A stretch of DNA of 14,868 bases from the IMG/VR virus record IMGVR_UViG_2563366990_000002, positions 1 through 14,868 of that record; one strand, written 5' to 3'. The first letter of the stretch is position 1, and the number at the start of each line of letters is the position of its first letter. Of the stretch, positions 1 to 14,868 are shown piece by piece. Made by a program: the position numbers and the translations under genes. This DNA is from a virus. Lineage: Duplodnaviria; Heunggongvirae; Uroviricota; Caudoviricetes. The notes below the pieces were generated by a model. That model did no database searches and was not told where the DNA came from. It saw only the letters and a list, made by a program, of their open reading frames with translations.

Positions 1-12
1 GAAATGTAAGGC

Positions 13-318
13 TTATGGGTCATTTCTGCGTTCCTTCTGCTTCAGGTAGCGGTCTGCCAGACGGCAAAAGCATTCTTCAATAAAGGCGCTGCCCATAATG
101 CCCAGCGCGCACGCCAGACCGACCACAACCAGTTCCGGCATGTCCGGAAATTTAAACAGCGGAATGGCGGCAACCGGTGCCACGGCAGAGCCCATAATCA
201 TTCGCCCGATAAGCAGACGGGCTGTGATGCGATCGCGGCTCACCATGAGACGCCCCAGCCCGATGGCAGCACCGATGATAATCAGTTTTGCCAGGAGTGA
301 AGTCTGACCGTCCGGCAT
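13..318 (-). CDS. small phage membrane protein, possibly holin-like (function tentative)
   Basis: 101-aa ORF with about three hydrophobic helix-like segments (LLAKLIIIGAAIGLGRLMV, IMGSAVAPVAAIPLF, LVVVGLACALGIMGSAFI); ATG at 318 lies 4 nt after the stop of the upstream tube-like gene, with a GGGGTGA Shine-Dalgarno-like motif. Product inferred from size and hydrophobicity only. Confidence 0.45.
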   Translation of the reverse strand: MPDGQTSLLAKLIIIGAAIGLGRLMVSRDRITARLLIGRMIMGSAVAPVAAIPLFKFPDMPELVVVGLACALGIMGSAFIEECFCRLADRYLKQKERRNDP

Positions 319-322
319 GGCA

Positions 323-784
323 TCACCCCTTCAGATCGCGGGTGTCACGGGCTGACAGGTAGGGCACGCCGTCAATGCTGATAAAGTCCGGGCTTGTGAC
401 CATGAACTTGATTTTTTTCGTGGTCTTTCCGGCTTCACCTGCGCTGATGTTCACCACGTCCGACAACATGGGGACGCAGCCGAATACCTCGATTTTTTCC
501 TCCTCGCTGCCGTTGTTGGCATAAAAGAGAAAATCCTTTTCAGGAATGGCACGCCACGACCCCGCAGAGCGGGCCACAGCACCAAACTTTTTAAAGTTCT
601 GCGCGTCGACTTCCACCTCCACATCGGCAGAAACAGAACCACGGGTGTAGCCGTTTGGCACGCCGCGCGTCTGTGCCACGGCGCTGTTGTCGGTGATGGT
701 GACGGTGGCGCTTTCCACGTGGATCATGATCCCGTCGTAGTTGATATCAAACGCGCCGCCGCTGATACGTTCATTTCCGGCCAT
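323..784 (-). CDS. putative phage tail tube-like structural protein
   Basis: 153 aa from ATG at 784 (MAGNERISGG...), preceded by GGAG; start lies 1 nt after the stop of the upstream sheath-like gene. Size and position directly after the sheath-like gene suggest a tube protein; I chose the 784 start over the longer 814 start because 814 overlaps the sheath-like gene. Confidence 0.5.
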   Translation of the reverse strand: MAGNERISGGAFDINYDGIMIHVESATVTITDNSAVAQTRGVPNGYTRGSVSADVEVEVDAQNFKKFGAVARSAGSWRAIPEKDFLFYANNGSEEEKIEVFGCVPMLSDVVNISAGEAGKTTKKIKFMVTSPDFISIDGVPYLSARDTRDLKG

Positions 785-785
785 G

Positions 786-1931
786 TCAGATCTCCAGTGC
801 TGTGTCGAGTTCAATACTTACGCCAATGGCTTTTGCGCTCTCGTAGGGGCGTACCACAATGTAAATCTGCACGTGTGTACTGCTGGTCCAGACGATGGTG
901 ATATCCCCGTCCTGTGGCGGTTTAACCTCGCCGGGGAACGGTACGCCGTTAATCTCCGTGGCGAGCGCCATTTCACGCAGCGTGCGGCTGAAATATGTCT
1001 GGCTGGCGGCAATGCTGCCCGGTGTGCTGTTGAGTGCGCGATCCGCAAGGCGGGCAATGGCGCGCAGACGTACACGGCGGGAGACCTTATCCACCACGCG
1101 CACGTTTTCGATGACCTGGTAATCGCCCCCCTCCACATCAAGGGTGCGTCCGTCTGACCAGTAGAGCCCGTCGAAATCGTGATACCACATGGGCACGCTG
1201 AAGCGTTTGCCTTCCAGCGAGCGCAGCGTGGCCAGCTCAAGGGGCTGTTTCTTGCCGTCCTGCGGGATCTCATCGTTACCCATCGCCACCAGGGCACCGG
1301 TTGCCACACGTGCCGGACTGTCCGCAACGGTGACGGAAGGATTACAGAGACGGCCCGCCAGTACGCCGGGCTCATTTCCCCATAAGCGGGGAACCACCAT
1401 CACGCCAGGTGCTGCCACGCCGTCCTGTATGGCACTGATGCGGGTGACGTATGCCGCCCATGCCTCATCCTTGCCCGGTCCGGCCACGCACAGCATGAAC
1501 CAGACAAAGCGGCCATAAGCGGACTGAAGCAGGGCGCGGGTTTCGGTGGCGCGGTTAACGGCATCTTTGGCCGTGATGTCAATGGCAATCACCACGCCCT
1601 CGGCAGAGGCGATGGTCTGCGCTTTTTTCACCGCGTCCACCCATGCGGCGTTAGCGTCGCCACCCTCCGGTGCCGGGGGTTTGGGTTCAGACAGAACGTG
1701 AACATAGGCAAACCAGTTCTGGCCACCGTTGGCGATTGCGGCGCTAAGCGTGGATTTAAGCAGGCTTTCATCCGGTCCCAGCACGTCGTCCAGGTCGGTC
1801 TCAGGGGAGACGGAAAGGGTGTTACCTGTGTTCTTTTTGCCATAGCCCACAAAAAGCAGCGTGCGCTCCACTTCACGGGTGGCACCGTTGAAACGGTTCT
1901 GATGGCTTACGGTTACATTCGGCCAGCTCAC
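786..1931 (-). CDS. putative phage tail sheath-like structural protein
   Basis: 381-aa ORF starting with GTG at 1931, preceded by AAGGAG at 7-nt spacing; tightly packed after the virion morphogenesis gene. Sheath assignment is from size, position and general resemblance to contractile-tail structural proteins, not from a verified motif. Confidence 0.5.
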   Translation of the reverse strand: MSWPNVTVSHQNRFNGATREVERTLLFVGYGKKNTGNTLSVSPETDLDDVLGPDESLLKSTLSAAIANGGQNWFAYVHVLSEPKPPAPEGGDANAAWVDAVKKAQTIASAEGVVIAIDITAKDAVNRATETRALLQSAYGRFVWFMLCVAGPGKDEAWAAYVTRISAIQDGVAAPGVMVVPRLWGNEPGVLAGRLCNPSVTVADSPARVATGALVAMGNDEIPQDGKKQPLELATLRSLEGKRFSVPMWYHDFDGLYWSDGRTLDVEGGDYQVIENVRVVDKVSRRVRLRAIARLADRALNSTPGSIAASQTYFSRTLREMALATEINGVPFPGEVKPPQDGDITIVWTSSTHVQIYIVVRPYESAKAIGVSIELDTALEI

Positions 1932-1942
1932 GGTGTGACTCC

Positions 1943-2707
1943 TTATCTGATATCCTGTGCGTCAACGTCCAGGCCGTAGCCCATTGCGTTCATCTGGCGT
2001 GCCAGGATGTGTGAAAATTCTTCGTTTGTTACCCCCAGAAAGACGCGCGACGGAAGGGTAATGGTCCATGTCCTTGGGCTGTTACGTTGTCGTATTCCCG
2101 GACCATCACTGCTGTGAAGGTCGCGAAAATTTTCCCAGTCGTCGCGCTCAAATCTTGCCAGCAGCCAGCCTGCCTGTCGGTTAGATACCCTTCTCCGTAT
2201 CATTGACAGGGTGGCTTTTCGCCAGCGCTTGCCGCTTTTCAGCTCAAGCCCCCATGCTCTCAGCGCCTGTGCCTGCTTCAGGGAACACGGTACGGAACGC
2301 CCCGGTTTTTTGTGCCGGAAGCTGTCGCCGTGATAGCGGATGGTGGCGCCGTTGTGATGTGCCCACGCGACGTTACTCGCCGACGCTGTCGGGCCGTATC
2401 TGACTGCGCGGAAATACACCTTCACCGCGTCCTGTCCCGGTATCTCCCGCACTGCCATAAGGCGCGGGAGTTTTTTAAGCATCTTTCCGGTGTTCTTGCC
2501 TGCCTTCTTTTTTTTATTTTTCCGTGGTTCCCACGGCGTGCCGTCTGGTGCGCACTGGTTGCGCTGATGGCGTCTGGCTGCGGCGATAATGCCGTGCCGG
2601 GCAATACGCCATAACAGGCGATGGCGTTTTTTCGGGGGCAGATCCAGCGACTGAAGCATCGCCTGCGCTTCTGCCAGCTGCTGCGGGTTCAGCTGGCCGC
2701 TTATCAT
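1943..2707 (-). CDS. phage virion morphogenesis / tail completion protein (P2 gpS-like family), longer than P2 gpS
   Basis: 254-aa ORF whose ATG overlaps the stop of the upstream gene (ATGA at 2704-2707). The N-terminal region with a PDGTPWEPRK-type segment and basic patch resembles the virion morphogenesis family as I recall it. Contains a Lys-rich stretch encoded by an A8 run. Confidence 0.6.
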   Translation of the reverse strand: MISGQLNPQQLAEAQAMLQSLDLPPKKRHRLLWRIARHGIIAAARRHQRNQCAPDGTPWEPRKNKKKKAGKNTGKMLKKLPRLMAVREIPGQDAVKVYFRAVRYGPTASASNVAWAHHNGATIRYHGDSFRHKKPGRSVPCSLKQAQALRAWGLELKSGKRWRKATLSMIRRRVSNRQAGWLLARFERDDWENFRDLHSSDGPGIRQRNSPRTWTITLPSRVFLGVTNEEFSHILARQMNAMGYGLDVDAQDIR

Positions 2708-3177
2708 TCGCGGCTCCTGCTGACAAACAGCTCCATGGTTTCCGCCGTCCAGATTTCAGGGTTAACCAGTGTCCAGCGTTTCCCCCTGTACGGAACGGGG
2801 CCGTCTTCCTGCACCCGGATGATCAGCGGGTCAGCCAGTCCCACCGTGATATCGAGAAGGCACGAGTCCTCATCGTTAAACTGCGGGTCGACGTTCACAT
2901 CCTCCGGGCGGAATTCCTCCCTCAGTGGGTCCGCGTGCTCTTCCAGCCAGGCCATGACCAGCGCGTAAACCAGCCCCGGTGAGTATTTACGGAACGGGAA
3001 GTTATCCCATGCAATCACGCCGGTGTACGTCATCACGCCCATGCGGATCTGGTCGTTACCCAGCGCCTTCTGACTGCGGATAAGCTGCGCGTCTTCCTGA
3101 CTGCTCATGAAGAACTGCATGGCGTCAGGCGGCAGATTTTCGGTAATGAAGGCGGTCAGGCTTTCCAGCTGGTTCAT
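2704..3177 (-). CDS. phage tail completion / head-tail joining protein (P2 gpR-like, tentative)
   Basis: 157-aa ORF; its ATG overlaps the stop of gpL (ATGA at 3174-3177) and its stop overlaps the start of the next gene. Position directly after gpL and before the gpS-like gene, plus size, suggest a gpR-like completion protein. Confidence 0.5.
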   Translation of the reverse strand: MNQLESLTAFITENLPPDAMQFFMSSQEDAQLIRSQKALGNDQIRMGVMTYTGVIAWDNFPFRKYSPGLVYALVMAWLEEHADPLREEFRPEDVNVDPQFNDEDSCLLDITVGLADPLIIRVQEDGPVPYRGKRWTLVNPEIWTAETMELFVSRSRE

Positions 3178-3647
3178 ATGATGTGCACTCCTGCGCGTCT
3201 GTGCCCCAGCATGTTACGCATGACCAGCGAGGCTTCAGCCAGTAAGGTGGCGCGTGTGTCCTCGCTTTCCTGCCCCGGATAGGTTTCACGGCGACCAATG
3301 GTGGCGAACTCGCCCATAAGATCGGCCTTGGCACGGGCATAAACGGCCTTTTTGTACTGTGCGACCAGCTGGGTTTCATCGCCCATCCTGGCCCCCGGTA
3401 CGTCTGCGGCGCGTTCATGCCCCTGCGCCTTCCAGTGCGCCACAACCGGCGCCAGCGTGGTGTTCACCTCGGCCACTGCGGCAAGCAGCGCCATGGCCGC
3501 CGTGTCGTCGGGTAAATCAGCCGGAAGCGTGCGTGACCCCTGAAGCTCAGCCAGATCAAGGTCCGGCCAGAACGGCTCGCCGTTTGTCACCGTCTGCGGT
3601 GTGGATTTCAGCGGTTTACCGCTGACGCTGAAGCTCGGTTCGCTCAT
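3174..3647 (-). CDS. L: phage head completion / stabilization protein (P2 gpL family)
   Basis: 157 aa from ATG at 3647 (MSEPSFSVSGKPL...), preceded by GAGG at about 6-nt spacing. Size is close to P2 gpL (about 169 aa) and it sits immediately after the small terminase gene as in the P2 O-N-M-L order. Confidence 0.8.
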   Translation of the reverse strand: MSEPSFSVSGKPLKSTPQTVTNGEPFWPDLDLAELQGSRTLPADLPDDTAAMALLAAVAEVNTTLAPVVAHWKAQGHERAADVPGARMGDETQLVAQYKKAVYARAKADLMGEFATIGRRETYPGQESEDTRATLLAEASLVMRNMLGHRRAGVHII

Positions 3648-3754
3648 GACGTGCCTCATATGAATAAAAAGGCGGGCTGTCCGGGATTCCACGGCCATAC
3701 AGTTTCCGTCACTGATGCCTCCTCCCGCGCCCGCCCGGCCCTGCGGGTAGTCGT

Positions 3755-4453
3755 TTACGCTACATTAAGGGCGCTGATGCGTGCCCTGATGCGCGCCCTG
3801 ATACTTTTTACGCCAGCGGTACGGCTCAGTGCTGCCGCCTGTGCCAGGTATGCGTCTGCCTTTTCCAGTACGGCAGTATCATTAATCGCGGTGGCTCTCG
3901 GTTTGCCCGCCTCGTCGCGCAGAAGATACAGCCCGGCAAATCTGAACCACTTCGCGCGGATTTCCTCATGCAGCCGCCACGTGGTGGTGACGTTCCTGAA
4001 GGTGCGCGAAAAATACGGCTCTATGCTGTGTCCGGCCTCGCTGTTGTCGGTGGCCCACTGCAGCACCGTGTCGGCCACGAAGGCGGGCAGGGTGCTACGG
4101 AAGTTGTCCGGCGTGGCCTGGCCTTCACTGATGGCAATGTCTGCCCAGTCAAGGGCGCGACTCAGGTCGCCCGTGTCGAACAGCCAGATGATGCAGTACA
4201 CCAGTACCGGGCAGGCGTGGCGCTTTCCGTCAGCGATATAGCGCTCCGCGACGGGCAGCCAGCGCGGCAGGAGAATGTCGCGCTTGAACGCCAGCCGCTC
4301 TTCACGGACCGGAAGACTGCGCAGCCGTGCCACATCGCGATCAAGCTCCGCGCGTAACAGGTGGAAGCTGACCGGGGAGGCCGTCAGCGCCTCCCGGCGT
4401 TCGAGTGCCTCCTGTGTGCGGATTTTCGCCCGGTGTCGCTGGCAGGGTGTCAT
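3755..4453 (-). CDS. M: terminase small (endonuclease) subunit, P2 gpM family
   Basis: 232-aa ORF directly after the major capsid gene; size and position match P2 gpM (about 247 aa). C-terminus carries an in-frame IRARIRAR repeat. Confidence 0.85.
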   Translation of the reverse strand: MTPCQRHRAKIRTQEALERREALTASPVSFHLLRAELDRDVARLRSLPVREERLAFKRDILLPRWLPVAERYIADGKRHACPVLVYCIIWLFDTGDLSRALDWADIAISEGQATPDNFRSTLPAFVADTVLQWATDNSEAGHSIEPYFSRTFRNVTTTWRLHEEIRAKWFRFAGLYLLRDEAGKPRATAINDTAVLEKADAYLAQAAALSRTAGVKSIRARIRARISALNVA

Positions 4454-4470
4454 TGCGCCGCCCTCTGTGC

Positions 4471-5490
4471 TTATGCGCCGACGTCTTCGGCTTCTTCTGC
4501 GCCCTTGATGGTCAGCTTGTCGTAGGCCGCGTAAATTTCGTCGTGCTCCACGGCGTAACCTTCCATGCGCAGATAGTTATTTTCAAAACGCTTGCGATCG
4601 TCGTTCCACTCCGCACGGCGCTGACGGGTGCCGCGCTGCGTGTAGATGTGAAGGTTTGCCAGCGTGGTGACAATCAGGCGCCCTTCCGGCATGAACGGCG
4701 GGGTGTATGCTGTCAGCCCGGCGATCTGGCGACCGATAAGCTGCGCGGCCACTTTTTCCGTGGGGGCGTCGATGGCGTTAAGCAGCGTCACCTTGTCCTG
4801 TGCCACAAGATCGGGCGCAACCAGTACCACCAGATCCGGATGACCGCGATACGACTCATCAATGAGGGTATGCACGAGGTCTGCCACGGCTGCATCCAGC
4901 CCGATAAAGTCGCCACCCTTGCCCAGCGTCGGGCCAGCCTCCACGATCTGTTTTGCGCTGCGGCCTTTGACGATGGCATGCCAGCCGGTGTTGACGTCCT
5001 CGCCGTTTTTGTTGGTTACCGGGTCGGTATCTTCGGCTACGCTGGTACCGTTAAAGGCGATGCGCAGGATATCCAGCGCAATCTGTCTGTTAACGAAATT
5101 CTGAATGCGGTTAAAGAACTCGTTTTCACTTCCTGCGTTCGCCCAGGTGACCAGTGTGGTGTACAGGAGGTGGGCGCCGGAATCGGTTTCAGCCAGCTTG
5201 TATTCATTCCCGGTAACACCCAGCGGAAGGGTGAAGCGGGCATTTTTTTTACGTCCGGTATGGAGGCCCGGAACGCCGGTGGTAACCACCTGGCCTGTCA
5301 CCTGTTCAACATCCAGCACGTTCGGCAGTTTTGATAAAAACTCGTCGGAGTGCATGATGGCGTCACGCAGCGCGGTCTCCTTCGGGTCAGACAGCGCAAA
5401 ATAGCGTGTGACGTCGTCAACTCCGTTTGCCGCACCCAGCCCGGCAGCGTACTTACGAAGCAGTGATTCGGTTTTCTGGTTCAGTTGCAT
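4471..5490 (-). CDS. N: major capsid protein, P2 gpN family
   Basis: 339-aa ORF between the scaffold and small terminase genes; size close to P2 gpN (about 357 aa) and conserved gene order. Uninterrupted long ORF with normal amino-acid composition. Confidence 0.9.
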   Translation of the reverse strand: MQLNQKTESLLRKYAAGLGAANGVDDVTRYFALSDPKETALRDAIMHSDEFLSKLPNVLDVEQVTGQVVTTGVPGLHTGRKKNARFTLPLGVTGNEYKLAETDSGAHLLYTTLVTWANAGSENEFFNRIQNFVNRQIALDILRIAFNGTSVAEDTDPVTNKNGEDVNTGWHAIVKGRSAKQIVEAGPTLGKGGDFIGLDAAVADLVHTLIDESYRGHPDLVVLVAPDLVAQDKVTLLNAIDAPTEKVAAQLIGRQIAGLTAYTPPFMPEGRLIVTTLANLHIYTQRGTRQRRAEWNDDRKRFENNYLRMEGYAVEHDEIYAAYDKLTIKGAEEAEDVGA

Positions 5491-5501
5491 GTTGCGTATC
5501 C

Positions 5502-6560
5502 TTAAACAAAGTCAAACGGTTTTTCGCTTTCTGCCGGTGTGCCGGCCGGGCGTGGCGTGATGCCGGTGGCTGACAGCTTCGTGGTCAGGTCGTTAAGTTT
5601 TTCGGCAATGGCTTTGATTTCTTCTTTGTCGGTGTCGTCCCGGCGACGGGCGGCAAAGCGGCGGTAACGTTCGCCTTTTTCCGGTGTGATGGTGCTGAAG
5701 GCTTTGATGGCGTCTTCCAGCTTCGCTTTTGCAGCGGTAAAGGCTTCGGCCTTAACCTCGTCTTCCGGGGCGGCTTTCACTTCTTCTGCCAGCTCTGCCA
5801 CCTCTGCGGCGGCGTCGGCGATTTCGGCGGCGATTTCCGCGACTTCGGCTTTTGCTTCTTCCGGCGTGTCTGCTGTGCCCTCGCCAGCGGCAGCGGCGCT
5901 GCCGCCTTCCACCAGGGTGATCAGCTTTTCAAGCAGTGCTTTAATTTCGTCCATTTTTGCGTCCTCGCCTGTATCAGGCTTACTGGTATCGGTGTTGTCG
6001 GTGTTGTCGGTCTGTCCTGCGCTGAACAGGCGTTTCAGGAATGATTCAGGTTTACTGGGGGCATGGGTGGTGTCCGGTGACAGGCTGCCCAGCGTGAACG
6101 TCTGGCAGTTCGCCCGCTGTGCTGTGTATTCCTCGTTGTTCAGGGTGAAGCGTATTTTTTCCGTCCCCAGACTGGCGGGGATATCCGTCACCGCCACGCC
6201 CAGGAGATAGTCGCGTCCGCTCCGGGCGAAGTTCTCCACTATCTCGGCGGATGTGAACAGCTTCTGCCCCAGTCTGTTGGCTTCAATCAGGTACTGGTTA
6301 GGGACCAGCCGCGCGTAGAGGCGGGTTTTACCGTCCTCGCCGGTTTCCGCTTTCAGTGAGTCCACTTCACCCAGATTACTGGTGTACTGGCGGTGTCCGA
6401 TTTCTTCCTCATGCCAGGGCCACAGCATCGCCGTGTAGGTGTTGCGGGAATAGGTTTCAGCGGCATCAGTCAGCCACTGCGGATCAATTTCGCGGCCGTC
6501 AACGGTCGGTCCTGATGTGGCGATACATATCCAGTCGGTCATCAACGTTGGCTGCGGCAT
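5502..6560 (-). CDS. O: capsid scaffolding protein, P2 gpO family, with extended Ala/Glu-rich region
   Basis: 352 aa from ATG at 6560 (MPQPTLMTDW...), preceded by GAGG. First gene of the minus-strand late operon, followed by the capsid gene. Long Ala/Glu/Lys-rich coiled-coil-like region typical of scaffold proteins. The ORF track's longer 408-aa version starts inside the regulatory region and is less likely. Confidence 0.85.
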   Translation of the reverse strand: MPQPTLMTDWICIATSGPTVDGREIDPQWLTDAAETYSRNTYTAMLWPWHEEEIGHRQYTSNLGEVDSLKAETGEDGKTRLYARLVPNQYLIEANRLGQKLFTSAEIVENFARSGRDYLLGVAVTDIPASLGTEKIRFTLNNEEYTAQRANCQTFTLGSLSPDTTHAPSKPESFLKRLFSAGQTDNTDNTDTSKPDTGEDAKMDEIKALLEKLITLVEGGSAAAAGEGTADTPEEAKAEVAEIAAEIADAAAEVAELAEEVKAAPEDEVKAEAFTAAKAKLEDAIKAFSTITPEKGERYRRFAARRRDDTDKEEIKAIAEKLNDLTTKLSATGITPRPAGTPAESEKPFDFV

Positions 6561-6726
6561 CGTGGCCTCTTTTACGTGAAAATCTGAAGAACTCCGGTGA
6601 GTGTCGGGATTTTTACAGCGGGGGGCTACTGGCTGAATTCGGCTGTCTTCGGATAACGTGGGATAGCCGAACACAGCCGAAATTTTCTGCCTGAATGCGG
6701 GCCGGATGCGCCGCCATAATGGGCGC
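6561..6726. promoter_or_regulatory. divergent late-promoter region between the gpO and gpP operons
   Basis: 166-bp non-coding gap between divergently transcribed capsid and terminase/portal operons. Contains a 13-bp imperfect inverted repeat (CGGCTGTCTTCGG at 6640-6652, CCGAACACAGCCG at 6667-6679) and a TGT-N10-ACA element at 6602-6617. In P2 the equivalent region carries Ogr-activated late promoters. Confidence 0.55.
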
Positions 6727-8529
6727 ATGGCTAAATATTCTGACGAAATTAAAGAGGCGGCCCGCTCGCTTTATCTGAAGCGGTGGCATCCCCGAGATAT
6801 TGCGGCGGAGCTCGGTATTCCGCCGCGCACGGTTTACCACTGGTGTGATGTGGGGCAGTGGGCCGCCCTGCTGCCCGCTGAATCCGTTGAGGAGGTGATC
6901 GCCCGGCGTATTGATGTGCTGACCGGGCGCGAGGGTAAGACGGAGTGCGAACTTGCCGAACTGCGCGAGCTTATCGCACAGCACGTGAAGATTATCGCCC
7001 AGAAAAACAAACACGCTGAAAGGATGGCGGAAATTGCCGCCACGCGTCCGGCAGTGTGCGACGACGGTGTGGCGGCGACCAGCGGCGGGGGGGAAGGGAA
7101 AAAGCGGCGCTACCGGAAAAACAACGTTTCCGGGCTGACTGCTGAAATGCTGGATGCATGGGCGCGTAAAAATCTTTATGCCTACCAGCTGCACTGCCGC
7201 GAGAACCGGCACCGTGAGTGGCGTTTCATCCTCAAGAGTCGCCAGATAGGCATGACCTGGTATTTTGCATGGGAGGCGTTCGAAGATGCGGTGGTGACTG
7301 GTGATAACCAGATATTCTTTTCTGCGTCACGGGTTCAGGCGGAAATCTTCCGCGAATATATTATTAATTTCGCCCTGCAGTTCGGGATCACGCTCACGGG
7401 TAAGCATATCCGTTTAAGCAATGGCGCAATGCTGCGTTTCCTGTCCACCAATGCCAGTACCGCCCAGGGATTTAACGGCCACCTTTACGGCGATGAGGTG
7501 TTCTGGATCCCAAAATTCACGCGACTGCATGAAGTGGCCTCGGCAATGGCAACCCACGACAAATACCGCACGACGTACTTTTCGACACCCAGCGCCAAAA
7601 CCCACCAGGCTTATCTGGTCTGGAACGGTGACGACTGGCGCGGGGATGATCCGGCGCGTCGTGCTGTTGAGTTTCCGAAAGAAAGCGCGATGCGTGTGGG
7701 CTGTGAATGCCCTGACGGGATCTGGCGCTACATTATCCGGCTGGAAGAGGCGGTGGCGGGTGGCCTGTCTGCACGGGTTGATATTGAACGTATCAGGAAC
7801 CGCTACAACCCGACCACCTATGCGATGCTGTACGGCTGCGAGTTTGTTGACAGCAAGGATGCGGTATTTAAGTTCTCCGAACTGGTCAGGTGTGAGGTGG
7901 AGATGGAGACGTGGGGTGACTACGATCCCACGGCGGCACGTCCGTTCGGCAATCGTGAGGTGTGGGCGGGCTTTGACCCGTCAAGGTCCGGGGATAATTC
8001 CACGTTTGTAATTGTGGCTCCGCCTGTCCATGAGGGCGAGCGGTTCCGTGTGCTCGCCGTCTGGCAGTGGCAGGGATTTAACTTCACCTGGCAGGCCGAT
8101 CAGATCCGCGAACTGATGCAGCGCTTTAACATTACCTATATCGGCATAGATATCACCGGTATCGGGAAAGGGGTGTTTGATATCGTCAGTCGCTTTGCGC
8201 CACGTGAGGCTAACGCCATTCTTTACAGCGTGGAGAGCAAAAACCGCCTGGTGATGAAAATGATAGACGTGGTGGCCCATAAGCGTATCGAGTGGGCGAA
8301 AGACGCCATTGATGAGGCCAGCCGTGAACGCACGGAGATCCCCGCGTCGTTCATGTCCATACGCCGCACCACCACAAAAAGCGGTAACGCGCTGACGTTC
8401 GTGGCGGAACGGTCGGATGTTACGGGGCATGCGGATGTGTTTTTTGCCATTTCGCACGCCGTGATTAATGAGCCTGTAGATTATGACTATGAACGCCCGT
8501 CCACATGGGCCTTCGGGAAAGCCGCATGA
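6727..8529 (+). CDS. P: terminase large (ATPase) subunit, P2 gpP family
   Basis: 600 aa from ATG at 6727 (MAKYSDEIK...); size matches P2 gpP (about 590 aa). Divergent from gpO and followed by the portal gene with a 4-nt ATGA overlap. An alternative start at 6706 would add 7 aa. Confidence 0.9.
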   Translation: MAKYSDEIKEAARSLYLKRWHPRDIAAELGIPPRTVYHWCDVGQWAALLPAESVEEVIARRIDVLTGREGKTECELAELRELIAQHVKIIAQKNKHAERMAEIAATRPAVCDDGVAATSGGGEGKKRRYRKNNVSGLTAEMLDAWARKNLYAYQLHCRENRHREWRFILKSRQIGMTWYFAWEAFEDAVVTGDNQIFFSASRVQAEIFREYIINFALQFGITLTGKHIRLSNGAMLRFLSTNASTAQGFNGHLYGDEVFWIPKFTRLHEVASAMATHDKYRTTYFSTPSAKTHQAYLVWNGDDWRGDDPARRAVEFPKESAMRVGCECPDGIWRYIIRLEEAVAGGLSARVDIERIRNRYNPTTYAMLYGCEFVDSKDAVFKFSELVRCEVEMETWGDYDPTAARPFGNREVWAGFDPSRSGDNSTFVIVAPPVHEGERFRVLAVWQWQGFNFTWQADQIRELMQRFNITYIGIDITGIGKGVFDIVSRFAPREANAILYSVESKNRLVMKMIDVVAHKRIEWAKDAIDEASRERTEIPASFMSIRRTTTKSGNALTFVAERSDVTGHADVFFAISHAVINEPVDYDYERPSTWAFGKAA

Positions 8530-9578
8530 GCAAGAAACGCAGAAACAAAACGTCACGCGTGACGAAAAAAGCATTCACGCCCGCACGTGGCAGCACAATC
8601 ACGTTTGGTCAGCCGGAACCGGTGCTGACCACCGGCACGGACTACCATAACATCTGGTATGACAACGAACACAACCACTGGCAGCTGCCGATTAACCGCC
8701 TGGCACTGGCGCAGCTCCCGAACCTTAACGCCCAGCACGGTGGGGTGCTGTATGCCCGCCGTAACATGGTGGCGGGGGGCTATACCGGTGGTGGTCTCAC
8801 AACGGACCAGATGGAACAGGCGGTATTTGACTACCTGTTGTTCGGCGATCTCGCCCTGCTCAAGGTGCGTAACGTATTCGGCGACGTCGTGGCACTTGAG
8901 CCGCTTCCGTCGCTGTATCTCCGGCGCCGCAAAACCGGTGAGTTCGTGGTGCTTCAGGAAGGTCCCGCGCTGGTCTATACGCCGGAAGATATTATCTTTC
9001 TGCGGATGTATGATCCGCGTCAGCAAATTTACGGGCTGCCGGATTATATCGGTGGCATCCACTCGGCGCTGCTGAACAGCGAGGCCAGCCTTTTTCGTCG
9101 CCGTTACTACAACAACGGGGCGCATATGGGCTTTTTGCTGTATACGAACGACCCTGGGATCACCACGGAGATGGAGGATGAGATCCGCGAGAAGGTGGCG
9201 GAGTCTAAGGGGCTGGGAAATTTCCGCAATCTGTACATCAACATCCCCAAAGGTTCGCCGGATGGGGTGAAAATTATTCCGATTGGTGAGGTGAGCGCCA
9301 AGGATGAATTTTCAAACATCAAGGGGATCAGCGCCCAGGATGTGTTTACGGCACACCGCTTTCCTGCCGGTCTTGCGGGGATTATCCCCACGAACGGGGC
9401 CACCATCCCTAACCCGGAAACGACGCGTGAAACGTACCGCAAGGATGAGGTGATACCGCTTCAGCGTAAAATCATGAACGCCGTGAACAGCGATCCCGAT
9501 ATACCGGAACACCTTTATCTTTGTTTTGATGTGGATGCCGGGCATGTGGCGGAAGAAAAAGCGGTGCCGGTCGGGTAA
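8526..9578 (+). CDS. Q: portal protein, P2 gpQ family
   Basis: 350 aa from ATG at 8526 (MSKKRRNK...), overlapping the gpP stop. Size matches P2 gpQ (about 344 aa) and P-then-Q co-transcription matches P2. Confidence 0.9.
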   Translation: MSKKRRNKTSRVTKKAFTPARGSTITFGQPEPVLTTGTDYHNIWYDNEHNHWQLPINRLALAQLPNLNAQHGGVLYARRNMVAGGYTGGGLTTDQMEQAVFDYLLFGDLALLKVRNVFGDVVALEPLPSLYLRRRKTGEFVVLQEGPALVYTPEDIIFLRMYDPRQQIYGLPDYIGGIHSALLNSEASLFRRRYYNNGAHMGFLLYTNDPGITTEMEDEIREKVAESKGLGNFRNLYINIPKGSPDGVKIIPIGEVSAKDEFSNIKGISAQDVFTAHRFPAGLAGIIPTNGATIPNPETTRETYRKDEVIPLQRKIMNAVNSDPDIPEHLYLCFDVDAGHVAEEKAVPVG

Positions 9579-9615
9579 AATGTCCTCCCCGGAATACGTG
9601 TTATCGGGAGGTAAG

Positions 9616-9879
9616 ATGCGGATTTTTAAAGCCCGGTGTCCTGACTGTGGCGCACCTGCTGTCATCCGGAAGACAGACTGGAAAACCCCTGAACTTGCGG
9701 ATCTGTACTGTGCATGCAGTGATGTCGAATGCGGGCATACCTTCGTCTGTACGATGACCTTTTCCCATACCCTCAGCCCCGGTGCCCGCTCCGGTCGCAA
9801 TATGGTGAAGTTTCTTGTTGATGCCATGCGCCCGGAAGATCGCCGGTATGCGCTTGAACTACTGTCGCGGCGTTCCTGA
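9616..9879 (+). CDS. Ogr/Delta-family C4 zinc-finger transcriptional activator homolog
   Basis: 87 aa from ATG at 9616, preceded by strong GGGAGG at 4-nt spacing. Motif CPDC-x20-C-x-C-x4-C-x2-TF aligns with P2 Ogr (CPLC ... YHQCQNVNCSATF). Has a roughly 40-aa C-terminal extension relative to the zinc-finger core. Confidence 0.8.
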   Translation: MRIFKARCPDCGAPAVIRKTDWKTPELADLYCACSDVECGHTFVCTMTFSHTLSPGARSGRNMVKFLVDAMRPEDRRYALELLSRRS

Positions 9880-9895
9880 CGCGCTTCGCTTGTCT

Positions 9896-9940
9896 GCTGC
9901 TTCGCCGGGGCAAAAAGAATTTTTACCCCGGCGAAGCAGC
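9896..9940. repeat. perfect 15-bp-stem inverted repeat (GCTGCTTCGCCGGGG ... CCCCGGCGAAGCAGC) with A5/T5 loop
   Basis: Read directly from the sequence. Located 17 bp after the Ogr-like gene stop. No U-tract follows on either strand, so it is not a classic intrinsic terminator; could be an RNA stability or termination element or a protein-binding or packaging-related site. Confidence 0.7.
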
Positions 9941-9975
9941 CCTGATAAAGGGGGGGGGTGGTGTAAATTCGGACG

Positions 9976-10007
9976 TTATAAAATTAAAAAAGCGCCGTAA
10001 CGGCGCT
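9976..10007 (-). terminator. rho-independent terminator for the minus-strand 75-aa gene
   Basis: Hairpin AGCGCCG-TAA-CGGCGCT at 9991-10007 followed on the minus strand by TTTTTAATTTT (9976-9990), 30 nt downstream of the stop at 10038. Confidence 0.65.
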
Positions 10008-10037
10008 CGGGTAGAGTATTTATTCATGCAAAAATAG

Positions 10038-10265
10038 TTAATCCGGCTCCCCTCGTATTATTGTTTCTGTATGAATATCGGGAATCTGTTTTGTACCGGA
10101 TAGATATTTTACAGCAAGACTCATTAAGTCATTGTAATTATAATCCCTTCCAGCTACAGCTCCACTCAGGATGTAGGCGTCTTCAATATTGGCTGCGATG
10201 CAGGACAAGATATCAGCTAAAAGGGTTGTATCGTAGTTCGTATAGCGTTTGATTAGATGAGACAT
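10038..10265 (-). CDS. hypothetical 75-aa protein, AT-rich accessory (moron-like) gene
   Basis: ATG at 10265 preceded by GGAGG at 4-nt spacing; own terminator downstream and AT-rich upstream promoter-like region. Local GC is far below the rest of the window. No recognisable family. The ORF track's longer 90-aa version lacks a ribosome-binding site. Confidence 0.6.
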   Translation of the reverse strand: MSHLIKRYTNYDTTLLADILSCIAANIEDAYILSGAVAGRDYNYNDLMSLAVKYLSGTKQIPDIHTETIIRGEPD

Positions 10266-10445
10266 AAAACCTCCGGGTTGCTTATTAATATTGCTGGCGA
10301 AATCAGTCATTGTGTTAGCTATGTAATATTAACAGAAGTGTAAAGTGTTTTTATTCCGGGGTGGTAATGTTGCATATATTTTCTTAGTGTGTGTCGGGTG
10401 AATGAATTGCGTTGCGGTGAAAAAATCGGGCGCGTCAGTGCGGCC

Positions 10446-10601
10446 TTACTGCTGACGGCGTTCCCGGAGTTCGGTCAGTGCTGCAAGTAAATTCTCCCAC
10501 CACGTTTCTTCCACGACCGGGTTTTGTCGTGAAAGCAGCTGCTGTGCCGACTCAATCATTTTCGTAAGCTCTCTGTCGCTGATCCTCCTGGTGCTGTTCA
10601 T
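10446..10601 (-). CDS. hypothetical 51-aa protein
   Basis: ATG at 10601 (MNSTRRISDRELTK...) preceded by AAGGAG at 6-nt spacing; 48 bp downstream of the preceding ORF in the same orientation; weak hairpin plus T6 after the stop. Charged and helical in character. Confidence 0.5.
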   Translation of the reverse strand: MNSTRRISDRELTKMIESAQQLLSRQNPVVEETWWENLLAALTELRERRQQ

Positions 10602-10649
10602 GGTGCGCTCCTTTAGTTGGCTGTTTCTGGTTATGTTCATGGTCTTTGT

Positions 10650-11054
10650 TTACCTGCGTGATTGTCTGCCAGCGGCTGAATGCACATAGCGGGCAATTGC
10701 CGCTTTGCGGTTAATCGATGCCAGTGTTCTGGTGAGTTCTGCGTTGTGTTTGTGTGCCTGCTCTTCGTGGTACTGCCGCATGATTTTTCCGGCAGGCGTG
10801 AGCGGCTCCGGCTCTCCGGGCGGACGGCGCGGACGAACGGCGACAAGCCAGCTGCGGTTGGTGCTGTCCGGTCGTCCGTTGAGTATGTCGGTGATGATGG
10901 TCGTGGTGGTGCGATCGGGACTGACGACCGTGATTTCCAGCTCATCGCCCGGTTGTGGCCCCGTGGCAATGTTGTTCAGGGTCAGTAAGGGCGTGCGCTG
11001 GCGCATCAGTTCGTCAAAACGCTGTCGCTGCATGGCGCAATAAAAGCGGGTCAT
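10650..11054 (-). CDS. hypothetical 134-aa protein, translationally coupled to the replication gene
   Basis: ATG at 11054 overlaps the gpA stop (ATGA at 11051-11054). Pro/Arg-rich sequence with no recognised family. The region is GC-rich with several overlapping alternative-frame ORFs, so coding status is moderately uncertain. Confidence 0.5.
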   Translation of the reverse strand: MTRFYCAMQRQRFDELMRQRTPLLTLNNIATGPQPGDELEITVVSPDRTTTTIITDILNGRPDSTNRSWLVAVRPRRPPGEPEPLTPAGKIMRQYHEEQAHKHNAELTRTLASINRKAAIARYVHSAAGRQSRR

Positions 11055-13570
11055 TGTGGCGCCTCCGTATTCGGTGCGGGGGTGATATCAATGCGGCGGG
11101 TGCTGTCATTCCAGTACGAGGTGCGCCCGTCAGCCAGGCGCACGCGGGCACCGTGACGGACGGAAACGACGGCGCTTTCATGCAGCTGCACGCCCAGCGC
11201 ATCAAGCTCGCGGGTGATTTGTGCGGTGATGTGTGGCTCAGCGGTCAGAGCGACACTCACGCGAACGCCGCCAGCGGGCGCACTGATGCCGCCGTTTTTC
11301 ACGGTTTCCGTGTCAGGTGGCGGGCTTTTCAGCTGCCTGGTGAGTTGTTTTCGCTCTGTGGGGGTCAGTGACCTTAACCATTCACCCAAATCACCTTCCG
11401 GCAGGGTAAGTCGCTGCTCCCTGCGTCCGTCCGGCTGCCTTTCTGGCGGGTCGTTTATGGTCAGATTCTGGTCAGGGGGACAGTTATTGCCACGAGTCCA
11501 AGGTGCGGCAAAGCCGCACTCAACGTCAAAACCCTCGTCCGTGCGGTCTTCGTTTTCCGGCTTACGTCTGACCAGTTTCCAGGTGTCCGGGTGGGTGCAT
11601 ATGGTGTAGCGCTCCCCGAGTGACGGGGCGCGGACGCCGTAAATACGTTGCGGGAATTCGCCGTAGTCGTTGGCCTCTTCGGCAGTTTCGTATGCGGTGC
11701 GGACCAGGTACGTGTTGCGGGGAATGAGCACACCACCCTGGCGGGTGATATAGGTGGCAAAACATCCCACGTCGGCGGCGGCCAGTATGGCGTCAATGTC
11801 GTCATGGTCCAGACGCTGCGGGGCAGCCGGGTTACGGGCCATCTGCCCGGCAAGACGGCGGAGTTCGCGCCATACCTGGCGGGGCGGGATACCGAAGAAC
11901 TGGAACTGGTGGATGCGGTGAAGGCCTGCCCAGCCGATGGCGTTCTCCACGGTTTCGGCCATGGTTTTGCCTGATTCCTTATCGACGTAAGGTTTGCCGG
12001 TTTTCGGGTCATTCCCCATGAAGGTGCTGGCGTCCAGGTTCTTACCGATATAGGTCGCGATATAGCTTGTCGGTGTGCCTTTTGTCGGGTCGATTTTTTC
12101 GCATTTAAAACGCGGGGAGATATCATCACCCAGCTCTGCGCGGTCCTCCCTGATGGCGGCGTTGCGCATGATTTCAGTGATACGGGCTTCGTTTTCCTGG
12201 CTGGTGAATACCAGCATGTGCCAGTGCGGTGTACCGTCGTGGTGGGGCTCCACTGTGCGCACGCCGTACCAGCCCAGCCCGGCCTTGTCGATGGCCCTGC
12301 GGACGGCGGCGAAAAAGCGGTAAACCAGATAATCACTGGCATCGCGTACCGTTGCTCCGCAGTATTTCGGGTTCAGGCTGCCGTCATCGTTCACGCTGTG
12401 AAAACGGGAAGGGGCTGTGACGGTGACGAAAAACGCCACGTCGCCGCGTGCTTCGGCGACCTGCTCCATCCCCCGGACGCAGGCCATCATCTCGTTACGG
12501 CGGTTACGCGGATTAGAGAGACCTGCCCAGTAGATATCCTCAAGGCTGAACCGTTCTCCCTCTTCGTTCTCGATGTCCCAGGCCTTCAGAAAATCGCGGG
12601 TGCGCTGGCGTTTTTCGCGCCAGTCCAGTAACGCTTCATGGCTGATATATACCGACGTCTTACGTGACACCAGGCCTGCGGCGCGTAACAGCTCTTCACG
12701 CCAGATGTCCCGGAGGTGTCTTAACTGACTGTTCCACCATGTCGCACAGGAAAGGCGCATGACCGCACCCGGCACCCGTTCCGGGTCGGGGTCGGTGCGG
12801 CGGTCGGGCCTGATTTCCAGCGACGGCCAGCAGGGTGGCGTGATACCCAGTTTTAACGCCATGTGTGCCAGTGGCTGGTAGGTCAGTAACCAGGTGAGCA
12901 GGTCATCGTCACCCCTGCCGGTCTTTTCGATGACTTCATCACATGCGCGCTCCAGTGCGGTGGAAAACGCGGTGGCGGTCAGGGTGGCAAGGCGCTGGAT
13001 TTCGTCACGGCTCAGCTGTGGCAGCATAAGCAGTTCATCCAGCCGTTCGCGCGCGGCGGTGGCCTTAAAGGCCGGGGTGGCAAAGCGTTCATTCACACGG
13101 GCGATACGTTTCAGGCGGGCACGCAGCCCGTGACGAACGAAGTTATCCGCCGCATATGCGCTGTTATTCTTAAGCCCTTCCCGGCGTGCGCTCTCCTGTT
13201 TGCGGCTCAGGCGCGCCAGGTCACGGATGAGCGGACCGGCAAGAAACGGCGGCAGGGCGCGCAGCTCTGCCATGGCTTCAGATACCAGCGTTGGCGGATT
13301 TTCGCGTTTGTGTCGCGTCAGTTTTTCCAGTCTGATCCGACGCTCTTCGTCGTGATGAAGATGCGAATTAATTCGCTTCCCTTCGTCTGTGGTTGTCAGG
13401 AAGGCGACGGTTTCTTCATCCAGTCTGGCGTCAGTGCGAATATCCTCGTTGATGTAGCTCTGAATGGCCTGGCGTAATGCGGTTGGCTGCGCTCTGCCGA
13501 ACGTTTCAGGATCGATAACCGGTAGCGGGGCGTTCCACGGGTACGCCAGCTGTGCATTGTGGTCACTCAT
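11051..13570 (-). CDS. A: replication initiation endonuclease, P2 gpA family (rolling-circle HUH nickase)
   Basis: 839 aa from ATG at 13570 (MSDHNAQLAYPW...). Contains the HUH-type motif PHWHMLVF characteristic of P2 A / phiX174 A-type rolling-circle initiators; size comparable to P2 gpA (about 761 aa). The track's GTG start at 13579 is less likely than the ATG that overlaps the upstream stop. Confidence 0.9.
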   Translation of the reverse strand: MSDHNAQLAYPWNAPLPVIDPETFGRAQPTALRQAIQSYINEDIRTDARLDEETVAFLTTTDEGKRINSHLHHDEERRIRLEKLTRHKRENPPTLVSEAMAELRALPPFLAGPLIRDLARLSRKQESARREGLKNNSAYAADNFVRHGLRARLKRIARVNERFATPAFKATAARERLDELLMLPQLSRDEIQRLATLTATAFSTALERACDEVIEKTGRGDDDLLTWLLTYQPLAHMALKLGITPPCWPSLEIRPDRRTDPDPERVPGAVMRLSCATWWNSQLRHLRDIWREELLRAAGLVSRKTSVYISHEALLDWREKRQRTRDFLKAWDIENEEGERFSLEDIYWAGLSNPRNRRNEMMACVRGMEQVAEARGDVAFFVTVTAPSRFHSVNDDGSLNPKYCGATVRDASDYLVYRFFAAVRRAIDKAGLGWYGVRTVEPHHDGTPHWHMLVFTSQENEARITEIMRNAAIREDRAELGDDISPRFKCEKIDPTKGTPTSYIATYIGKNLDASTFMGNDPKTGKPYVDKESGKTMAETVENAIGWAGLHRIHQFQFFGIPPRQVWRELRRLAGQMARNPAAPQRLDHDDIDAILAAADVGCFATYITRQGGVLIPRNTYLVRTAYETAEEANDYGEFPQRIYGVRAPSLGERYTICTHPDTWKLVRRKPENEDRTDEGFDVECGFAAPWTRGNNCPPDQNLTINDPPERQPDGRREQRLTLPEGDLGEWLRSLTPTERKQLTRQLKSPPPDTETVKNGGISAPAGGVRVSVALTAEPHITAQITRELDALGVQLHESAVVSVRHGARVRLADGRTSYWNDSTRRIDITPAPNTEAPQ

Positions 13571-13983
13571 GCGTCGCACTCCCCGGCAGTCGCCGCCTGA
13601 AACGCCGCGCGGTACAGCACGAGAAGGCGCTGGTATTCACCGATAAAGTCTTCTGCGGTGTATATGCCTTTCACGGCCACGCTGTGCGTTGTCATTTCCA
13701 GAACAAGCGTCATCTCTGACGACGACCAGCTGATGGCGGTGCTGTCGGTTCCGTTGATGTGAAATAAACCAAAACCATCACCATCGCCTTTCACGTCCAC
13801 GCGGTAACGGCCGTCAACGGTGAAGGAGAAATCCCCGTATGTGGTGACGCGTCTGGCGGCCTGTTTACAGGCGCGGCGGTAATAGTCGTGCCAGTCGTTC
13901 AGGCGGGAAGCCAGCCGGGGATCCACTGCCCACATCCAGTTAAAAAAATCCTGAATATCTGAAAGTCCCTTAACGCTCTTCAT
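13567..13983 (-). CDS. hypothetical 138-aa early-operon protein
   Basis: ATG at 13983 preceded by GGAGG at 5-nt spacing; stop overlaps the gpA start (ATGA at 13567-13570). Position corresponds to the small ORFs upstream of A in P2-like early operons. Confidence 0.6.
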   Translation of the reverse strand: MKSVKGLSDIQDFFNWMWAVDPRLASRLNDWHDYYRRACKQAARRVTTYGDFSFTVDGRYRVDVKGDGDGFGLFHINGTDSTAISWSSSEMTLVLEMTTHSVAVKGIYTAEDFIGEYQRLLVLYRAAFQAATAGECDA

Positions 13984-14051
13984 GAGAACCTCCGGTAACA
14001 GACGTGCGGAAGCCTCCCGCGCACGGGTGCGGGATGGCTTCAGGATGTTGT

Positions 14052-14333
14052 TTAGTGGTGGTGTTGCTGCTGGTTGATAAGGTCCTGCAGTTCTGCCAGG
14101 TCTTCGGCCAGATAGCTGAAGACTGCCGCGTAATACCCGGCAGCGATACCATCGTTAAGTCGATGTAATGCGTTTGACTGCATGATGAAGGTGACAGATG
14201 CAGCCCGATGGAGTCTGCGGTTAATTTCAGTGCGGATGTGAAGACGCTCAGCGCGGGCGCGCTGTTGGTGACTGGAGTTCAGACGTGTGCTCTTCCGATC
14301 TGCGCGGGCGCGCTGTTGTTTGCGGTTTGCCAT
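14052..14333 (-). CDS. hypothetical small early-operon protein, reading frame contaminated by a 51-bp adapter-derived insertion
   Basis: ATG at 14333 preceded by GAGG. The encoded segment ADRKSTRLNSSHQQRAR (and SEEHTSELQSPTARPR in the overlapping 14248..14514 minus-strand track ORF) comes from the Illumina adapter plus duplicated flank; the native protein is probably about 76 aa. Confidence 0.5.
   Translation of the reverse strand: MANRKQQRARADRKSTRLNSSHQQRARAERLHIRTEINRRLHRAASVTFIMQSNALHRLNDGIAAGYYAAVFSYLAEDLAELQDLINQQQHHH
14268..14301 (+). other. Illumina TruSeq adapter sequence (GTGACTGGAGTTCAGACGTGTGCTCTTCCGATCT), assembly contamination
   Basis: Exact 34-nt match to the standard Illumina adapter as I recall it, flanked by a perfect 17-bp direct duplication GCGCGGGCGCGCTGTTG at 14251-14267 and 14302-14318. 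Confidence 0.9.
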
Positions 14334-14505
14334 GGTGTGGCCTCTTTGGTTGTGAATTTTGAAAACTCACCATCCAGAGGTGGAAAACTCGGGGTGGCGA
14401 GGCGTACAGGGTTTCCACAACCGGTAACCAAAGAACCCGGCCCGACCGAAGTCGGCCCCGTACGCCCCGCCATAATTCTGACGCGAAAAAGACGTGGCAA
14501 TACAG

Positions 14506-14531
14506 TACGCACAAAAAAACCGCTGGCGCGG
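14506..14531 (-). terminator. candidate intrinsic terminator on the minus strand
   Basis: On the minus strand, a short stem AACCGC-GCCA-GCGGTT followed by a T7 run (plus-strand A7 at 14513-14519), about 125 nt downstream of the truncated minus-strand ORF ending at 14654. Stem is short, so strength is uncertain. Confidence 0.4.
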
Positions 14532-14653
14532 TTGTGCGCTTTGGTTATCGGCGGGGTGGAAATCCCGGCACCCGTTTTATGAGGTGCGGGAAAACTGTAA
14601 CCCGACCAGGCGAACGCTGGCAAGCGGTTTTTTTGTGTGTGCATGATGATCAC

Positions 14654-14868
14654 TCAGCCCGGTAACAGTTCACAGAGCACTGCGTCAGTTGCGGTGCGGC
14701 GGTGGTAGAGATGAAACGCCGCATCGTCGTTAATGTGCATCTGTATCGTGCTGTTGATGTGTTCAGCGATCATGCAGAACGTCATGTTGTGTATGTCGCG
14801 TAGCTCCGTGACCAGCTCAACCAGATGATCGCTGTATCTGGCGCAATGGTGGTTCTCACCGCATTTTT
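14654..14868 (-). CDS. hypothetical protein, 5'-truncated by the window edge
   Basis: Open frame on the minus strand running from the window end to a TGA at 14654-14656 (...HINSTIQMHINDDAAFHLYHRRTATDAVLCELLPG). Same orientation as the early operon; identity unknown. Confidence 0.45.
   Translation of the reverse strand, partial: KCGENHHCARYSDHLVELVTELRDIHNMTFCMIAEHINSTIQMHINDDAAFHLYHRRTATDAVLCELLPG

Follow-up and report, generated by a model that had tools for sequence, protein, structure and literature searches.

Canonical HP1-group order of head, tail and lysis genes in a probable late operon of an Escherichia coli prophage

The minus-strand genes at 13-6560 of the window, by which we mean the whole stretch of 14,868 nt analysed here, very probably form the proximal part of the late operon of an HP1-type Peduoviridae prophage in E. 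coli, and their order, O-N-M-L-R-S-sheath-tube-lysis, is the canonical one of the HP1 group. A previous sequence-only reading had set this arrangement against that of P2, in which gene X and the lysis genes lie between L and R and the sheath and tube genes are distal, and had proposed a P2-type head module joined to a differently organised tail module, with no lysis cassette. The order is indeed unlike that of P2, but a succession that looks odd beside P2 is the textbook arrangement of its sister group (HP1, K139, phiO18P, ESSI-2, SI7, and phi3), and a lysis cassette does follow the tube gene, where the window edge truncates it. Since the order is standard in the sister group, the locus needs no special explanation, and its organisation is an ordinary one.

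Gene content, junctions and relatives

The nine minus-strand genes were assigned from profile searches against curated families (Pfam) and PHROGs. The features are as follows.

1-23, minus strand: 5'-terminal 23 nt of a DNA methyltransferase gene (ATG at 23-21), truncated at the window edge
13-318, minus strand: holin of the P2 gpY family, class-I-like, 101 aa (PF04550; phrog_175)
323-784, minus strand: tail tube protein of the HP1 Orf24 / DUF2597 family, 153 aa
786-1931, minus strand: contractile tail sheath protein of the DUF2586 family, 381 aa
1943-2707, minus strand: gpS-like tail completion / virion morphogenesis protein, 254 aa (PF05069; phrog_26)
2704-3177, minus strand: gpR-like tail terminator, 157 aa (PF06891; phrog_65)
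3174-3647, minus strand: gpL-like head completion / head-tail adaptor protein, 157 aa (PF05926, E 4e-34; phrog_71)
3755-4453, minus strand: gpM-like small terminase subunit (PF05944, E 2e-36)
4471-5490, minus strand: gpN-like major capsid protein of the P2 family (PF05125, E 4e-88)
5502-6560, minus strand: gpO-like capsid scaffold / protease, 352 aa (PF05929, E 7e-44)
6561-6726, no strand: divergent O/P intergenic region, presumed seat of the late promoters
6727-8529, plus strand: gpP-like large terminase subunit (Terminase_5, Terminase_6N, Terminase_6C)
8526-9578, plus strand: gpQ-like portal protein (PF04860), whose start matches RefSeq
9616-9879, plus strand: Ogr/Delta-like zinc-finger protein, presumed late-gene activator (PF04606, E 1e-15)

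Outside these genes, positions 14268-14301 contain the sequence of an Illumina adapter, an artefact of assembly.

The five genes after L lie where the sequence-only reading had placed them, and each is confirmed by the Pfam and PHROG searches, with scores well above the curated family thresholds. L itself, 5' of R, matches Phage_GPL. The R gene matches P2_Phage_GpR (E 3e-18), phrog_65 being a tail terminator family, and the S gene matches Phage_tail_S (E 8e-12) and the tail completion family phrog_26 (E 1e-29). The 381-aa protein scores 432 bits against DUF2586 (PF10758; E 3e-129) and belongs to phrog_907 (tail sheath); the 153-aa protein scores 174 bits against Phage_HP1_Orf24 (PF10772; E 3e-51) and belongs to phrog_1182 (tail protein). 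Fold comparison agrees with these families: the former has the fold of the contractile sheath superfamily of phages, tailocins, and CIS, in a model whose C-terminal third (residues 261-381) is of low confidence, and the latter has the beta-sandwich with one helix of the tail tube / Hcp fold. This gives firm labels to genes known by DUF names, with DUF2586 as tail sheath and DUF2597 / HP1_Orf24 as tail tube.

The genes are tightly packed. Translational coupling after gpL, as had been suggested, is visible in overlaps of 4 nt (ATGA) at both L/R and R/S, so that the R gene has an ATGA at each end, one formed by its own start and the stop of L and the other by its own stop and the start of S. The following spacings are 11 nt for S/sheath, 1 nt for sheath/tube, and 4 nt for tube/holin; minus-strand junctions range from -4 to +17 nt, with the exception of M/L, where the gap is 107 nt, as in P2. 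On the plus strand, the ATG of the portal gene Q overlaps the stop of P, again as ATGA. The sheath gene has a GTG start with AAGGAG 7 nt upstream, and for O we chose the ATG at 6560, preceded by AAGAGG. Mechanical calls of the open reading frames had begun the tube gene at TTG 814 and L at 3698; both were replaced (ATG 784 and ATG 3647) and now coincide with the starts that RefSeq gives for an E. coli prophage of 97.8% identity.

Twelve complete E. coli genomes carry prophages that share 97-98% identity with the window across 92-95% of its length, and in one of these genomes the prophage is complete, measures ~32 kb, and is inserted between prpB and prpC. The gene order could in principle reflect decay or domestication, as in a defective prophage remnant or a tailocin. 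We regard this as very improbable: the window holds intact portal, terminase, scaffold, capsid, head-completion, and Ogr genes together with the gpA replication gene, which are absent from tailocins; integrase and cox genes and a complete set of tail genes occur in the relatives, several of which have intact fibre genes; and isolated phages that form plaques have the same order.

Gene order and the junction between head and tail genes

The head and packaging genes of the window are of the P2 family, and Q-P diverges from O-N-M-L; R and S stand directly after L, without X or lysis genes between, and the DUF2586 sheath and the Orf24-type tube directly after S, followed by the holin. This is the HP1 type. 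The succession L-R-S-sheath-tube-lysis-tape measure is annotated in HP1, K139, SI7, ESSI-2, and phi3, which represent five Peduoviridae genera, and the sequence-only reading's own proviso, that the same order might prove standard in a well-described phage group, thus turned out to apply. In HP1 (Haemophilus phage, Hpunavirus, Peduoviridae) the order of orf17-orf27, taken from the RefSeq record, is identical to that of the window: O, N, M, the L-like orf20, the R-like orf21, the S-like orf22, the sheath orf23, and the tube orf24, and then hol, lys, an Rz-like gene, and, further on, the tape measure. P and Q are divergent in both, and the sheath and tube proteins of the window are 48% and 52% identical to those of HP1.

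The other order, L-X-holin-endolysin-spanin-R-S...FI-FII, is annotated in P2, phiCTX, and 186. P2 has homologues of Q, P, O, N, M, L, R, S, Ogr, and A, the same divergence of P-Q from O-N-M-L, and an M-L gap of ~100 nt, but X and the lysis genes (Y, K, lysA/B/C) intervene between L and R, the baseplate and fibre genes come next, and the FI/FII sheath and tube genes lie in a separate F operon ~8 kb further. The window departs from this late organisation (Peduovirus, Eganvirus, and Citexvirus) both in order and in showing no similarity to FI/FII in sequence searches or with shallow profiles. Its gpS has, relative to P2 gpS, an HP1-type insertion of ~100 aa in an alignment with the S proteins of SI7, ESSI-2, HP1, and P2.

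Could the locus nevertheless be a mosaic of recent origin, combining a P2-type head with a foreign tail of different organisation, its lysis genes lost or moved far away? Two arguments are in favour of this hypothesis. First, the head genes match P2, whereas BLAST and hhalign find nothing in common between the sheath and tube and P2 FI and FII: neither protein has a tblastn match in P2, and hhalign shows no link of the DUF2586 profile to FI or of the tube profile to FII (probability 0.3%, with shallow profiles of Neff 1.6 and 2.6). A link of these proteins to FI/FII has been reported, but only with profiles of HHpred depth (PMC10612066). Second, the tail module of the HP1 group, already published as far more diverged from that of P2 than the head module is (PMC2771037, PMC10612066), has been viewed as a paralogue of much greater age than the head (PMC10612066). 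Against it, each of the six head and packaging genes is nearer HP1 than P2, with tblastn identities to HP1 and P2, respectively, of 52% and 33% for Q (portal), 47% and 41% for P (terminase), 48% and 33% for O, 34% and 29% for N, 39% and 29% for M, and 32% and 29% for L. Because every alignable head gene is nearer HP1, this is not a recent hybrid of a P2 head and a foreign tail. Moreover, the L-R-S-sheath-tube-lysis junction is common to the five genera, and any exchange is therefore older than the HP1 subgroup and not peculiar to this locus; in addition, the tube gene is directly followed by the lysis cassette. We thus give a recent mosaic very little credence. Of the proposal that a P2-type head meets a differently organised tail, the divergence of the tail stands, as published before, while a mosaic specific to this locus is refuted, at the level of sequence comparison, by the synteny and the identities.

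The closest isolated phage to this HP1-type prophage is SI7 / SW3 / SW5 (Salmonella phage, Irrigatiovirus, Peduoviridae), with 71% nucleotide identity over 2529-5328. Its order is the same, with holin, endolysin, and spanin directly after the tube gene. Protein identities to the window are 67% for the sheath, 85% for the tube, 69% for the holin, 74% for L, 63% for R, and 77% for P, but merely 46% for S. Nucleotide similarity covers only ~29% of the query (megablast), so that, judged from these sequences, the phage of the window is a different species from SI7 and probably belongs to a different genus.

The holin and the lysis cassette

The sequence-only reading had suspected a displaced holin in the 101-aa membrane protein, and this suspicion was well founded: by its sequence, the protein is a holin of the P2 Y family, and its gene opens the lysis cassette. 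It scores 71 bits against PF04550 (Phage_holin_3_2; gathering cutoff 25; E 1e-19) and E 6e-31 against the holin family phrog_175, and shows 41% identity with P2 gpY across 71 aa (tblastn, E 2e-11). A simple Kyte-Doolittle hydropathy calculation, as opposed to a dedicated topology predictor, places three hydrophobic stretches near residues 8-26, 34-55, and 60-80, followed by a C-terminal tail rich in K, R, E, and D; P2 Y has the same pattern and aligns with the protein over its full length. An initial equation of PF04550 with the HP1 holin family was dropped, as tblastn matches P2 Y and not HP1 hol.

It might be argued that the protein is an unrelated small membrane moron or a regulator of the antiholin type, with the real holin elsewhere, given the lack of significant similarity to the HP1 holin. 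The family scores, the charged tail and three segments shared with P2 Y, and the position in the holin slot, upstream of endolysin and spanin in the relatives and in SI7, speak against this, and no other gene of a holin family is recorded in the late region of the relatives; we consider such a reading extremely improbable. The P2-Y-type holin of the window does differ from HP1 hol, a protein of 78 aa with two hydrophobic segments and without BLAST-level homology to it. The S protein likewise has no BLAST match to HP1 orf22. Since holin and S resemble P2 Y and P2 S and not the HP1 proteins in these searches, the lysis genes are not HP1 orthologues, though their position is the same.

The claim that there is no lysis cassette did not survive. 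The window ends 12 bases beyond the holin stop, and the cassette exits at this left edge; the window itself holds the holin, and the endolysin, spanin, tail assembly chaperone (TAC), and tape measure (TMP) genes are found in E. coli relatives that are identical at the left end. Their continuation runs holin, DNA methyltransferase, M15 endolysin, Rz-like spanin, TAC, and TMP, and is present in six genomes with an identical holin and in NZ_AP045167. Window positions 1-400 align without gaps to two of the six, L007 (2 substitutions) and L010 (3 substitutions), and in L007 a 250-aa N6_N4_Mtase gene begins at the ATG corresponding to window 23-21. This ATG overlaps the 3' end of the holin gene by 11 nt. 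The methyltransferase of the relatives matches phrog_67 (E 2e-70). The left flank of the window's own copy is therefore predicted to carry an endolysin and a spanin as well: the methyltransferase would have 250 aa, the M15 peptidase 112 aa, and the Rz-like spanin ~128 aa, with TAC, DUF6890, and TMP genes beyond them.

The E. coli relatives are unlike HP1 in their host, in the M15 peptidase endolysin, and in the methyltransferase inside the cassette. SI7 has no methyltransferase between holin and endolysin, and all five isolated HP1-type phages that we examined are free of such an insertion. We tentatively raise the possibility, on balance a doubtful one, that this prophage lineage, widespread in E. 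coli, is an uncharacterised, genus-level group of HP1-type Peduoviridae with a hybrid lysis cassette, made of a P2-Y-type holin in place of the HP1-type one and an M15 endolysin, with an N6/N4 methyltransferase between them. If so, synthesis of the methyltransferase would fall late, alongside that of the lysis proteins, and the enzyme might, e.g., shield progeny DNA from restriction.

The late transcript and its control

The genes at 13-6560 would be the proximal part of a single long late operon, of which O would be the first gene. Transcription would start in the divergent O/P intergenic region, where the late promoters presumably lie, and would probably be activated by the Ogr/Delta zinc-finger protein. 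The transcript would pass through O (scaffold), N (capsid), M (small terminase), L (head completion), R (terminator), and S (completion), and then reach the DUF2586 sheath, the HP1-Orf24-type tube, and the P2-Y-type holin opening the lysis cassette. Beyond the spanin, the relatives identical at the left end have genes for the tail assembly chaperone, the tape measure, the baseplate, and the fibres, into which the transcript may continue. We infer co-transcription of the minus-strand genes and their dependence on Ogr. No terminator-like site was found on the minus strand between 13 and 6560, in a scan that performs near chance level and was used solely for this absence inside the operon.

A sigma-70 promoter scan of the window gave 4 sites for 3.8 expected, which is chance. 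The P2-type late-promoter / Ogr-binding dyad TGT-N12-ACA occurs three times in the window, not above chance, and is absent from the O/P intergenic region, so that control of the late operon by Ogr is only an analogy. The O/P intergenic region does have a dyad, with 18-nt arms at 6638-6655 and 6664-6681; HP1 has a dyad with 28-nt arms at the equivalent site, and TCTTCGGATA is common to both.

Gene order and its place among P2-related phages

From 6560 down to 13 the window is densely filled with minus-strand genes; next come two plus-strand genes at 6727-9578, with further minus-strand genes rightward.

Genes with unambiguous Pfam/PHROGs assignments (letters are P2 gene names)
13-318, minus: Phage_holin_3_2 / 'holin'
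323-784, minus: Phage_HP1_Orf24 / 'tail protein' (tube)
786-1931, minus: DUF2586 / phrog_907 'tail sheath'
1943-2707, minus: S, tail completion
2704-3177, minus: R, tail terminator
3174-3647, minus: L, head completion
3755-4453, minus: M, small terminase
4471-5490, minus: N, P2-family capsid
5502-6560, minus: O, scaffold
6727-8529, plus: P, large terminase
8526-9578, plus: Q, portal
9616-9879, plus: Ogr/Delta zinc finger
11051-13579, minus: gpA replication endonuclease

These assignments bear out the gene content and order after L that the sequence-only reading had described. The L/R and R/S junctions are both ATGA overlaps, and the spacing is 11 nt between S and the sheath gene, 1 nt between sheath and tube, and 4 nt between tube and holin; the sole sizeable gap, as in P2, lies between M and L (107 nt). 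A scan of the minus strand from 13 to 6560 found no terminator-like sites.

That reading had also proposed that a P2-type head module was here joined to a foreign tail. A number of observations contradict such a mosaic as a property of this locus. First, this order is the norm in a well-described group of phages. In P2, 186 and phiCTX, L is followed by X, holin, endolysin, spanins, R, S, baseplate, fibres, FI, FII, E/E', T, U and D, whereas HP1, SI7, K139, ESSI-2 and phi3, which cover five genera (Hpunavirus, Irrigatiovirus, Longwoodvirus, Seongnamvirus and Phitrevirus), have the order O, N, M, L, R, S, sheath, tube, holin, endolysin, spanin and, further on, tape measure, which the window follows as far as the holin at its edge. 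Some of these five have a small DksA-like gene between tube and holin, and the records of ESSI-2 and phi3 annotate no holin gene, the endolysin and spanin following the tube gene. Second, all six head and packaging genes are closer to HP1 than to P2; therefore, the head module is HP1-type too, rather than a P2-type one attached to a different tail.

Identity of head and packaging genes to HP1 and to P2 (tblastn)
Q: 52% to HP1, 33% to P2
P: 47% to HP1, 41% to P2
O: 48% to HP1, 33% to P2
N: 34% to HP1, 29% to P2
M: 39% to HP1, 29% to P2
L: 32% to HP1, 29% to P2

The arrangement is already known. 'HP1-like viruses' were set apart from 'P2-like viruses' by Lavigne et al. 2009 (PMC2771037), with six capsid genes in the same order and other structural genes generally without similarity to those of P2. 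An analysis from 2023 found the divergence between the two subgroups to be far greater in the tail module than in the head module, required HHpred to see the sheath homology between them, and proposed that one clade gained a tail-module paralogue of much greater age (PMC10612066). The only 'mosaic' element is this ancient, already published event.

The 101-aa holin and the lysis cassette

The 101-aa protein, guessed from the sequence to be a displaced holin, scores 71 bits on PF04550 (gathering cutoff 25) and matches the PHROG holin family at E 6e-31. In tblastn, its identity is 69% to the SI7 holin and 41% to P2 gpY over 71 residues (E 2e-11), and the HP1 holin gives no significant hit. Its hydropathy profile has three hydrophobic segments (~8-26, 34-55 and 60-80) and then a charged C-terminal tail, a pattern shared with P2 Y, to which it aligns over the full length. 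Together, these similarities support the guess and point to a holin.

The companion claim that the lysis cassette is missing proved wrong. The exact 101-aa sequence occurs in thousands of assemblies, and we read the gene order 3' of it on six long contigs. All six agree. Next to the holin comes a gene for a 250-aa N6_N4 DNA methyltransferase, with an 11-nt overlap between its ATG and the holin end; then come a 112-aa Peptidase_M15_4 protein, classed by PHROG as endolysin, and a 128-aa Rz-like spanin (phrog_1152). Behind these lie Phage_TAC_10, DUF6890, tape measure, DUF2590, Baseplate_J, Tail_P2_I, fibre, fibre-assembly and HP1_ORF34. Two of these relatives give gap-free alignments with window bases 1-400, up to base 1, with 2 and 3 substitutions, and this stretch includes the methyltransferase ATG.

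1-23, minus: start of the 250-aa N6/N4 DNA methyltransferase gene (ATG at 23-21; L007:10296-11048 in a near-identical E. coli relative and L010:16271-17023 in E. coli JNEC-KY171)

The lysis cassette, then, is not missing: it starts with the 101-aa gene and is cut by the window edge, past which the window's own copy would continue as in its near-identical relatives. The five isolated HP1-type phages (HP1, SI7, K139, ESSI-2 and phi3) differ in having no methyltransferase between holin and endolysin. The best phage match of this enzyme is Escherichia phage Chuche (74%), with a gpCom (control of modification) feature annotated under the match.

Sheath, tube and tail-completion proteins

Neither the 381-aa sheath nor the 153-aa tube protein has a relative among PDB sequences or detectable similarity to P2 FI or FII (tblastn; shallow-profile hhalign), and we therefore built alignments with database homologues and predicted both structures. 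With the predicted structures, the earlier labels 'sheath-like' and 'tube-like' hold. The sheath assignment rests on residues 22-260 of the model (AlphaFold2, 30-sequence alignment, members 63-88% identical to the query); residues 261-381, the entire C-terminal third (window 786-1148), have pLDDT <40 despite high conservation in the alignment. A total of 76 phage records contain the DUF2586 sheath; they come from Vibrio, Escherichia, Pseudoalteromonas, Pseudomonas, Salmonella, Pasteurella, Aeromonas, Haemophilus and others.

Within S, a sharply bounded block (~2045-2600) diverges among otherwise 98-100%-identical prophages. Against the 236-aa allele found in L004-type E. coli prophages, its nucleotide identity is ~42-56%, while both flanks are 98-100% identical, so one prophage population holds the middle of the tail-completion protein in two alleles. 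The block contains a lysine-rich stretch and coincides with a ~100-aa insertion of HP1-type S proteins relative to P2 gpS.

Proposed late operon, variable cargo slot and prophage relatives

To the gene identities, order, overlaps and folds observed here, the biology of P2 and HP1 would add one long late operon, starting in the divergent O/P intergenic region and probably activated by the Ogr/Delta protein. The genes for head, neck, sheath, tube and lysis would be co-transcribed and partly translationally coupled, and the holin would time the release of endolysin and spanin. The P2 consensus activator site TGT-N12-ACA is absent from the O/P region, which holds an inverted repeat (6638-6655 / 6664-6681; 18-nt arms, 89% complementary, 8 nt apart). 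The corresponding place in HP1 (13683-13750 of its RefSeq record, L002) holds a dyad with 28-nt arms, sharing the motif TCTTCGGATA, and SI7 and P2 have no comparable dyad between O and P. The repeat may be the late-activator site of the HP1 subgroup. The window's Ogr/Delta-like ORF also matches HP1 10447-10632, minus strand (tblastn, 27% over 62 aa, E 2e-7), in an unannotated RefSeq stretch between orf14 and the portal gene, the position of the window's Ogr-like gene.

The stretch at ~9900-11050 has low GC (0.48-0.50, against 0.56-0.63 elsewhere) and looks like a moron or cargo hot-spot. It contains a 90-aa minus-strand ORF (10038-10310) with no Pfam or PHROG match, a strong terminator-like hairpin beyond it (10008-9990) and a 64-aa ORF (phrog_14672). 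Relatives differ in what they carry here, between ogr and the replication genes, e.g., a YafO-family toxin or a MarR-like gene.

Prophages in 12 complete E. coli genomes match 92-95% of the window's length at 97-98% identity, and 1,463 of 5,426 genomes have weaker matches. Strain JNEC-KY171 carries a ~32-kb prophage between prpB and prpC (L010 ~4437-36425) with integrase, cox, replication genes and a full tail set. It splits the propionate operon, and the annotation shows its tail-fibre gene in two pseudogene fragments, with two Hok/Gef genes at the tail end.

Finally, a perfect 34-nt copy of an Illumina TruSeq adapter (AGATCGGAAGAGCACACGTCTGAACTCCAGTCAC) lies within the window at 14268-14301, minus strand, preceded by a second copy, 17 nt long, of the flanking GCGCGGGCGCGCTGTTG. 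Precisely these 51 nt (14251-14301) are missing from a related E. coli prophage. The insert is an assembly artefact that puts 17 spurious codons into the small 'derepression protein' gene (14052-14333, phrog_3688).

What the first reader, a model, noticed from the sequence alone, without database searches (positions are those of the whole stretch)
1943..14333. Extensive start/stop overlap (ATGA) chains in both late and early operons
ATGA overlaps link gpP to gpQ (8526-8529), gpL to the gpR-like gene (3174-3177), gpR-like to gpS-like (2704-2707), the 138-aa ORF to gpA (13567-13570) and gpA to the 134-aa ORF (11051-11054). This indicates translational coupling and supports the chosen starts, including the coding status of the uncharacterised 134-aa ORF.
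Basis: seen in the sequence. Interest (0 to 1): 0.2.

Follow-up and report, generated by a model that had tools for sequence, protein, structure and literature searches.

The report
Ordinary stop/start gene overlaps in prophage
Five pairs of neighbouring genes in this P2-like E. coli prophage really do share the four bases ATGA (stop of one gene, start of the next), but this is the commonest gene junction in bacteria and phages, so it confirms the gene map rather than revealing anything new.

Summary
All five ATGA sites sit at the stated coordinates. They are the only ATGA sites in the window that join two open frames of at least 100 codons (null mean 0.32). NCBI's annotation of a 97.8 %-identical E. 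coli prophage calls the same five overlaps.

The overlaps persist in diverged relatives:
- gpL→gpR: ATGA in 14 of 17 loci.
- gpP→gpQ: ATGA in 16 of 37 loci, otherwise a 1-nt or 8-nt overlap or a gap of 5-27 nt.
- gpR→gpS: ATGA or GTGA in 10 of 16 loci.
- gpA→134-aa ORF: ATGA in 7 of 7 loci.

In many relatives the ATGA start is the only start codon available, so the chosen downstream starts hold.

The 134-aa and 138-aa ORFs are real genes. Each is open only in that frame in all homologs, with pN/pS of 0.39 and 0.26, and each belongs to a PHROG family.

Translational coupling is the standard, plausible inference, but nothing here tests it. Four of the five starts also have good Shine-Dalgarno sites.

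Five of 15 same-strand junctions is not unusual for E. coli or P2-like phages.

Two side findings:
- The 134-aa protein is predicted to have an ASCH/DUF3850-like fold, like P2 Orf91 at the same position.
- A 34-nt Illumina adapter is assembled into the window at 14268-14301.

The parts
1943..2707 (-). gpS-like tail completion/Neck1 gene (254 aa). Its start ATG 2707-2705 overlaps the gpR-like stop.
   Evidence: Pfam Phage_tail_S E 8.3e-12. phrog_26. PGAP calls the same start in L001. ATGA or GTGA is the only in-frame start in 10 relatives.
2704..2707 (-). ATGA overlap: gpR-like stop TGA and gpS-like start ATG. AGGAG Shine-Dalgarno site at 2714-2718, 6 nt upstream.
   Evidence: Shine-Dalgarno duplex -6.6 kcal/mol against a background median of -2.8.
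2704..3177 (-). gpR-like tail terminator gene (157 aa), overlapped at both ends.
   Evidence: Pfam P2_Phage_GpR E 3.4e-18. phrog_65.
3174..3177 (-). ATGA overlap: gpL stop and gpR-like start. AGGAG at 3188-3192, 10 nt upstream.
   Evidence: Shine-Dalgarno duplex -6.9 kcal/mol. ATGA is kept in 14 of 17 related loci, down to 34-37 % protein identity, and in phage SI7.
3174..3647 (-). gpL head-tail adaptor (head completion) gene. The best-supported start is 3647 (157 aa), not the first ATG at 3698 (174 aa).
   Evidence: Pfam Phage_GPL E 4.3e-34. The conserved N-terminus MS(G/E)PSF, with a stop codon just upstream in several relatives. PGAP aa.
6727..8529 (+). gpP large terminase gene (600 aa from the conserved start MAKYSDE at 6727).
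   Evidence: Pfam Terminase_6N, Terminase_6C and Terminase_5. N-terminal comparison.
8526..8529 (+). ATGA overlap: gpP stop and gpQ start. Only a weak GGGAAAG Shine-Dalgarno-like motif at 8515-8521.
   Evidence: Shine-Dalgarno duplex -4.3 kcal/mol. ATGA is kept in 16 of 37 related loci, and TAATG is present in 3. The alternative ATG 8505 has no Shine-Dalgarno site and no start codon occupies that position in 6 of the 12 Enterobacterales/Gilliamella relatives that keep ATGA (L008, L011, L012, L013, L019, L020).
8526..9578 (+). gpQ portal gene (350 aa).
   Evidence: Pfam Phage_portal. PGAP calls the same start.
10650..11054 (-). 134-aa gene immediately downstream of gpA. It is a real coding gene. 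Residues 1-75 are predicted to form an ASCH/PUA-like beta-barrel, followed by a long C-terminal helix.
11051..11054 (-). ATGA overlap: gpA stop and 134-aa gene start. GGAGG at 11062-11066, 7 nt upstream.
   Evidence: Shine-Dalgarno duplex -9.5 kcal/mol. ATGA is kept in all 7 loci that carry the gene. P2 gene A and orf91 have the same 4-nt overlap.
11051..13570 (-). gpA replication initiator/nickase gene (839 aa from ATG 13570), overlapped at both ends.
   Evidence: Pfam Phage_GPA E 5.4e-107. PGAP calls the same start. The upstream GTG 13579 is absent in L004-L006.
13567..13570 (-). ATGA overlap: 138-aa gene stop and gpA start. GGGGAG at 13579-13584, 8 nt upstream.
   Evidence: Shine-Dalgarno duplex -7.6 kcal/mol. 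ATGA is kept in 5 of 7 loci. L002/L003 have GTGA with an ATG 5 nt after the stop.
13567..13983 (-). 138-aa gene upstream of gpA. It is a real coding gene of unknown function.
   Evidence: phrog_3237 E 1.7e-52. The only frame open in 6 homologs, pN/pS 0.26.

Best explanation
The window is part of a mosaic P2-like (Peduoviridae) prophage of E. coli. Five co-directional gene pairs are joined by the canonical -4 stop/start overlap ATGA: gpP→gpQ, gpL→gpR, gpR→gpS, 138-aa→gpA and gpA→134-aa.

All ten reading frames are genuine genes, and the ATG inside each ATGA is the real start of the downstream gene. Both points are shown.

The most likely working is inferred. Each pair is read from one mRNA. A ribosome terminating at UGA is already positioned on the AUG one base upstream. 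It re-initiates there (termination-reinitiation), helped by a Shine-Dalgarno site 6-10 nt upstream inside the preceding gene. This ties the output of the downstream protein to that of the upstream one. Such coupling would suit proteins that assemble in fixed ratios: the adaptor, tail terminator and Neck1 proteins of the head-tail joint, and the terminase with the portal.

This is the commonest junction type in bacteria and phages, so it is ordinary.
For: - Sites and frames are as stated.
- Only these 5 ATGA sites join two frames of at least 100 codons, against a null mean of 0.32.
- An independent PGAP annotation of a 97.8 % identical prophage gives the same five overlaps.
- The -4 geometry is conserved across genera while the flanking sequence diverges: L→R in 14 of 17 loci, P→Q in 16 of 37, R→S in 10 of 16 (ATGA or GTGA), A→134 in 7 of 7, 138→A in 5 of 7. 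SI7 has 4-nt overlaps at L/R and R/S.
- Where the overlap is lost at P→Q and R→S, the stop and start mostly stay close: 1-, 8-, 11- or 17-nt overlaps or gaps of 2-13 nt. Three distant P→Q loci have gaps of 17-27 nt.
- The Shine-Dalgarno duplex energies of four starts (-6.6 to -9.5 kcal/mol) lie in the best 10 % of the window background.
- No strong intrinsic terminator-like site lies on the coding strand inside either chain. The one weak match (13724-13708, -, inside the 138-aa gene) lacks a proper T run, and promoter-like sites are not enriched.
- Experiments on other gene pairs found 13 of 14 overlapping pairs strictly coupled (PMC6728339). Coupling collapsed at about 20 nt spacing, and -4 overlaps were enriched among subunits of complexes (PMC10666635).
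Against: - Nothing in the sequence measures coupling.
- Four of the five starts have Shine-Dalgarno sites good enough for independent initiation.
- No RNA structure masks any start: z-scores run from -1.3 to +1.9. Coupling by unmasking is therefore unsupported, and free ribosomes should have access.
- ATGA is mutationally 'sticky', because most single changes destroy either a stop or a start. Conservation alone therefore does not prove selection for coupling.
- Distant relatives manage with other arrangements. P2 has 1-, 8- and 11-nt overlaps. P88 has 6- and 76-nt gaps around gpA.
Confidence: 0.72

Rival explanations
1. The overlaps are real but functionally neutral. They would be products of genome compaction and of start/stop codon turnover, with each downstream gene initiated independently at its own Shine-Dalgarno site. 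Little or no dependence on upstream translation would exist.
For: - Strong Shine-Dalgarno sites precede four of the five starts.
- No inhibitory structure sits at the junctions.
- The frequency, 5 of 15, is no higher than the genome-wide background.
- Relatives swap freely between -4, -1, -8 and longer overlaps and small gaps.
Against: - In direct tests, native E. coli -4 pairs were nearly always tightly coupled, including pairs with Shine-Dalgarno sites (PMC6728339; PMC10666635).
- gpQ has only a weak Shine-Dalgarno site (-4.3 kcal/mol) yet must be made in quantity, which favours reinitiation there.
- The L→R geometry is invariant across all 14 Enterobacterales and Gilliamella loci, even though only 34-63 % of gpR residues are identical.
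Confidence: 0.24
2. Some overlaps are artefacts of start choice or of a non-coding ORF. The true gpQ or gpA start would lie elsewhere (8505 or 13579), or the 134-aa frame would be a chance ORF in GC-rich DNA.
For: - Alternative in-frame starts exist at 8505 and 13579.
- The region 10637-11054 carries four overlapping ORFs of more than 100 aa on both strands.
- tblastn of the 134-aa protein found nothing in 50,697 phage records.
- It has no Pfam or NCBIfam family.
Against: - The alternative starts are not conserved, and 8505 lacks a Shine-Dalgarno site.
- The 134-aa frame alone stays open in all homologs. It has the lowest pN/pS, and its third codon positions are the most variable: 107 variable columns against 67 and 59.
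- It matches phrog_14984 at E 2.9e-67.
- It gives a confident folded model.
Confidence: 0.03

Closest known systems
-4 nt (ATGA) overlapping unidirectional gene pairs with termination-reinitiation coupling (classic example E. coli trpB-trpA; surveyed by Huber et al. 2019 and 2023)
   Same: - The geometry is identical: UGA stop and AUG start share UG.
- The genes are co-directional.
- A Shine-Dalgarno site lies inside the upstream gene.
- The pairs encode proteins that assemble together.
   Different: Nothing differs structurally. Coupling itself is untested for these five pairs.
Bacteriophage P2 (Peduovirus P2, NC_001895): late P and O operons and the early operon
   Same: - The same genes occur in the same order: P→Q on one strand, O-N-M-L...R-S on the other, and A followed by a small ORF.
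- P2 gene A and orf91 also overlap by ATGA.
- P2 has ten 4-nt or 1-nt overlaps in all.
   Different: - P2 has a 1-nt overlap at P/Q, 8 nt at R/S and 11 nt at orf83/A.
- In P2, L is followed by X and the lysis cassette, not by R.
- P2 Orf91 (DUF3850) has no detectable sequence similarity to the 134-aa protein (hhalign probability 0.2 %). Both nevertheless point to the same solved structure, 3iuw.
Salmonella phage SI7 (Irrigatiovirus, Peduoviridae) and HP1-type tail modules
   Same: - The closest sequenced phage for the late genes, at 71 % nucleotide identity over 2529-5328.
- The same L→R→S chain with two 4-nt overlaps, followed by sheath, tube and holin.
- The tube matches Pfam Phage_HP1_Orf24 and the sheath matches DUF2586.
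   Different: The early region is unrelated to SI7.
Escherichia phage P88 (Xuanwuvirus, Peduoviridae)
   Same: - The closest sequenced phage for the gpA and derepression region, at about 80 % nucleotide identity over parts of it.
- The order derepression gene, small ORF, gpA is the same.
   Different: - P88 has no 134-aa gene; parM follows gpA after 76 nt.
- The small ORF and gpA are 6 nt apart.
- P/Q overlap by 1 nt.

Membership tests
-4 nt stop/start overlapping gene pair (termination-reinitiation coupling class) | Two adjacent co-directional genes in which the stop of the first and the start of the second share bases as ATGA. | tested here: met
   All five sites are at the stated coordinates and in the required frames.
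-4 nt stop/start overlapping gene pair (termination-reinitiation coupling class) | Both reading frames are genuine protein-coding genes, and the ATG is the true start. | tested here: met
   - Pfam or PHROG families for all ten genes.
- pN/pS and open-frame tests for the two unnamed ORFs.
- In many relatives the ATGA start is the only conserved start.
- PGAP agrees.
-4 nt stop/start overlapping gene pair (termination-reinitiation coupling class) | Both genes lie on one mRNA. | tested here: inconclusive
   No strong terminator-like site lies on the coding strand within the chains. One weak match lies inside the 138-aa gene, and promoter-like sites are not enriched. This is consensus scanning only, and no transcript data are available.
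-4 nt stop/start overlapping gene pair (termination-reinitiation coupling class) | Translation of the downstream gene depends on translation of the upstream gene reaching its stop. | not testable with these tools
   This needs reporter fusions with premature stop codons, or ribosome profiling. It is inferred from PMC6728339 and PMC10666635.
P2-like prophage (Peduoviridae) | The hallmark genes Q, P, O, N, M, L, R, S, ogr and A, in P2 order and orientation. | tested here: met
   All have Pfam matches above their curated cut-offs. The order is the same as in P2. The nearest phages are Peduoviridae.
DUF3850 / ASCH domain (P2 Orf91-like), for the 134-aa protein | Sequence match to the family profile or to P2 Orf91. 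| tested here: not met
   No Pfam hit for the protein or for 16 homologs, even at E up to 10. hhalign against Orf91 gives probability 0.2 %.
DUF3850 / ASCH domain (P2 Orf91-like), for the 134-aa protein | The ASCH/PUA-like beta-barrel fold. | tested here: met
   - This rests on a predicted model only: pLDDT 85.7, though 3 of the 5 models score below 60.
- P2 Orf91 matches 3iuw_A by sequence at E 5e-11.
- DUF3850 and ASCH phage proteins are among the best BFVD hits, at E 4e-4 to 3e-2.
DUF3850 / ASCH domain (P2 Orf91-like), for the 134-aa protein | Position immediately downstream of gene A, with a 4-nt overlap. | tested here: met
   In the window, 11051-11054. In P2, A is 28034-30319 and orf91 is 30316-30645.

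The most novel reading that the evidence does not exclude
The small gene that overlaps the 3' end of the replication gene A may be the same functional partner throughout P2-like phages. It would be an ASCH/DUF3850-fold nucleic-acid-binding protein: Orf91 in P2 and the 134-aa phrog_14984 protein here, the latter with an added long C-terminal helix. The ATGA overlap with gpA would be kept even though all sequence similarity has been lost. That would imply a stoichiometric, co-translated gpA-ASCH module with a role in rolling-circle replication.
Probability: 0.3. Interest if true: 0.3.

Novelty: already known. Interest (0 to 1): 0.08.

Why it matters
The value is mainly quality control. The overlaps and their conservation fix five gene starts. 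They also show that two unnamed ORFs, of 134 and 138 aa, are real genes in a mosaic P2-like prophage. Nothing about the overlaps themselves would surprise a specialist, because -4 ATGA junctions are the commonest junction type in E. coli and in P2. Two small additions came out of the check. The gene after gpA has a predicted ASCH/DUF3850-like fold, like P2 Orf91. The window also carries an assembled-in Illumina adapter that inflates the neighbouring ORF by 17 codons.

Tried and rejected
1. RNA folding of 75-nt windows around each junction found no structure beyond shuffled controls (z from -1.3 to +1.9). There is therefore no support for coupling by unmasking a sequestered ribosome-binding site.
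2. The P2 late-promoter motif TGT-N12-ACA gave 3 matches against 3.2 expected, none in the O/P intergenic region. The sigma-70 scan was at chance level. Operon boundaries could not be set from sequence.
3. The total ATGA count of 117, against 94.5 ± 9 in shuffles, is a slight enrichment. It was judged uninformative, and the long-ORF-joining test replaced it.
4. tblastn of the 134-aa protein against INPHARED phages found no match. Pfam and NCBIfam gave none for the 134-aa or 138-aa proteins.
5. hhalign of the 134-aa family against P2 Orf91 found no similarity. The link to Orf91 rests on predicted fold and position only.
6. A single-sequence AlphaFold2 run on the 138-aa protein gave pLDDT 44.5, which is unusable, so no fold search was run.
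7. The idea that the alternative-frame 110-aa ORF (10637-10969, -) is the real C-terminus was rejected. One Logan contig, L007, reads that way. Four other homologs keep the standard frame with conserved residues, and the alternative frames carry stops.
Full report
**What is there.** The window carries the packaging, head and neck genes and part of the early region of a P2-like prophage.
- On the minus strand lie gpO scaffold, gpN capsid, gpM small terminase, gpL adaptor, a gpR-like tail terminator, a gpS-like Neck1 protein, a DUF2586 sheath, an HP1-Orf24-type tube and a holin.
- On the plus strand lie gpP large terminase, gpQ portal and an Ogr/Delta zinc-finger gene.
- Further along the minus strand lie a derepression-family gene, a 138-aa ORF, the gpA replication protein and a 134-aa ORF.
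- Twelve complete E. coli genomes carry the same prophage at about 97-98 % identity.
- It is a mosaic. The late genes are closest to Salmonella phage SI7 (Irrigatiovirus, 71 % nucleotide identity). The gpA region is closest to phage P88 (Xuanwuvirus, about 80 %).

**Check of the observation.**
- All five ATGA tetramers are at the stated coordinates and strands.
- In each, TGA ends the upstream ORF and ATG opens the downstream ORF.
- Of the 117 ATGA sites in the window, exactly these five join two open frames of at least 100 codons. In 300 Markov simulations the mean was 0.32 and the maximum 3.
- NCBI's PGAP annotation of the 97.8 %-identical prophage in E. coli JNEC-KY171 calls the same five 4-nt overlaps.

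I collected 34 loci from other species through the portal protein and six E. coli loci through homologs of the 134-aa protein. For each junction I located the upstream stop and every in-frame start.

| Junction | Overlap kept | Other arrangements |
|---|---|---|
| gpL→gpR | ATGA in 14 of 17 loci (all Enterobacterales and Gilliamella, down to 34-37 % protein identity), and in SI7 | a 1-nt overlap or 2-3-nt gaps in three distant loci |
| gpP→gpQ | ATGA in 16 of 37 loci | TAATG in 3 loci; an 8-nt overlap or gaps of 5-27 nt in the rest |
| gpR→gpS | ATGA in 4 and GTGA in 6 of 16 loci | mostly 11- or 17-nt overlaps |
| 138-aa→gpA | ATGA in 5 of 7 loci | two loci have GTGA with an ATG 5 nt after the stop |
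| gpA→134-aa | ATGA in 7 of 7 loci | none |

- For gpL→gpR, the ATGA start is usually the only start codon available.
- For gpP→gpQ, no start codon occupies the alternative window position (8505) in half of the close relatives, and in the window it has no Shine-Dalgarno site.
- P2 itself has a 1-nt overlap at P/Q, 8 nt at R/S, 11 nt at orf83/A and 4 nt at A/orf91.
- P88 has neither early overlap and lacks the 134-aa gene.
- The five downstream starts are therefore well supported. The exact geometry is lineage-specific at three junctions, and stop and start stay close in most relatives.

**Coding status of the unnamed ORFs.** The 134-aa ORF has 35 database homologs down to 53 % identity, all in E. 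coli or in unnamed assemblies.
- Across five diverged copies the frame is the only one without stops.
- Third codon positions vary most: 107 variable columns against 67 and 59.
- Pairwise dN/dS is 0.16-0.31.
- Mean pN/pS is 0.39, against at least 1.06 in four other frames. The antisense frame that shares third positions scores 0.50 but contains stops.
- It matches phrog_14984 at E 2.9e-67.

The 138-aa ORF behaves the same way, with pN/pS 0.26 and a match to phrog_3237. Both are real genes. That evidence is independent of the overlaps.

**How it most likely works.** Four of the five starts have Shine-Dalgarno sites 6-10 nt upstream with duplex energies of -6.6 to -9.5 kcal/mol. The window background has a median of -2.8 and a 10th percentile of -6.2. 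gpQ has only a weak site at -4.3. No junction folds better than shuffled sequence. No strong terminator-like site lies inside the chains on the coding strand.

Published reporter experiments give the context.
- 13 of 14 native overlapping pairs were strictly coupled by termination-reinitiation.
- The contribution of the Shine-Dalgarno site varied from pair to pair.
- Coupling vanished at a spacing of about 20 nt.
- Overlapping pairs were enriched for subunits of complexes (PMC6728339; PMC10666635).

The L→R→S chain links three connector proteins, and P→Q links terminase and portal, which fits that pattern. I therefore favour termination-reinitiation assisted by the Shine-Dalgarno site, with confidence about 0.7. 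Independent initiation at overlaps that are merely compact is the main rival, at about 0.25. The overlaps, starts and coding status are shown. The coupling is inferred.

**How unusual it is.** Five of 15 same-strand junctions are -4. In E. coli the -4 ATGA junction is the commonest single configuration, and 24 % of unidirectional pairs fall between -8 and +6. At that rate the probability of at least 5 of 15 is 0.28. The remaining junctions of the window (+1, +4, +9, +11, +11, +17) fit the normal E. coli pattern. P2 has ten 4-nt or 1-nt overlaps. The finding is correct but ordinary.

**Side results.**
1. The AlphaFold2 model of the 134-aa protein, built from a 17-sequence alignment, has pLDDT 85.7. 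It shows an N-terminal beta-barrel and a long C-terminal helix.
   - P2 Orf91 is the DUF3850 gene that overlaps P2 gene A by ATGA. It matches 3iuw by sequence at E 5e-11.
   - DUF3850 and ASCH phage proteins are among the best BFVD hits.
   - Direct profile comparison with Orf91 is negative. The relation is positional and at the level of a predicted fold only.
2. Positions 14268-14301 (-) are a perfect 34-nt Illumina TruSeq adapter flanked by a 17-nt duplication. This 51-nt segment is absent from three homologs. It is an assembly artefact that lengthens the derepression-family ORF, whose start, 14333, is the end coordinate of the finding.
3. gpL most likely starts at 3647 and gpP at 6727.
4. 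C4 and isrK RNAs lie just upstream of the early genes.

Noticed in passing
window 14251-14318 (- strand); adapter proper at 14268-14301: A perfect 34-nt Illumina TruSeq read-1 adapter (AGATCGGAAGAGCACACGTCTGAACTCCAGTCAC) sits inside the derepression-family ORF 14052-14333. It is flanked by a 17-nt direct duplication, CAACAGCGCGCCCGCGC. The 51-nt segment is absent from three homologous prophages and adds 17 codons in frame (…DRKSTRLNSSH…). It is an assembly artefact. The hits of at least 99 % identity to unrelated Staphylococcus, Bacillus and Caulobacter phage records are probably the same adapter.
   Followed up: yes
[not shown]
   Followed up: partly
window 14390-14477 (-) and 14513-14587 (-): Rfam matches above the gathering score to C4 antisense RNA (83.4 bits) and isrK Hfq-binding RNA (64.3 bits) lie directly upstream of the derepression gene. 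This points to a P1/P4-type RNA immunity leader for the early genes.
   Followed up: no
window 9931-10662: This is a low-GC (48-50 %) cargo segment between ogr and the 134-aa gene. It is unrelated to the otherwise 97-98 % identical E. coli prophage L001, which carries a YafO-family toxin and a hypothetical gene there. In the window it holds a 90-aa ORF with no family (10038-10310, -) and a 64-aa ORF matching phrog_14672 (10446-10640, -). The strongest terminator-like hairpin of the window follows at 9990-10008.
   Followed up: partly
window 3647 vs 3698 (gpL start); 6727 vs 6706 (gpP start): The first ATG of each ORF is probably not the true start. The conserved N-termini MS(G/E)PSF… and MAKYSDE…, with upstream stops in several relatives, place gpL at 3647 (157 aa) and gpP at 6727 (600 aa). 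PGAP agrees.
   Followed up: yes
L007 3171-3587 (Logan contig ERR11711625_370): One homolog of the 134-aa gene is frameshifted in its last third. It reads the frame that corresponds to the window's 110-aa alternative ORF (10637-10969, -) and then overlaps the next gene by ATGA. This is probably a mutation or an assembly error, because four other homologs keep the standard frame.
   Followed up: partly
window 1943-3647 (-) and 13-1931 (-): gpL is followed directly by gpR and gpS, and then by a DUF2586 sheath, an HP1-Orf24-type tube and a holin. This is the SI7/HP1 arrangement. It lacks the X-holin-lysin cassette that separates L from R in P2. The gpS-like protein is 254 aa, against 150 aa in P2, and the Phage_tail_S domain covers only residues 12-124.
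   Followed up: no

Follow-up and report, generated by a model that had tools for sequence, protein, structure and literature searches.

The 1.47-kb interval between the portal and replication endonuclease genes of the phage DNA studied here (the “window”, i.e., the whole stretch of 14,868 nucleotides) very probably represents the accessory hotspot between gpA and gpQ of an E. coli prophage of the P2 family (Peduoviridae), with a composite make-up. Three of its four small genes, encoding an Ogr-like protein, Orf51/64 and Orf134, are conserved as fixed genes of the lineage, and the exchangeable DNA comprises only ~460-525 bp with a single gene, orf75. A first-pass annotation, made from the DNA sequence alone, had considered all four small genes as possible cargo. 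This view holds for orf75; the other three are syntenic and 93-100% conserved in every relative examined, an outcome that had been named in advance as speaking against the cargo view, and therefore do not behave as cargo. Taken as a whole, the locus is probably best explained as a composite hotspot that harbours Orf75, tentatively an accessory modulator.

Organization of the gpA-portal interval

The interval extends between the ends of two convergent genes, the portal gene (end at 9578, plus strand) and gpA (end at 11051, minus strand). Four small genes lie in it, one for an Ogr/Delta-type zinc finger and three on the minus strand, together with a highly stable hairpin, a G9 tract and a terminator; all the features that had initially been described for this convergence on about 1.5 kb are thus present. 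The left conserved flank is the portal gene itself (gpQ homologue; 8505-9578, plus strand; Pfam Phage_portal; phrog_68, E 1e-119), which comes last among the structural genes of the late operon for terminase and portal and is 97-99% identical in relatives. The right conserved flank is a gene coding for a gpA-type rolling-circle replication endonuclease (11051-13579, minus strand; PF05840 (Phage_GPA), 358 bits; phrog_91, E 5e-234). The GC content is 39% over positions 9952-10387, compared to 56-60% in the flanking genes (60% in gpA). A search of Rfam yielded nothing above threshold (a sub-threshold nrdJ match only), and a tRNA search found none.

Fixed genes of the lineage

The Ogr/Delta-type zinc-finger late-gene activator of 87 amino acids (9616-9879, plus strand) passes the gathering score of PF04606 (57.4 bits, cut-off 26.3) and matches phrog_603, “transcriptional regulator” (E 6e-30). 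Cysteines 8, 11, 34 and 39 form the motif CxxC-x22-C-x4-C, which is the spacing of P2 Ogr, and the protein resembles the activators Ogr (P2), Delta (P4) and B (186) in this identical spacing, in the above-threshold PF04606 match and in size. Activators of the Ogr/Delta group act via the alpha subunit of RNA polymerase to switch on late promoters of the P2 type. The gene is conserved, starts 37 bp past the portal gene and is oriented in the same direction, unlike its counterparts in P2, where ogr is placed near att, and in 186, where the gene follows the replication region in opposite orientation. An equivalent position is found in loci L001-L003, L005-L013, L026 and L036-L045 as well as in the isolated phage Irrigatiovirus SI7, which shares the portal-then-Ogr layout with the window. 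Judged by family and synteny, the Ogr-like gene appears to be a core late-gene regulator rather than cargo. A putative hairpin sequestering the Shine-Dalgarno (SD) sequence before this gene (9575-9625) was discarded, as it folded no better than shuffled sequences (z -0.44).

At the other end of the interval, orf134 (10650-11054, minus strand) encodes a basic protein (pI 10.7) and overlaps gpA as ATGA, through which it is predicted to be translationally coupled to the endonuclease gene. Orf134 is conserved in the lineage and matches no Pfam family, ASCH included, at E values up to 0.1. Its fold combines an ASCH/PUA-like beta-barrel in the N-terminal part with a long helix at the C-terminus. The protein shares the PUA-like beta-barrel with ASCH/PUA-like proteins such as PDB 3iuw and E. 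coli YqfB, but differs from these by the additional 47-residue C-terminal helix and an identity of only 7-20%.

The neighbouring orf51/64 (10446-10640, minus strand) codes for a small helical protein belonging to phrog_14672 (E 9e-29), a group with the function label “unknown”. The gene is conserved in the lineage and annotated as 51, 56, 64 or 69 amino acids in relatives. Since the PHROG alignment begins at residue 14 of the 64-residue frame, translation likely starts at Met14 (10601) and yields 51 amino acids, the length that had been assigned to the gene at the outset.

A swappable cassette between conserved flanks

Megablast breakpoints delimit an AT-rich (39% GC) swappable cassette at 9931-10387, or to 10455 compared to relatives with a MarR-type gene; the left breakpoint lies at 9930 and the right one at 10388 or 10456. 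The cassette contains the terminator, orf75, its SD sequence and the upstream region. An alignment check had been suggested to reveal whether the flanks are conserved and the middle varies in related prophages, and this is the pattern observed: the flanks are 97-99% identical among relatives and enclose four different inserts, including that of the window. Both flanks are present in 12 complete E. coli genomes, which carry three other cargos. The alternative occupants encode proteins of 187 plus 54 amino acids, 72 plus 54 amino acids, or a MarR-like protein of 108 amino acids. At nine out of ten distinct places encoding an identical 134-residue protein, MarR plus a 56-residue protein is found instead of orf75. 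These alternative cargos matched no known defence model, and the MarR-like winged helix gave weak matches only. Complete E. coli genomes yielded nothing in a “distant” blastn search with the cassette.

The right junction falls into the 3' end of orf51 or the adjacent spacer, and the left junction lies within a conserved non-coding element (9877-9940) that ends in a hairpin (9896-9940). The first-pass annotation had correctly spotted the hairpin but described a 15-bp stem, while the arms comprise 21 nucleotides with 95% complementarity. The predicted RNA folds with -48.8 kcal/mol on the plus strand (z -5.7) and -43.5 kcal/mol on the minus strand (z -7.3), and since none of 200 shuffled sequences folded equally well, the structure is far beyond chance. 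The hairpin does not qualify as an intrinsic terminator: there is no T-run immediately 3' of the stem, which is followed by CCCTGATAAAG on the plus strand and CAGACAAGCG on the minus strand, and a terminator scan did not report it. A 57-70-nucleotide portion of the element adjoins portal genes with a 90-93% match in ~1,100 E. coli chromosomes and P88-like phages, and its left half, TGACGCGCTTCGCTTGTCTGCTGCTTCGCCGGGGCA, is also present in P88-like prophages. Moreover, the arms differ in a compensatory manner in locus L010, and locus L021 carries a second, diverged copy. The variable DNA begins just beyond the hairpin loop, at the very start of the right arm (~9926-9931). Judging from the breakpoints, the cassettes would be exchanged by homologous recombination within the conserved flanks. 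The hairpin was also considered as an integron-like attC site, but this idea was dropped, as the annotation of the relatives' prophage contains no integron integrase. The G9 homopolymer (9950-9958) belongs to the non-coding cassette DNA and varies in near-identical relatives, which have G8, an A-extended G8 or G5TGG.

A putative intrinsic terminator of orf75 (10008-9990, minus strand; 8-bp stem, six GC pairs, then TTTTAATTTT) starts ~30 nucleotides past the stop codon. The region contains two terminator-like sites, compared to 2.7 expected by chance, and therefore the position of the site is the main argument for its assignment. With an AT-rich lone gene and its own terminator, flanked by conserved genes and dispensable in relatives, the cassette resembles phage morons, the promoter-gene-terminator inserts of lambdoid phages. 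It differs from these in that the promoter is only a candidate and orf75 is operonic in other lineages.

The gene orf75 and its product

The reading frame of orf75 is open over 10038-10310 (90 amino acids) on the minus strand, yet homologues are 73-75 amino acids long and a GGAGG SD sequence (10274-10270) precedes Met16; the gene is therefore taken as 10041-10265, in agreement with the 75 codons noticed initially. A candidate extended -10 element, TGTTAATAT (10326-10334, minus strand), was identified by eye only within the 180-bp AT-rich spacer upstream of orf75, and it is a weak candidate because a consensus sigma-70 scan of 9400-11200 found no promoter. The empty scan counts against the overall interpretation proposed here.

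Two lines of evidence suggest that orf75 is a real gene. The dN/dS ratio is 0.06-0.18 with saturated synonymous sites, which indicates strong purifying selection, and the AlphaFold2 model has a pLDDT of 89.3. Orf75 is predicted to be a soluble, acidic mini-domain of two helices (pI 4.85, net charge -4.3) with no catalytic, enzymatic or membrane motif. The protein matched nothing in Pfam, PHROG, PADLOC and NCBIfam, nor did a profile search against PDB sequences, and the best Foldseek hit of the model in BFVD had an E value of 1.1. The shared core of 38 family members likewise found nothing in Pfam and PHROGs, and no similarity to known anti-defence proteins or folds was detected. Long multi-repeat hits of a representative search (P0054, P0077, P0082, P0090) were LRR or other repeat proteins and were discarded as spurious. 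The cargo is a tiny, strongly conserved and unannotated protein family with the core motif L-I-K/R-R-Y..YD..L.D.L..IAANIED....GA.PG.DY.Y.DL.

In at least six P2-like lineages, a member of the orf75 family takes the final position ahead of the portal end, independently of which gene lies upstream of it. This arrangement is seen in the window lineage (L005-9), a ParM/StbB plus Ogr lineage (L010-13), the P88-like phages (L021-23), Enterobacter (L014, after Phd/Fic), Kosakonia (L033, after HicAB), and in L026 and L032, where the homologue overlaps or abuts the upstream gene, respectively. The fixed terminal position and the operonic overlap in the latter two loci are as compatible with a semi-core early gene as with cargo. 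The gene is absent from all 12 complete-genome relatives, its place is taken by other genes in the gpA-portal intervals of P88 and SI7, and none of 50,697 isolated phage records yielded a homologue when searched by tblastn with Orf75 and with two of its relatives. Throughout, orf75 is AT-rich relative to every host phage.

More distant relatives occur where replication operons end (gpA, VapE, SSB/beta-clamp): in L029 directly upstream of a VapE primase-helicase gene, and in L047 at the end of an SSB/beta-clamp operon. In addition, the Orf75 domain is fused to AlpA-HTH, RNA-polymerase alpha-CTD-like or winged-helix modules in single metagenomic proteins (E 1e-4 to 1e-7), for which a domain homology with Orf75 is plausible.

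Comparison with the P2 old/tin hotspot

The gpA-gpQ site, which harbours tin and old in P2, was documented as a hotspot by Rousset et al. (2022, PMC9122126), with 1,650 arrangements among 18,150 E. coli loci, and is also treated in bioRxiv 10.64898/2026.02.27.708500. Three out of eight further P2-hotspot systems cloned by Rousset et al. provided defence, as did old-tin, and over one third of all systems cloned by these authors were reported active (PMC9122126). The early suggestion that the interval is the positional equivalent of the tin/old site is thus borne out by its place between the replication endonuclease and portal genes, and the two also share exchanged content between near-identical flanks and an AT-rich insert. 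The hotspot itself is already known, and the window locus mainly adds one more occupant.

The window differs from the P2 site in its cargo, a single 75-residue gene without a recognisable defence system. None of the four small proteins matched a PADLOC model, and no homology to Old (ATPase plus TOPRIM) or Tin was detected in the interval by Pfam, PADLOC or NCBIfam, the largest open reading frame being 134 amino acids; the impression that nothing here resembles old, tin or a known defence gene is therefore upheld. Another difference is that part of the interval consists of fixed lineage genes. A gpA-to-gpQ interval can be largely made up of such genes (here Ogr, the ASCH-fold protein and orf51), and consequently, censuses counting everything between the anchor genes overstate cargo.

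Finally, the published hotspot is described as adjoining cos, as does the tin/old site of P2, but no P2-type cos was found in the interval. The P2 cos 19-mer gave no match with up to three mismatches, and with up to six it matched the window only in distant structural-gene regions. A comparison of the window with the cos regions of P88 and L014 revealed nothing similar, and a scan of a whole relative prophage found no cos. Two candidates were rejected. In relatives, the right hairpin arm reads GGTGAGTCGGGGCAAAAAT and agrees with P2 cos at 13 of 19 positions, about chance level (9 of 19 for the arm of the window), and a GC-rich gap between gpM and gpL (3648-3754), considered as a relocated cos, occurs as a block also in L014, where cos is clearly recognisable beside the portal gene. 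The cos of this lineage may be divergent. The window lineage and the isolated phage SI7 both appear to be without a P2-type cos beside the portal, which questions the assumed link between hotspot and cos. In L014 and L021 cos is recognisable, and there the orf75 family adjoins the cos-proximal right end.

Possible functions of Orf75

Given its two-helix acidic fold devoid of catalytic or membrane motifs, we infer that Orf75 would bind a partner rather than act as a catalyst. The fusions to DNA-binding modules and the location at replication-operon ends suggest a DNA-associated partner, for which Orf75 may be an accessory modulator. The protein would be produced at the time of early replication gene expression or shortly afterwards and might serve phage-host or phage-phage conflict without being a stand-alone killer of the Old/Tin type. 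As a statement on function, this proposal is tentative.

The same observations could be accommodated if Orf75 were a semi-core accessory of the early/replication operon (e.g., an adaptor or regulator working with the initiator, SSB, helicase or a DNA-binding regulator) that was lost or replaced in some lineages. The invariably terminal position in the gpA-direction operon of at least six P2-like lineages, the overlapping or abutting upstream genes of L026 and L032, the VapE and SSB/beta-clamp neighbourhoods and the fusions all point in this direction. Such a role is possible, though it falls clearly short of being probable: the gene is missing from every complete-genome relative and from nine of the ten places with identical orf134, it lacks homologues among isolated phages and is replaced in P88 and SI7, its base composition departs from that of its hosts, and in the window it has a terminator and an AT-rich upstream spacer of its own. 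The latter traits are those of a moron, and together with the polymorphic presence among near-identical prophages and the location in a hotspot with active defence systems they would also suit a gene that the lysogen expresses for superinfection exclusion or defence, with a function analogous to that of tin/old in P2. We consider this rather unlikely for a soluble protein of 75 amino acids without an enzymatic or transmembrane feature, a PADLOC or Pfam match or a consensus promoter, at a slot where the other cargos also fit no known defence model.

Alternatively, Orf75 could be a counter-defence or host-takeover protein, i.e., a small acidic inhibitor encoded at the genome end that enters first. 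Older P2 literature places the right end of the DNA proximal to the tail within P2 heads, and the position next to the right end in L014 and L021, the small size and acidity of the protein and the strong purifying selection are in line with this notion. It appears improbable nonetheless, given that Orf75 resembles no known anti-defence protein or fold and that its family is absent from isolated phages; moreover, the “first in” idea is unsupported here, since cos was not located in the window lineage. The view of the entire 1.5 kb and its four small genes as unrelated cargo can draw on the heterogeneity of the genes, three of which lack an assigned function, but the conservation and synteny of the other three in all lineage members, the predicted coupling of orf134 to gpA and the core regulatory role of Ogr render it extremely improbable.

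The position-locked occurrence and the DNA-binding fusions make Orf75 a cheap candidate for defence, counter-defence or regulation assays. A more far-reaching and doubtful possibility is that mini-proteins of ~55-75 amino acids, with Orf75 as the founding member, form an undescribed family encoded at the end of temperate-phage early/replication operons, next to the packaging end in P2-like phages. One of the Orf75 relatives is an AlpA fusion. These proteins could constitute a new kind of conflict protein, e.g., one that titrates a DNA-bound regulator or a replication factor belonging to the host, a competing phage or a P4-like satellite.

Identity of the locus and its place among P2-like prophages

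The interval between the portal gene gpQ and the replication endonuclease gene gpA is a P2-family hotspot with a minimal, one-gene cassette. The window comprises the head region and the early region of a P2-family prophage, and positions 7150-14554 are 100% identical to the E. coli scaffold KB732775.1 (GCA_000351685.1). The scaffold, capsid, small terminase, gpL and gpR-like genes lie on the minus strand, the large terminase (6706-8529) and portal (8505-9578) genes on the plus strand, and gpA (11051-13579) again on the minus strand. Just upstream of gpA, on the same strand, are a conserved 138-aa gene (13567-13983, phrog_3237) and a gene of the “Derepression” family (14055-14333; PF25738, 27.4 bits versus a cut-off of 27). 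None of the isolated phages compared is close to the window: its structural genes share about 71% identity with those of Salmonella Irrigatiovirus SI7, and its early region shares about 78-80% with P88-like Xuanwuvirus.

The positional analogy to the P2 tin/old site, drawn in the first-pass annotation, holds and was known before. For P2-like prophages, the gpA-gpQ interval has been described as a hotspot, where 18,150 E. coli loci yield 1,650 arrangements, old and tin are the occupants in P2, and several new defence systems have been validated (Rousset et al., PMC9122126). Fast swapping at this hotspot was confirmed in a 2026 preprint (bioRxiv 10.64898/2026.02.27.708500).

Exchangeable cassette and fixed genes

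In a comparison with related prophages in 12 complete E. coli genomes, the flanks are 97-99% identical and the middle is replaced, as the first-pass annotation had anticipated. Alternative inserts comprise a 187-aa gene plus a 54-aa gene (locus L001), a 72-aa gene plus the same 54-aa gene (L002), or a MarR-like 108-aa gene (L003). By megablast, the left breakpoint is at window position 9930, and the right breakpoint is at 10388 in L001 and L002 or at 10456 in L003 and the further related locus L036. Among ten distinct places encoding a 134-aa protein identical to that of the window, nine harbour the MarR cassette, and orf75 occurs only in the window’s own scaffold. Breakpoints and cassette distribution thus delimit approximately 460-525 bp of exchangeable DNA. 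None of the alternative inserts matches known defence models, and the MarR-like protein yields only weak winged-helix matches.

The proposal that the interval as a whole represents cargo is therefore only partly supported: the orf75 cassette is exchangeable, whereas all relatives examined retain the Ogr-like gene, orf51/64 and orf134 in synteny. All features originally listed for the interval are present. The Ogr-like gene (9616-9879; PF04606, 57.4 bits versus a cut-off of 26.3), with cysteines arranged as CxxC-x22-C-x4-C, encodes a genuine member of the Ogr/Delta family. This core regulator is not cargo, and its gene has the same placement downstream of the portal gene in the window lineage, two other prophage lineages (L010-L013 and L026) and the isolated phage SI7.

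The gene orf134 (10650-11054; phrog_14984) is directly coupled to gpA through an ATGA overlap with the gpA stop codon. Its AlphaFold2 (AF2) model (pLDDT 84) combines a beta-barrel (residues 3-75) with a helix of 47 residues, and the protein is predicted to have an ASCH/PUA-like fold, a class known to bind modified nucleotides. The “51-aa” gene, which belongs to a family without assigned function (phrog_14672), is an inner start of a 64-aa ORF (10446-10640), and the PHROG alignment begins at residue 14. The start region is tandemly duplicated over 39 bp (10588-10604 and 10627-10643; MNITRNSQLKERT / MNSTRRISDRELT), and therefore the 64-aa reading arises; annotated lengths in relatives are 51, 56, 64 or 69 aa. 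DNA methyltransferases are encoded elsewhere in the phage in relatives and in SI7.

The Orf75 family

The cassette is AT-rich (39% GC over 9952-10387 versus 56-60% in the flanking genes). Its reading frame is open over 90 codons, yet the homologues are all 73-75 aa long and a GGAGG precedes Met16, which places the gene at 10041-10265 and bears out the 75-aa size assigned initially. A minus-strand terminator (10008-9990) lies just downstream. Purifying selection (dN/dS 0.06-0.18, with synonymous sites near saturation) and a confident AF2 model (pLDDT 89.3; helices 16-33 and 44-57) indicate that orf75 is a real gene.

Orf75 is an acidic protein (pI 4.85) whose family, of inferred function, is the sole element of some novelty at the locus. 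A search of 5.8 billion clusters retrieved close homologues in only five 90%-identity clusters. A HMMER scan of 1.8 billion representatives gave 61 matches at E ≤ 1e-3, of which about 55 are small proteins once repeat-protein matches are dropped. The family shares the core L-I-K/R-R-Y..YD..L.D.L..IAANIED....GA.PG.DY.Y.DL. No match was obtained in family libraries, PDB sequences, PDB folds or viral folds, nor was Orf75 found among 50,697 phage records.

In P2-like elements the family gene is always the last in the gpA direction, directly before the Ogr/portal end, while its upstream neighbour varies: orf51 in the window lineage (L005-L009), ParM/StbB in L010-L013 and the P88-like L021-L023, Phd/Fic in Enterobacter (L014), HicA/HicB in Kosakonia (L033), and a 144-aa or 106-aa gene in L026 and L032. 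Plasmid-type stability modules thus occur at this position, namely ParM/StbB partition, Phd-Fic/Doc and HicA-HicB. In all these loci the homologue is AT-rich (36-44% GC versus 53-55% for the locus). Among distant relatives, one is a winged-helix-like-tail fusion directly upstream of a VapE primase-helicase (L029), and others end an SSB/beta-clamp operon (L047), lie between TerL and portal (L019) or adjoin Rha (L027); in some, the fusion partner is an AlpA HTH, an RNA-polymerase alpha-CTD-like or a YozE/SAM-like domain. Since distant relatives are found at or near replication genes and carry such fusions, Orf75 is suggested to be a protein-interaction module working with DNA-bound machinery.

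The hairpin element and the search for cos

The hairpin noted initially exists, but its 15-bp stem was set too short: the arms span 21 nt with one mismatch (9896-9940). Its stability greatly exceeds that of shuffled sequences (z -5.7 and -7.3; 0 of 200 shuffles as good). The hairpin belongs to an element of about 60 nt, composed of TGACGCGCTTCGCTTGTCTGCTGCTTCGCCGGGGCA followed by the hairpin and containing GCTTCGC twice (window 9877-9940; 3501-3557 in P88, L018). The element follows the portal or Ogr gene in P88-like phages and approximately 1,100 E. coli chromosomes. There its left half and a short core hairpin are kept at 90-93% beside the portal gene, even though the genes around it have diverged beyond the reach of megablast. 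In most versions pairing is limited to GGGGCAnAAA/TTTnTGCCCC. The window and L010 stems are perfect over 21 nt; they were “perfected” independently, by right-arm changes in the window and left-arm changes in L010, with double-sided changes at three stem pairs.

As no T-run follows the stem on either strand, the hairpin is not a canonical terminator. The left cargo junction falls inside the element, and L021 bears a second, diverged copy beyond a cos-like region, adjoining the Orf75 homologue. We infer that this conserved element acts as a 3' end or insulator of the late operon and also as a recombination anchor. The two L021 copies (~6990-6925 and ~6395-6330) are direct repeats on either side of the cos-like region; in the window and L010 the element occurs once. 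The G9 tract (9950-9958) varies among near-identical prophages (G8, A-extended G8 and G5TGG in L005-L009), which looks like slippage in non-coding DNA.

A P2-type cos is not recognisable between portal and gpA (9579-11050), nor anywhere in the relative prophage L025. The P2 cos 19-mer is absent at up to three mismatches, and at up to six the only window matches lie in distant structural-gene regions. A cos-like block with TGTGCA repeats, common to L014 (GGCGAGGCGGGGGAATGAG) and P88, is absent from the window lineage, from L010-L013 and from the whole L025 prophage. SI7 has the same portal-Ogr layout as the window, and just 26 bp and a terminator separate cargo and Ogr (L035, 29495-29522), which leaves no space for cos there.

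Within the late operon, the gpM-gpL gap (3648-3754, minus strand) contains a 107-bp GC-rich non-coding block (GGGCGGGCGCGG ... CAGCCCGCC), which was rejected as a cos candidate. Its conservation in SI7, L010, L011, L014 and L026 marks it as a feature common to P2-like phages, which may be a structured RNA or a regulatory site. The L025 prophage (NZ_AP045170.1) is located between dmsA and serS; the annotation marks its tail-fibre genes as broken, and the prophage closes (41087-43519) with three Hok/Gef toxin genes set in long non-coding spacers.

Follow-up and report, generated by a model that had tools for sequence, protein, structure and literature searches.

What is the small zinc-finger gene that follows the portal gene in this P2-related DNA, and is its place there an anomaly? 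The window, by which we mean the whole stretch of 14,868 nucleotides that was analysed, carries at 9616-9879 (+) an ogr-like gene for a protein of 87 amino acids, composed of a zinc ribbon (C8/C11/C34/C39) and a clade-specific helical tail. An earlier note on this DNA had read the gene as a regulator in an unusual position, either the late activator of the element or a piece of cargo. We consider it highly probable that the open reading frame is the prophage's own Ogr-family late activator, situated at the usual place of its lineage and served by a putative circuit of a promoter plus feedback.

Prophage context of the ogr-like gene

The window is part of a Peduoviridae-type prophage. Its minus strand encodes, in order, a head completion protein, the small terminase subunit (M), a P2-family capsid protein (N) and the capsid scaffold gpO (5502-6551, -; Pfam Phage_GPO; length as annotated in the relative L003), the last of these being the first gene of the leftward late operon. 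The plus strand encodes the large terminase subunit gpP (6727-8529, +; Pfam Terminase_6N, Terminase_6C and Terminase_5) and the portal protein gpQ (8526-9578, +; Pfam Phage_portal; a 1053-nt portal gene is annotated in L003), with which the structural genes of the P-Q late operon end, and then the ogr-like protein, a short cargo stretch and a convergent gpA-type replication endonuclease. Among isolated phages, Salmonella SI7, SW3 and SW5 (Irrigatiovirus) come closest, with 77% amino acid identity in the terminase (SI7), followed by Yersinia vB_YenM_324 and Cronobacter ESSI-2.

Copies of the region at 95% identity or more are present in about 16 complete E. coli genomes. A complete related prophage in E. 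coli Z1323MEC0001 lies between ytfP and ppa and carries its own capsid, tail, replication and integrase genes. The genes for integrase, repressor and Cox follow the ogr-like gene there at a distance of about 9 kb, and no other gene of that prophage is annotated as Ogr-like. In addition, a six-frame HMM and regex search of this complete relative (L003 together with L087), with the far end and the neighbourhood of the integrase included, returned no second Ogr finger. Because the complete E. coli relative lacks a second Ogr-type gene, we take the gene to be the element's own activator and not cargo, and the first of the two options of the earlier note, that it may be the late activator of the element, is the most likely one.

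The ogr-like protein belongs to the Ogr/Delta family by profile and alignment

Translation of 9616-9879 (+) gives an uninterrupted reading frame whose 87-residue product begins MRIFKARCPDCGAPAVIRKTDWKTPELADLYCACSDVECGHTFV. As the earlier note had described, the gene starts 37 bp past the portal gene (TAA at 9576-9578, ATG at 9616) and has a ribosome-binding site, a Shine-Dalgarno sequence read as GGGAGG at 9606-9611 (+), 4 nt upstream of the ATG. An alternative in-frame ATG at 9580 would extend the product to 99 amino acids, but the start that is conserved throughout the clade in our alignments, MR(V/I)..K, is the one at 9616.

The protein matches the entire Pfam Ogr_Delta profile PF04606 (residues 7-53 on all 47 profile positions; 57.4 bits, cut-off 26.3 bits, E=1.3e-15) and PHROG 603 (transcriptional regulator, E=6e-30). 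Its cysteine ligands, determined by regex scan and alignment, are C8-X2-C11-X22-C34-X4-C39, and the resulting spacing, CX2CX22CX4C, is the motif of the Ogr/Delta family (PMC3931495). Alignment confirmed that the same spacing is common to P2 Ogr, both halves of P4 Delta and K139 orf13. The finger had previously been written as CxxC...CxC...C; the spacing does fit the family, but Cys32 in the 'CxC' is an extra cysteine that aligns with no ligand position. The family-model match, the cysteine spacing and the standing of the gene as the sole Ogr gene of a P2-related phage all agree, and the protein is, by profile and alignment, a member of the Ogr/Delta zinc-finger activator family, as had been proposed from the letters of the window alone. 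Zinc binding and activation through the alpha subunit of host RNA polymerase are further properties of this family.

Homologues with 52-99% identity occur in Escherichia, Serratia, Hafnia, Citrobacter, Enterobacter, Klebsiella, Pectobacterium and others, and the identical protein is encoded on at least 1000 public contigs; the RefSeq/NCBI name for this exact protein is 'ogr/Delta-like zinc finger family protein'. Because the protein is conserved at this level of identity across many Enterobacterales, the reading frame is no chance ORF. Members of the same clade are found in K139, Kappa, Smhb1, phiO18P, ESSI-2 and SI7, with 48% identity to the window protein for K139 orf13 and 60% for the SI7 homologue. 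P2 Ogr, with which 186 B and PSP3 Pag are grouped, resembles the window protein in Pfam family, cysteine spacing and small size, whereas identity between the two is only 32% over 38 residues. P4 Delta likewise has Ogr_Delta fingers with the same spacing, but it is a satellite protein of 166 amino acids in which two Ogr-like domains are fused, while the window protein has a single domain and belongs to a complete prophage.

The part behind the finger is where the window protein departs most from P2 Ogr. The C-terminal extension of roughly 40 residues described in the earlier note shrinks on comparison, as the protein is only 15 amino acids longer than P2 Ogr (87 versus 72), and its tail after the finger measures 48 residues against 37, a difference of 11. 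That tail is nevertheless unrelated to the one of P2 Ogr and could not be aligned to it, the BLASTP alignment ending at residue 44. In the alignments, a SHTLSP motif follows the finger of the window protein and precedes a helical tail ending in ...AL.LL; the tail is kept throughout the clade with the gene after the portal, HP2 included, and the K139/SI7-type homologues share with the window protein both the motif CACSDVECGHTFV...SHTLSP and the helical tail. An AF2 model of modest overall confidence (mean pLDDT 68.5) has strands at 4-7, 14-19 and 30-32 and helices at 60-70 and 73-84, of which the two tail helices are the best-supported part (block pLDDT 84-87). A search of the PDB with the protein gave no meaningful relative.

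The position after the portal is typical of the lineage

The earlier note regarded the place of the gene directly downstream of the portal as unusual, and this did not survive comparison with related phages. P, Q and the ogr-like gene lie on one strand and in the same order in all 80 of the related IMG/VR viral contigs fetched, and the ogr-like start lies within about 100 bp of Q in 74 of them, although these loci are kin to each other and the counts do not represent independent events. The replication gene is convergent in each of the 70 loci in which it was detected. The same succession is annotated in Salmonella SI7 and Cronobacter ESSI-2, and Vibrio phage K139 is annotated with the order P, Q, orf14 and orf13, the latter as a 'zinc-finger protein'; its position after the portal was already stated in a 2021 paper (PMC8537503). 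K139-type phages resemble the window in having the gene after P and Q together with a convergent replication gene, and differ from it in the downstream cargo. K139 itself also differs in the extra small orf14 between Q and orf13 and in a gap of 70 bp against the 37 bp of the window.

Haemophilus HP2 and Pseudomonas phi3 each have, directly after the portal, an ORF without annotation that matches Ogr_Delta with 49 bits. These ORFs are intact and stand where no gene is annotated, at 3477-3737 of locus L088 for HP2 (AY027935) and at 3501-3731 of locus L090 for phi3 (NC_030940). With 86 amino acids in HP2 and 77 in the phi3 match, they have the same position as the window protein and a similar length, and the HP2 product shares 30% identity with it in an alignment that reaches into the tail. 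By homology and position, both are predicted late-activator genes that were missed in the published genomes.

P2 and Burkholderia phiE202 keep ogr on the side of the tail gene D. There are two lineage-typical positions of ogr, and the window has the second of these, after the portal; as judged from gene order, this position is the rule in the HP1/K139/ESSI-2/Irrigatiovirus part of the Peduoviridae. The contrast with P2 drawn in the earlier note is weaker than it had seemed, as P2 ogr too stands at the 3' end of a late operon, namely FETUD, and shares its terminator. The operon in the window is P-Q instead of FETUD, and the gene is therefore far from att and int.

In six of the 80 loci (L021, L024, L025, L026, L046 and L077), the portal gene and the ogr-like gene are set apart by some 2.7-3.6 kb of inserted DNA. 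The insert in L024 (2973-5935) holds two co-directional genes for 691 and 295 amino acids without a Pfam or PADLOC match, to which the searches assigned no function, and the gene that comes next after ogr in L024 has weak LmuB/JetC-like matches. The junction between Q and ogr is a second cargo insertion point.

A candidate ogr promoter and probable read-through from the P-Q operon

A candidate -10 element of a dedicated ogr promoter, TAAAAT at 9576-9581 (+), shares bases with the portal stop codon and begins 40 nt upstream of the ogr-like ATG. Of 61 unique upstream sequences, 54 have exact TAAAAT within -44 to -38, against a chance expectation of 0.003 per 13-nt window, and most of the remaining ones have TAAAAT at -33 or a variant with one changed base. 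HP2 has TATAAT at -41 from the ATG of its ogr-like gene and K139 has TATGAT at -40, while the annotated -10 of Pogr in P2 is the same TAAAAT at the same distance (23996-24001, with the ATG at 24036). The hexamer is retained in three contexts: overlapping the stop codon, as in the window; in non-coding DNA after the 3-kb insert, in the L024 group; and inside an optional in-frame N-terminal extension (codons L-K-S/F), in most Enterobacteriaceae relatives. Coding constraint could be part of the conservation. Because a generic two-hexamer sigma-70 scan upstream of the gene called nothing and no -35 was recognisable, the proposed promoter is built on the conserved -10 only.

A terminator scan of the 37-bp gap between Q and the ogr-like gene gave no terminator-like site, so that read-through from the P promoter is to be expected and positive feedback is plausible. 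We conclude that the gene is probably expressed from a dedicated promoter plus read-through from P-Q, rather than by co-transcription alone. As such, the earlier proposals of co-transcription with P-Q and of positive autoregulation remain plausible through read-through, but co-transcription as the sole route is unlikely given the conserved TAAAAT at -40. In a separate search for a regulatory hairpin that might hide the ribosome-binding site, 36 distinct leaders were folded from the predicted start to ATG+6; with a mean z of +0.4 against shuffles they had no excess structure, and this candidate was dropped.

The design is close to that of P2. In the P2 record, ogr comes next after D, with which the late F operon ends; the 81-bp gap between the two holds the -35 and -10 of ogr itself, and one terminator is given as serving 'for ogr transcript and F operon'. 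Birkeland, Lindqvist and Christie reportedly found in 1991 that P2 ogr is transcribed at first from Pogr and later co-transcribed from PF, which establishes positive feedback. P2 ogr and the window gene have in common the 3' end of a late operon, a TAAAAT -10 at 40 nt and, just behind the gene, a terminator or hairpin. In the window this is a 45-bp hairpin at 9896-9940 with 21-nt arms (an inverted repeat, 95% complementary), beginning 17 nt after the ogr-like stop. It has no U-tract and the terminator scan made no call there; its place makes it a likely mark of the 3' end of the P-Q-ogr transcript and of the start of the variable cargo region.

The stretch 9874-9944, made up of the ogr-like stop codon and about 50 nt after it that run into the hairpin, is about 93% identical to the DNA directly after the portal stop of P88-type (Xuanwuvirus) phages and occurs in over 1000 complete E. 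coli genomes, with neighbouring genes that are otherwise highly diverged. Either a 3'-end or stability element common to these phages or a joint left by recombination at the border of the cargo region could account for it.

A conserved palindrome between P and O

The divergent P/O region, 175 bp in the window versus 173 bp in P2, contains a 44-bp palindrome (6638-6681) that is our candidate activator site. Its 18-nt arms are 89% complementary and hold four half-sites, spaced 10 bp apart on each side, with TTCGG at 6638 and 6648 and CCGAA at 6667 and 6677; the inner dyad is TTCGG-N14-CCGAA (6648-6671). This inner dyad starts at -79 from the ATG of P in the window and in K139, K139-type phages having the same TTCGGATA-type dyad at -79, and at -79 to -77 in 48 of 58 distinct related sequences. 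A search of 72 loci, about 0.9 Mb in all, for TTCGG-N13/14-CCGAA gave 52 matches, and every one of them falls between P and O. In HP2, a palindrome of 56 bp that contains the same TTCGGATAT half-site occupies the corresponding gap between scaffold and terminase genes, although with inner half-sites 10 bp further apart, and the HP2 depositors had flagged the palindrome region as probably holding late promoters. In the P/O region of phi3, no TTCGG palindrome was seen.

Ogr and Delta are associated with a TGT-N12-ACA dyad centred near -55 upstream of late promoters, and such a dyad was absent from the P/O region of the window, the three matches elsewhere in the window being at chance level. This absence bears on DNA specificity and not on membership of the protein family. 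In the P2 record, a single activator site is annotated in the region from which pP and pO diverge. By its position and its co-occurrence with the gene, and on these grounds only, the 6638-6681 palindrome is likely to be the activator's binding site, with four TTCGG half-sites in place of the TGT-N12-ACA of P2.

In the complete E. coli relative, the late genes follow one another on a single strand without a break. Further TTCGG dyads before other late genes were not found in the whole related prophage with up to three mismatches, and reading the M-L gap and the 99-bp gap of the same prophage by eye yielded nothing convincing. With only one dyad site and a late block on one strand, the late regulon may be made up of just two divergent units.

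On the P side, CATAAT at 6715-6720 (+), 6 nt before the start codon, is a candidate PP -10. A (C/T)ATAAT hexamer is present at -13 or -12 from the P start in 48 of 58 unique upstream sequences, with TATGAT in K139, and the P start of the window (6715-6729) has no Shine-Dalgarno sequence. This suggests a leaderless or nearly leaderless terminase (P) mRNA. In P2, the annotated start of V operon transcription coincides with the first base of the V coding sequence.

Discussion

Our preferred reading is that the window holds a self-contained cassette, with a -10 of its own (TAAAAT at -40), a short leader and a Shine-Dalgarno sequence, that would be joined to the 3' end of a late operon in the way in which P2 ogr, with its own promoter after D, has the terminator of the F operon in common. 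After induction, low transcription from the ogr promoter might supply the first activator molecules, whose binding site would be the palindrome of four TTCGG half-sites between P and O. The bound activator might then switch on two divergent late promoters via RNA polymerase, as P2 Ogr does at the equivalent place. Transcription from the P promoter, meeting no terminator in the 37 bp behind Q, would continue into the ogr-like gene and yield more activator and hence positive feedback.

Three other explanations have to be weighed against this circuit. In one, the activator was moved to an unusual site in the late operon and is expressed by P-Q co-transcription only, in pure autoregulation like that of P4 delta, which lies within the late operon sid-delta-psu and is positively autoregulated as a consequence. 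The 37-bp gap, the common strand and the missing terminator-like site between Q and ogr are what such an arrangement would have, and the P4 operon offers a precedent. We nevertheless regard this as unlikely, as a gene that depends on its own product for all of its transcription cannot start the circuit, as the TAAAAT at -40, the same as the -10 of P2 Pogr, is kept even where 3 kb lie between Q and ogr, and as the site after the portal is the norm of the lineage and not a relocation (PMC8537503).

Still less probable is a cargo regulator that is dispensable to the prophage and acts on P2-like phages or P4-like satellites by cross-activation or interference. Ogr, Delta and related activators do cross-activate, the gene adjoins the variable cargo region and the DNA just downstream is common to P88-type P2-like prophages, all of which speaks for this second explanation. 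Its synteny is universal, however, with the gene at the same place in every related locus examined and in several host genera, which contradicts this alternative of the earlier note; it is also the sole Ogr-type gene of the complete prophage, and a conserved P/O palindrome unlike the TGT-N12-ACA of P2 argues for private specificity and not for cross-talk. The least credible of the three, to which we give hardly any weight, is a zinc-ribbon protein that is merely Ogr-like and has another role, for example of the restriction-alleviation or antirepressor type. Small zinc ribbons are promiscuous folds, the HP2 homologue has a weak Lar_restr_allev match (18 bits, below the cut-off of 28.6), a PDB search gave no meaningful relative and the AF2 model is of modest confidence; yet the full Ogr_Delta profile is matched well above its cut-off with the exact family spacing, the prophage has no other candidate for a late activator, and the genomic design parallels that of P2 ogr.

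Taken with the two-helix tail, the putative non-P2 binding motif suggests that the DNA specificity of the window protein differs from that of P2 Ogr. We put forward a wider reading with some reserve, as a tentative possibility that falls short of what we would call probable. In it, the activators encoded after the portal (those of K139, HP1/HP2, ESSI-2, Irrigatiovirus and this prophage) would form a clade with non-P2 DNA specificity, whose sole target would be one four-half-site TTCGGATA palindrome between P and O. From it, the whole late regulon would be driven in two divergent units, the terminase mRNA being leaderless, where P2 has four TGT-N12-ACA promoters, and the two-helix tail would provide the oligomerisation needed for four half-sites. 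This role of the tail in oligomerisation is a guess from the structure model.

Given the RefSeq naming and the K139-type placement in the literature, the arrangement itself is already known, and the value of the present comparison is mainly corrective: P2 is no gene-order template for all Peduoviridae, and an ogr gene far from int is no anomaly. The putative ogr promoter element and the TTCGG palindrome were not found described in the literature searched, to which the K139 genome paper did not belong, and their comparative definition would be a modest addition. Such a recognisable and very specific palindrome of the lineage, together with the ogr promoter element, could be used to predict late regulons as well as possible cross-talk among co-resident P2-like prophages and satellites.

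Neighbouring features of the prophage

Between the ogr-like gene and a conserved block of a 134-aa gene and gpA, the window has a variable stretch (10038-10640, -) that differs among E. coli prophages which are otherwise 98-99% identical, and in some of which a MarR-family regulator is found there. In the window, this stretch holds a 90-aa ORF without a match in Pfam, PHROGs or PADLOC and a 64-aa ORF (PHROG 14672). The cargo genes beside the ogr-like gene gave no defence-system matches.

An exact Illumina TruSeq adapter sequence (AGATCGGAAGAGCACACGTCTGAACTCCAGTC) is present inside the prophage at 14270-14301 (-), flanked by a 17-nt duplication (GCGCGGGCGCGCTGTTG). It is part of a 51-bp insertion at about 14253-14303 that is missing from the otherwise near-identical relative L003 and that adds 17 codons to the ORF at 14052-14333 (-), which is annotated as 'derepression protein' in the relative. 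This insertion is an assembly artefact, not biology.

Two RNAs scored above the Rfam gathering score, a C4 antisense RNA at 14390-14477 (-, 83 bits) and an isrK Hfq-binding RNA at 14513-14587 (-, 64 bits). Adjoining each other in the early/immunity region, they suggest antisense-RNA control, in the style of P1 and P7, of a derepression or antirepressor gene in this prophage.

Follow-up and report, generated by a model that had tools for sequence, protein, structure and literature searches.

The long inverted repeat downstream of the late genes in the prophage sequence studied here (IMGVR_UViG_2563366990_000002, positions 1 to 14,868; this whole 14,868-nt stretch is referred to as the window) is, to judge from its relatives, the local copy of a non-coding junction block of about 70 bp, composed of a conserved flank, TGACGCGCTTCGCTTGTCT, and a two-helix quasi-palindrome. 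Comparison with these relatives shows the perfect stem of the window's copy to be the product of a quasipalindrome template switch, the direction and mechanism of which we infer. Taken together, the observations are probably best explained by a block that marks the boundary of the late transcription unit and acts at transcript 3′ ends, one arm of which was perfected here by template switching, with an unstable G tract beside it and the cos site lying elsewhere.

The window is part of an HP1/Irrigatiovirus-like prophage of the P2 family and carries the genes for holin, tail tube and sheath, as well as L, M, N and O on the minus strand. The order around the repeat is M, N and O (minus strand), P, Q and ogr (plus strand), the hairpin, a convergent cargo gene, two small ORFs and gpA (Table 1). 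The ogr gene, annotated in sister E. coli prophages as encoding an Ogr/Delta-like zinc finger protein, completes the P-Q-ogr late transcription unit. From its stop codon it is 17 nt to the start of the hairpin, which was thus correctly placed just after the late operon in the first-pass annotation of this sequence. Among isolated phages, the Salmonella Irrigatioviruses SI7, SW3 and SW5 are nearest, with about 71% nucleotide identity. Sister prophages in 12 complete E. coli genomes are 97-99% identical to the window up to position 9930 and divergent beyond it; in sister prophages, the spacer between ogr and the cargo gene is 65 bp long and made up of the hairpin block. A further relative, L017, is 98.5% identical to the window and has a GGG insertion beside a G7 run in the terminase gene P (approximately 7077-7093) and lacks 9 nt in a repetitive segment of the scaffold gene O (window positions 5987-5995), both being in-frame length changes at simple repeats.

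The AT-rich cargo ORF converges with ogr, has a terminator of its own and sits in the gpA-gpQ interval, a hotspot known to hold cargo and defence genes in P2-like phages (PMC9122126, PMC13586616). A protein 99% identical to the cargo product (P0001) is listed on 64 contigs, and searches of Pfam, PADLOC and, by tblastn, the phage collection gave no match. Homologues with 64-68% identity were observed in the same hotspot of other E. coli and Enterobacter P2-like prophages, one of them adjoining a Phd/Fic pair. The cargo terminator is identical at 20 of 22 positions to the cargo-bordering terminator of P88-like prophages, a score reached by none of 500 shuffles.

Table 1 Features of the region around the junction block and alleles of the G-rich tract (positions in the window)
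Feature	Position	Strand	Remark
Terminase gene P	6706-8529	+	
Portal gene Q	8505-9578	+	
ogr/Delta-type zinc-finger late activator gene	9616-9879	+	Pfam Ogr_Delta, E 1.3e-15
Conserved left flank of the junction block, TGACGCGCTTCGCTTGTCT	9877-9895	.	opens with the ogr stop codon
Near-perfect palindrome	9896-9940	.	left arm 9896-9916, loop 9917-9919, right arm 9920-9940
Converted patch	9931-9936	.	ACTCAC -> GCGAAG relative to L001, L131-L134 and L126
Hypervariable simple-sequence tract A3 G9 TGGTGT	9947-9964	.	includes G9, 9950-9958
Canonical intrinsic terminator of the cargo gene	9978-10008 (stem 9990-10008)	- (T-run on minus strand)	terminator scan
AT-rich cargo ORF	10038-10265	-	75 aa from an internal Met; maximal ORF 90 aa, to 10310
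Replication gene A	11051-13579	-	
Tract allele A3 G5 (TGG)2 TGT			L127, L128, L140, L141, L142; commonest
Tract allele A3 G8 TGGTGT			L137
Tract allele A3 G9 TGGTGT			window only; nearest allele G8
Tract allele A3 G6 C G5 TGT			L017, with A>G in the next triplet
Tract allele A4 G8 TGT			L139, L144
Tract allele A5 G8 TGT			L138
Tract allele A5 G10 T			L143

Direct indexing and a repeat search agreed on two arms, GCTGCTTCGCCGGGG (9896-9910) and CCCCGGCGAAGCAGC (9926-9940), which are complementary over all 15 bp. All that was first described was therefore confirmed, the A5/T5 segment being itself paired: A5 (9912-9916) pairs with T5 (9920-9924) around a GAA loop. A single C·A mismatch (9911/9925) adjoins the 15-bp stem on the side of the loop, and the hairpin as a whole, 45 nt long, is palindromic at all but this position (20 of 21 pairs formed) and has a 3-nt loop. 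The G9 run begins nine bp past the stem, as had been stated, after the spacer CCTGATAAA (9941-9949). No longer perfect stem is present in the window, 20 shuffles of which gave 8-10 bp, and the hairpin is also the window's most stable 60-nt fold. Folding the transcript in silico, a check suggested along with the original description, yielded -48.8 kcal/mol (z -5.7) for the plus strand and -43.5 kcal/mol (z -7.3) for the minus strand, and none of 200 shuffles folded as stably as the hairpin RNA. The hairpin is far beyond chance. Since it is palindromic, the block folds in the transcripts of both strands. In its common imperfect forms, the minus-strand RNA is more stable than the plus-strand RNA (-31.9 versus -25.6 and -33.3 versus -20.6 kcal/mol) because the mismatches become G·U pairs. 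An Rfam search at a permissive threshold found no family reaching its gathering score (best hit 21.9 bits against a threshold of 40.3), and a motif scan detected neither a second copy of the element in the window nor any further one in phage SI7. The motif GCTTCGC occurs as two direct repeats, with a third, inverted copy in the perfect form. One isolate-genome contig (L023, IMGVR_UViG_2526164661_000005) ends within the hairpin loop, which suggests that the palindrome can break short-read assemblies.

Of 5,426 complete E. coli genomes, about 1,100 carry the block 3′ of a portal or ogr gene, the complete genomes containing some 1,250 copies in all; it is also present in at least 120 IMG/VR contigs and in Salmonella. 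When species-representative genomes were scanned with the conserved flank, two loci only were found, both of the P88 type. In P88-like (Xuanwuvirus) prophages, TGACGCGCTTCGCTTGTCT and the hairpin lie directly 3′ of the portal stop codon. The 19-nt left flank is identical there, after ogr in the window's lineage, after a different ogr in the L145-type lineage and beside other left neighbours. At least five left neighbours were distinguished (Q, two unrelated ogr genes, a divergent small gene and others), and the right neighbours are many. The divergent small gene was seen in one P88-like group (L012, L018 and L152), where it lies about 75-130 nt upstream of the block and separates it from the portal gene; cargo insertion seems to have occurred to the left of the block as well in this group.

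The common form of the block has outer pairs GCTG/CAGC, an internal mismatch of CTTCGC on the left against ACTC(T/A)C on the right, and an inner stem-loop, so that the stem normally carries an internal mismatch of 4-6 nt. The inner stem exhibits a compensatory change: P88-like copies have GGGGCATAAA/TTTATGCCCC, and most sister prophages have GGGGCAAAAA/TTTTTGCCCC. Loops of AAA, GAA, GGA and AA occur, and the outer GCTG/CAGC pairs are constant. Among 13 distinct variants, five pairs change on both sides, a covariation score matched by none of 500 shuffles and approached by no slid register of the same 13 variants. These values indicate that structure, beyond sequence, is conserved in the block. 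Some of the covariation, however, does not speak for a function, because template switching makes complementarity without selection. The right-arm variant ACTCACC occurs with three different inner-hairpin types, which points to crossovers inside the block. In the L145-type lineage, three members (L146, L148 and L149) have a 14-bp tandem duplication, ATTCCAACGCCATT, in the hairpin-to-cargo spacer, as was seen by comparison with L145, L147 and L150.

The origin of the perfect stem is apparent from the sister prophages, which read CCCCGACTCACCAGC at the position of the window's CCCCGGCGAAGCAGC. Only the change ACTCAC>GCGAAG separates the window from those that are 99% identical. It comprises four substitutions (9931, 9933, 9934 and 9936), and all four create Watson-Crick pairs with 9900-9905. 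The imperfect inverted repeat, CCCCGACTC(A/T)CCAGC, occupies the same site in the sister prophages and in most P88-like copies; the perfect form was found in all 14 near-identical prophages with the same cargo. The GGCGAAGCAGC patch was also found on P88-type backgrounds (L004, L012 and L020), and about 45 of the approximately 1,100 genomes, a minority of the P88-like ones, match the perfect form at ≥99%. The nearest neighbour of L004 differs from it at one position in 700 nt of flanks and has an imperfect arm. The nearest neighbour of L012, likewise with one difference in 700 nt, carries the one-step intermediate GGCTCTCC, in which the arm is still imperfect. The flanks of L004 and L012 themselves are very different. 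These comparisons indicate that the same conversion arose at least two more times, in P88-like prophages. The stretches of identity flanking the patch (5 and 4 nt) are presumably too short for ordinary recombination to have moved it between lineages. A different perfect palindrome of 21 bp, GCTGCCTTGTCGGGACATAAA-GGA-TTTATGTCCCGACAAGGCAGC, follows the same left flank in the lineage L145-L150, the cargo gene of which is a 68%-identical homologue of the window's cargo gene.

Changes that recur, lie close together and reproduce the opposite arm exactly are the hallmark of quasipalindrome template-switch mutation, whose mechanism has been established in E. coli (PMC7202029). In this process, the strand being synthesised during replication would switch to the other arm as template and copy it. 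A single templated event of this kind would erase the internal mismatch of the ancestral quasi-palindrome and change four bases within 6 nt. The case is analogous to the Ripley model and to the E. coli reporters of the Lovett laboratory (PMC7202029) in that an imperfect repeat is perfected by clustered arm-copying substitutions which recur at one site; the present observation is of a polymorphism that occurs naturally among prophages, not of events in a reporter. Fold-back priming was rejected as the origin of the palindrome, as the conversion lies within the arm (9931-9936) and has left its outermost CAGC as it originally was.

As for function, the first-pass annotation held that the hairpin does not fit an intrinsic terminator, and our results agree. 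The GC-rich stem-loop is located at the 3′ end of a transcription unit, but neither strand has an adjacent U-tract: past the stem, the plus strand continues with CCCTGATAAAGGG and the minus strand with AGACAAGCGAAG, with no T-run, and the terminator scan made no call. The same place is occupied in related phages by terminators, namely a canonical one directly 3′ of ogr in SI7, the annotated, putative Rho-independent terminator tQ 5 nt 3′ of Q in P2, and a canonical one after Q in the Enterobacter prophage L154. The block shares with these the GC-rich stem-loop and the position after the last P-Q(-ogr) gene and before the cargo/early region; it differs from them in the lack of a U-tract, in a far longer stem (21 positions), in being palindromic and two-part, and in its unrelated sequence. 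Stable stem-loops without U-tracts have been described in E. coli at the protected 3′ ends of Rho-terminated transcripts (PMC6061677). The block is like these in being energetically stable, in having no uridines 3′ of the stem and in standing at the end of a transcription unit. It differs in that the downstream region is C-rich in typical P88-like copies (C/G of 1.9 over 90 nt) and not in the window (0.5, G-rich); the other copies had values of 1.0-1.5. As a rut signature, downstream C/G is inconsistent across lineages.

A role in forming transcript 3′ ends, as a terminator or as an insulator is most likely in view of the position and structure of the block. In many P2-family prophages of E. 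coli, the block stands at the end of the late P-Q(-ogr) unit and separates this unit from the convergent early and cargo genes of the gpA-gpQ hotspot. In the transcripts of either strand, the stem-loop could define or protect 3′ ends, acting as a terminator that needs no U-tract or as a stabiliser of Rho-terminated transcripts, and it would insulate the two convergent units from each other. Three points do not fit this role: the inconsistent C-richness expected of a rut site, the better fold of the minus strand in the imperfect forms and the invariant 19-nt left flank. A role in RNA structure gives no account of why this flank is invariant across unrelated neighbours.

The mosaic surroundings of the block could also be read as those of a recombination joint. 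We consider it unlikely that the block is a portable crossover site at the DNA level that swaps cargo cassettes at the gpA-gpQ hotspot, with a hairpin or cruciform stalling replication or provoking breaks and so driving cargo swaps, arm perfection and mutagenesis of the adjacent tract. The variety of left and right neighbours, the crossovers within the block that the ACTCACC variant points to, and the end of inter-lineage homology within a few nt of the palindrome's right end are consistent with such a site; the AT-rich centre between GC arms would favour extrusion, and the mechanism of exchange at the hotspot is stated to be open (PMC13586616, PMC9122126). However, gene ends and terminators are where mosaic boundaries would be expected in any case, since selection removes gene-breaking recombinants. 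In most P88-like prophages, about 300 bp downstream of the block are conserved too, so the block is not always the border of the cargo, and no enzyme or break site is implicated. Decidedly unlikely, in our opinion, is a dedicated and portable joint at which extrusion of the hairpin during replication would lead to stalls or breaks and these to cassette swaps between co-resident prophages, to repeated perfection of the palindrome and to mutagenesis of the tract. A joint is compatible with an RNA role and does not exclude it.

We give little credence to a regulatory element of another kind, either an operator recognised by a dimeric DNA-binding protein or a small or antisense RNA from the minus strand. 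The invariant left flank and the direct and inverted copies of GCTTCGC could belong to an operator, and the G·U pairs that favour the minus-strand fold in the common imperfect forms would suit an RNA. On the other hand, no Rfam family reached its threshold and no promoter was predicted nearby. Moreover, the arm sequence was wholly replaced in the L145-type lineage with the structure kept, which argues for structure rather than for a sequence-specific operator.

Next to the junction block, and no part of it, lies the G-rich tract. Its G9 run is the longest homopolymer of the window, which consists of 30% G, so that a run of this length somewhere in 14.9 kb is not very improbable. The suggestion that G9 may vary between isolates was borne out by comparison of tract lengths: the 14 near-identical prophages carry seven alleles, 15-18 nt long (read after CCCTGAT; all the sources are short-read draft assemblies). 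The alleles are related by single steps, namely slippage by ±1 in the run of G or of A, run-lengthening T>G substitutions, and loss of a TGG unit. Between the window and L017, the sole relative aligned in full, there is no difference outside the tract over about 750 nt (9820-10571); the other relatives, compared over about 110 nt, are identical outside the tract save for one G>A in the left arm of L141. The tract is absent from the L145-type lineage and from the sister prophages, in which the cargo stop codon follows almost directly past the palindrome. Exact-pattern scans of viral, genome and metagenome collections with the cargo-side flank returned L017 or nothing.

The tract lies in no ORF and no predicted promoter; the sole promoter-like site in a scan of 9000-11000 is at 9273-9301. 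Two candidate roles were tried and dropped. Promoter spacing tuned by the G tract found no candidate in the scan, and manual inspection gave poor hexamers only. An origin as a remnant of cos-flanking GTGCAAA repeats was not upheld, only the terminator part of the spacer being significantly similar. Judging by its alleles and distribution, the G tract is a young, unstable simple repeat that does not belong to the hairpin element and has no detectable function. The G/TGG repeat would have come in the spacer brought by the cargo cassette, and it would since have changed by slippage and run-extending T>G substitutions or, in part, by sequencing mis-calls. With phase-variable homopolymeric tracts it shares the long G-run and the difference in length among close relatives. 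It differs from contingency loci in lying outside any ORF or recognisable promoter, between two terminator-like structures, and in varying also by substitutions and losses of TGG units.

G-rich sequence just past a strong inverted repeat is a context in which systematic GGT>GGG miscalls arise. The tract stands in this context, G9 occurs in the window alone (the nearest allele being the G8 of L137), the contig L023 breaks within the hairpin loop, and an Illumina adapter, exact in sequence and with its flank duplicated, is embedded in the window. That the features described here are as a whole a sequencing or assembly artefact is nevertheless quite doubtful. Thirteen further, independent assemblies show the same perfect palindrome, and the hairpin is therefore real; the tract alleles differ in total length and in the length of the A-run, which is atypical of substitution-type miscalls. 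Part of the tract variation may be artefactual, given the short-read drafts and the adapter in the window's assembly. Of the two possibilities originally raised for the run, variation between isolates and a sequencing hot spot, the former has been confirmed, and a hot spot may contribute to it in view of the untrimmed adapter. The adapter itself (34 nt, Illumina TruSeq, AGATCGGAAGAGCACACGTCTGAACTCCAGTCAC) lies at 14268-14301 on the minus strand, in the early region of the prophage, and its surroundings (14251-14318) show a 17-nt direct duplication, GCGCGGGCGCGCTGTTG. It is an assembly artefact from untrimmed reads and creates spurious ORFs, with peptides such as SEEHTSELQS.

The suggestion that this structured segment could be related to packaging was not supported by comparison. 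The hairpin or the G-rich tract, or both, would serve as a cos or terminase-binding site, which we regard as very improbable. The cos site of P2 is indeed found between Q and the cargo genes, and published work places the hotspot beside cos (PMC9122126). In the sister prophages, the hairpin block is the sole non-coding DNA between ogr and gpA, and the block is conserved in lineages with unrelated neighbours. Like the cos of P2 and 186, it is non-coding, near the portal gene and at the edge of the cargo hotspot, and it has a G/C-rich core with CCCCG. The imperfect right arm and its flank can even be aligned with the P2 cos core in the correct orientation at 21 of 29 positions, but the score of 18 is within the shuffle range (null 16.3 ± 2.3, maximum 28). 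The canonical P2 cos 19-mer is indeed absent, as first noted, with no match in the window at up to three mismatches. Looser scans (up to six mismatches) of the window, the Bongo prophage, SI7 and P88-like loci produced chance-level matches only. Very permissive blastn-short searches against the cos regions of P2 and P88 yielded noise except for the terminator match, and local alignments of P2 cos to the hairpin spacer, the P88-like region and the after-tail blocks described below were all within shuffle ranges. A search of the literature found no mapped cos site for P88 or phiSM. The block thus lacks the conserved 19-nt cohesive end of P2-type cos sites, and it also lacks their constancy among phages with the same terminase. 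Its arms differ at 4-5 positions among near-identical prophages and again in the L145-type lineage, unlike a terminase recognition site, and the G tract, with its seven alleles, is missing from the sister prophages.

In P88-like prophages, moreover, the hairpin comes directly after Q and a cos-like sequence is found separately, 300-380 bp further on. This region has a CCGTCA..GCGCGCAG flank, an CCGCCACGC core and GTGCAAA repeats, and it holds CCGTCACCTGCGCGCAG, to be compared with CCGTCAGCGCGCAG of P2. Similar features are found next to the canonical cos, TTCCCCCGCCTCGCC, of the Enterobacter prophage L154; this cos is also the starting point of the linear record LR595891. When L004 (approximately 4318-4480), L003 (3300-3407) and L154 (1740-1900) were compared, the P88-like sequences were seen to have no 19-mer between the GCGCGCAG flank and the GTGCAAA repeats, and their CCGCCACGC core sits about 60 nt further on. 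The P88-like cos core appears to be displaced or replaced relative to P2 and L154.

The gene order of the window's prophage is that of HP1 and PV94, in which the mapped ends adjoin int/attP, after the tail genes. The annotated cosL of HP1 is 250 nt from attP, and the right end follows the last tail gene; in PV94, the ends have been mapped and int is close to the left end (PMC3986222). PV94 has an ogr-like gene after Q, too. At the after-tail position, a conserved non-coding block was found in a sister prophage (L005, E. coli Bongo, approximately 43640-43980) and in SI7 (L006, approximately 20330-20640), with ACGTAA repeats, which the HP1 ends also have, TTTGCA/GTGCAAA repeats and a core AAACACCCCGCCAGG. 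By synteny with HP1 and PV94, this block, which lies outside the window and whose similarity to P2 cos is not significant, is a candidate for the expected cos region. The packaging reading of 9896-9958 is therefore not supported and is probably wrong.

For the annotation of HP1-like prophages of the P2 family, these results mean that cos should not be placed after the late unit, and that the exact length of the G-run described here should not be trusted. The imperfect repeat, the one-step intermediate and three different perfect forms constitute a clean natural series of recurrent quasipalindrome correction. The hairpin, the templated correction and the homopolymer are, as such, ordinary kinds of feature. 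Yet a single non-coding block of about 70 bp, with no match in Rfam, stands at the portal-side edge of a well-studied defence-gene hotspot in about one-fifth of complete E. coli genomes. Its mosaic neighbours mark it as a possible anchor for the exchange of cargo, and this is the sole aspect of wider interest. If the block did serve as a recombination joint, it would provide a mechanism for the cassette exchange which the hotspot literature lists as open.

Follow-up and report, generated by a model that had tools for sequence, protein, structure and literature searches.

Does a 51-nt block that interrupts a small gene in an Escherichia coli prophage belong to the organism, or did it enter the sequence on the way into the database? 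The stretch of DNA analysed (referred to as the window) makes up the initial 14,868 nt of scaffold KB732775.1 (1,003,565 bp) from E. coli KTE75 (GCA_000351685.1); window and record show no difference over positions 4052-14868. The window represents a P2-like prophage that harbours genes for capsid, terminase, portal, Ogr and GPA replication functions, and a prophage of E. coli N51 is collinear with it from end to end. Directly after the window end follow 1,505 Ns (record positions 14869-16373), the window being the first gap-free piece of the scaffold. An earlier note on this DNA had described an Illumina adapter with a flanking duplication and had regarded it as an assembly artefact inside a gene. 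The observation is confirmed, and its interpretation as a database artefact rather than a biological feature is supported. The block and the features surrounding it are the following:

14052 to 14333, minus strand: predicted derepression-protein gene (Pfam PF25738), 93 codons here, 76 codons in its native form.
14248 to 14514, minus strand: spurious 88-codon open reading frame with the adapter peptide RSEEHTSELQSP, crossing the C4 antisense RNA gene and 5' leader.
14251 to 14267, no strand assigned: first 17-nt copy GCGCGGGCGCGCTGTTG, genomic, single copy in related genomes.
14268 to 14301, plus strand: Illumina Multiplexing PCR Primer 2.0, i.e., the TruSeq read-2 adapter GTGACTGGAGTTCAGACGTGTGCTCTTCCGATCT, 34/34 positions, full length.
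14302 to 14318, no strand assigned: second 17-nt copy GCGCGGGCGCGCTGTTG, genomic, in the adapter-then-genome orientation found at contig tips elsewhere.
14390 to 14477, minus strand: C4 antisense RNA (Rfam, full-length, 83.4 bits).
14513 to 14587, minus strand: isrK Hfq-binding RNA (Rfam, full-length, 64.3 bits).

The middle 34 nt of the block are a synthetic oligonucleotide, and its outer 17 nt repeat the genomic sequence next to them. In a published primer table (PMC3012606), Illumina "Multiplexing PCR Primer 2.0" has the sequence 5' GTGACTGGAGTTCAGACGTGTGCTCTTCCGATCT, and the insert that had been proposed to be an Illumina adapter agrees with this sequence at 34 of 34 positions, i.e., it is the complete synthetic oligonucleotide from end to end. 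It is the sole copy in the window and contains 0 mismatches, while 0.00 copies are expected by chance (200 shuffles); its 3' end (GATCT) is directed at position 14302, and no other adapter or primer k-mer runs were found in the window. Two matches to GCGCGGGCGCGCTGTTG are present in the window, a number that was obtained in 0 of 200 shuffles, and apart from the 17-nt pair the 14.9 kb contain no close-range direct repeat of 14 nt or more. The coordinates given in the earlier note, the 34-nt TruSeq adapter and the two perfect flanking copies are thus exact to the base. The bases to the left of the adapter (CTGTTG / CGCTGTTG) were considered as a possible index and rejected, as they are genomic sequence and are not known to match any TruSeq 6-mer index. 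As a side observation, genomic positions 14245-14250 (CGCTCA) and the primer 3' end at 14296-14301 (CGATCT) are alike in 4 of 6 bases, and the direct repeat grows to 23 nt at 91% identity when these bases are counted. This likeness is probably due to chance but could nevertheless have affected an aligner.

With a length of 51 nt, corresponding to 17 codons, the block lies in frame. Its edges are ambiguous inside the repeat, such that removal of 14251-14301, of 14268-14318 or of intermediate registers leads to the same product. The open reading frame at 14052-14333 on the minus strand translates as MANRKQQRARA-DRKSTRLNSSH-QQRARAERLH... and includes KSTRLNSSH, while that at 14248-14514 on the same strand includes RSEEHTSELQSP. 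The in-frame 51-bp insertion and the two adapter-derived peptides KSTRLNSSH and SEEHTSELQSP, both of which had been predicted, are accordingly seen in the two translations.

In agreement with an artefact inside a gene, the block is missing at every related locus examined. In the alignment, E. coli N51 lacks exactly one 17-mer together with the 34-mer. When a junction query of 141 nt centred on the junction was compared with 5,426 complete E. coli genomes, 365 of these matched it and 0 of the 365 covered at least 80% of it; the two-piece matches listed span 83-90 nt as compared with the 141 nt of the query, i.e., they are at least 51 nt short. On the protein level, the 17-aa insertion is missing from all 7 other aligned members of the cluster (74-76 aa). 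Deletion of the insertion and comparison of the reading frame with homologs, which had been proposed as a check, yielded a 76-aa product, and 6-7 contigs of other E. coli encode exactly this protein under the name 'derepression protein [Escherichia coli]'. For comparison on the nucleotide level, a repaired segment of 1,418 nt (13400-14267 plus 14319-14868) was used. Four assemblies stemming from samples other than KTE75 (Logan SRR30325392, GCA_043918675.1, GCA_043910265.1 and GCA_043578505.1) contain this segment with 6 mismatches and no gap, with 0 mismatches between 13594 and 14673 and without the adapter. Within window positions 14150-14420, all 220 non-insert columns are identical in the four assemblies and the 51-nt block is the only difference. 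Once the 51 nt are removed, nucleotide sequence and protein are therefore the same as in other strains, and the repair, i.e., deletion of 14268-14318 or an equivalent register, is unambiguous.

The interrupted gene matches Pfam PF25738 with a borderline score of 27.4 bits versus a cut-off of 27, which is the same for the 93-aa and the repaired 76-aa protein, and the match is located C-terminal of the insertion. Backed by exact identity of the repaired product to entries carrying that name, we assign the gene as one predicted to encode a derepression protein. Directly upstream and on the same strand lie the hits for C4 and isrK, an arrangement that looks like a P1-like c4/antirepressor-style control module within a P2-like prophage. 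As 51 is divisible by three, the reading frame was not broken and the annotation came to list a 93-aa hypothetical protein. On record, this product stems from one contig only, where its coordinates agree with those in the window, and has been deposited as ELE59572.1 / WP_001561232.1 with the name "hypothetical protein A1UM_00018 [Escherichia coli KTE75]", whereas the 74-76-aa relatives of WP_001561232.1 carry the name 'derepression protein'. The corruption of gene annotation that the earlier note had anticipated has thus materialized: both accessions owe their existence to a sequencing primer alone. Full-text literature searches for the adapter-derived peptides and the assembly accessions gave nothing. 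The block has no biological significance, and the practical value of the finding is one of database hygiene, in that analyses of insertions, repeats or protein lengths at this locus would go astray.

How the oligonucleotide came to reside inside a contig can be approached from its occurrence elsewhere. Perfect matches to the same 34-mer were present in 18 phage records whose Gram-positive, Gram-negative and mycobacterial hosts are unrelated (among them Staphylococcus, Bacillus, Paenibacillus, Mycobacterium, Caulobacter, Vibrio and Stenotrophomonas), and a scan of a species-representative genome collection located it in at least 120 contigs from bacteria and archaea that are likewise unrelated. 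This collection cannot include KTE75, and the scan serves as a survey of where the 34-mer sits. Among the matches listed, 123 of 125 lie at a contig tip, at most 161 nt from the end and with the GATCT end pointing inward, and a median of 13 nt is located outside the 34-mer at these tips. The remaining two are situated 9-29 nt from N runs, i.e., at tips within scaffolds. Several of the occurrences elsewhere have P7 and an index on the preceding side. Such tip-inward 34-mers are the footprint of untrimmed read-through reads that extended a contig tip. With regard to Illumina adapter contamination in general, a class for which NCBI VecScreen and FCS-adaptor screen, KTE75 thus shares the same oligonucleotide in the same orientation to the genome. 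On the other hand, in KTE75 the oligonucleotide is contig-internal, at a distance of 14.3 kb to one end and of 567 nt to the gap, and it is accompanied by a 17-nt duplication and lies in frame within a gene, whereas the 125 matches listed sit at tips or beside Ns.

The oligonucleotide in the window is oriented as at contig tips elsewhere and an N gap begins 567 nt downstream of its end (550 nt past the second 17-nt copy); the sequence from 14268 onward therefore looks like a primer-tailed piece, for which the following feature can be proposed:

14268 to 14868, plus strand: putative 601-nt contig piece whose left tip would be an untrimmed primer tail, in line with the tip-inward rule, and which ends at the N gap.

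The 51-nt block is very probably an in-silico insertion that arose during draft assembly of the KTE75 genome and is not DNA of the organism. We infer the mechanism of the join from the anatomy of the locus alone. A short library fragment would have started at the base that is now 14302, and a read running through this fragment into the adapter would have been left untrimmed, thus providing the left tip of a small piece with a 34-nt primer tail. The neighbouring contig, corresponding to 1-14267, would have ended 17 nt inside the 601-nt piece, the first 17-nt copy being its last 17 nt. Owing to the foreign tail, the true 17-nt overlap would not have been terminal in the two pieces and may hence have escaped recognition, whereupon a gap-closing or patching step would have abutted both pieces without Ns. 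Judged by sequence comparison, the genomic part of the putative piece (14302-14868) is genuine and correctly placed, as it is identical or nearly so in four assemblies. Standard library molecules do not contain the left junction, CTGTTG|GTGACTGG, which leaves either two sequences abutted by software or a rare chimeric molecule. Counting against abutment, an N-free end-to-end join and the survival of a 601-nt piece are unusual for mainstream assemblers. The KTE genomes are, as we assume, ALLPATHS-LG drafts of the Broad Institute.

A chimeric library molecule (genome-primer-genome) would have been formed physically during library preparation or PCR and then been assembled faithfully, i.e., it would constitute an artefact of the bench. 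Such an origin would fit with the insert being exactly the free 34-nt PCR primer without index or P7 at its 5' side, as molecules ending exactly at Multiplexing PCR Primer 2.0 do exist in the three-primer Illumina multiplex PCR scheme. The resemblance of the CGCTCA preceding the first 17-mer to the primer 3' end, with its 23-nt repeat at 91%, could also be taken in its favour, but four of six matching bases are within chance and no annealing scheme that we could construct puts the 5' end of the primer after ...CTGTTG. Moreover, random ligation or template switching usually joins unrelated loci, whereas the genomic pieces at this position are adjacent, in the right order and orientation, and overlap by 17 nt, and a single chimeric molecule is normally outvoted in a high-coverage isolate assembly. 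A join by software is favoured because the pieces are true neighbours in order and orientation and because the left junction is not of a library type; the physical chimera is accordingly considered unlikely.

The adapter might also mark a misjoin of two paralogous P2-like prophages of KTE75, one contributing the gene body on the left and the other the C4/isrK leader on the right. The flanks seem at first sight to speak for this: the left flank (14103-14210) resembles KY202 and N51 closely but shares no more than 70-80% identity with KY171 and with Z1323 at 3.12 Mb, while the right flank (14339-14477) belongs to the other allelic type and is 98-100% identical to KY171 and to Z1323 at 3.12 Mb. 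The allelic switch falls inside a conserved zone of 77 nt that contains the adapter, none of the complete E. coli genomes has both flanks with at least 95% identity at one place, and the scaffold begins within the prophage and has a gap in it. Nevertheless, four independent assemblies exhibit the same flank combination, contiguous, ungapped, 100% identical from 13594 to 14673 and free of the adapter; the reciprocal allelic combination occurs naturally in the related loci L137-L140; and collinearity with the N51 prophage extends over the entire window. The misjoin was dropped as an explanation after contigs encoding the exact repaired protein had proved identical across the junction, and it is now highly improbable. 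The suggestion in the earlier note that the artefact may mark a chimeric join is refuted by flanks that are contiguous in four assemblies with more than 1 kb of identity and by the collinearity with N51. Its advice to treat the structure around 14.2-14.7 kb with caution is still reasonable, albeit owing to the gap of 1,505 Ns. The remaining sequence from 14.2 to 14.87 kb, including the C4 and isrK genes, can be relied upon; the true break is the N gap that follows 14868.

Practically no weight can be given to a genuine chromosomal insertion, be it a small mobile element or an engineered tag, that would have duplicated 17 bp of its target site: perfect short direct host repeats around the insert and an open frame do superficially resemble a transposable element or other target-site-duplicating insertion, but the insert is a commercial oligonucleotide from end to end, has neither terminal inverted repeats nor a transposase or any coding capacity, is single-copy in the window and recurs in unrelated phyla at contig tips only (among the matches listed), while the block is missing from all related loci, which are uninterrupted, the adapter-bearing protein occurs on one contig, the KTE75 record describes an ordinary isolate assembly and 17 bp is longer than typical bacterial target-site duplications.

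Adapter sequence carried into annotation is also found in Staphylococcus phage Andhra (KY442063.1, also NC_047813.1). At both ends of this 'complete genome' record (positions 1-55 and 18492-18546), partial P7, the index CACTGT and the 34-mer are followed by the phage sequence AAATATTAAGG..., and the annotated terminal repeat_region (14-168, 18380-18534) takes in about 42 nt of adapter sequence. Andhra resembles KTE75 in the identity of the 34-mer, its inward orientation and its passage into the annotation, but differs in that the adapter is located at both ends of the record, is preceded by P7 and CACTGT, lies in a repeat_region instead of a coding sequence and is not flanked by a duplication. 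Three further phage records provide additional observations. In Stenotrophomonas phage vB_SmaS_Bhz63 (OR797046.1, 38875-38908) a bare 34-mer resides inside an annotated coding sequence, in Caulobacter phage Ccr29 (KY555145.1, ~150479-150542) P7, the index CTGATC and the 34-mer are intergenic, and in Escherichia phage WPEC3 (PV611058.1, ~295321-295354) a long poly-C run and primer fragments are present at the end of a 'Sir2' coding sequence. The adapter in Kashi_SSH1 carries P7 and index sequence, like that of Ccr29.

We tentatively raise the rather doubtful possibility that a bare internal adapter with a short abutting genomic duplication, in frame, is a recurrent product of one gap-closing step. 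A flanking duplication was sought around the internal adapters of WPEC3, Ccr29, Kashi_SSH1 and Bhz63 and no general signature emerged; Bhz63 contains the only other internal bare 34-mer examined, and a flanking duplication is absent there. Should the possibility hold true, other drafts of the same pipeline and era would carry silent joins that seed singleton 'hypothetical proteins' in RefSeq/nr, and a screen for an internal adapter with an abutting direct repeat would locate and mend such joins.

Some features of the prophage region deserve mention in their own right. The start of the scaffold falls within the late region of the prophage, with window position 1 corresponding to position 1316 of the N51 locus, and according to our own estimate from gene coordinates about 1.7 kb are missing at the N gap when compared with the related locus L132. 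A scaffold start and a gap inside a prophage suggest repeat-induced assembly trouble, possibly caused by a second related prophage in KTE75.

Comparison of 14103-14587 with loci L127-L140 indicated at least two diverged allelic types (70-88% identity) each for the derepression gene body and for the C4/leader part, separated by an invariant zone of about 77 nt that covers the 5' end of the derepression gene. All four allelic combinations were seen in natural E. coli assemblies, which indicates that the invariant zone acts as a recombination joint. The flank combination in the four assemblies and its reciprocal in L137-L140 likewise identify this conserved zone as a natural recombination joint. 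The contigs that encode an exact copy of the adjacent 138-aa protein were without exception of another C4 type, and the region is finely mosaic. Pattern scans of IMG/VR for the natural recombinant and for the individual allelic blocks yielded 0, 0 and 2 matches, such prophages being too few in that collection for these numbers to carry weight.

Finally, three 43-aa N-terminal entries named 'derepression protein, partial' (P0009, P0011 and P0014) represent 22 contigs from other E. coli assemblies, from which it follows that short-read contigs often break in the derepression gene. The breaks lie at about window position 14154, where the allelic types begin to diverge.

Follow-up and report, generated by a model that had tools for sequence, protein, structure and literature searches.

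The DNA analysed here (14,868 nt, referred to as the window) is part of a temperate phage of the P2 type and encodes the terminase large subunit (6706-8529) and the portal protein (8505-9578) on the plus strand, and a replication endonuclease of the gene A type (11051-13579; Pfam Phage_GPA, E = 5e-107) on the minus strand. Near the end of the window two early genes are separated by a gap which had been described, in a previous sequence-only reading, as unusually long for an operon (about 300 bp). This was correct: the gap extends from 14334 to 14653 (about 320 bp), between the ATG at 14333 of one gene and the TGA (14656-14654) of the other. All genes around the gap are on the minus strand, which is the sense strand of the early operon, and the gap must therefore be read as its reverse complement. 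The minus-strand orientation of the genes and of the RNAs was absent from the sequence-only reading. The following features were identified (all on the minus strand):

14654-14868, minus strand: 3' part of the preceding early-operon gene, cut by the window edge and ending in the TGA at 14656-14654 (from the ORF list and the sequence)
14623-14637, minus strand: upstream arm of an inverted repeat, reading CACAAAAAAACCGCT on this strand, with an A7 tract 5' of the -35 element
14594-14623, minus strand: promoter-like site P(isrK), TTGCCA-18-TACAGT, of the sigma-70 type (consensus scan)
14513-14587, minus strand: IsrK-type leader RNA, equivalent of P4 seqA (Rfam RF01394, model positions 1-77 of 77)
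14562-14556, minus strand: b1, UUUCCAC, in the loop of IsrK hairpin 2
14547-14539, minus strand: a1, UAACCAAAG, in the IsrK linker
14390-14477, minus strand: C4/CI-type antisense RNA, 88 nt (Rfam RF01695, model positions 1-87 of 87)
14434-14425, minus strand: a', 5'-(U)CUUUGGUUA, in the loop of C4 hairpin 2
14418-14412, minus strand: b', 5'-GUGGAAA, single strand after C4 hairpin 2
14380-14386, minus strand: b2, UUUCCAC, just 3' of C4, complement of b'
14351-14343, minus strand: a2, AACCAAAGA, within 14341-14351, complement of a'
14052-14333, minus strand: P4-epsilon-like 'derepression' (anti-repressor) gene (Pfam PF25738)
14279-14653, minus strand: Ash/Eta-like open frame through isrK and C4 (Pfam PF10554), status uncertain

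The gap region was found to be closest to Escherichia phage P88, Citrobacter phage PhiSM and other Xuanwuvirus (Peduoviridae) records. In these phages the homologous stretch is part of the early operon starting with cox, and is located between a variable early gene and the 'derepression protein' gene, which precedes the replication gene. The homologue of the preceding early gene is annotated in the closest relative as a SANT/Myb-like DNA-binding protein. The gap itself was left empty or was mislabelled in the annotations of the relatives; in one O157 genome PGAP assigned the stretch to an 'ash family' pseudogene. The gap is present in 1158 of 5426 complete E. coli genomes, i.e. P88-like prophages carrying it occur in about a fifth of them, and it was 98.4% identical over all 320 bp to one complete E. 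coli chromosome. A LexA box was sought allowing up to two mismatches and none was found.

Among other roles, the gap had been suggested to encode a structured small RNA, for which a covariance-model search had been proposed as a check. When the whole window was scanned with the Rfam models, exactly two matches were obtained, isrK and C4 antisense RNA. Both lie in the gap on the minus strand, cover the full model and exceed the curated thresholds, in agreement with the suggestion of a structured small RNA. The isrK match (14587-14513) scored 64.3 bits, the cut-off being 50. IsrK starts with two hairpins, which are followed by a single-stranded linker and an intrinsic terminator, the latter predicted by a terminator scan as a GC-rich 6-bp stem (14533-14518) and a U7 tract (14519-14513). 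The minimum-energy fold agreed with the Rfam structure and was weakly better than that of shuffled sequences (z -1.7).

The -10 element of P(isrK), a site identified by consensus match only, ends 7 nt before nt 1 of the isrK model, and the site would set the transcription start at around 14587, the position of this nucleotide. The combination of a promoter-like site and a predicted intrinsic terminator bears out the earlier suggestion of a regulatory or terminator module. The corresponding site in P88 is TTGCCA-18-TACATT, with the same geometry. P4 has TTGCCT-18-TATAGT, also ending 7 nt before the leader, in identical geometry and at what is presumably the position of the PLE promoter. A second promoter-like site, TTGCCA-17-AATTAT (14500-14472), was treated as a chance match because its -10 element is in the AAUUAU leader, so that the start would fall within the 5' strand of the C4 stem, and because its -35 element is not conserved (TCGCCA in P88). 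IsrK is directly upstream of C4, with a spacer of 35 nt, and isrK was followed by C4 in the same order in all five further loci scanned with the Rfam models.

The C4 match (14477-14390) scored 83.4 bits against a cut-off of 45 (E = 1.6e-15). The RNA folds into a 17-bp outer stem around a UUCG hairpin (14458-14443) plus a second hairpin. Folded alone, its minimum-energy structure was exactly the Rfam consensus (-49.9 kcal/mol, z -4.35), and thus the RNA-folding check, which had also been proposed, gave folds matching the Rfam structures for both RNAs. The loop of hairpin 2 (a') and the strand following it (b') are unpaired in this fold. The nested GC-rich hairpins noticed in the sequence-only reading could be assigned to the same RNA: CCGAC-CGAA-GTCGG, located at 14442-14455 within the 17-bp stem, is the UUCG-capped hairpin 1, and GGCGTAC...GTACGCC and GGCGAGGCG represent the two strands of the outer stem, GGCGAGGCG (14396-14404 on the plus strand) being its 3' strand. 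At the putative C4 processing site, what can be read is a stem followed by ACCC. In the comparison with related prophages, another of the proposed checks, the gap was present in the relatives and the C4 stems were 100% paired across 39 distinct sequences, yet they were almost invariant. Pairing of the RNA scaffolds was 96.4% overall, but since the scaffolds hardly vary in this close set, it adds little to the Rfam scores.

A repeat search in the window revealed complements of the exposed C4 segments both upstream and downstream of C4: those of b' are b1 in IsrK and b2 just downstream of C4, those of a' are a1 in IsrK and a2. The a2 site overlaps the Shine-Dalgarno sequence AAAGAGG (14347-14341), located 7 nt before the ATG (14333-14331) of the derepression gene. 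To follow these elements in other phages, the invariant core of C4 hairpin 1 was used as query, which yielded 120 viral contigs. The a'/b' elements were hypervariable, with 27 types among the usable regions and 28 over all 125 typed loci (a' of the P88 type is CUGUAGUUG). An exact 6-8 nt complement of b' was present at fixed offsets on both sides in all 27 types. An exact 7-10 nt complement of a' was found upstream in 24 and downstream also in 24 of the 27 types; the shorter a' matches are in part due to G-U wobble. The longest self matches averaged 7.2-9.0 nt, as compared with 4.4-5.1 nt for non-self matches.

Covariation was analysed in a gap-free alignment of 39 distinct P88-like sequences extending from the start of IsrK to the ATG. 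Between a'/b' and a1/b1, 99.8% of the 624 cells were paired, whereas the controls gave 72.4 +/- 1.2% (shuffles) and 30-54% (slid registers). There were 146 double-sided changes, and 11 of the 16 pairs covaried. Similarly, 99.4% of the cells were paired between a'/b' and b2/a2, with 136 double-sided changes and covariation in 10 of the 16 pairs (b2: 4 of 7 pairs, 100% of cells paired; a2: 6 of 9 pairs, 98.9% of cells paired). The predicted duplex energies were -31.8 kcal/mol (cognate) versus -17.8 kcal/mol (fully heterologous) for the upstream, and -27.0 versus -14.8 kcal/mol for the downstream interaction, i.e. cognate duplexes are predicted to be stronger by approximately 12-14 kcal/mol. The Rfam family c4-a1b1 (RF03163, gathering threshold 46.7) gave no match in the window even at E <= 1; elsewhere it scored 44.1 bits in P4 and 47.6 bits in the P4-like locus L019. 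Despite the missing match, the covariation supports a function for the putative a1/b1 sites. Pairing of the C4 segment CGGUUGUG with CACAACCG in the 5' half of the isrK terminator was also considered, and was discarded, as only the C4 side varies and the isrK side stays constant. Prophage pairs residing in the same genome had different types in five of five cases, which is uninformative, as random pairs match in just 8%.

The gene at the a2 site was epsilon-like in most types and Kil in the P4-like loci; in another group it was a Rha-type anti-repressor, as judged by eye. Judging from this distribution, the IsrK-C4 module is a portable cassette that controls anti-repressor or kil genes.

The inverted repeat described in the sequence-only reading is real, but it had been placed at 14511-14525 and 14621-14635, and these coordinates had to be corrected: the perfect 15-mers are at 14510-14524 and 14623-14637, and the repeat extends to 21 nt at 90% complementarity. 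A 15-nt repeat was not reached in any of 500 dinucleotide shuffles of the gap (maximum 13). The 14510-14524 arm comprises the 3' half and the U7 tract of the isrK terminator. The upstream arm overlaps the -35 element by 1 nt, as an A7-CCGCT block abutting P(isrK), and was invariant in all six aligned relatives. The P88-like group has kept the repeat, although three lineages have just 10 nt of it, whereas P4 and the Rha-type loci lack it; it is thus lineage-specific. Both arms are invariant where present, and a change in the tail of the repeat in one locus (L039) is not compensated. RNAs with a start site 5' of the internal promoter are predicted to form the repeat helix in place of the terminator hairpin (-54.7 kcal/mol, z -5.3), which makes the repeat a candidate device for read-through of transcripts from the early promoter. 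This role is speculative because the local hairpin should form first kinetically. Instead, or additionally, the A7 tract may be an UP-like promoter element, so that UP-like element and antiterminator arm are the candidate functions of the upstream arm. Another inverted repeat flanking the promoter, AACTGTTACC / GGTTACAGTT, was dropped because it is not conserved in the relatives.

The gene following the gap matched the Pfam family PF25738 ('Derepression', cut-off 27) with 27.4 bits in the window copy, which contains an artefact, and with 29.3 bits in a clean relative. By BLASTP its product was 32% identical to P4 epsilon over 50 amino acids (E = 3e-7). The third codon position was the most variable in this frame, indicating a constrained frame. 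A contig search with the derepression protein, done with strict peptide patterns, yielded at least two further loci with approximately 75% identity, one from Salmonella and one from a 'Vagococcus' contig, which is probably contamination; isrK and C4 were in front of the gene in both. The artefact is an Illumina adapter (GTGACTGGAGTTCAGACGTGTGCTCTTCCGATCT, 34 nt) at 14268-14301, flanked by a 17-nt duplication (14251-14267 and 14302-14318). Adapter and duplication form a 51-nt in-frame insertion in the derepression gene, which was absent from the five relatives compared. It is limited to 14251-14318, just outside both RNAs and 16 bp from the gap, and the adapter stretch was the only part matching unrelated phage records. 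The insertion corrupts the derepression gene in this assembly, and is now flagged.

The gap had also been called non-coding. This agrees with the lack of an annotated gene over it in the relatives, but the gap may not be purely non-coding, because an open Ash/Eta-like frame crosses it. One alternative is that the stretch is mainly coding, i.e. that it is the 5' half of a gene like P4 Eta/Ash with the RNAs embedded in it, and that translation by ribosomes arriving from the upstream early gene is the functional feature, for example by suppressing termination and C4 action in lytic growth, as translation of eta does in P4. The frame is open directly after the upstream TGA (GTG at 14653, ATG at 14644), runs through isrK and C4, and resembles the N-terminal half of the Ash/Eta family. 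In most relatives no stop interrupts it for about 210 codons, whereas both remaining frames meet a stop within about 30 nt; across the derepression gene, 48 of 49 variants keep it open. In the window it ends early because the adapter insertion brings in a stop. The PGAP pseudogene label and the P4 precedent (PMC10111431) point in the same direction. On the other hand, the frame is broken by changes of loop length or by stops in L009, L041/L052/L120, L050 and L090, all of which keep the RNAs. Downstream there is no amino-acid-level constraint, this frame having the most amino-acid changes per nucleotide change. The score of the window for PF10554 (Phage_ASH, cut-off 26) was 22.9 bits, below the cut-off, as compared with 27.1 bits in P88, and since the match is limited to the part encoding the RNAs, it may just mirror RNA conservation. 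A mainly coding gap is thus unlikely. As translation of eta through the region suppresses CI-dependent termination in P4 (PMC10111431), the Ash-like frame of the window possibly plays an analogous role beside the RNAs.

Three further explanations were weighed against an RNA module. A gap that just terminates or attenuates transcription between two early genes, and encodes no trans-acting RNA, would account for the predicted terminator at 14533-14513 and for the 15-nt repeat that can replace its hairpin in longer RNAs, but it leaves unexplained both the full-length C4 match and the three-way covariation of a'/b' with the sites on both sides; we regard it as very unlikely. A mis-join, which the sequence-only reading had raised with reference to the neighbouring adapter, would make the gap an assembly chimera. 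The 34-nt adapter and the 17-nt duplication lie 16 bp away, at 14251-14318, but the gap and both flanks are collinear with five independent relatives, nothing is displaced except for the 51-nt insertion, and the near-identity over 320 bp to a complete E. coli chromosome, as well as the occurrence in 1158 of 5426 complete genomes, leave hardly any room for this explanation.

The least credible of the explanations is a cos or other packaging site or a recombination site, a suggestion that originated from GGCGAGGCG matching the first 9 nt of the P2/P4 cohesive end. The 9-mer is indeed present, although at 14396-14404 and not at 14394-14402 as it had been placed, and the phage is P2-like. However, the complete 19-nt cohesive-end sequence, which we take to be GGCGAGGCGGGGAAAGCAC, was absent even when three mismatches were allowed. 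Chance alone would produce such a 9-mer 0.30 times per window, and 50 of 200 shuffles contained it at least once. It was found in one of the 39 distinct relatives, the window alone, because the stem pair 124-187 is G-U in 38 relatives and G-C in one. The site is in the early operon, approximately 5 kb from the portal and terminase genes. The suggestion thus comes down to a chance-level, non-conserved 9-mer in an RNA stem, and a cos site was rejected as far as the sequence can tell.

The reading best matched by these observations is an RNA module, to which all the features noticed in the sequence-only reading can be assigned, and such modules are known from several elements. In the immunity region of P4 the order is PLE promoter, seqA leader, CI RNA and seqC/kil, with epsilon further downstream. 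The Rfam models located isrK at 8692-8615 and C4 at 8507-8420 in P4, both upstream of the helper-derepression gene epsilon. P4 and the window share the two Rfam families in the same order and on the same strand, the promoter geometry, the U7-GUG terminator closing the leader, the C4/CI scaffold, a b' element complementary to sites on both sides, the Ash/Eta-like frame over the RNAs, and the downstream derepression gene of the epsilon family. They differ in the element that carries the module, a complete P2-type phage (GPA, terminase, portal) as opposed to a satellite, in the distance between leader and C4 (35 nt in the window, approximately 107 nt in P4), and in the gene whose ribosome-binding site is covered (epsilon-like in the window, kil in P4). 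In the window the epsilon-like gene is out of frame with the Ash-like frame, the leader is flanked by the 15-nt inverted repeat, which P4 lacks, and there is no match to RF03163, the family scoring 44.1 bits in P4. IsrK is a structural homologue of P4 seqA, and C4 is a homologue of P4 CI RNA (PMC4825925, PMC3632133, PMC10111431). In two of the P4-like loci, L019 and L119, b' is the exact complement of b' of the window phage, a hint of possible helper-satellite cross-talk.

The c4 antisense arrangement of P1/P7 immI was reportedly described by Citron and Schuster in 1990. In this region (c4-icd-ant) the antisense RNA comes from the same transcript as its target; c4 has two short elements, a' and b', whose targets are a1/b1 upstream, and a2/b2 downstream at the ribosome-binding site of the leading gene in the anti-repressor operon, and the specificity differs between heteroimmune relatives (PMC8198154 and the Rfam family descriptions). 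The window has the same a1b1 / a'b' / a2b2 layout, corresponding to seqA / seqB / seqC of P4, P1 being compared here by description. Instead of Icd/Ant it encodes a 75-aa derepression protein of the epsilon type, and the primary repressor is of the P2 C type and not P1 C1.

In the Salmonella prophage Gifsy-1 (isrK-orf45/STnc1160-anrP), the promoter PisrK gives rise to a short terminated IsrK and to a read-through RNA, which contains a C4-like stable RNA followed by the anti-repressor gene; IsrK is complementary to the C4-like segment (PMC4825925). IsrK binds Hfq and activates the read-through mRNA in trans, and additional IsrK provided in trans turns on anti-repressor translation and leads to prophage induction (PMC4825925). 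When the read-through RNA of the window is folded for minimum energy, the central part of IsrK forms cis pairs with a'/b' of C4, and this resembles the published inactive 'structure A' of Gifsy-1 (PMC4825925). Gifsy-1 is lambdoid, its target, the small ORF orf45, is translationally coupled to anrP and the output is AntQ, whereas in the window a2 is the ribosome-binding site of the anti-repressor gene itself. Activation by IsrK has been shown in Gifsy-1; for the window phage it is inferred.

Taken together, these findings make it probable that the gap serves a temperate P88-like phage (Xuanwuvirus, P2-type) as an RNA immunity module, homologous to the PLE-seqA-CI-seqC region of P4. Its logic would be the same as that of P1/P7 immI (c4-icd-ant) and Gifsy-1 isrK-STnc1160-anrP, the functional steps beyond complementarity being drawn from these systems. 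By this analogy, IsrK and C4 most likely keep the anti-repressor gene off by pairing over its ribosome-binding site. The internal promoter would be active in the lysogen, transcripts ending at the terminator (14533-14513) would give an IsrK of about 75 nt, and the read-through RNA would hold the 88-nt C4. Processing of the read-through transcript, with RNase P generating the 5' end, would release C4, which would accumulate as an RNA of about 77-80 nt. By pairing in trans with b2/a2, C4 would keep ribosomes off the anti-repressor gene, and the loss of translation could cause transcription to end in a polar, Rho-dependent manner ahead of the early genes further downstream, replication gene A among them. 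The a1/b1 sites, whether in the nascent leader or in free IsrK, would by their pairing with C4 modulate termination and set the level of free C4, and therefore IsrK would act as a competitor or decoy, which could flip the switch to derepression. The hypervariable a'/b' elements and their co-varying targets would define immunity specificities, and a superinfecting relative of a different type would escape the resident C4. That a'/b' types are so diverse is in keeping with selection for heteroimmunity of the kind that separates P1 from P7.

A wider scheme can be put forward as a tentative possibility, with more doubt than confidence. According to this scheme P88-like P2-type phages add a layer of RNA immunity over the C repressor: C4 would silence an epsilon-type anti-repressor, the IsrK decoy would trigger self-induction, the 27 or more a'/b' types would serve as an RNA 'immunity barcode', helper and satellite would engage in cross-talk, and the repeat or translation of the Ash frame would override the terminator. 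Such cross-talk, in which either partner could read or jam the switch of the other, is suggested by the C4 scaffold shared with P4-like satellites.

The IsrK-C4 system is known from P4, P1/P7, N15, lambdoid Salmonella prophages and PICI satellites (PMC3632133, PMC4825925, PMC10111431), and both RNAs belong to curated Rfam families. No description of it was found in the literature on P2-type and P88-like phages, the P88 and PhiSM papers making no mention of it, and what appears to be new is a P2-type, P88-like phage as its host. An 'empty' gap, and the PGAP call of an 'ash family' pseudogene, are thus resolved into two known regulatory RNAs, both of which have been omitted from the annotations of a very common type of E. 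coli, Salmonella and Citrobacter prophage. The natural covariation series is unusually clear and can be used for the design of specificity swaps. If the proposed mechanism is true, it would explain how a P2-type phage controls its epsilon-like anti-repressor, and would offer a candidate explanation of how prophages that are otherwise similar are induced and come to be heteroimmune.

The RNA interval (window 14334-14653, minus strand), which carries isrK followed by the C4 antisense RNA, was 98.4% identical between the window and the JNEC-KY171 prophage. The middle of the P4-epsilon-like derepression gene (window 14052-14333, compared with 3773-4000 of the JNEC-KY171 prophage locus) was far more divergent, and in the window it was PhiSM/L110-like, not JNEC-KY171-like. 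This pattern points to mosaic recombination directly downstream of a2, the C4 target that overlaps the Shine-Dalgarno sequence. Likewise, different types of a’/b’, the exposed recognition elements of C4, were found with identical derepression proteins.

The derepression gene of the window also contains the Illumina TruSeq adapter GTGACTGGAGTTCAGACGTGTGCTCTTCCGATCT at 14268-14301, with one copy of a directly duplicated 17-nt sequence on either side (14251-14267 and 14302-14318). Adapter and duplication amount to a 51-nt in-frame insertion within 14251-14318, which extends the protein from about 76 to 93 amino acids and was found in none of the five relatives compared. In unrelated phage records, similarity to the window was limited to the 14251-14318 stretch.

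A frame of about 210 codons (window 14279-14653; homologous ORFs, e.g. 4720-5340 in the P88 locus) passes through isrK and C4 and spans the entire derepression gene in the +1 frame. In the window it starts directly after the TGA of the upstream gene, in frame with this codon. Of 49 variants of the derepression gene, 48 keep the +1 frame open, but no constraint at the amino acid level was seen on this frame. In O157:H7 FRIK2533 the PGAP label over the RNA interval (4039-4308 of the locus) is an ‘ash family protein’ pseudogene, and in the P88 record C4 is covered, on the opposite strand, by a hypothetical ORF named gp13 (5087-5275). The isrK and C4 RNAs are annotated in none of the records; the RNA interval is mislabelled by public annotations.

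In one viral contig the isrK-C4 module occurs twice in tandem, at a distance of about 660 nt (4574-4762 and 5233-5421), preceding a gene that by eye resembles a Rha-type anti-repressor. An enterobacterial-type isrK-C4-derepression module was also present in NZ_JBQPOM010000071.1, labelled as Vagococcus sp., a Firmicute. Its derepression protein is 74% identical to the query, and the contig is probably a contamination or a mislabelled assembly.

Two features lie downstream of the portal gene:

9617-9879, plus strand, Cys-rich ORF (CPDC...CACSDVEC), which resembles zinc-finger late activators of the Ogr/Delta type

9897-9962, after the Cys-rich ORF, strong hairpin with the arms cttcgccggggc...gccccggcgaag, plus a G-run

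In two P4-like loci (L019 and L119), b’ of the C4 RNA is UUUCCAC, exactly complementary to b’ of the window (GUGGAAA, 14412-14418) and identical to the b1/b2 targets of the window. In principle, the CI RNA of a satellite could pair with the C4 RNA of the helper, but the match comprises just 7 nt and may be due to chance.
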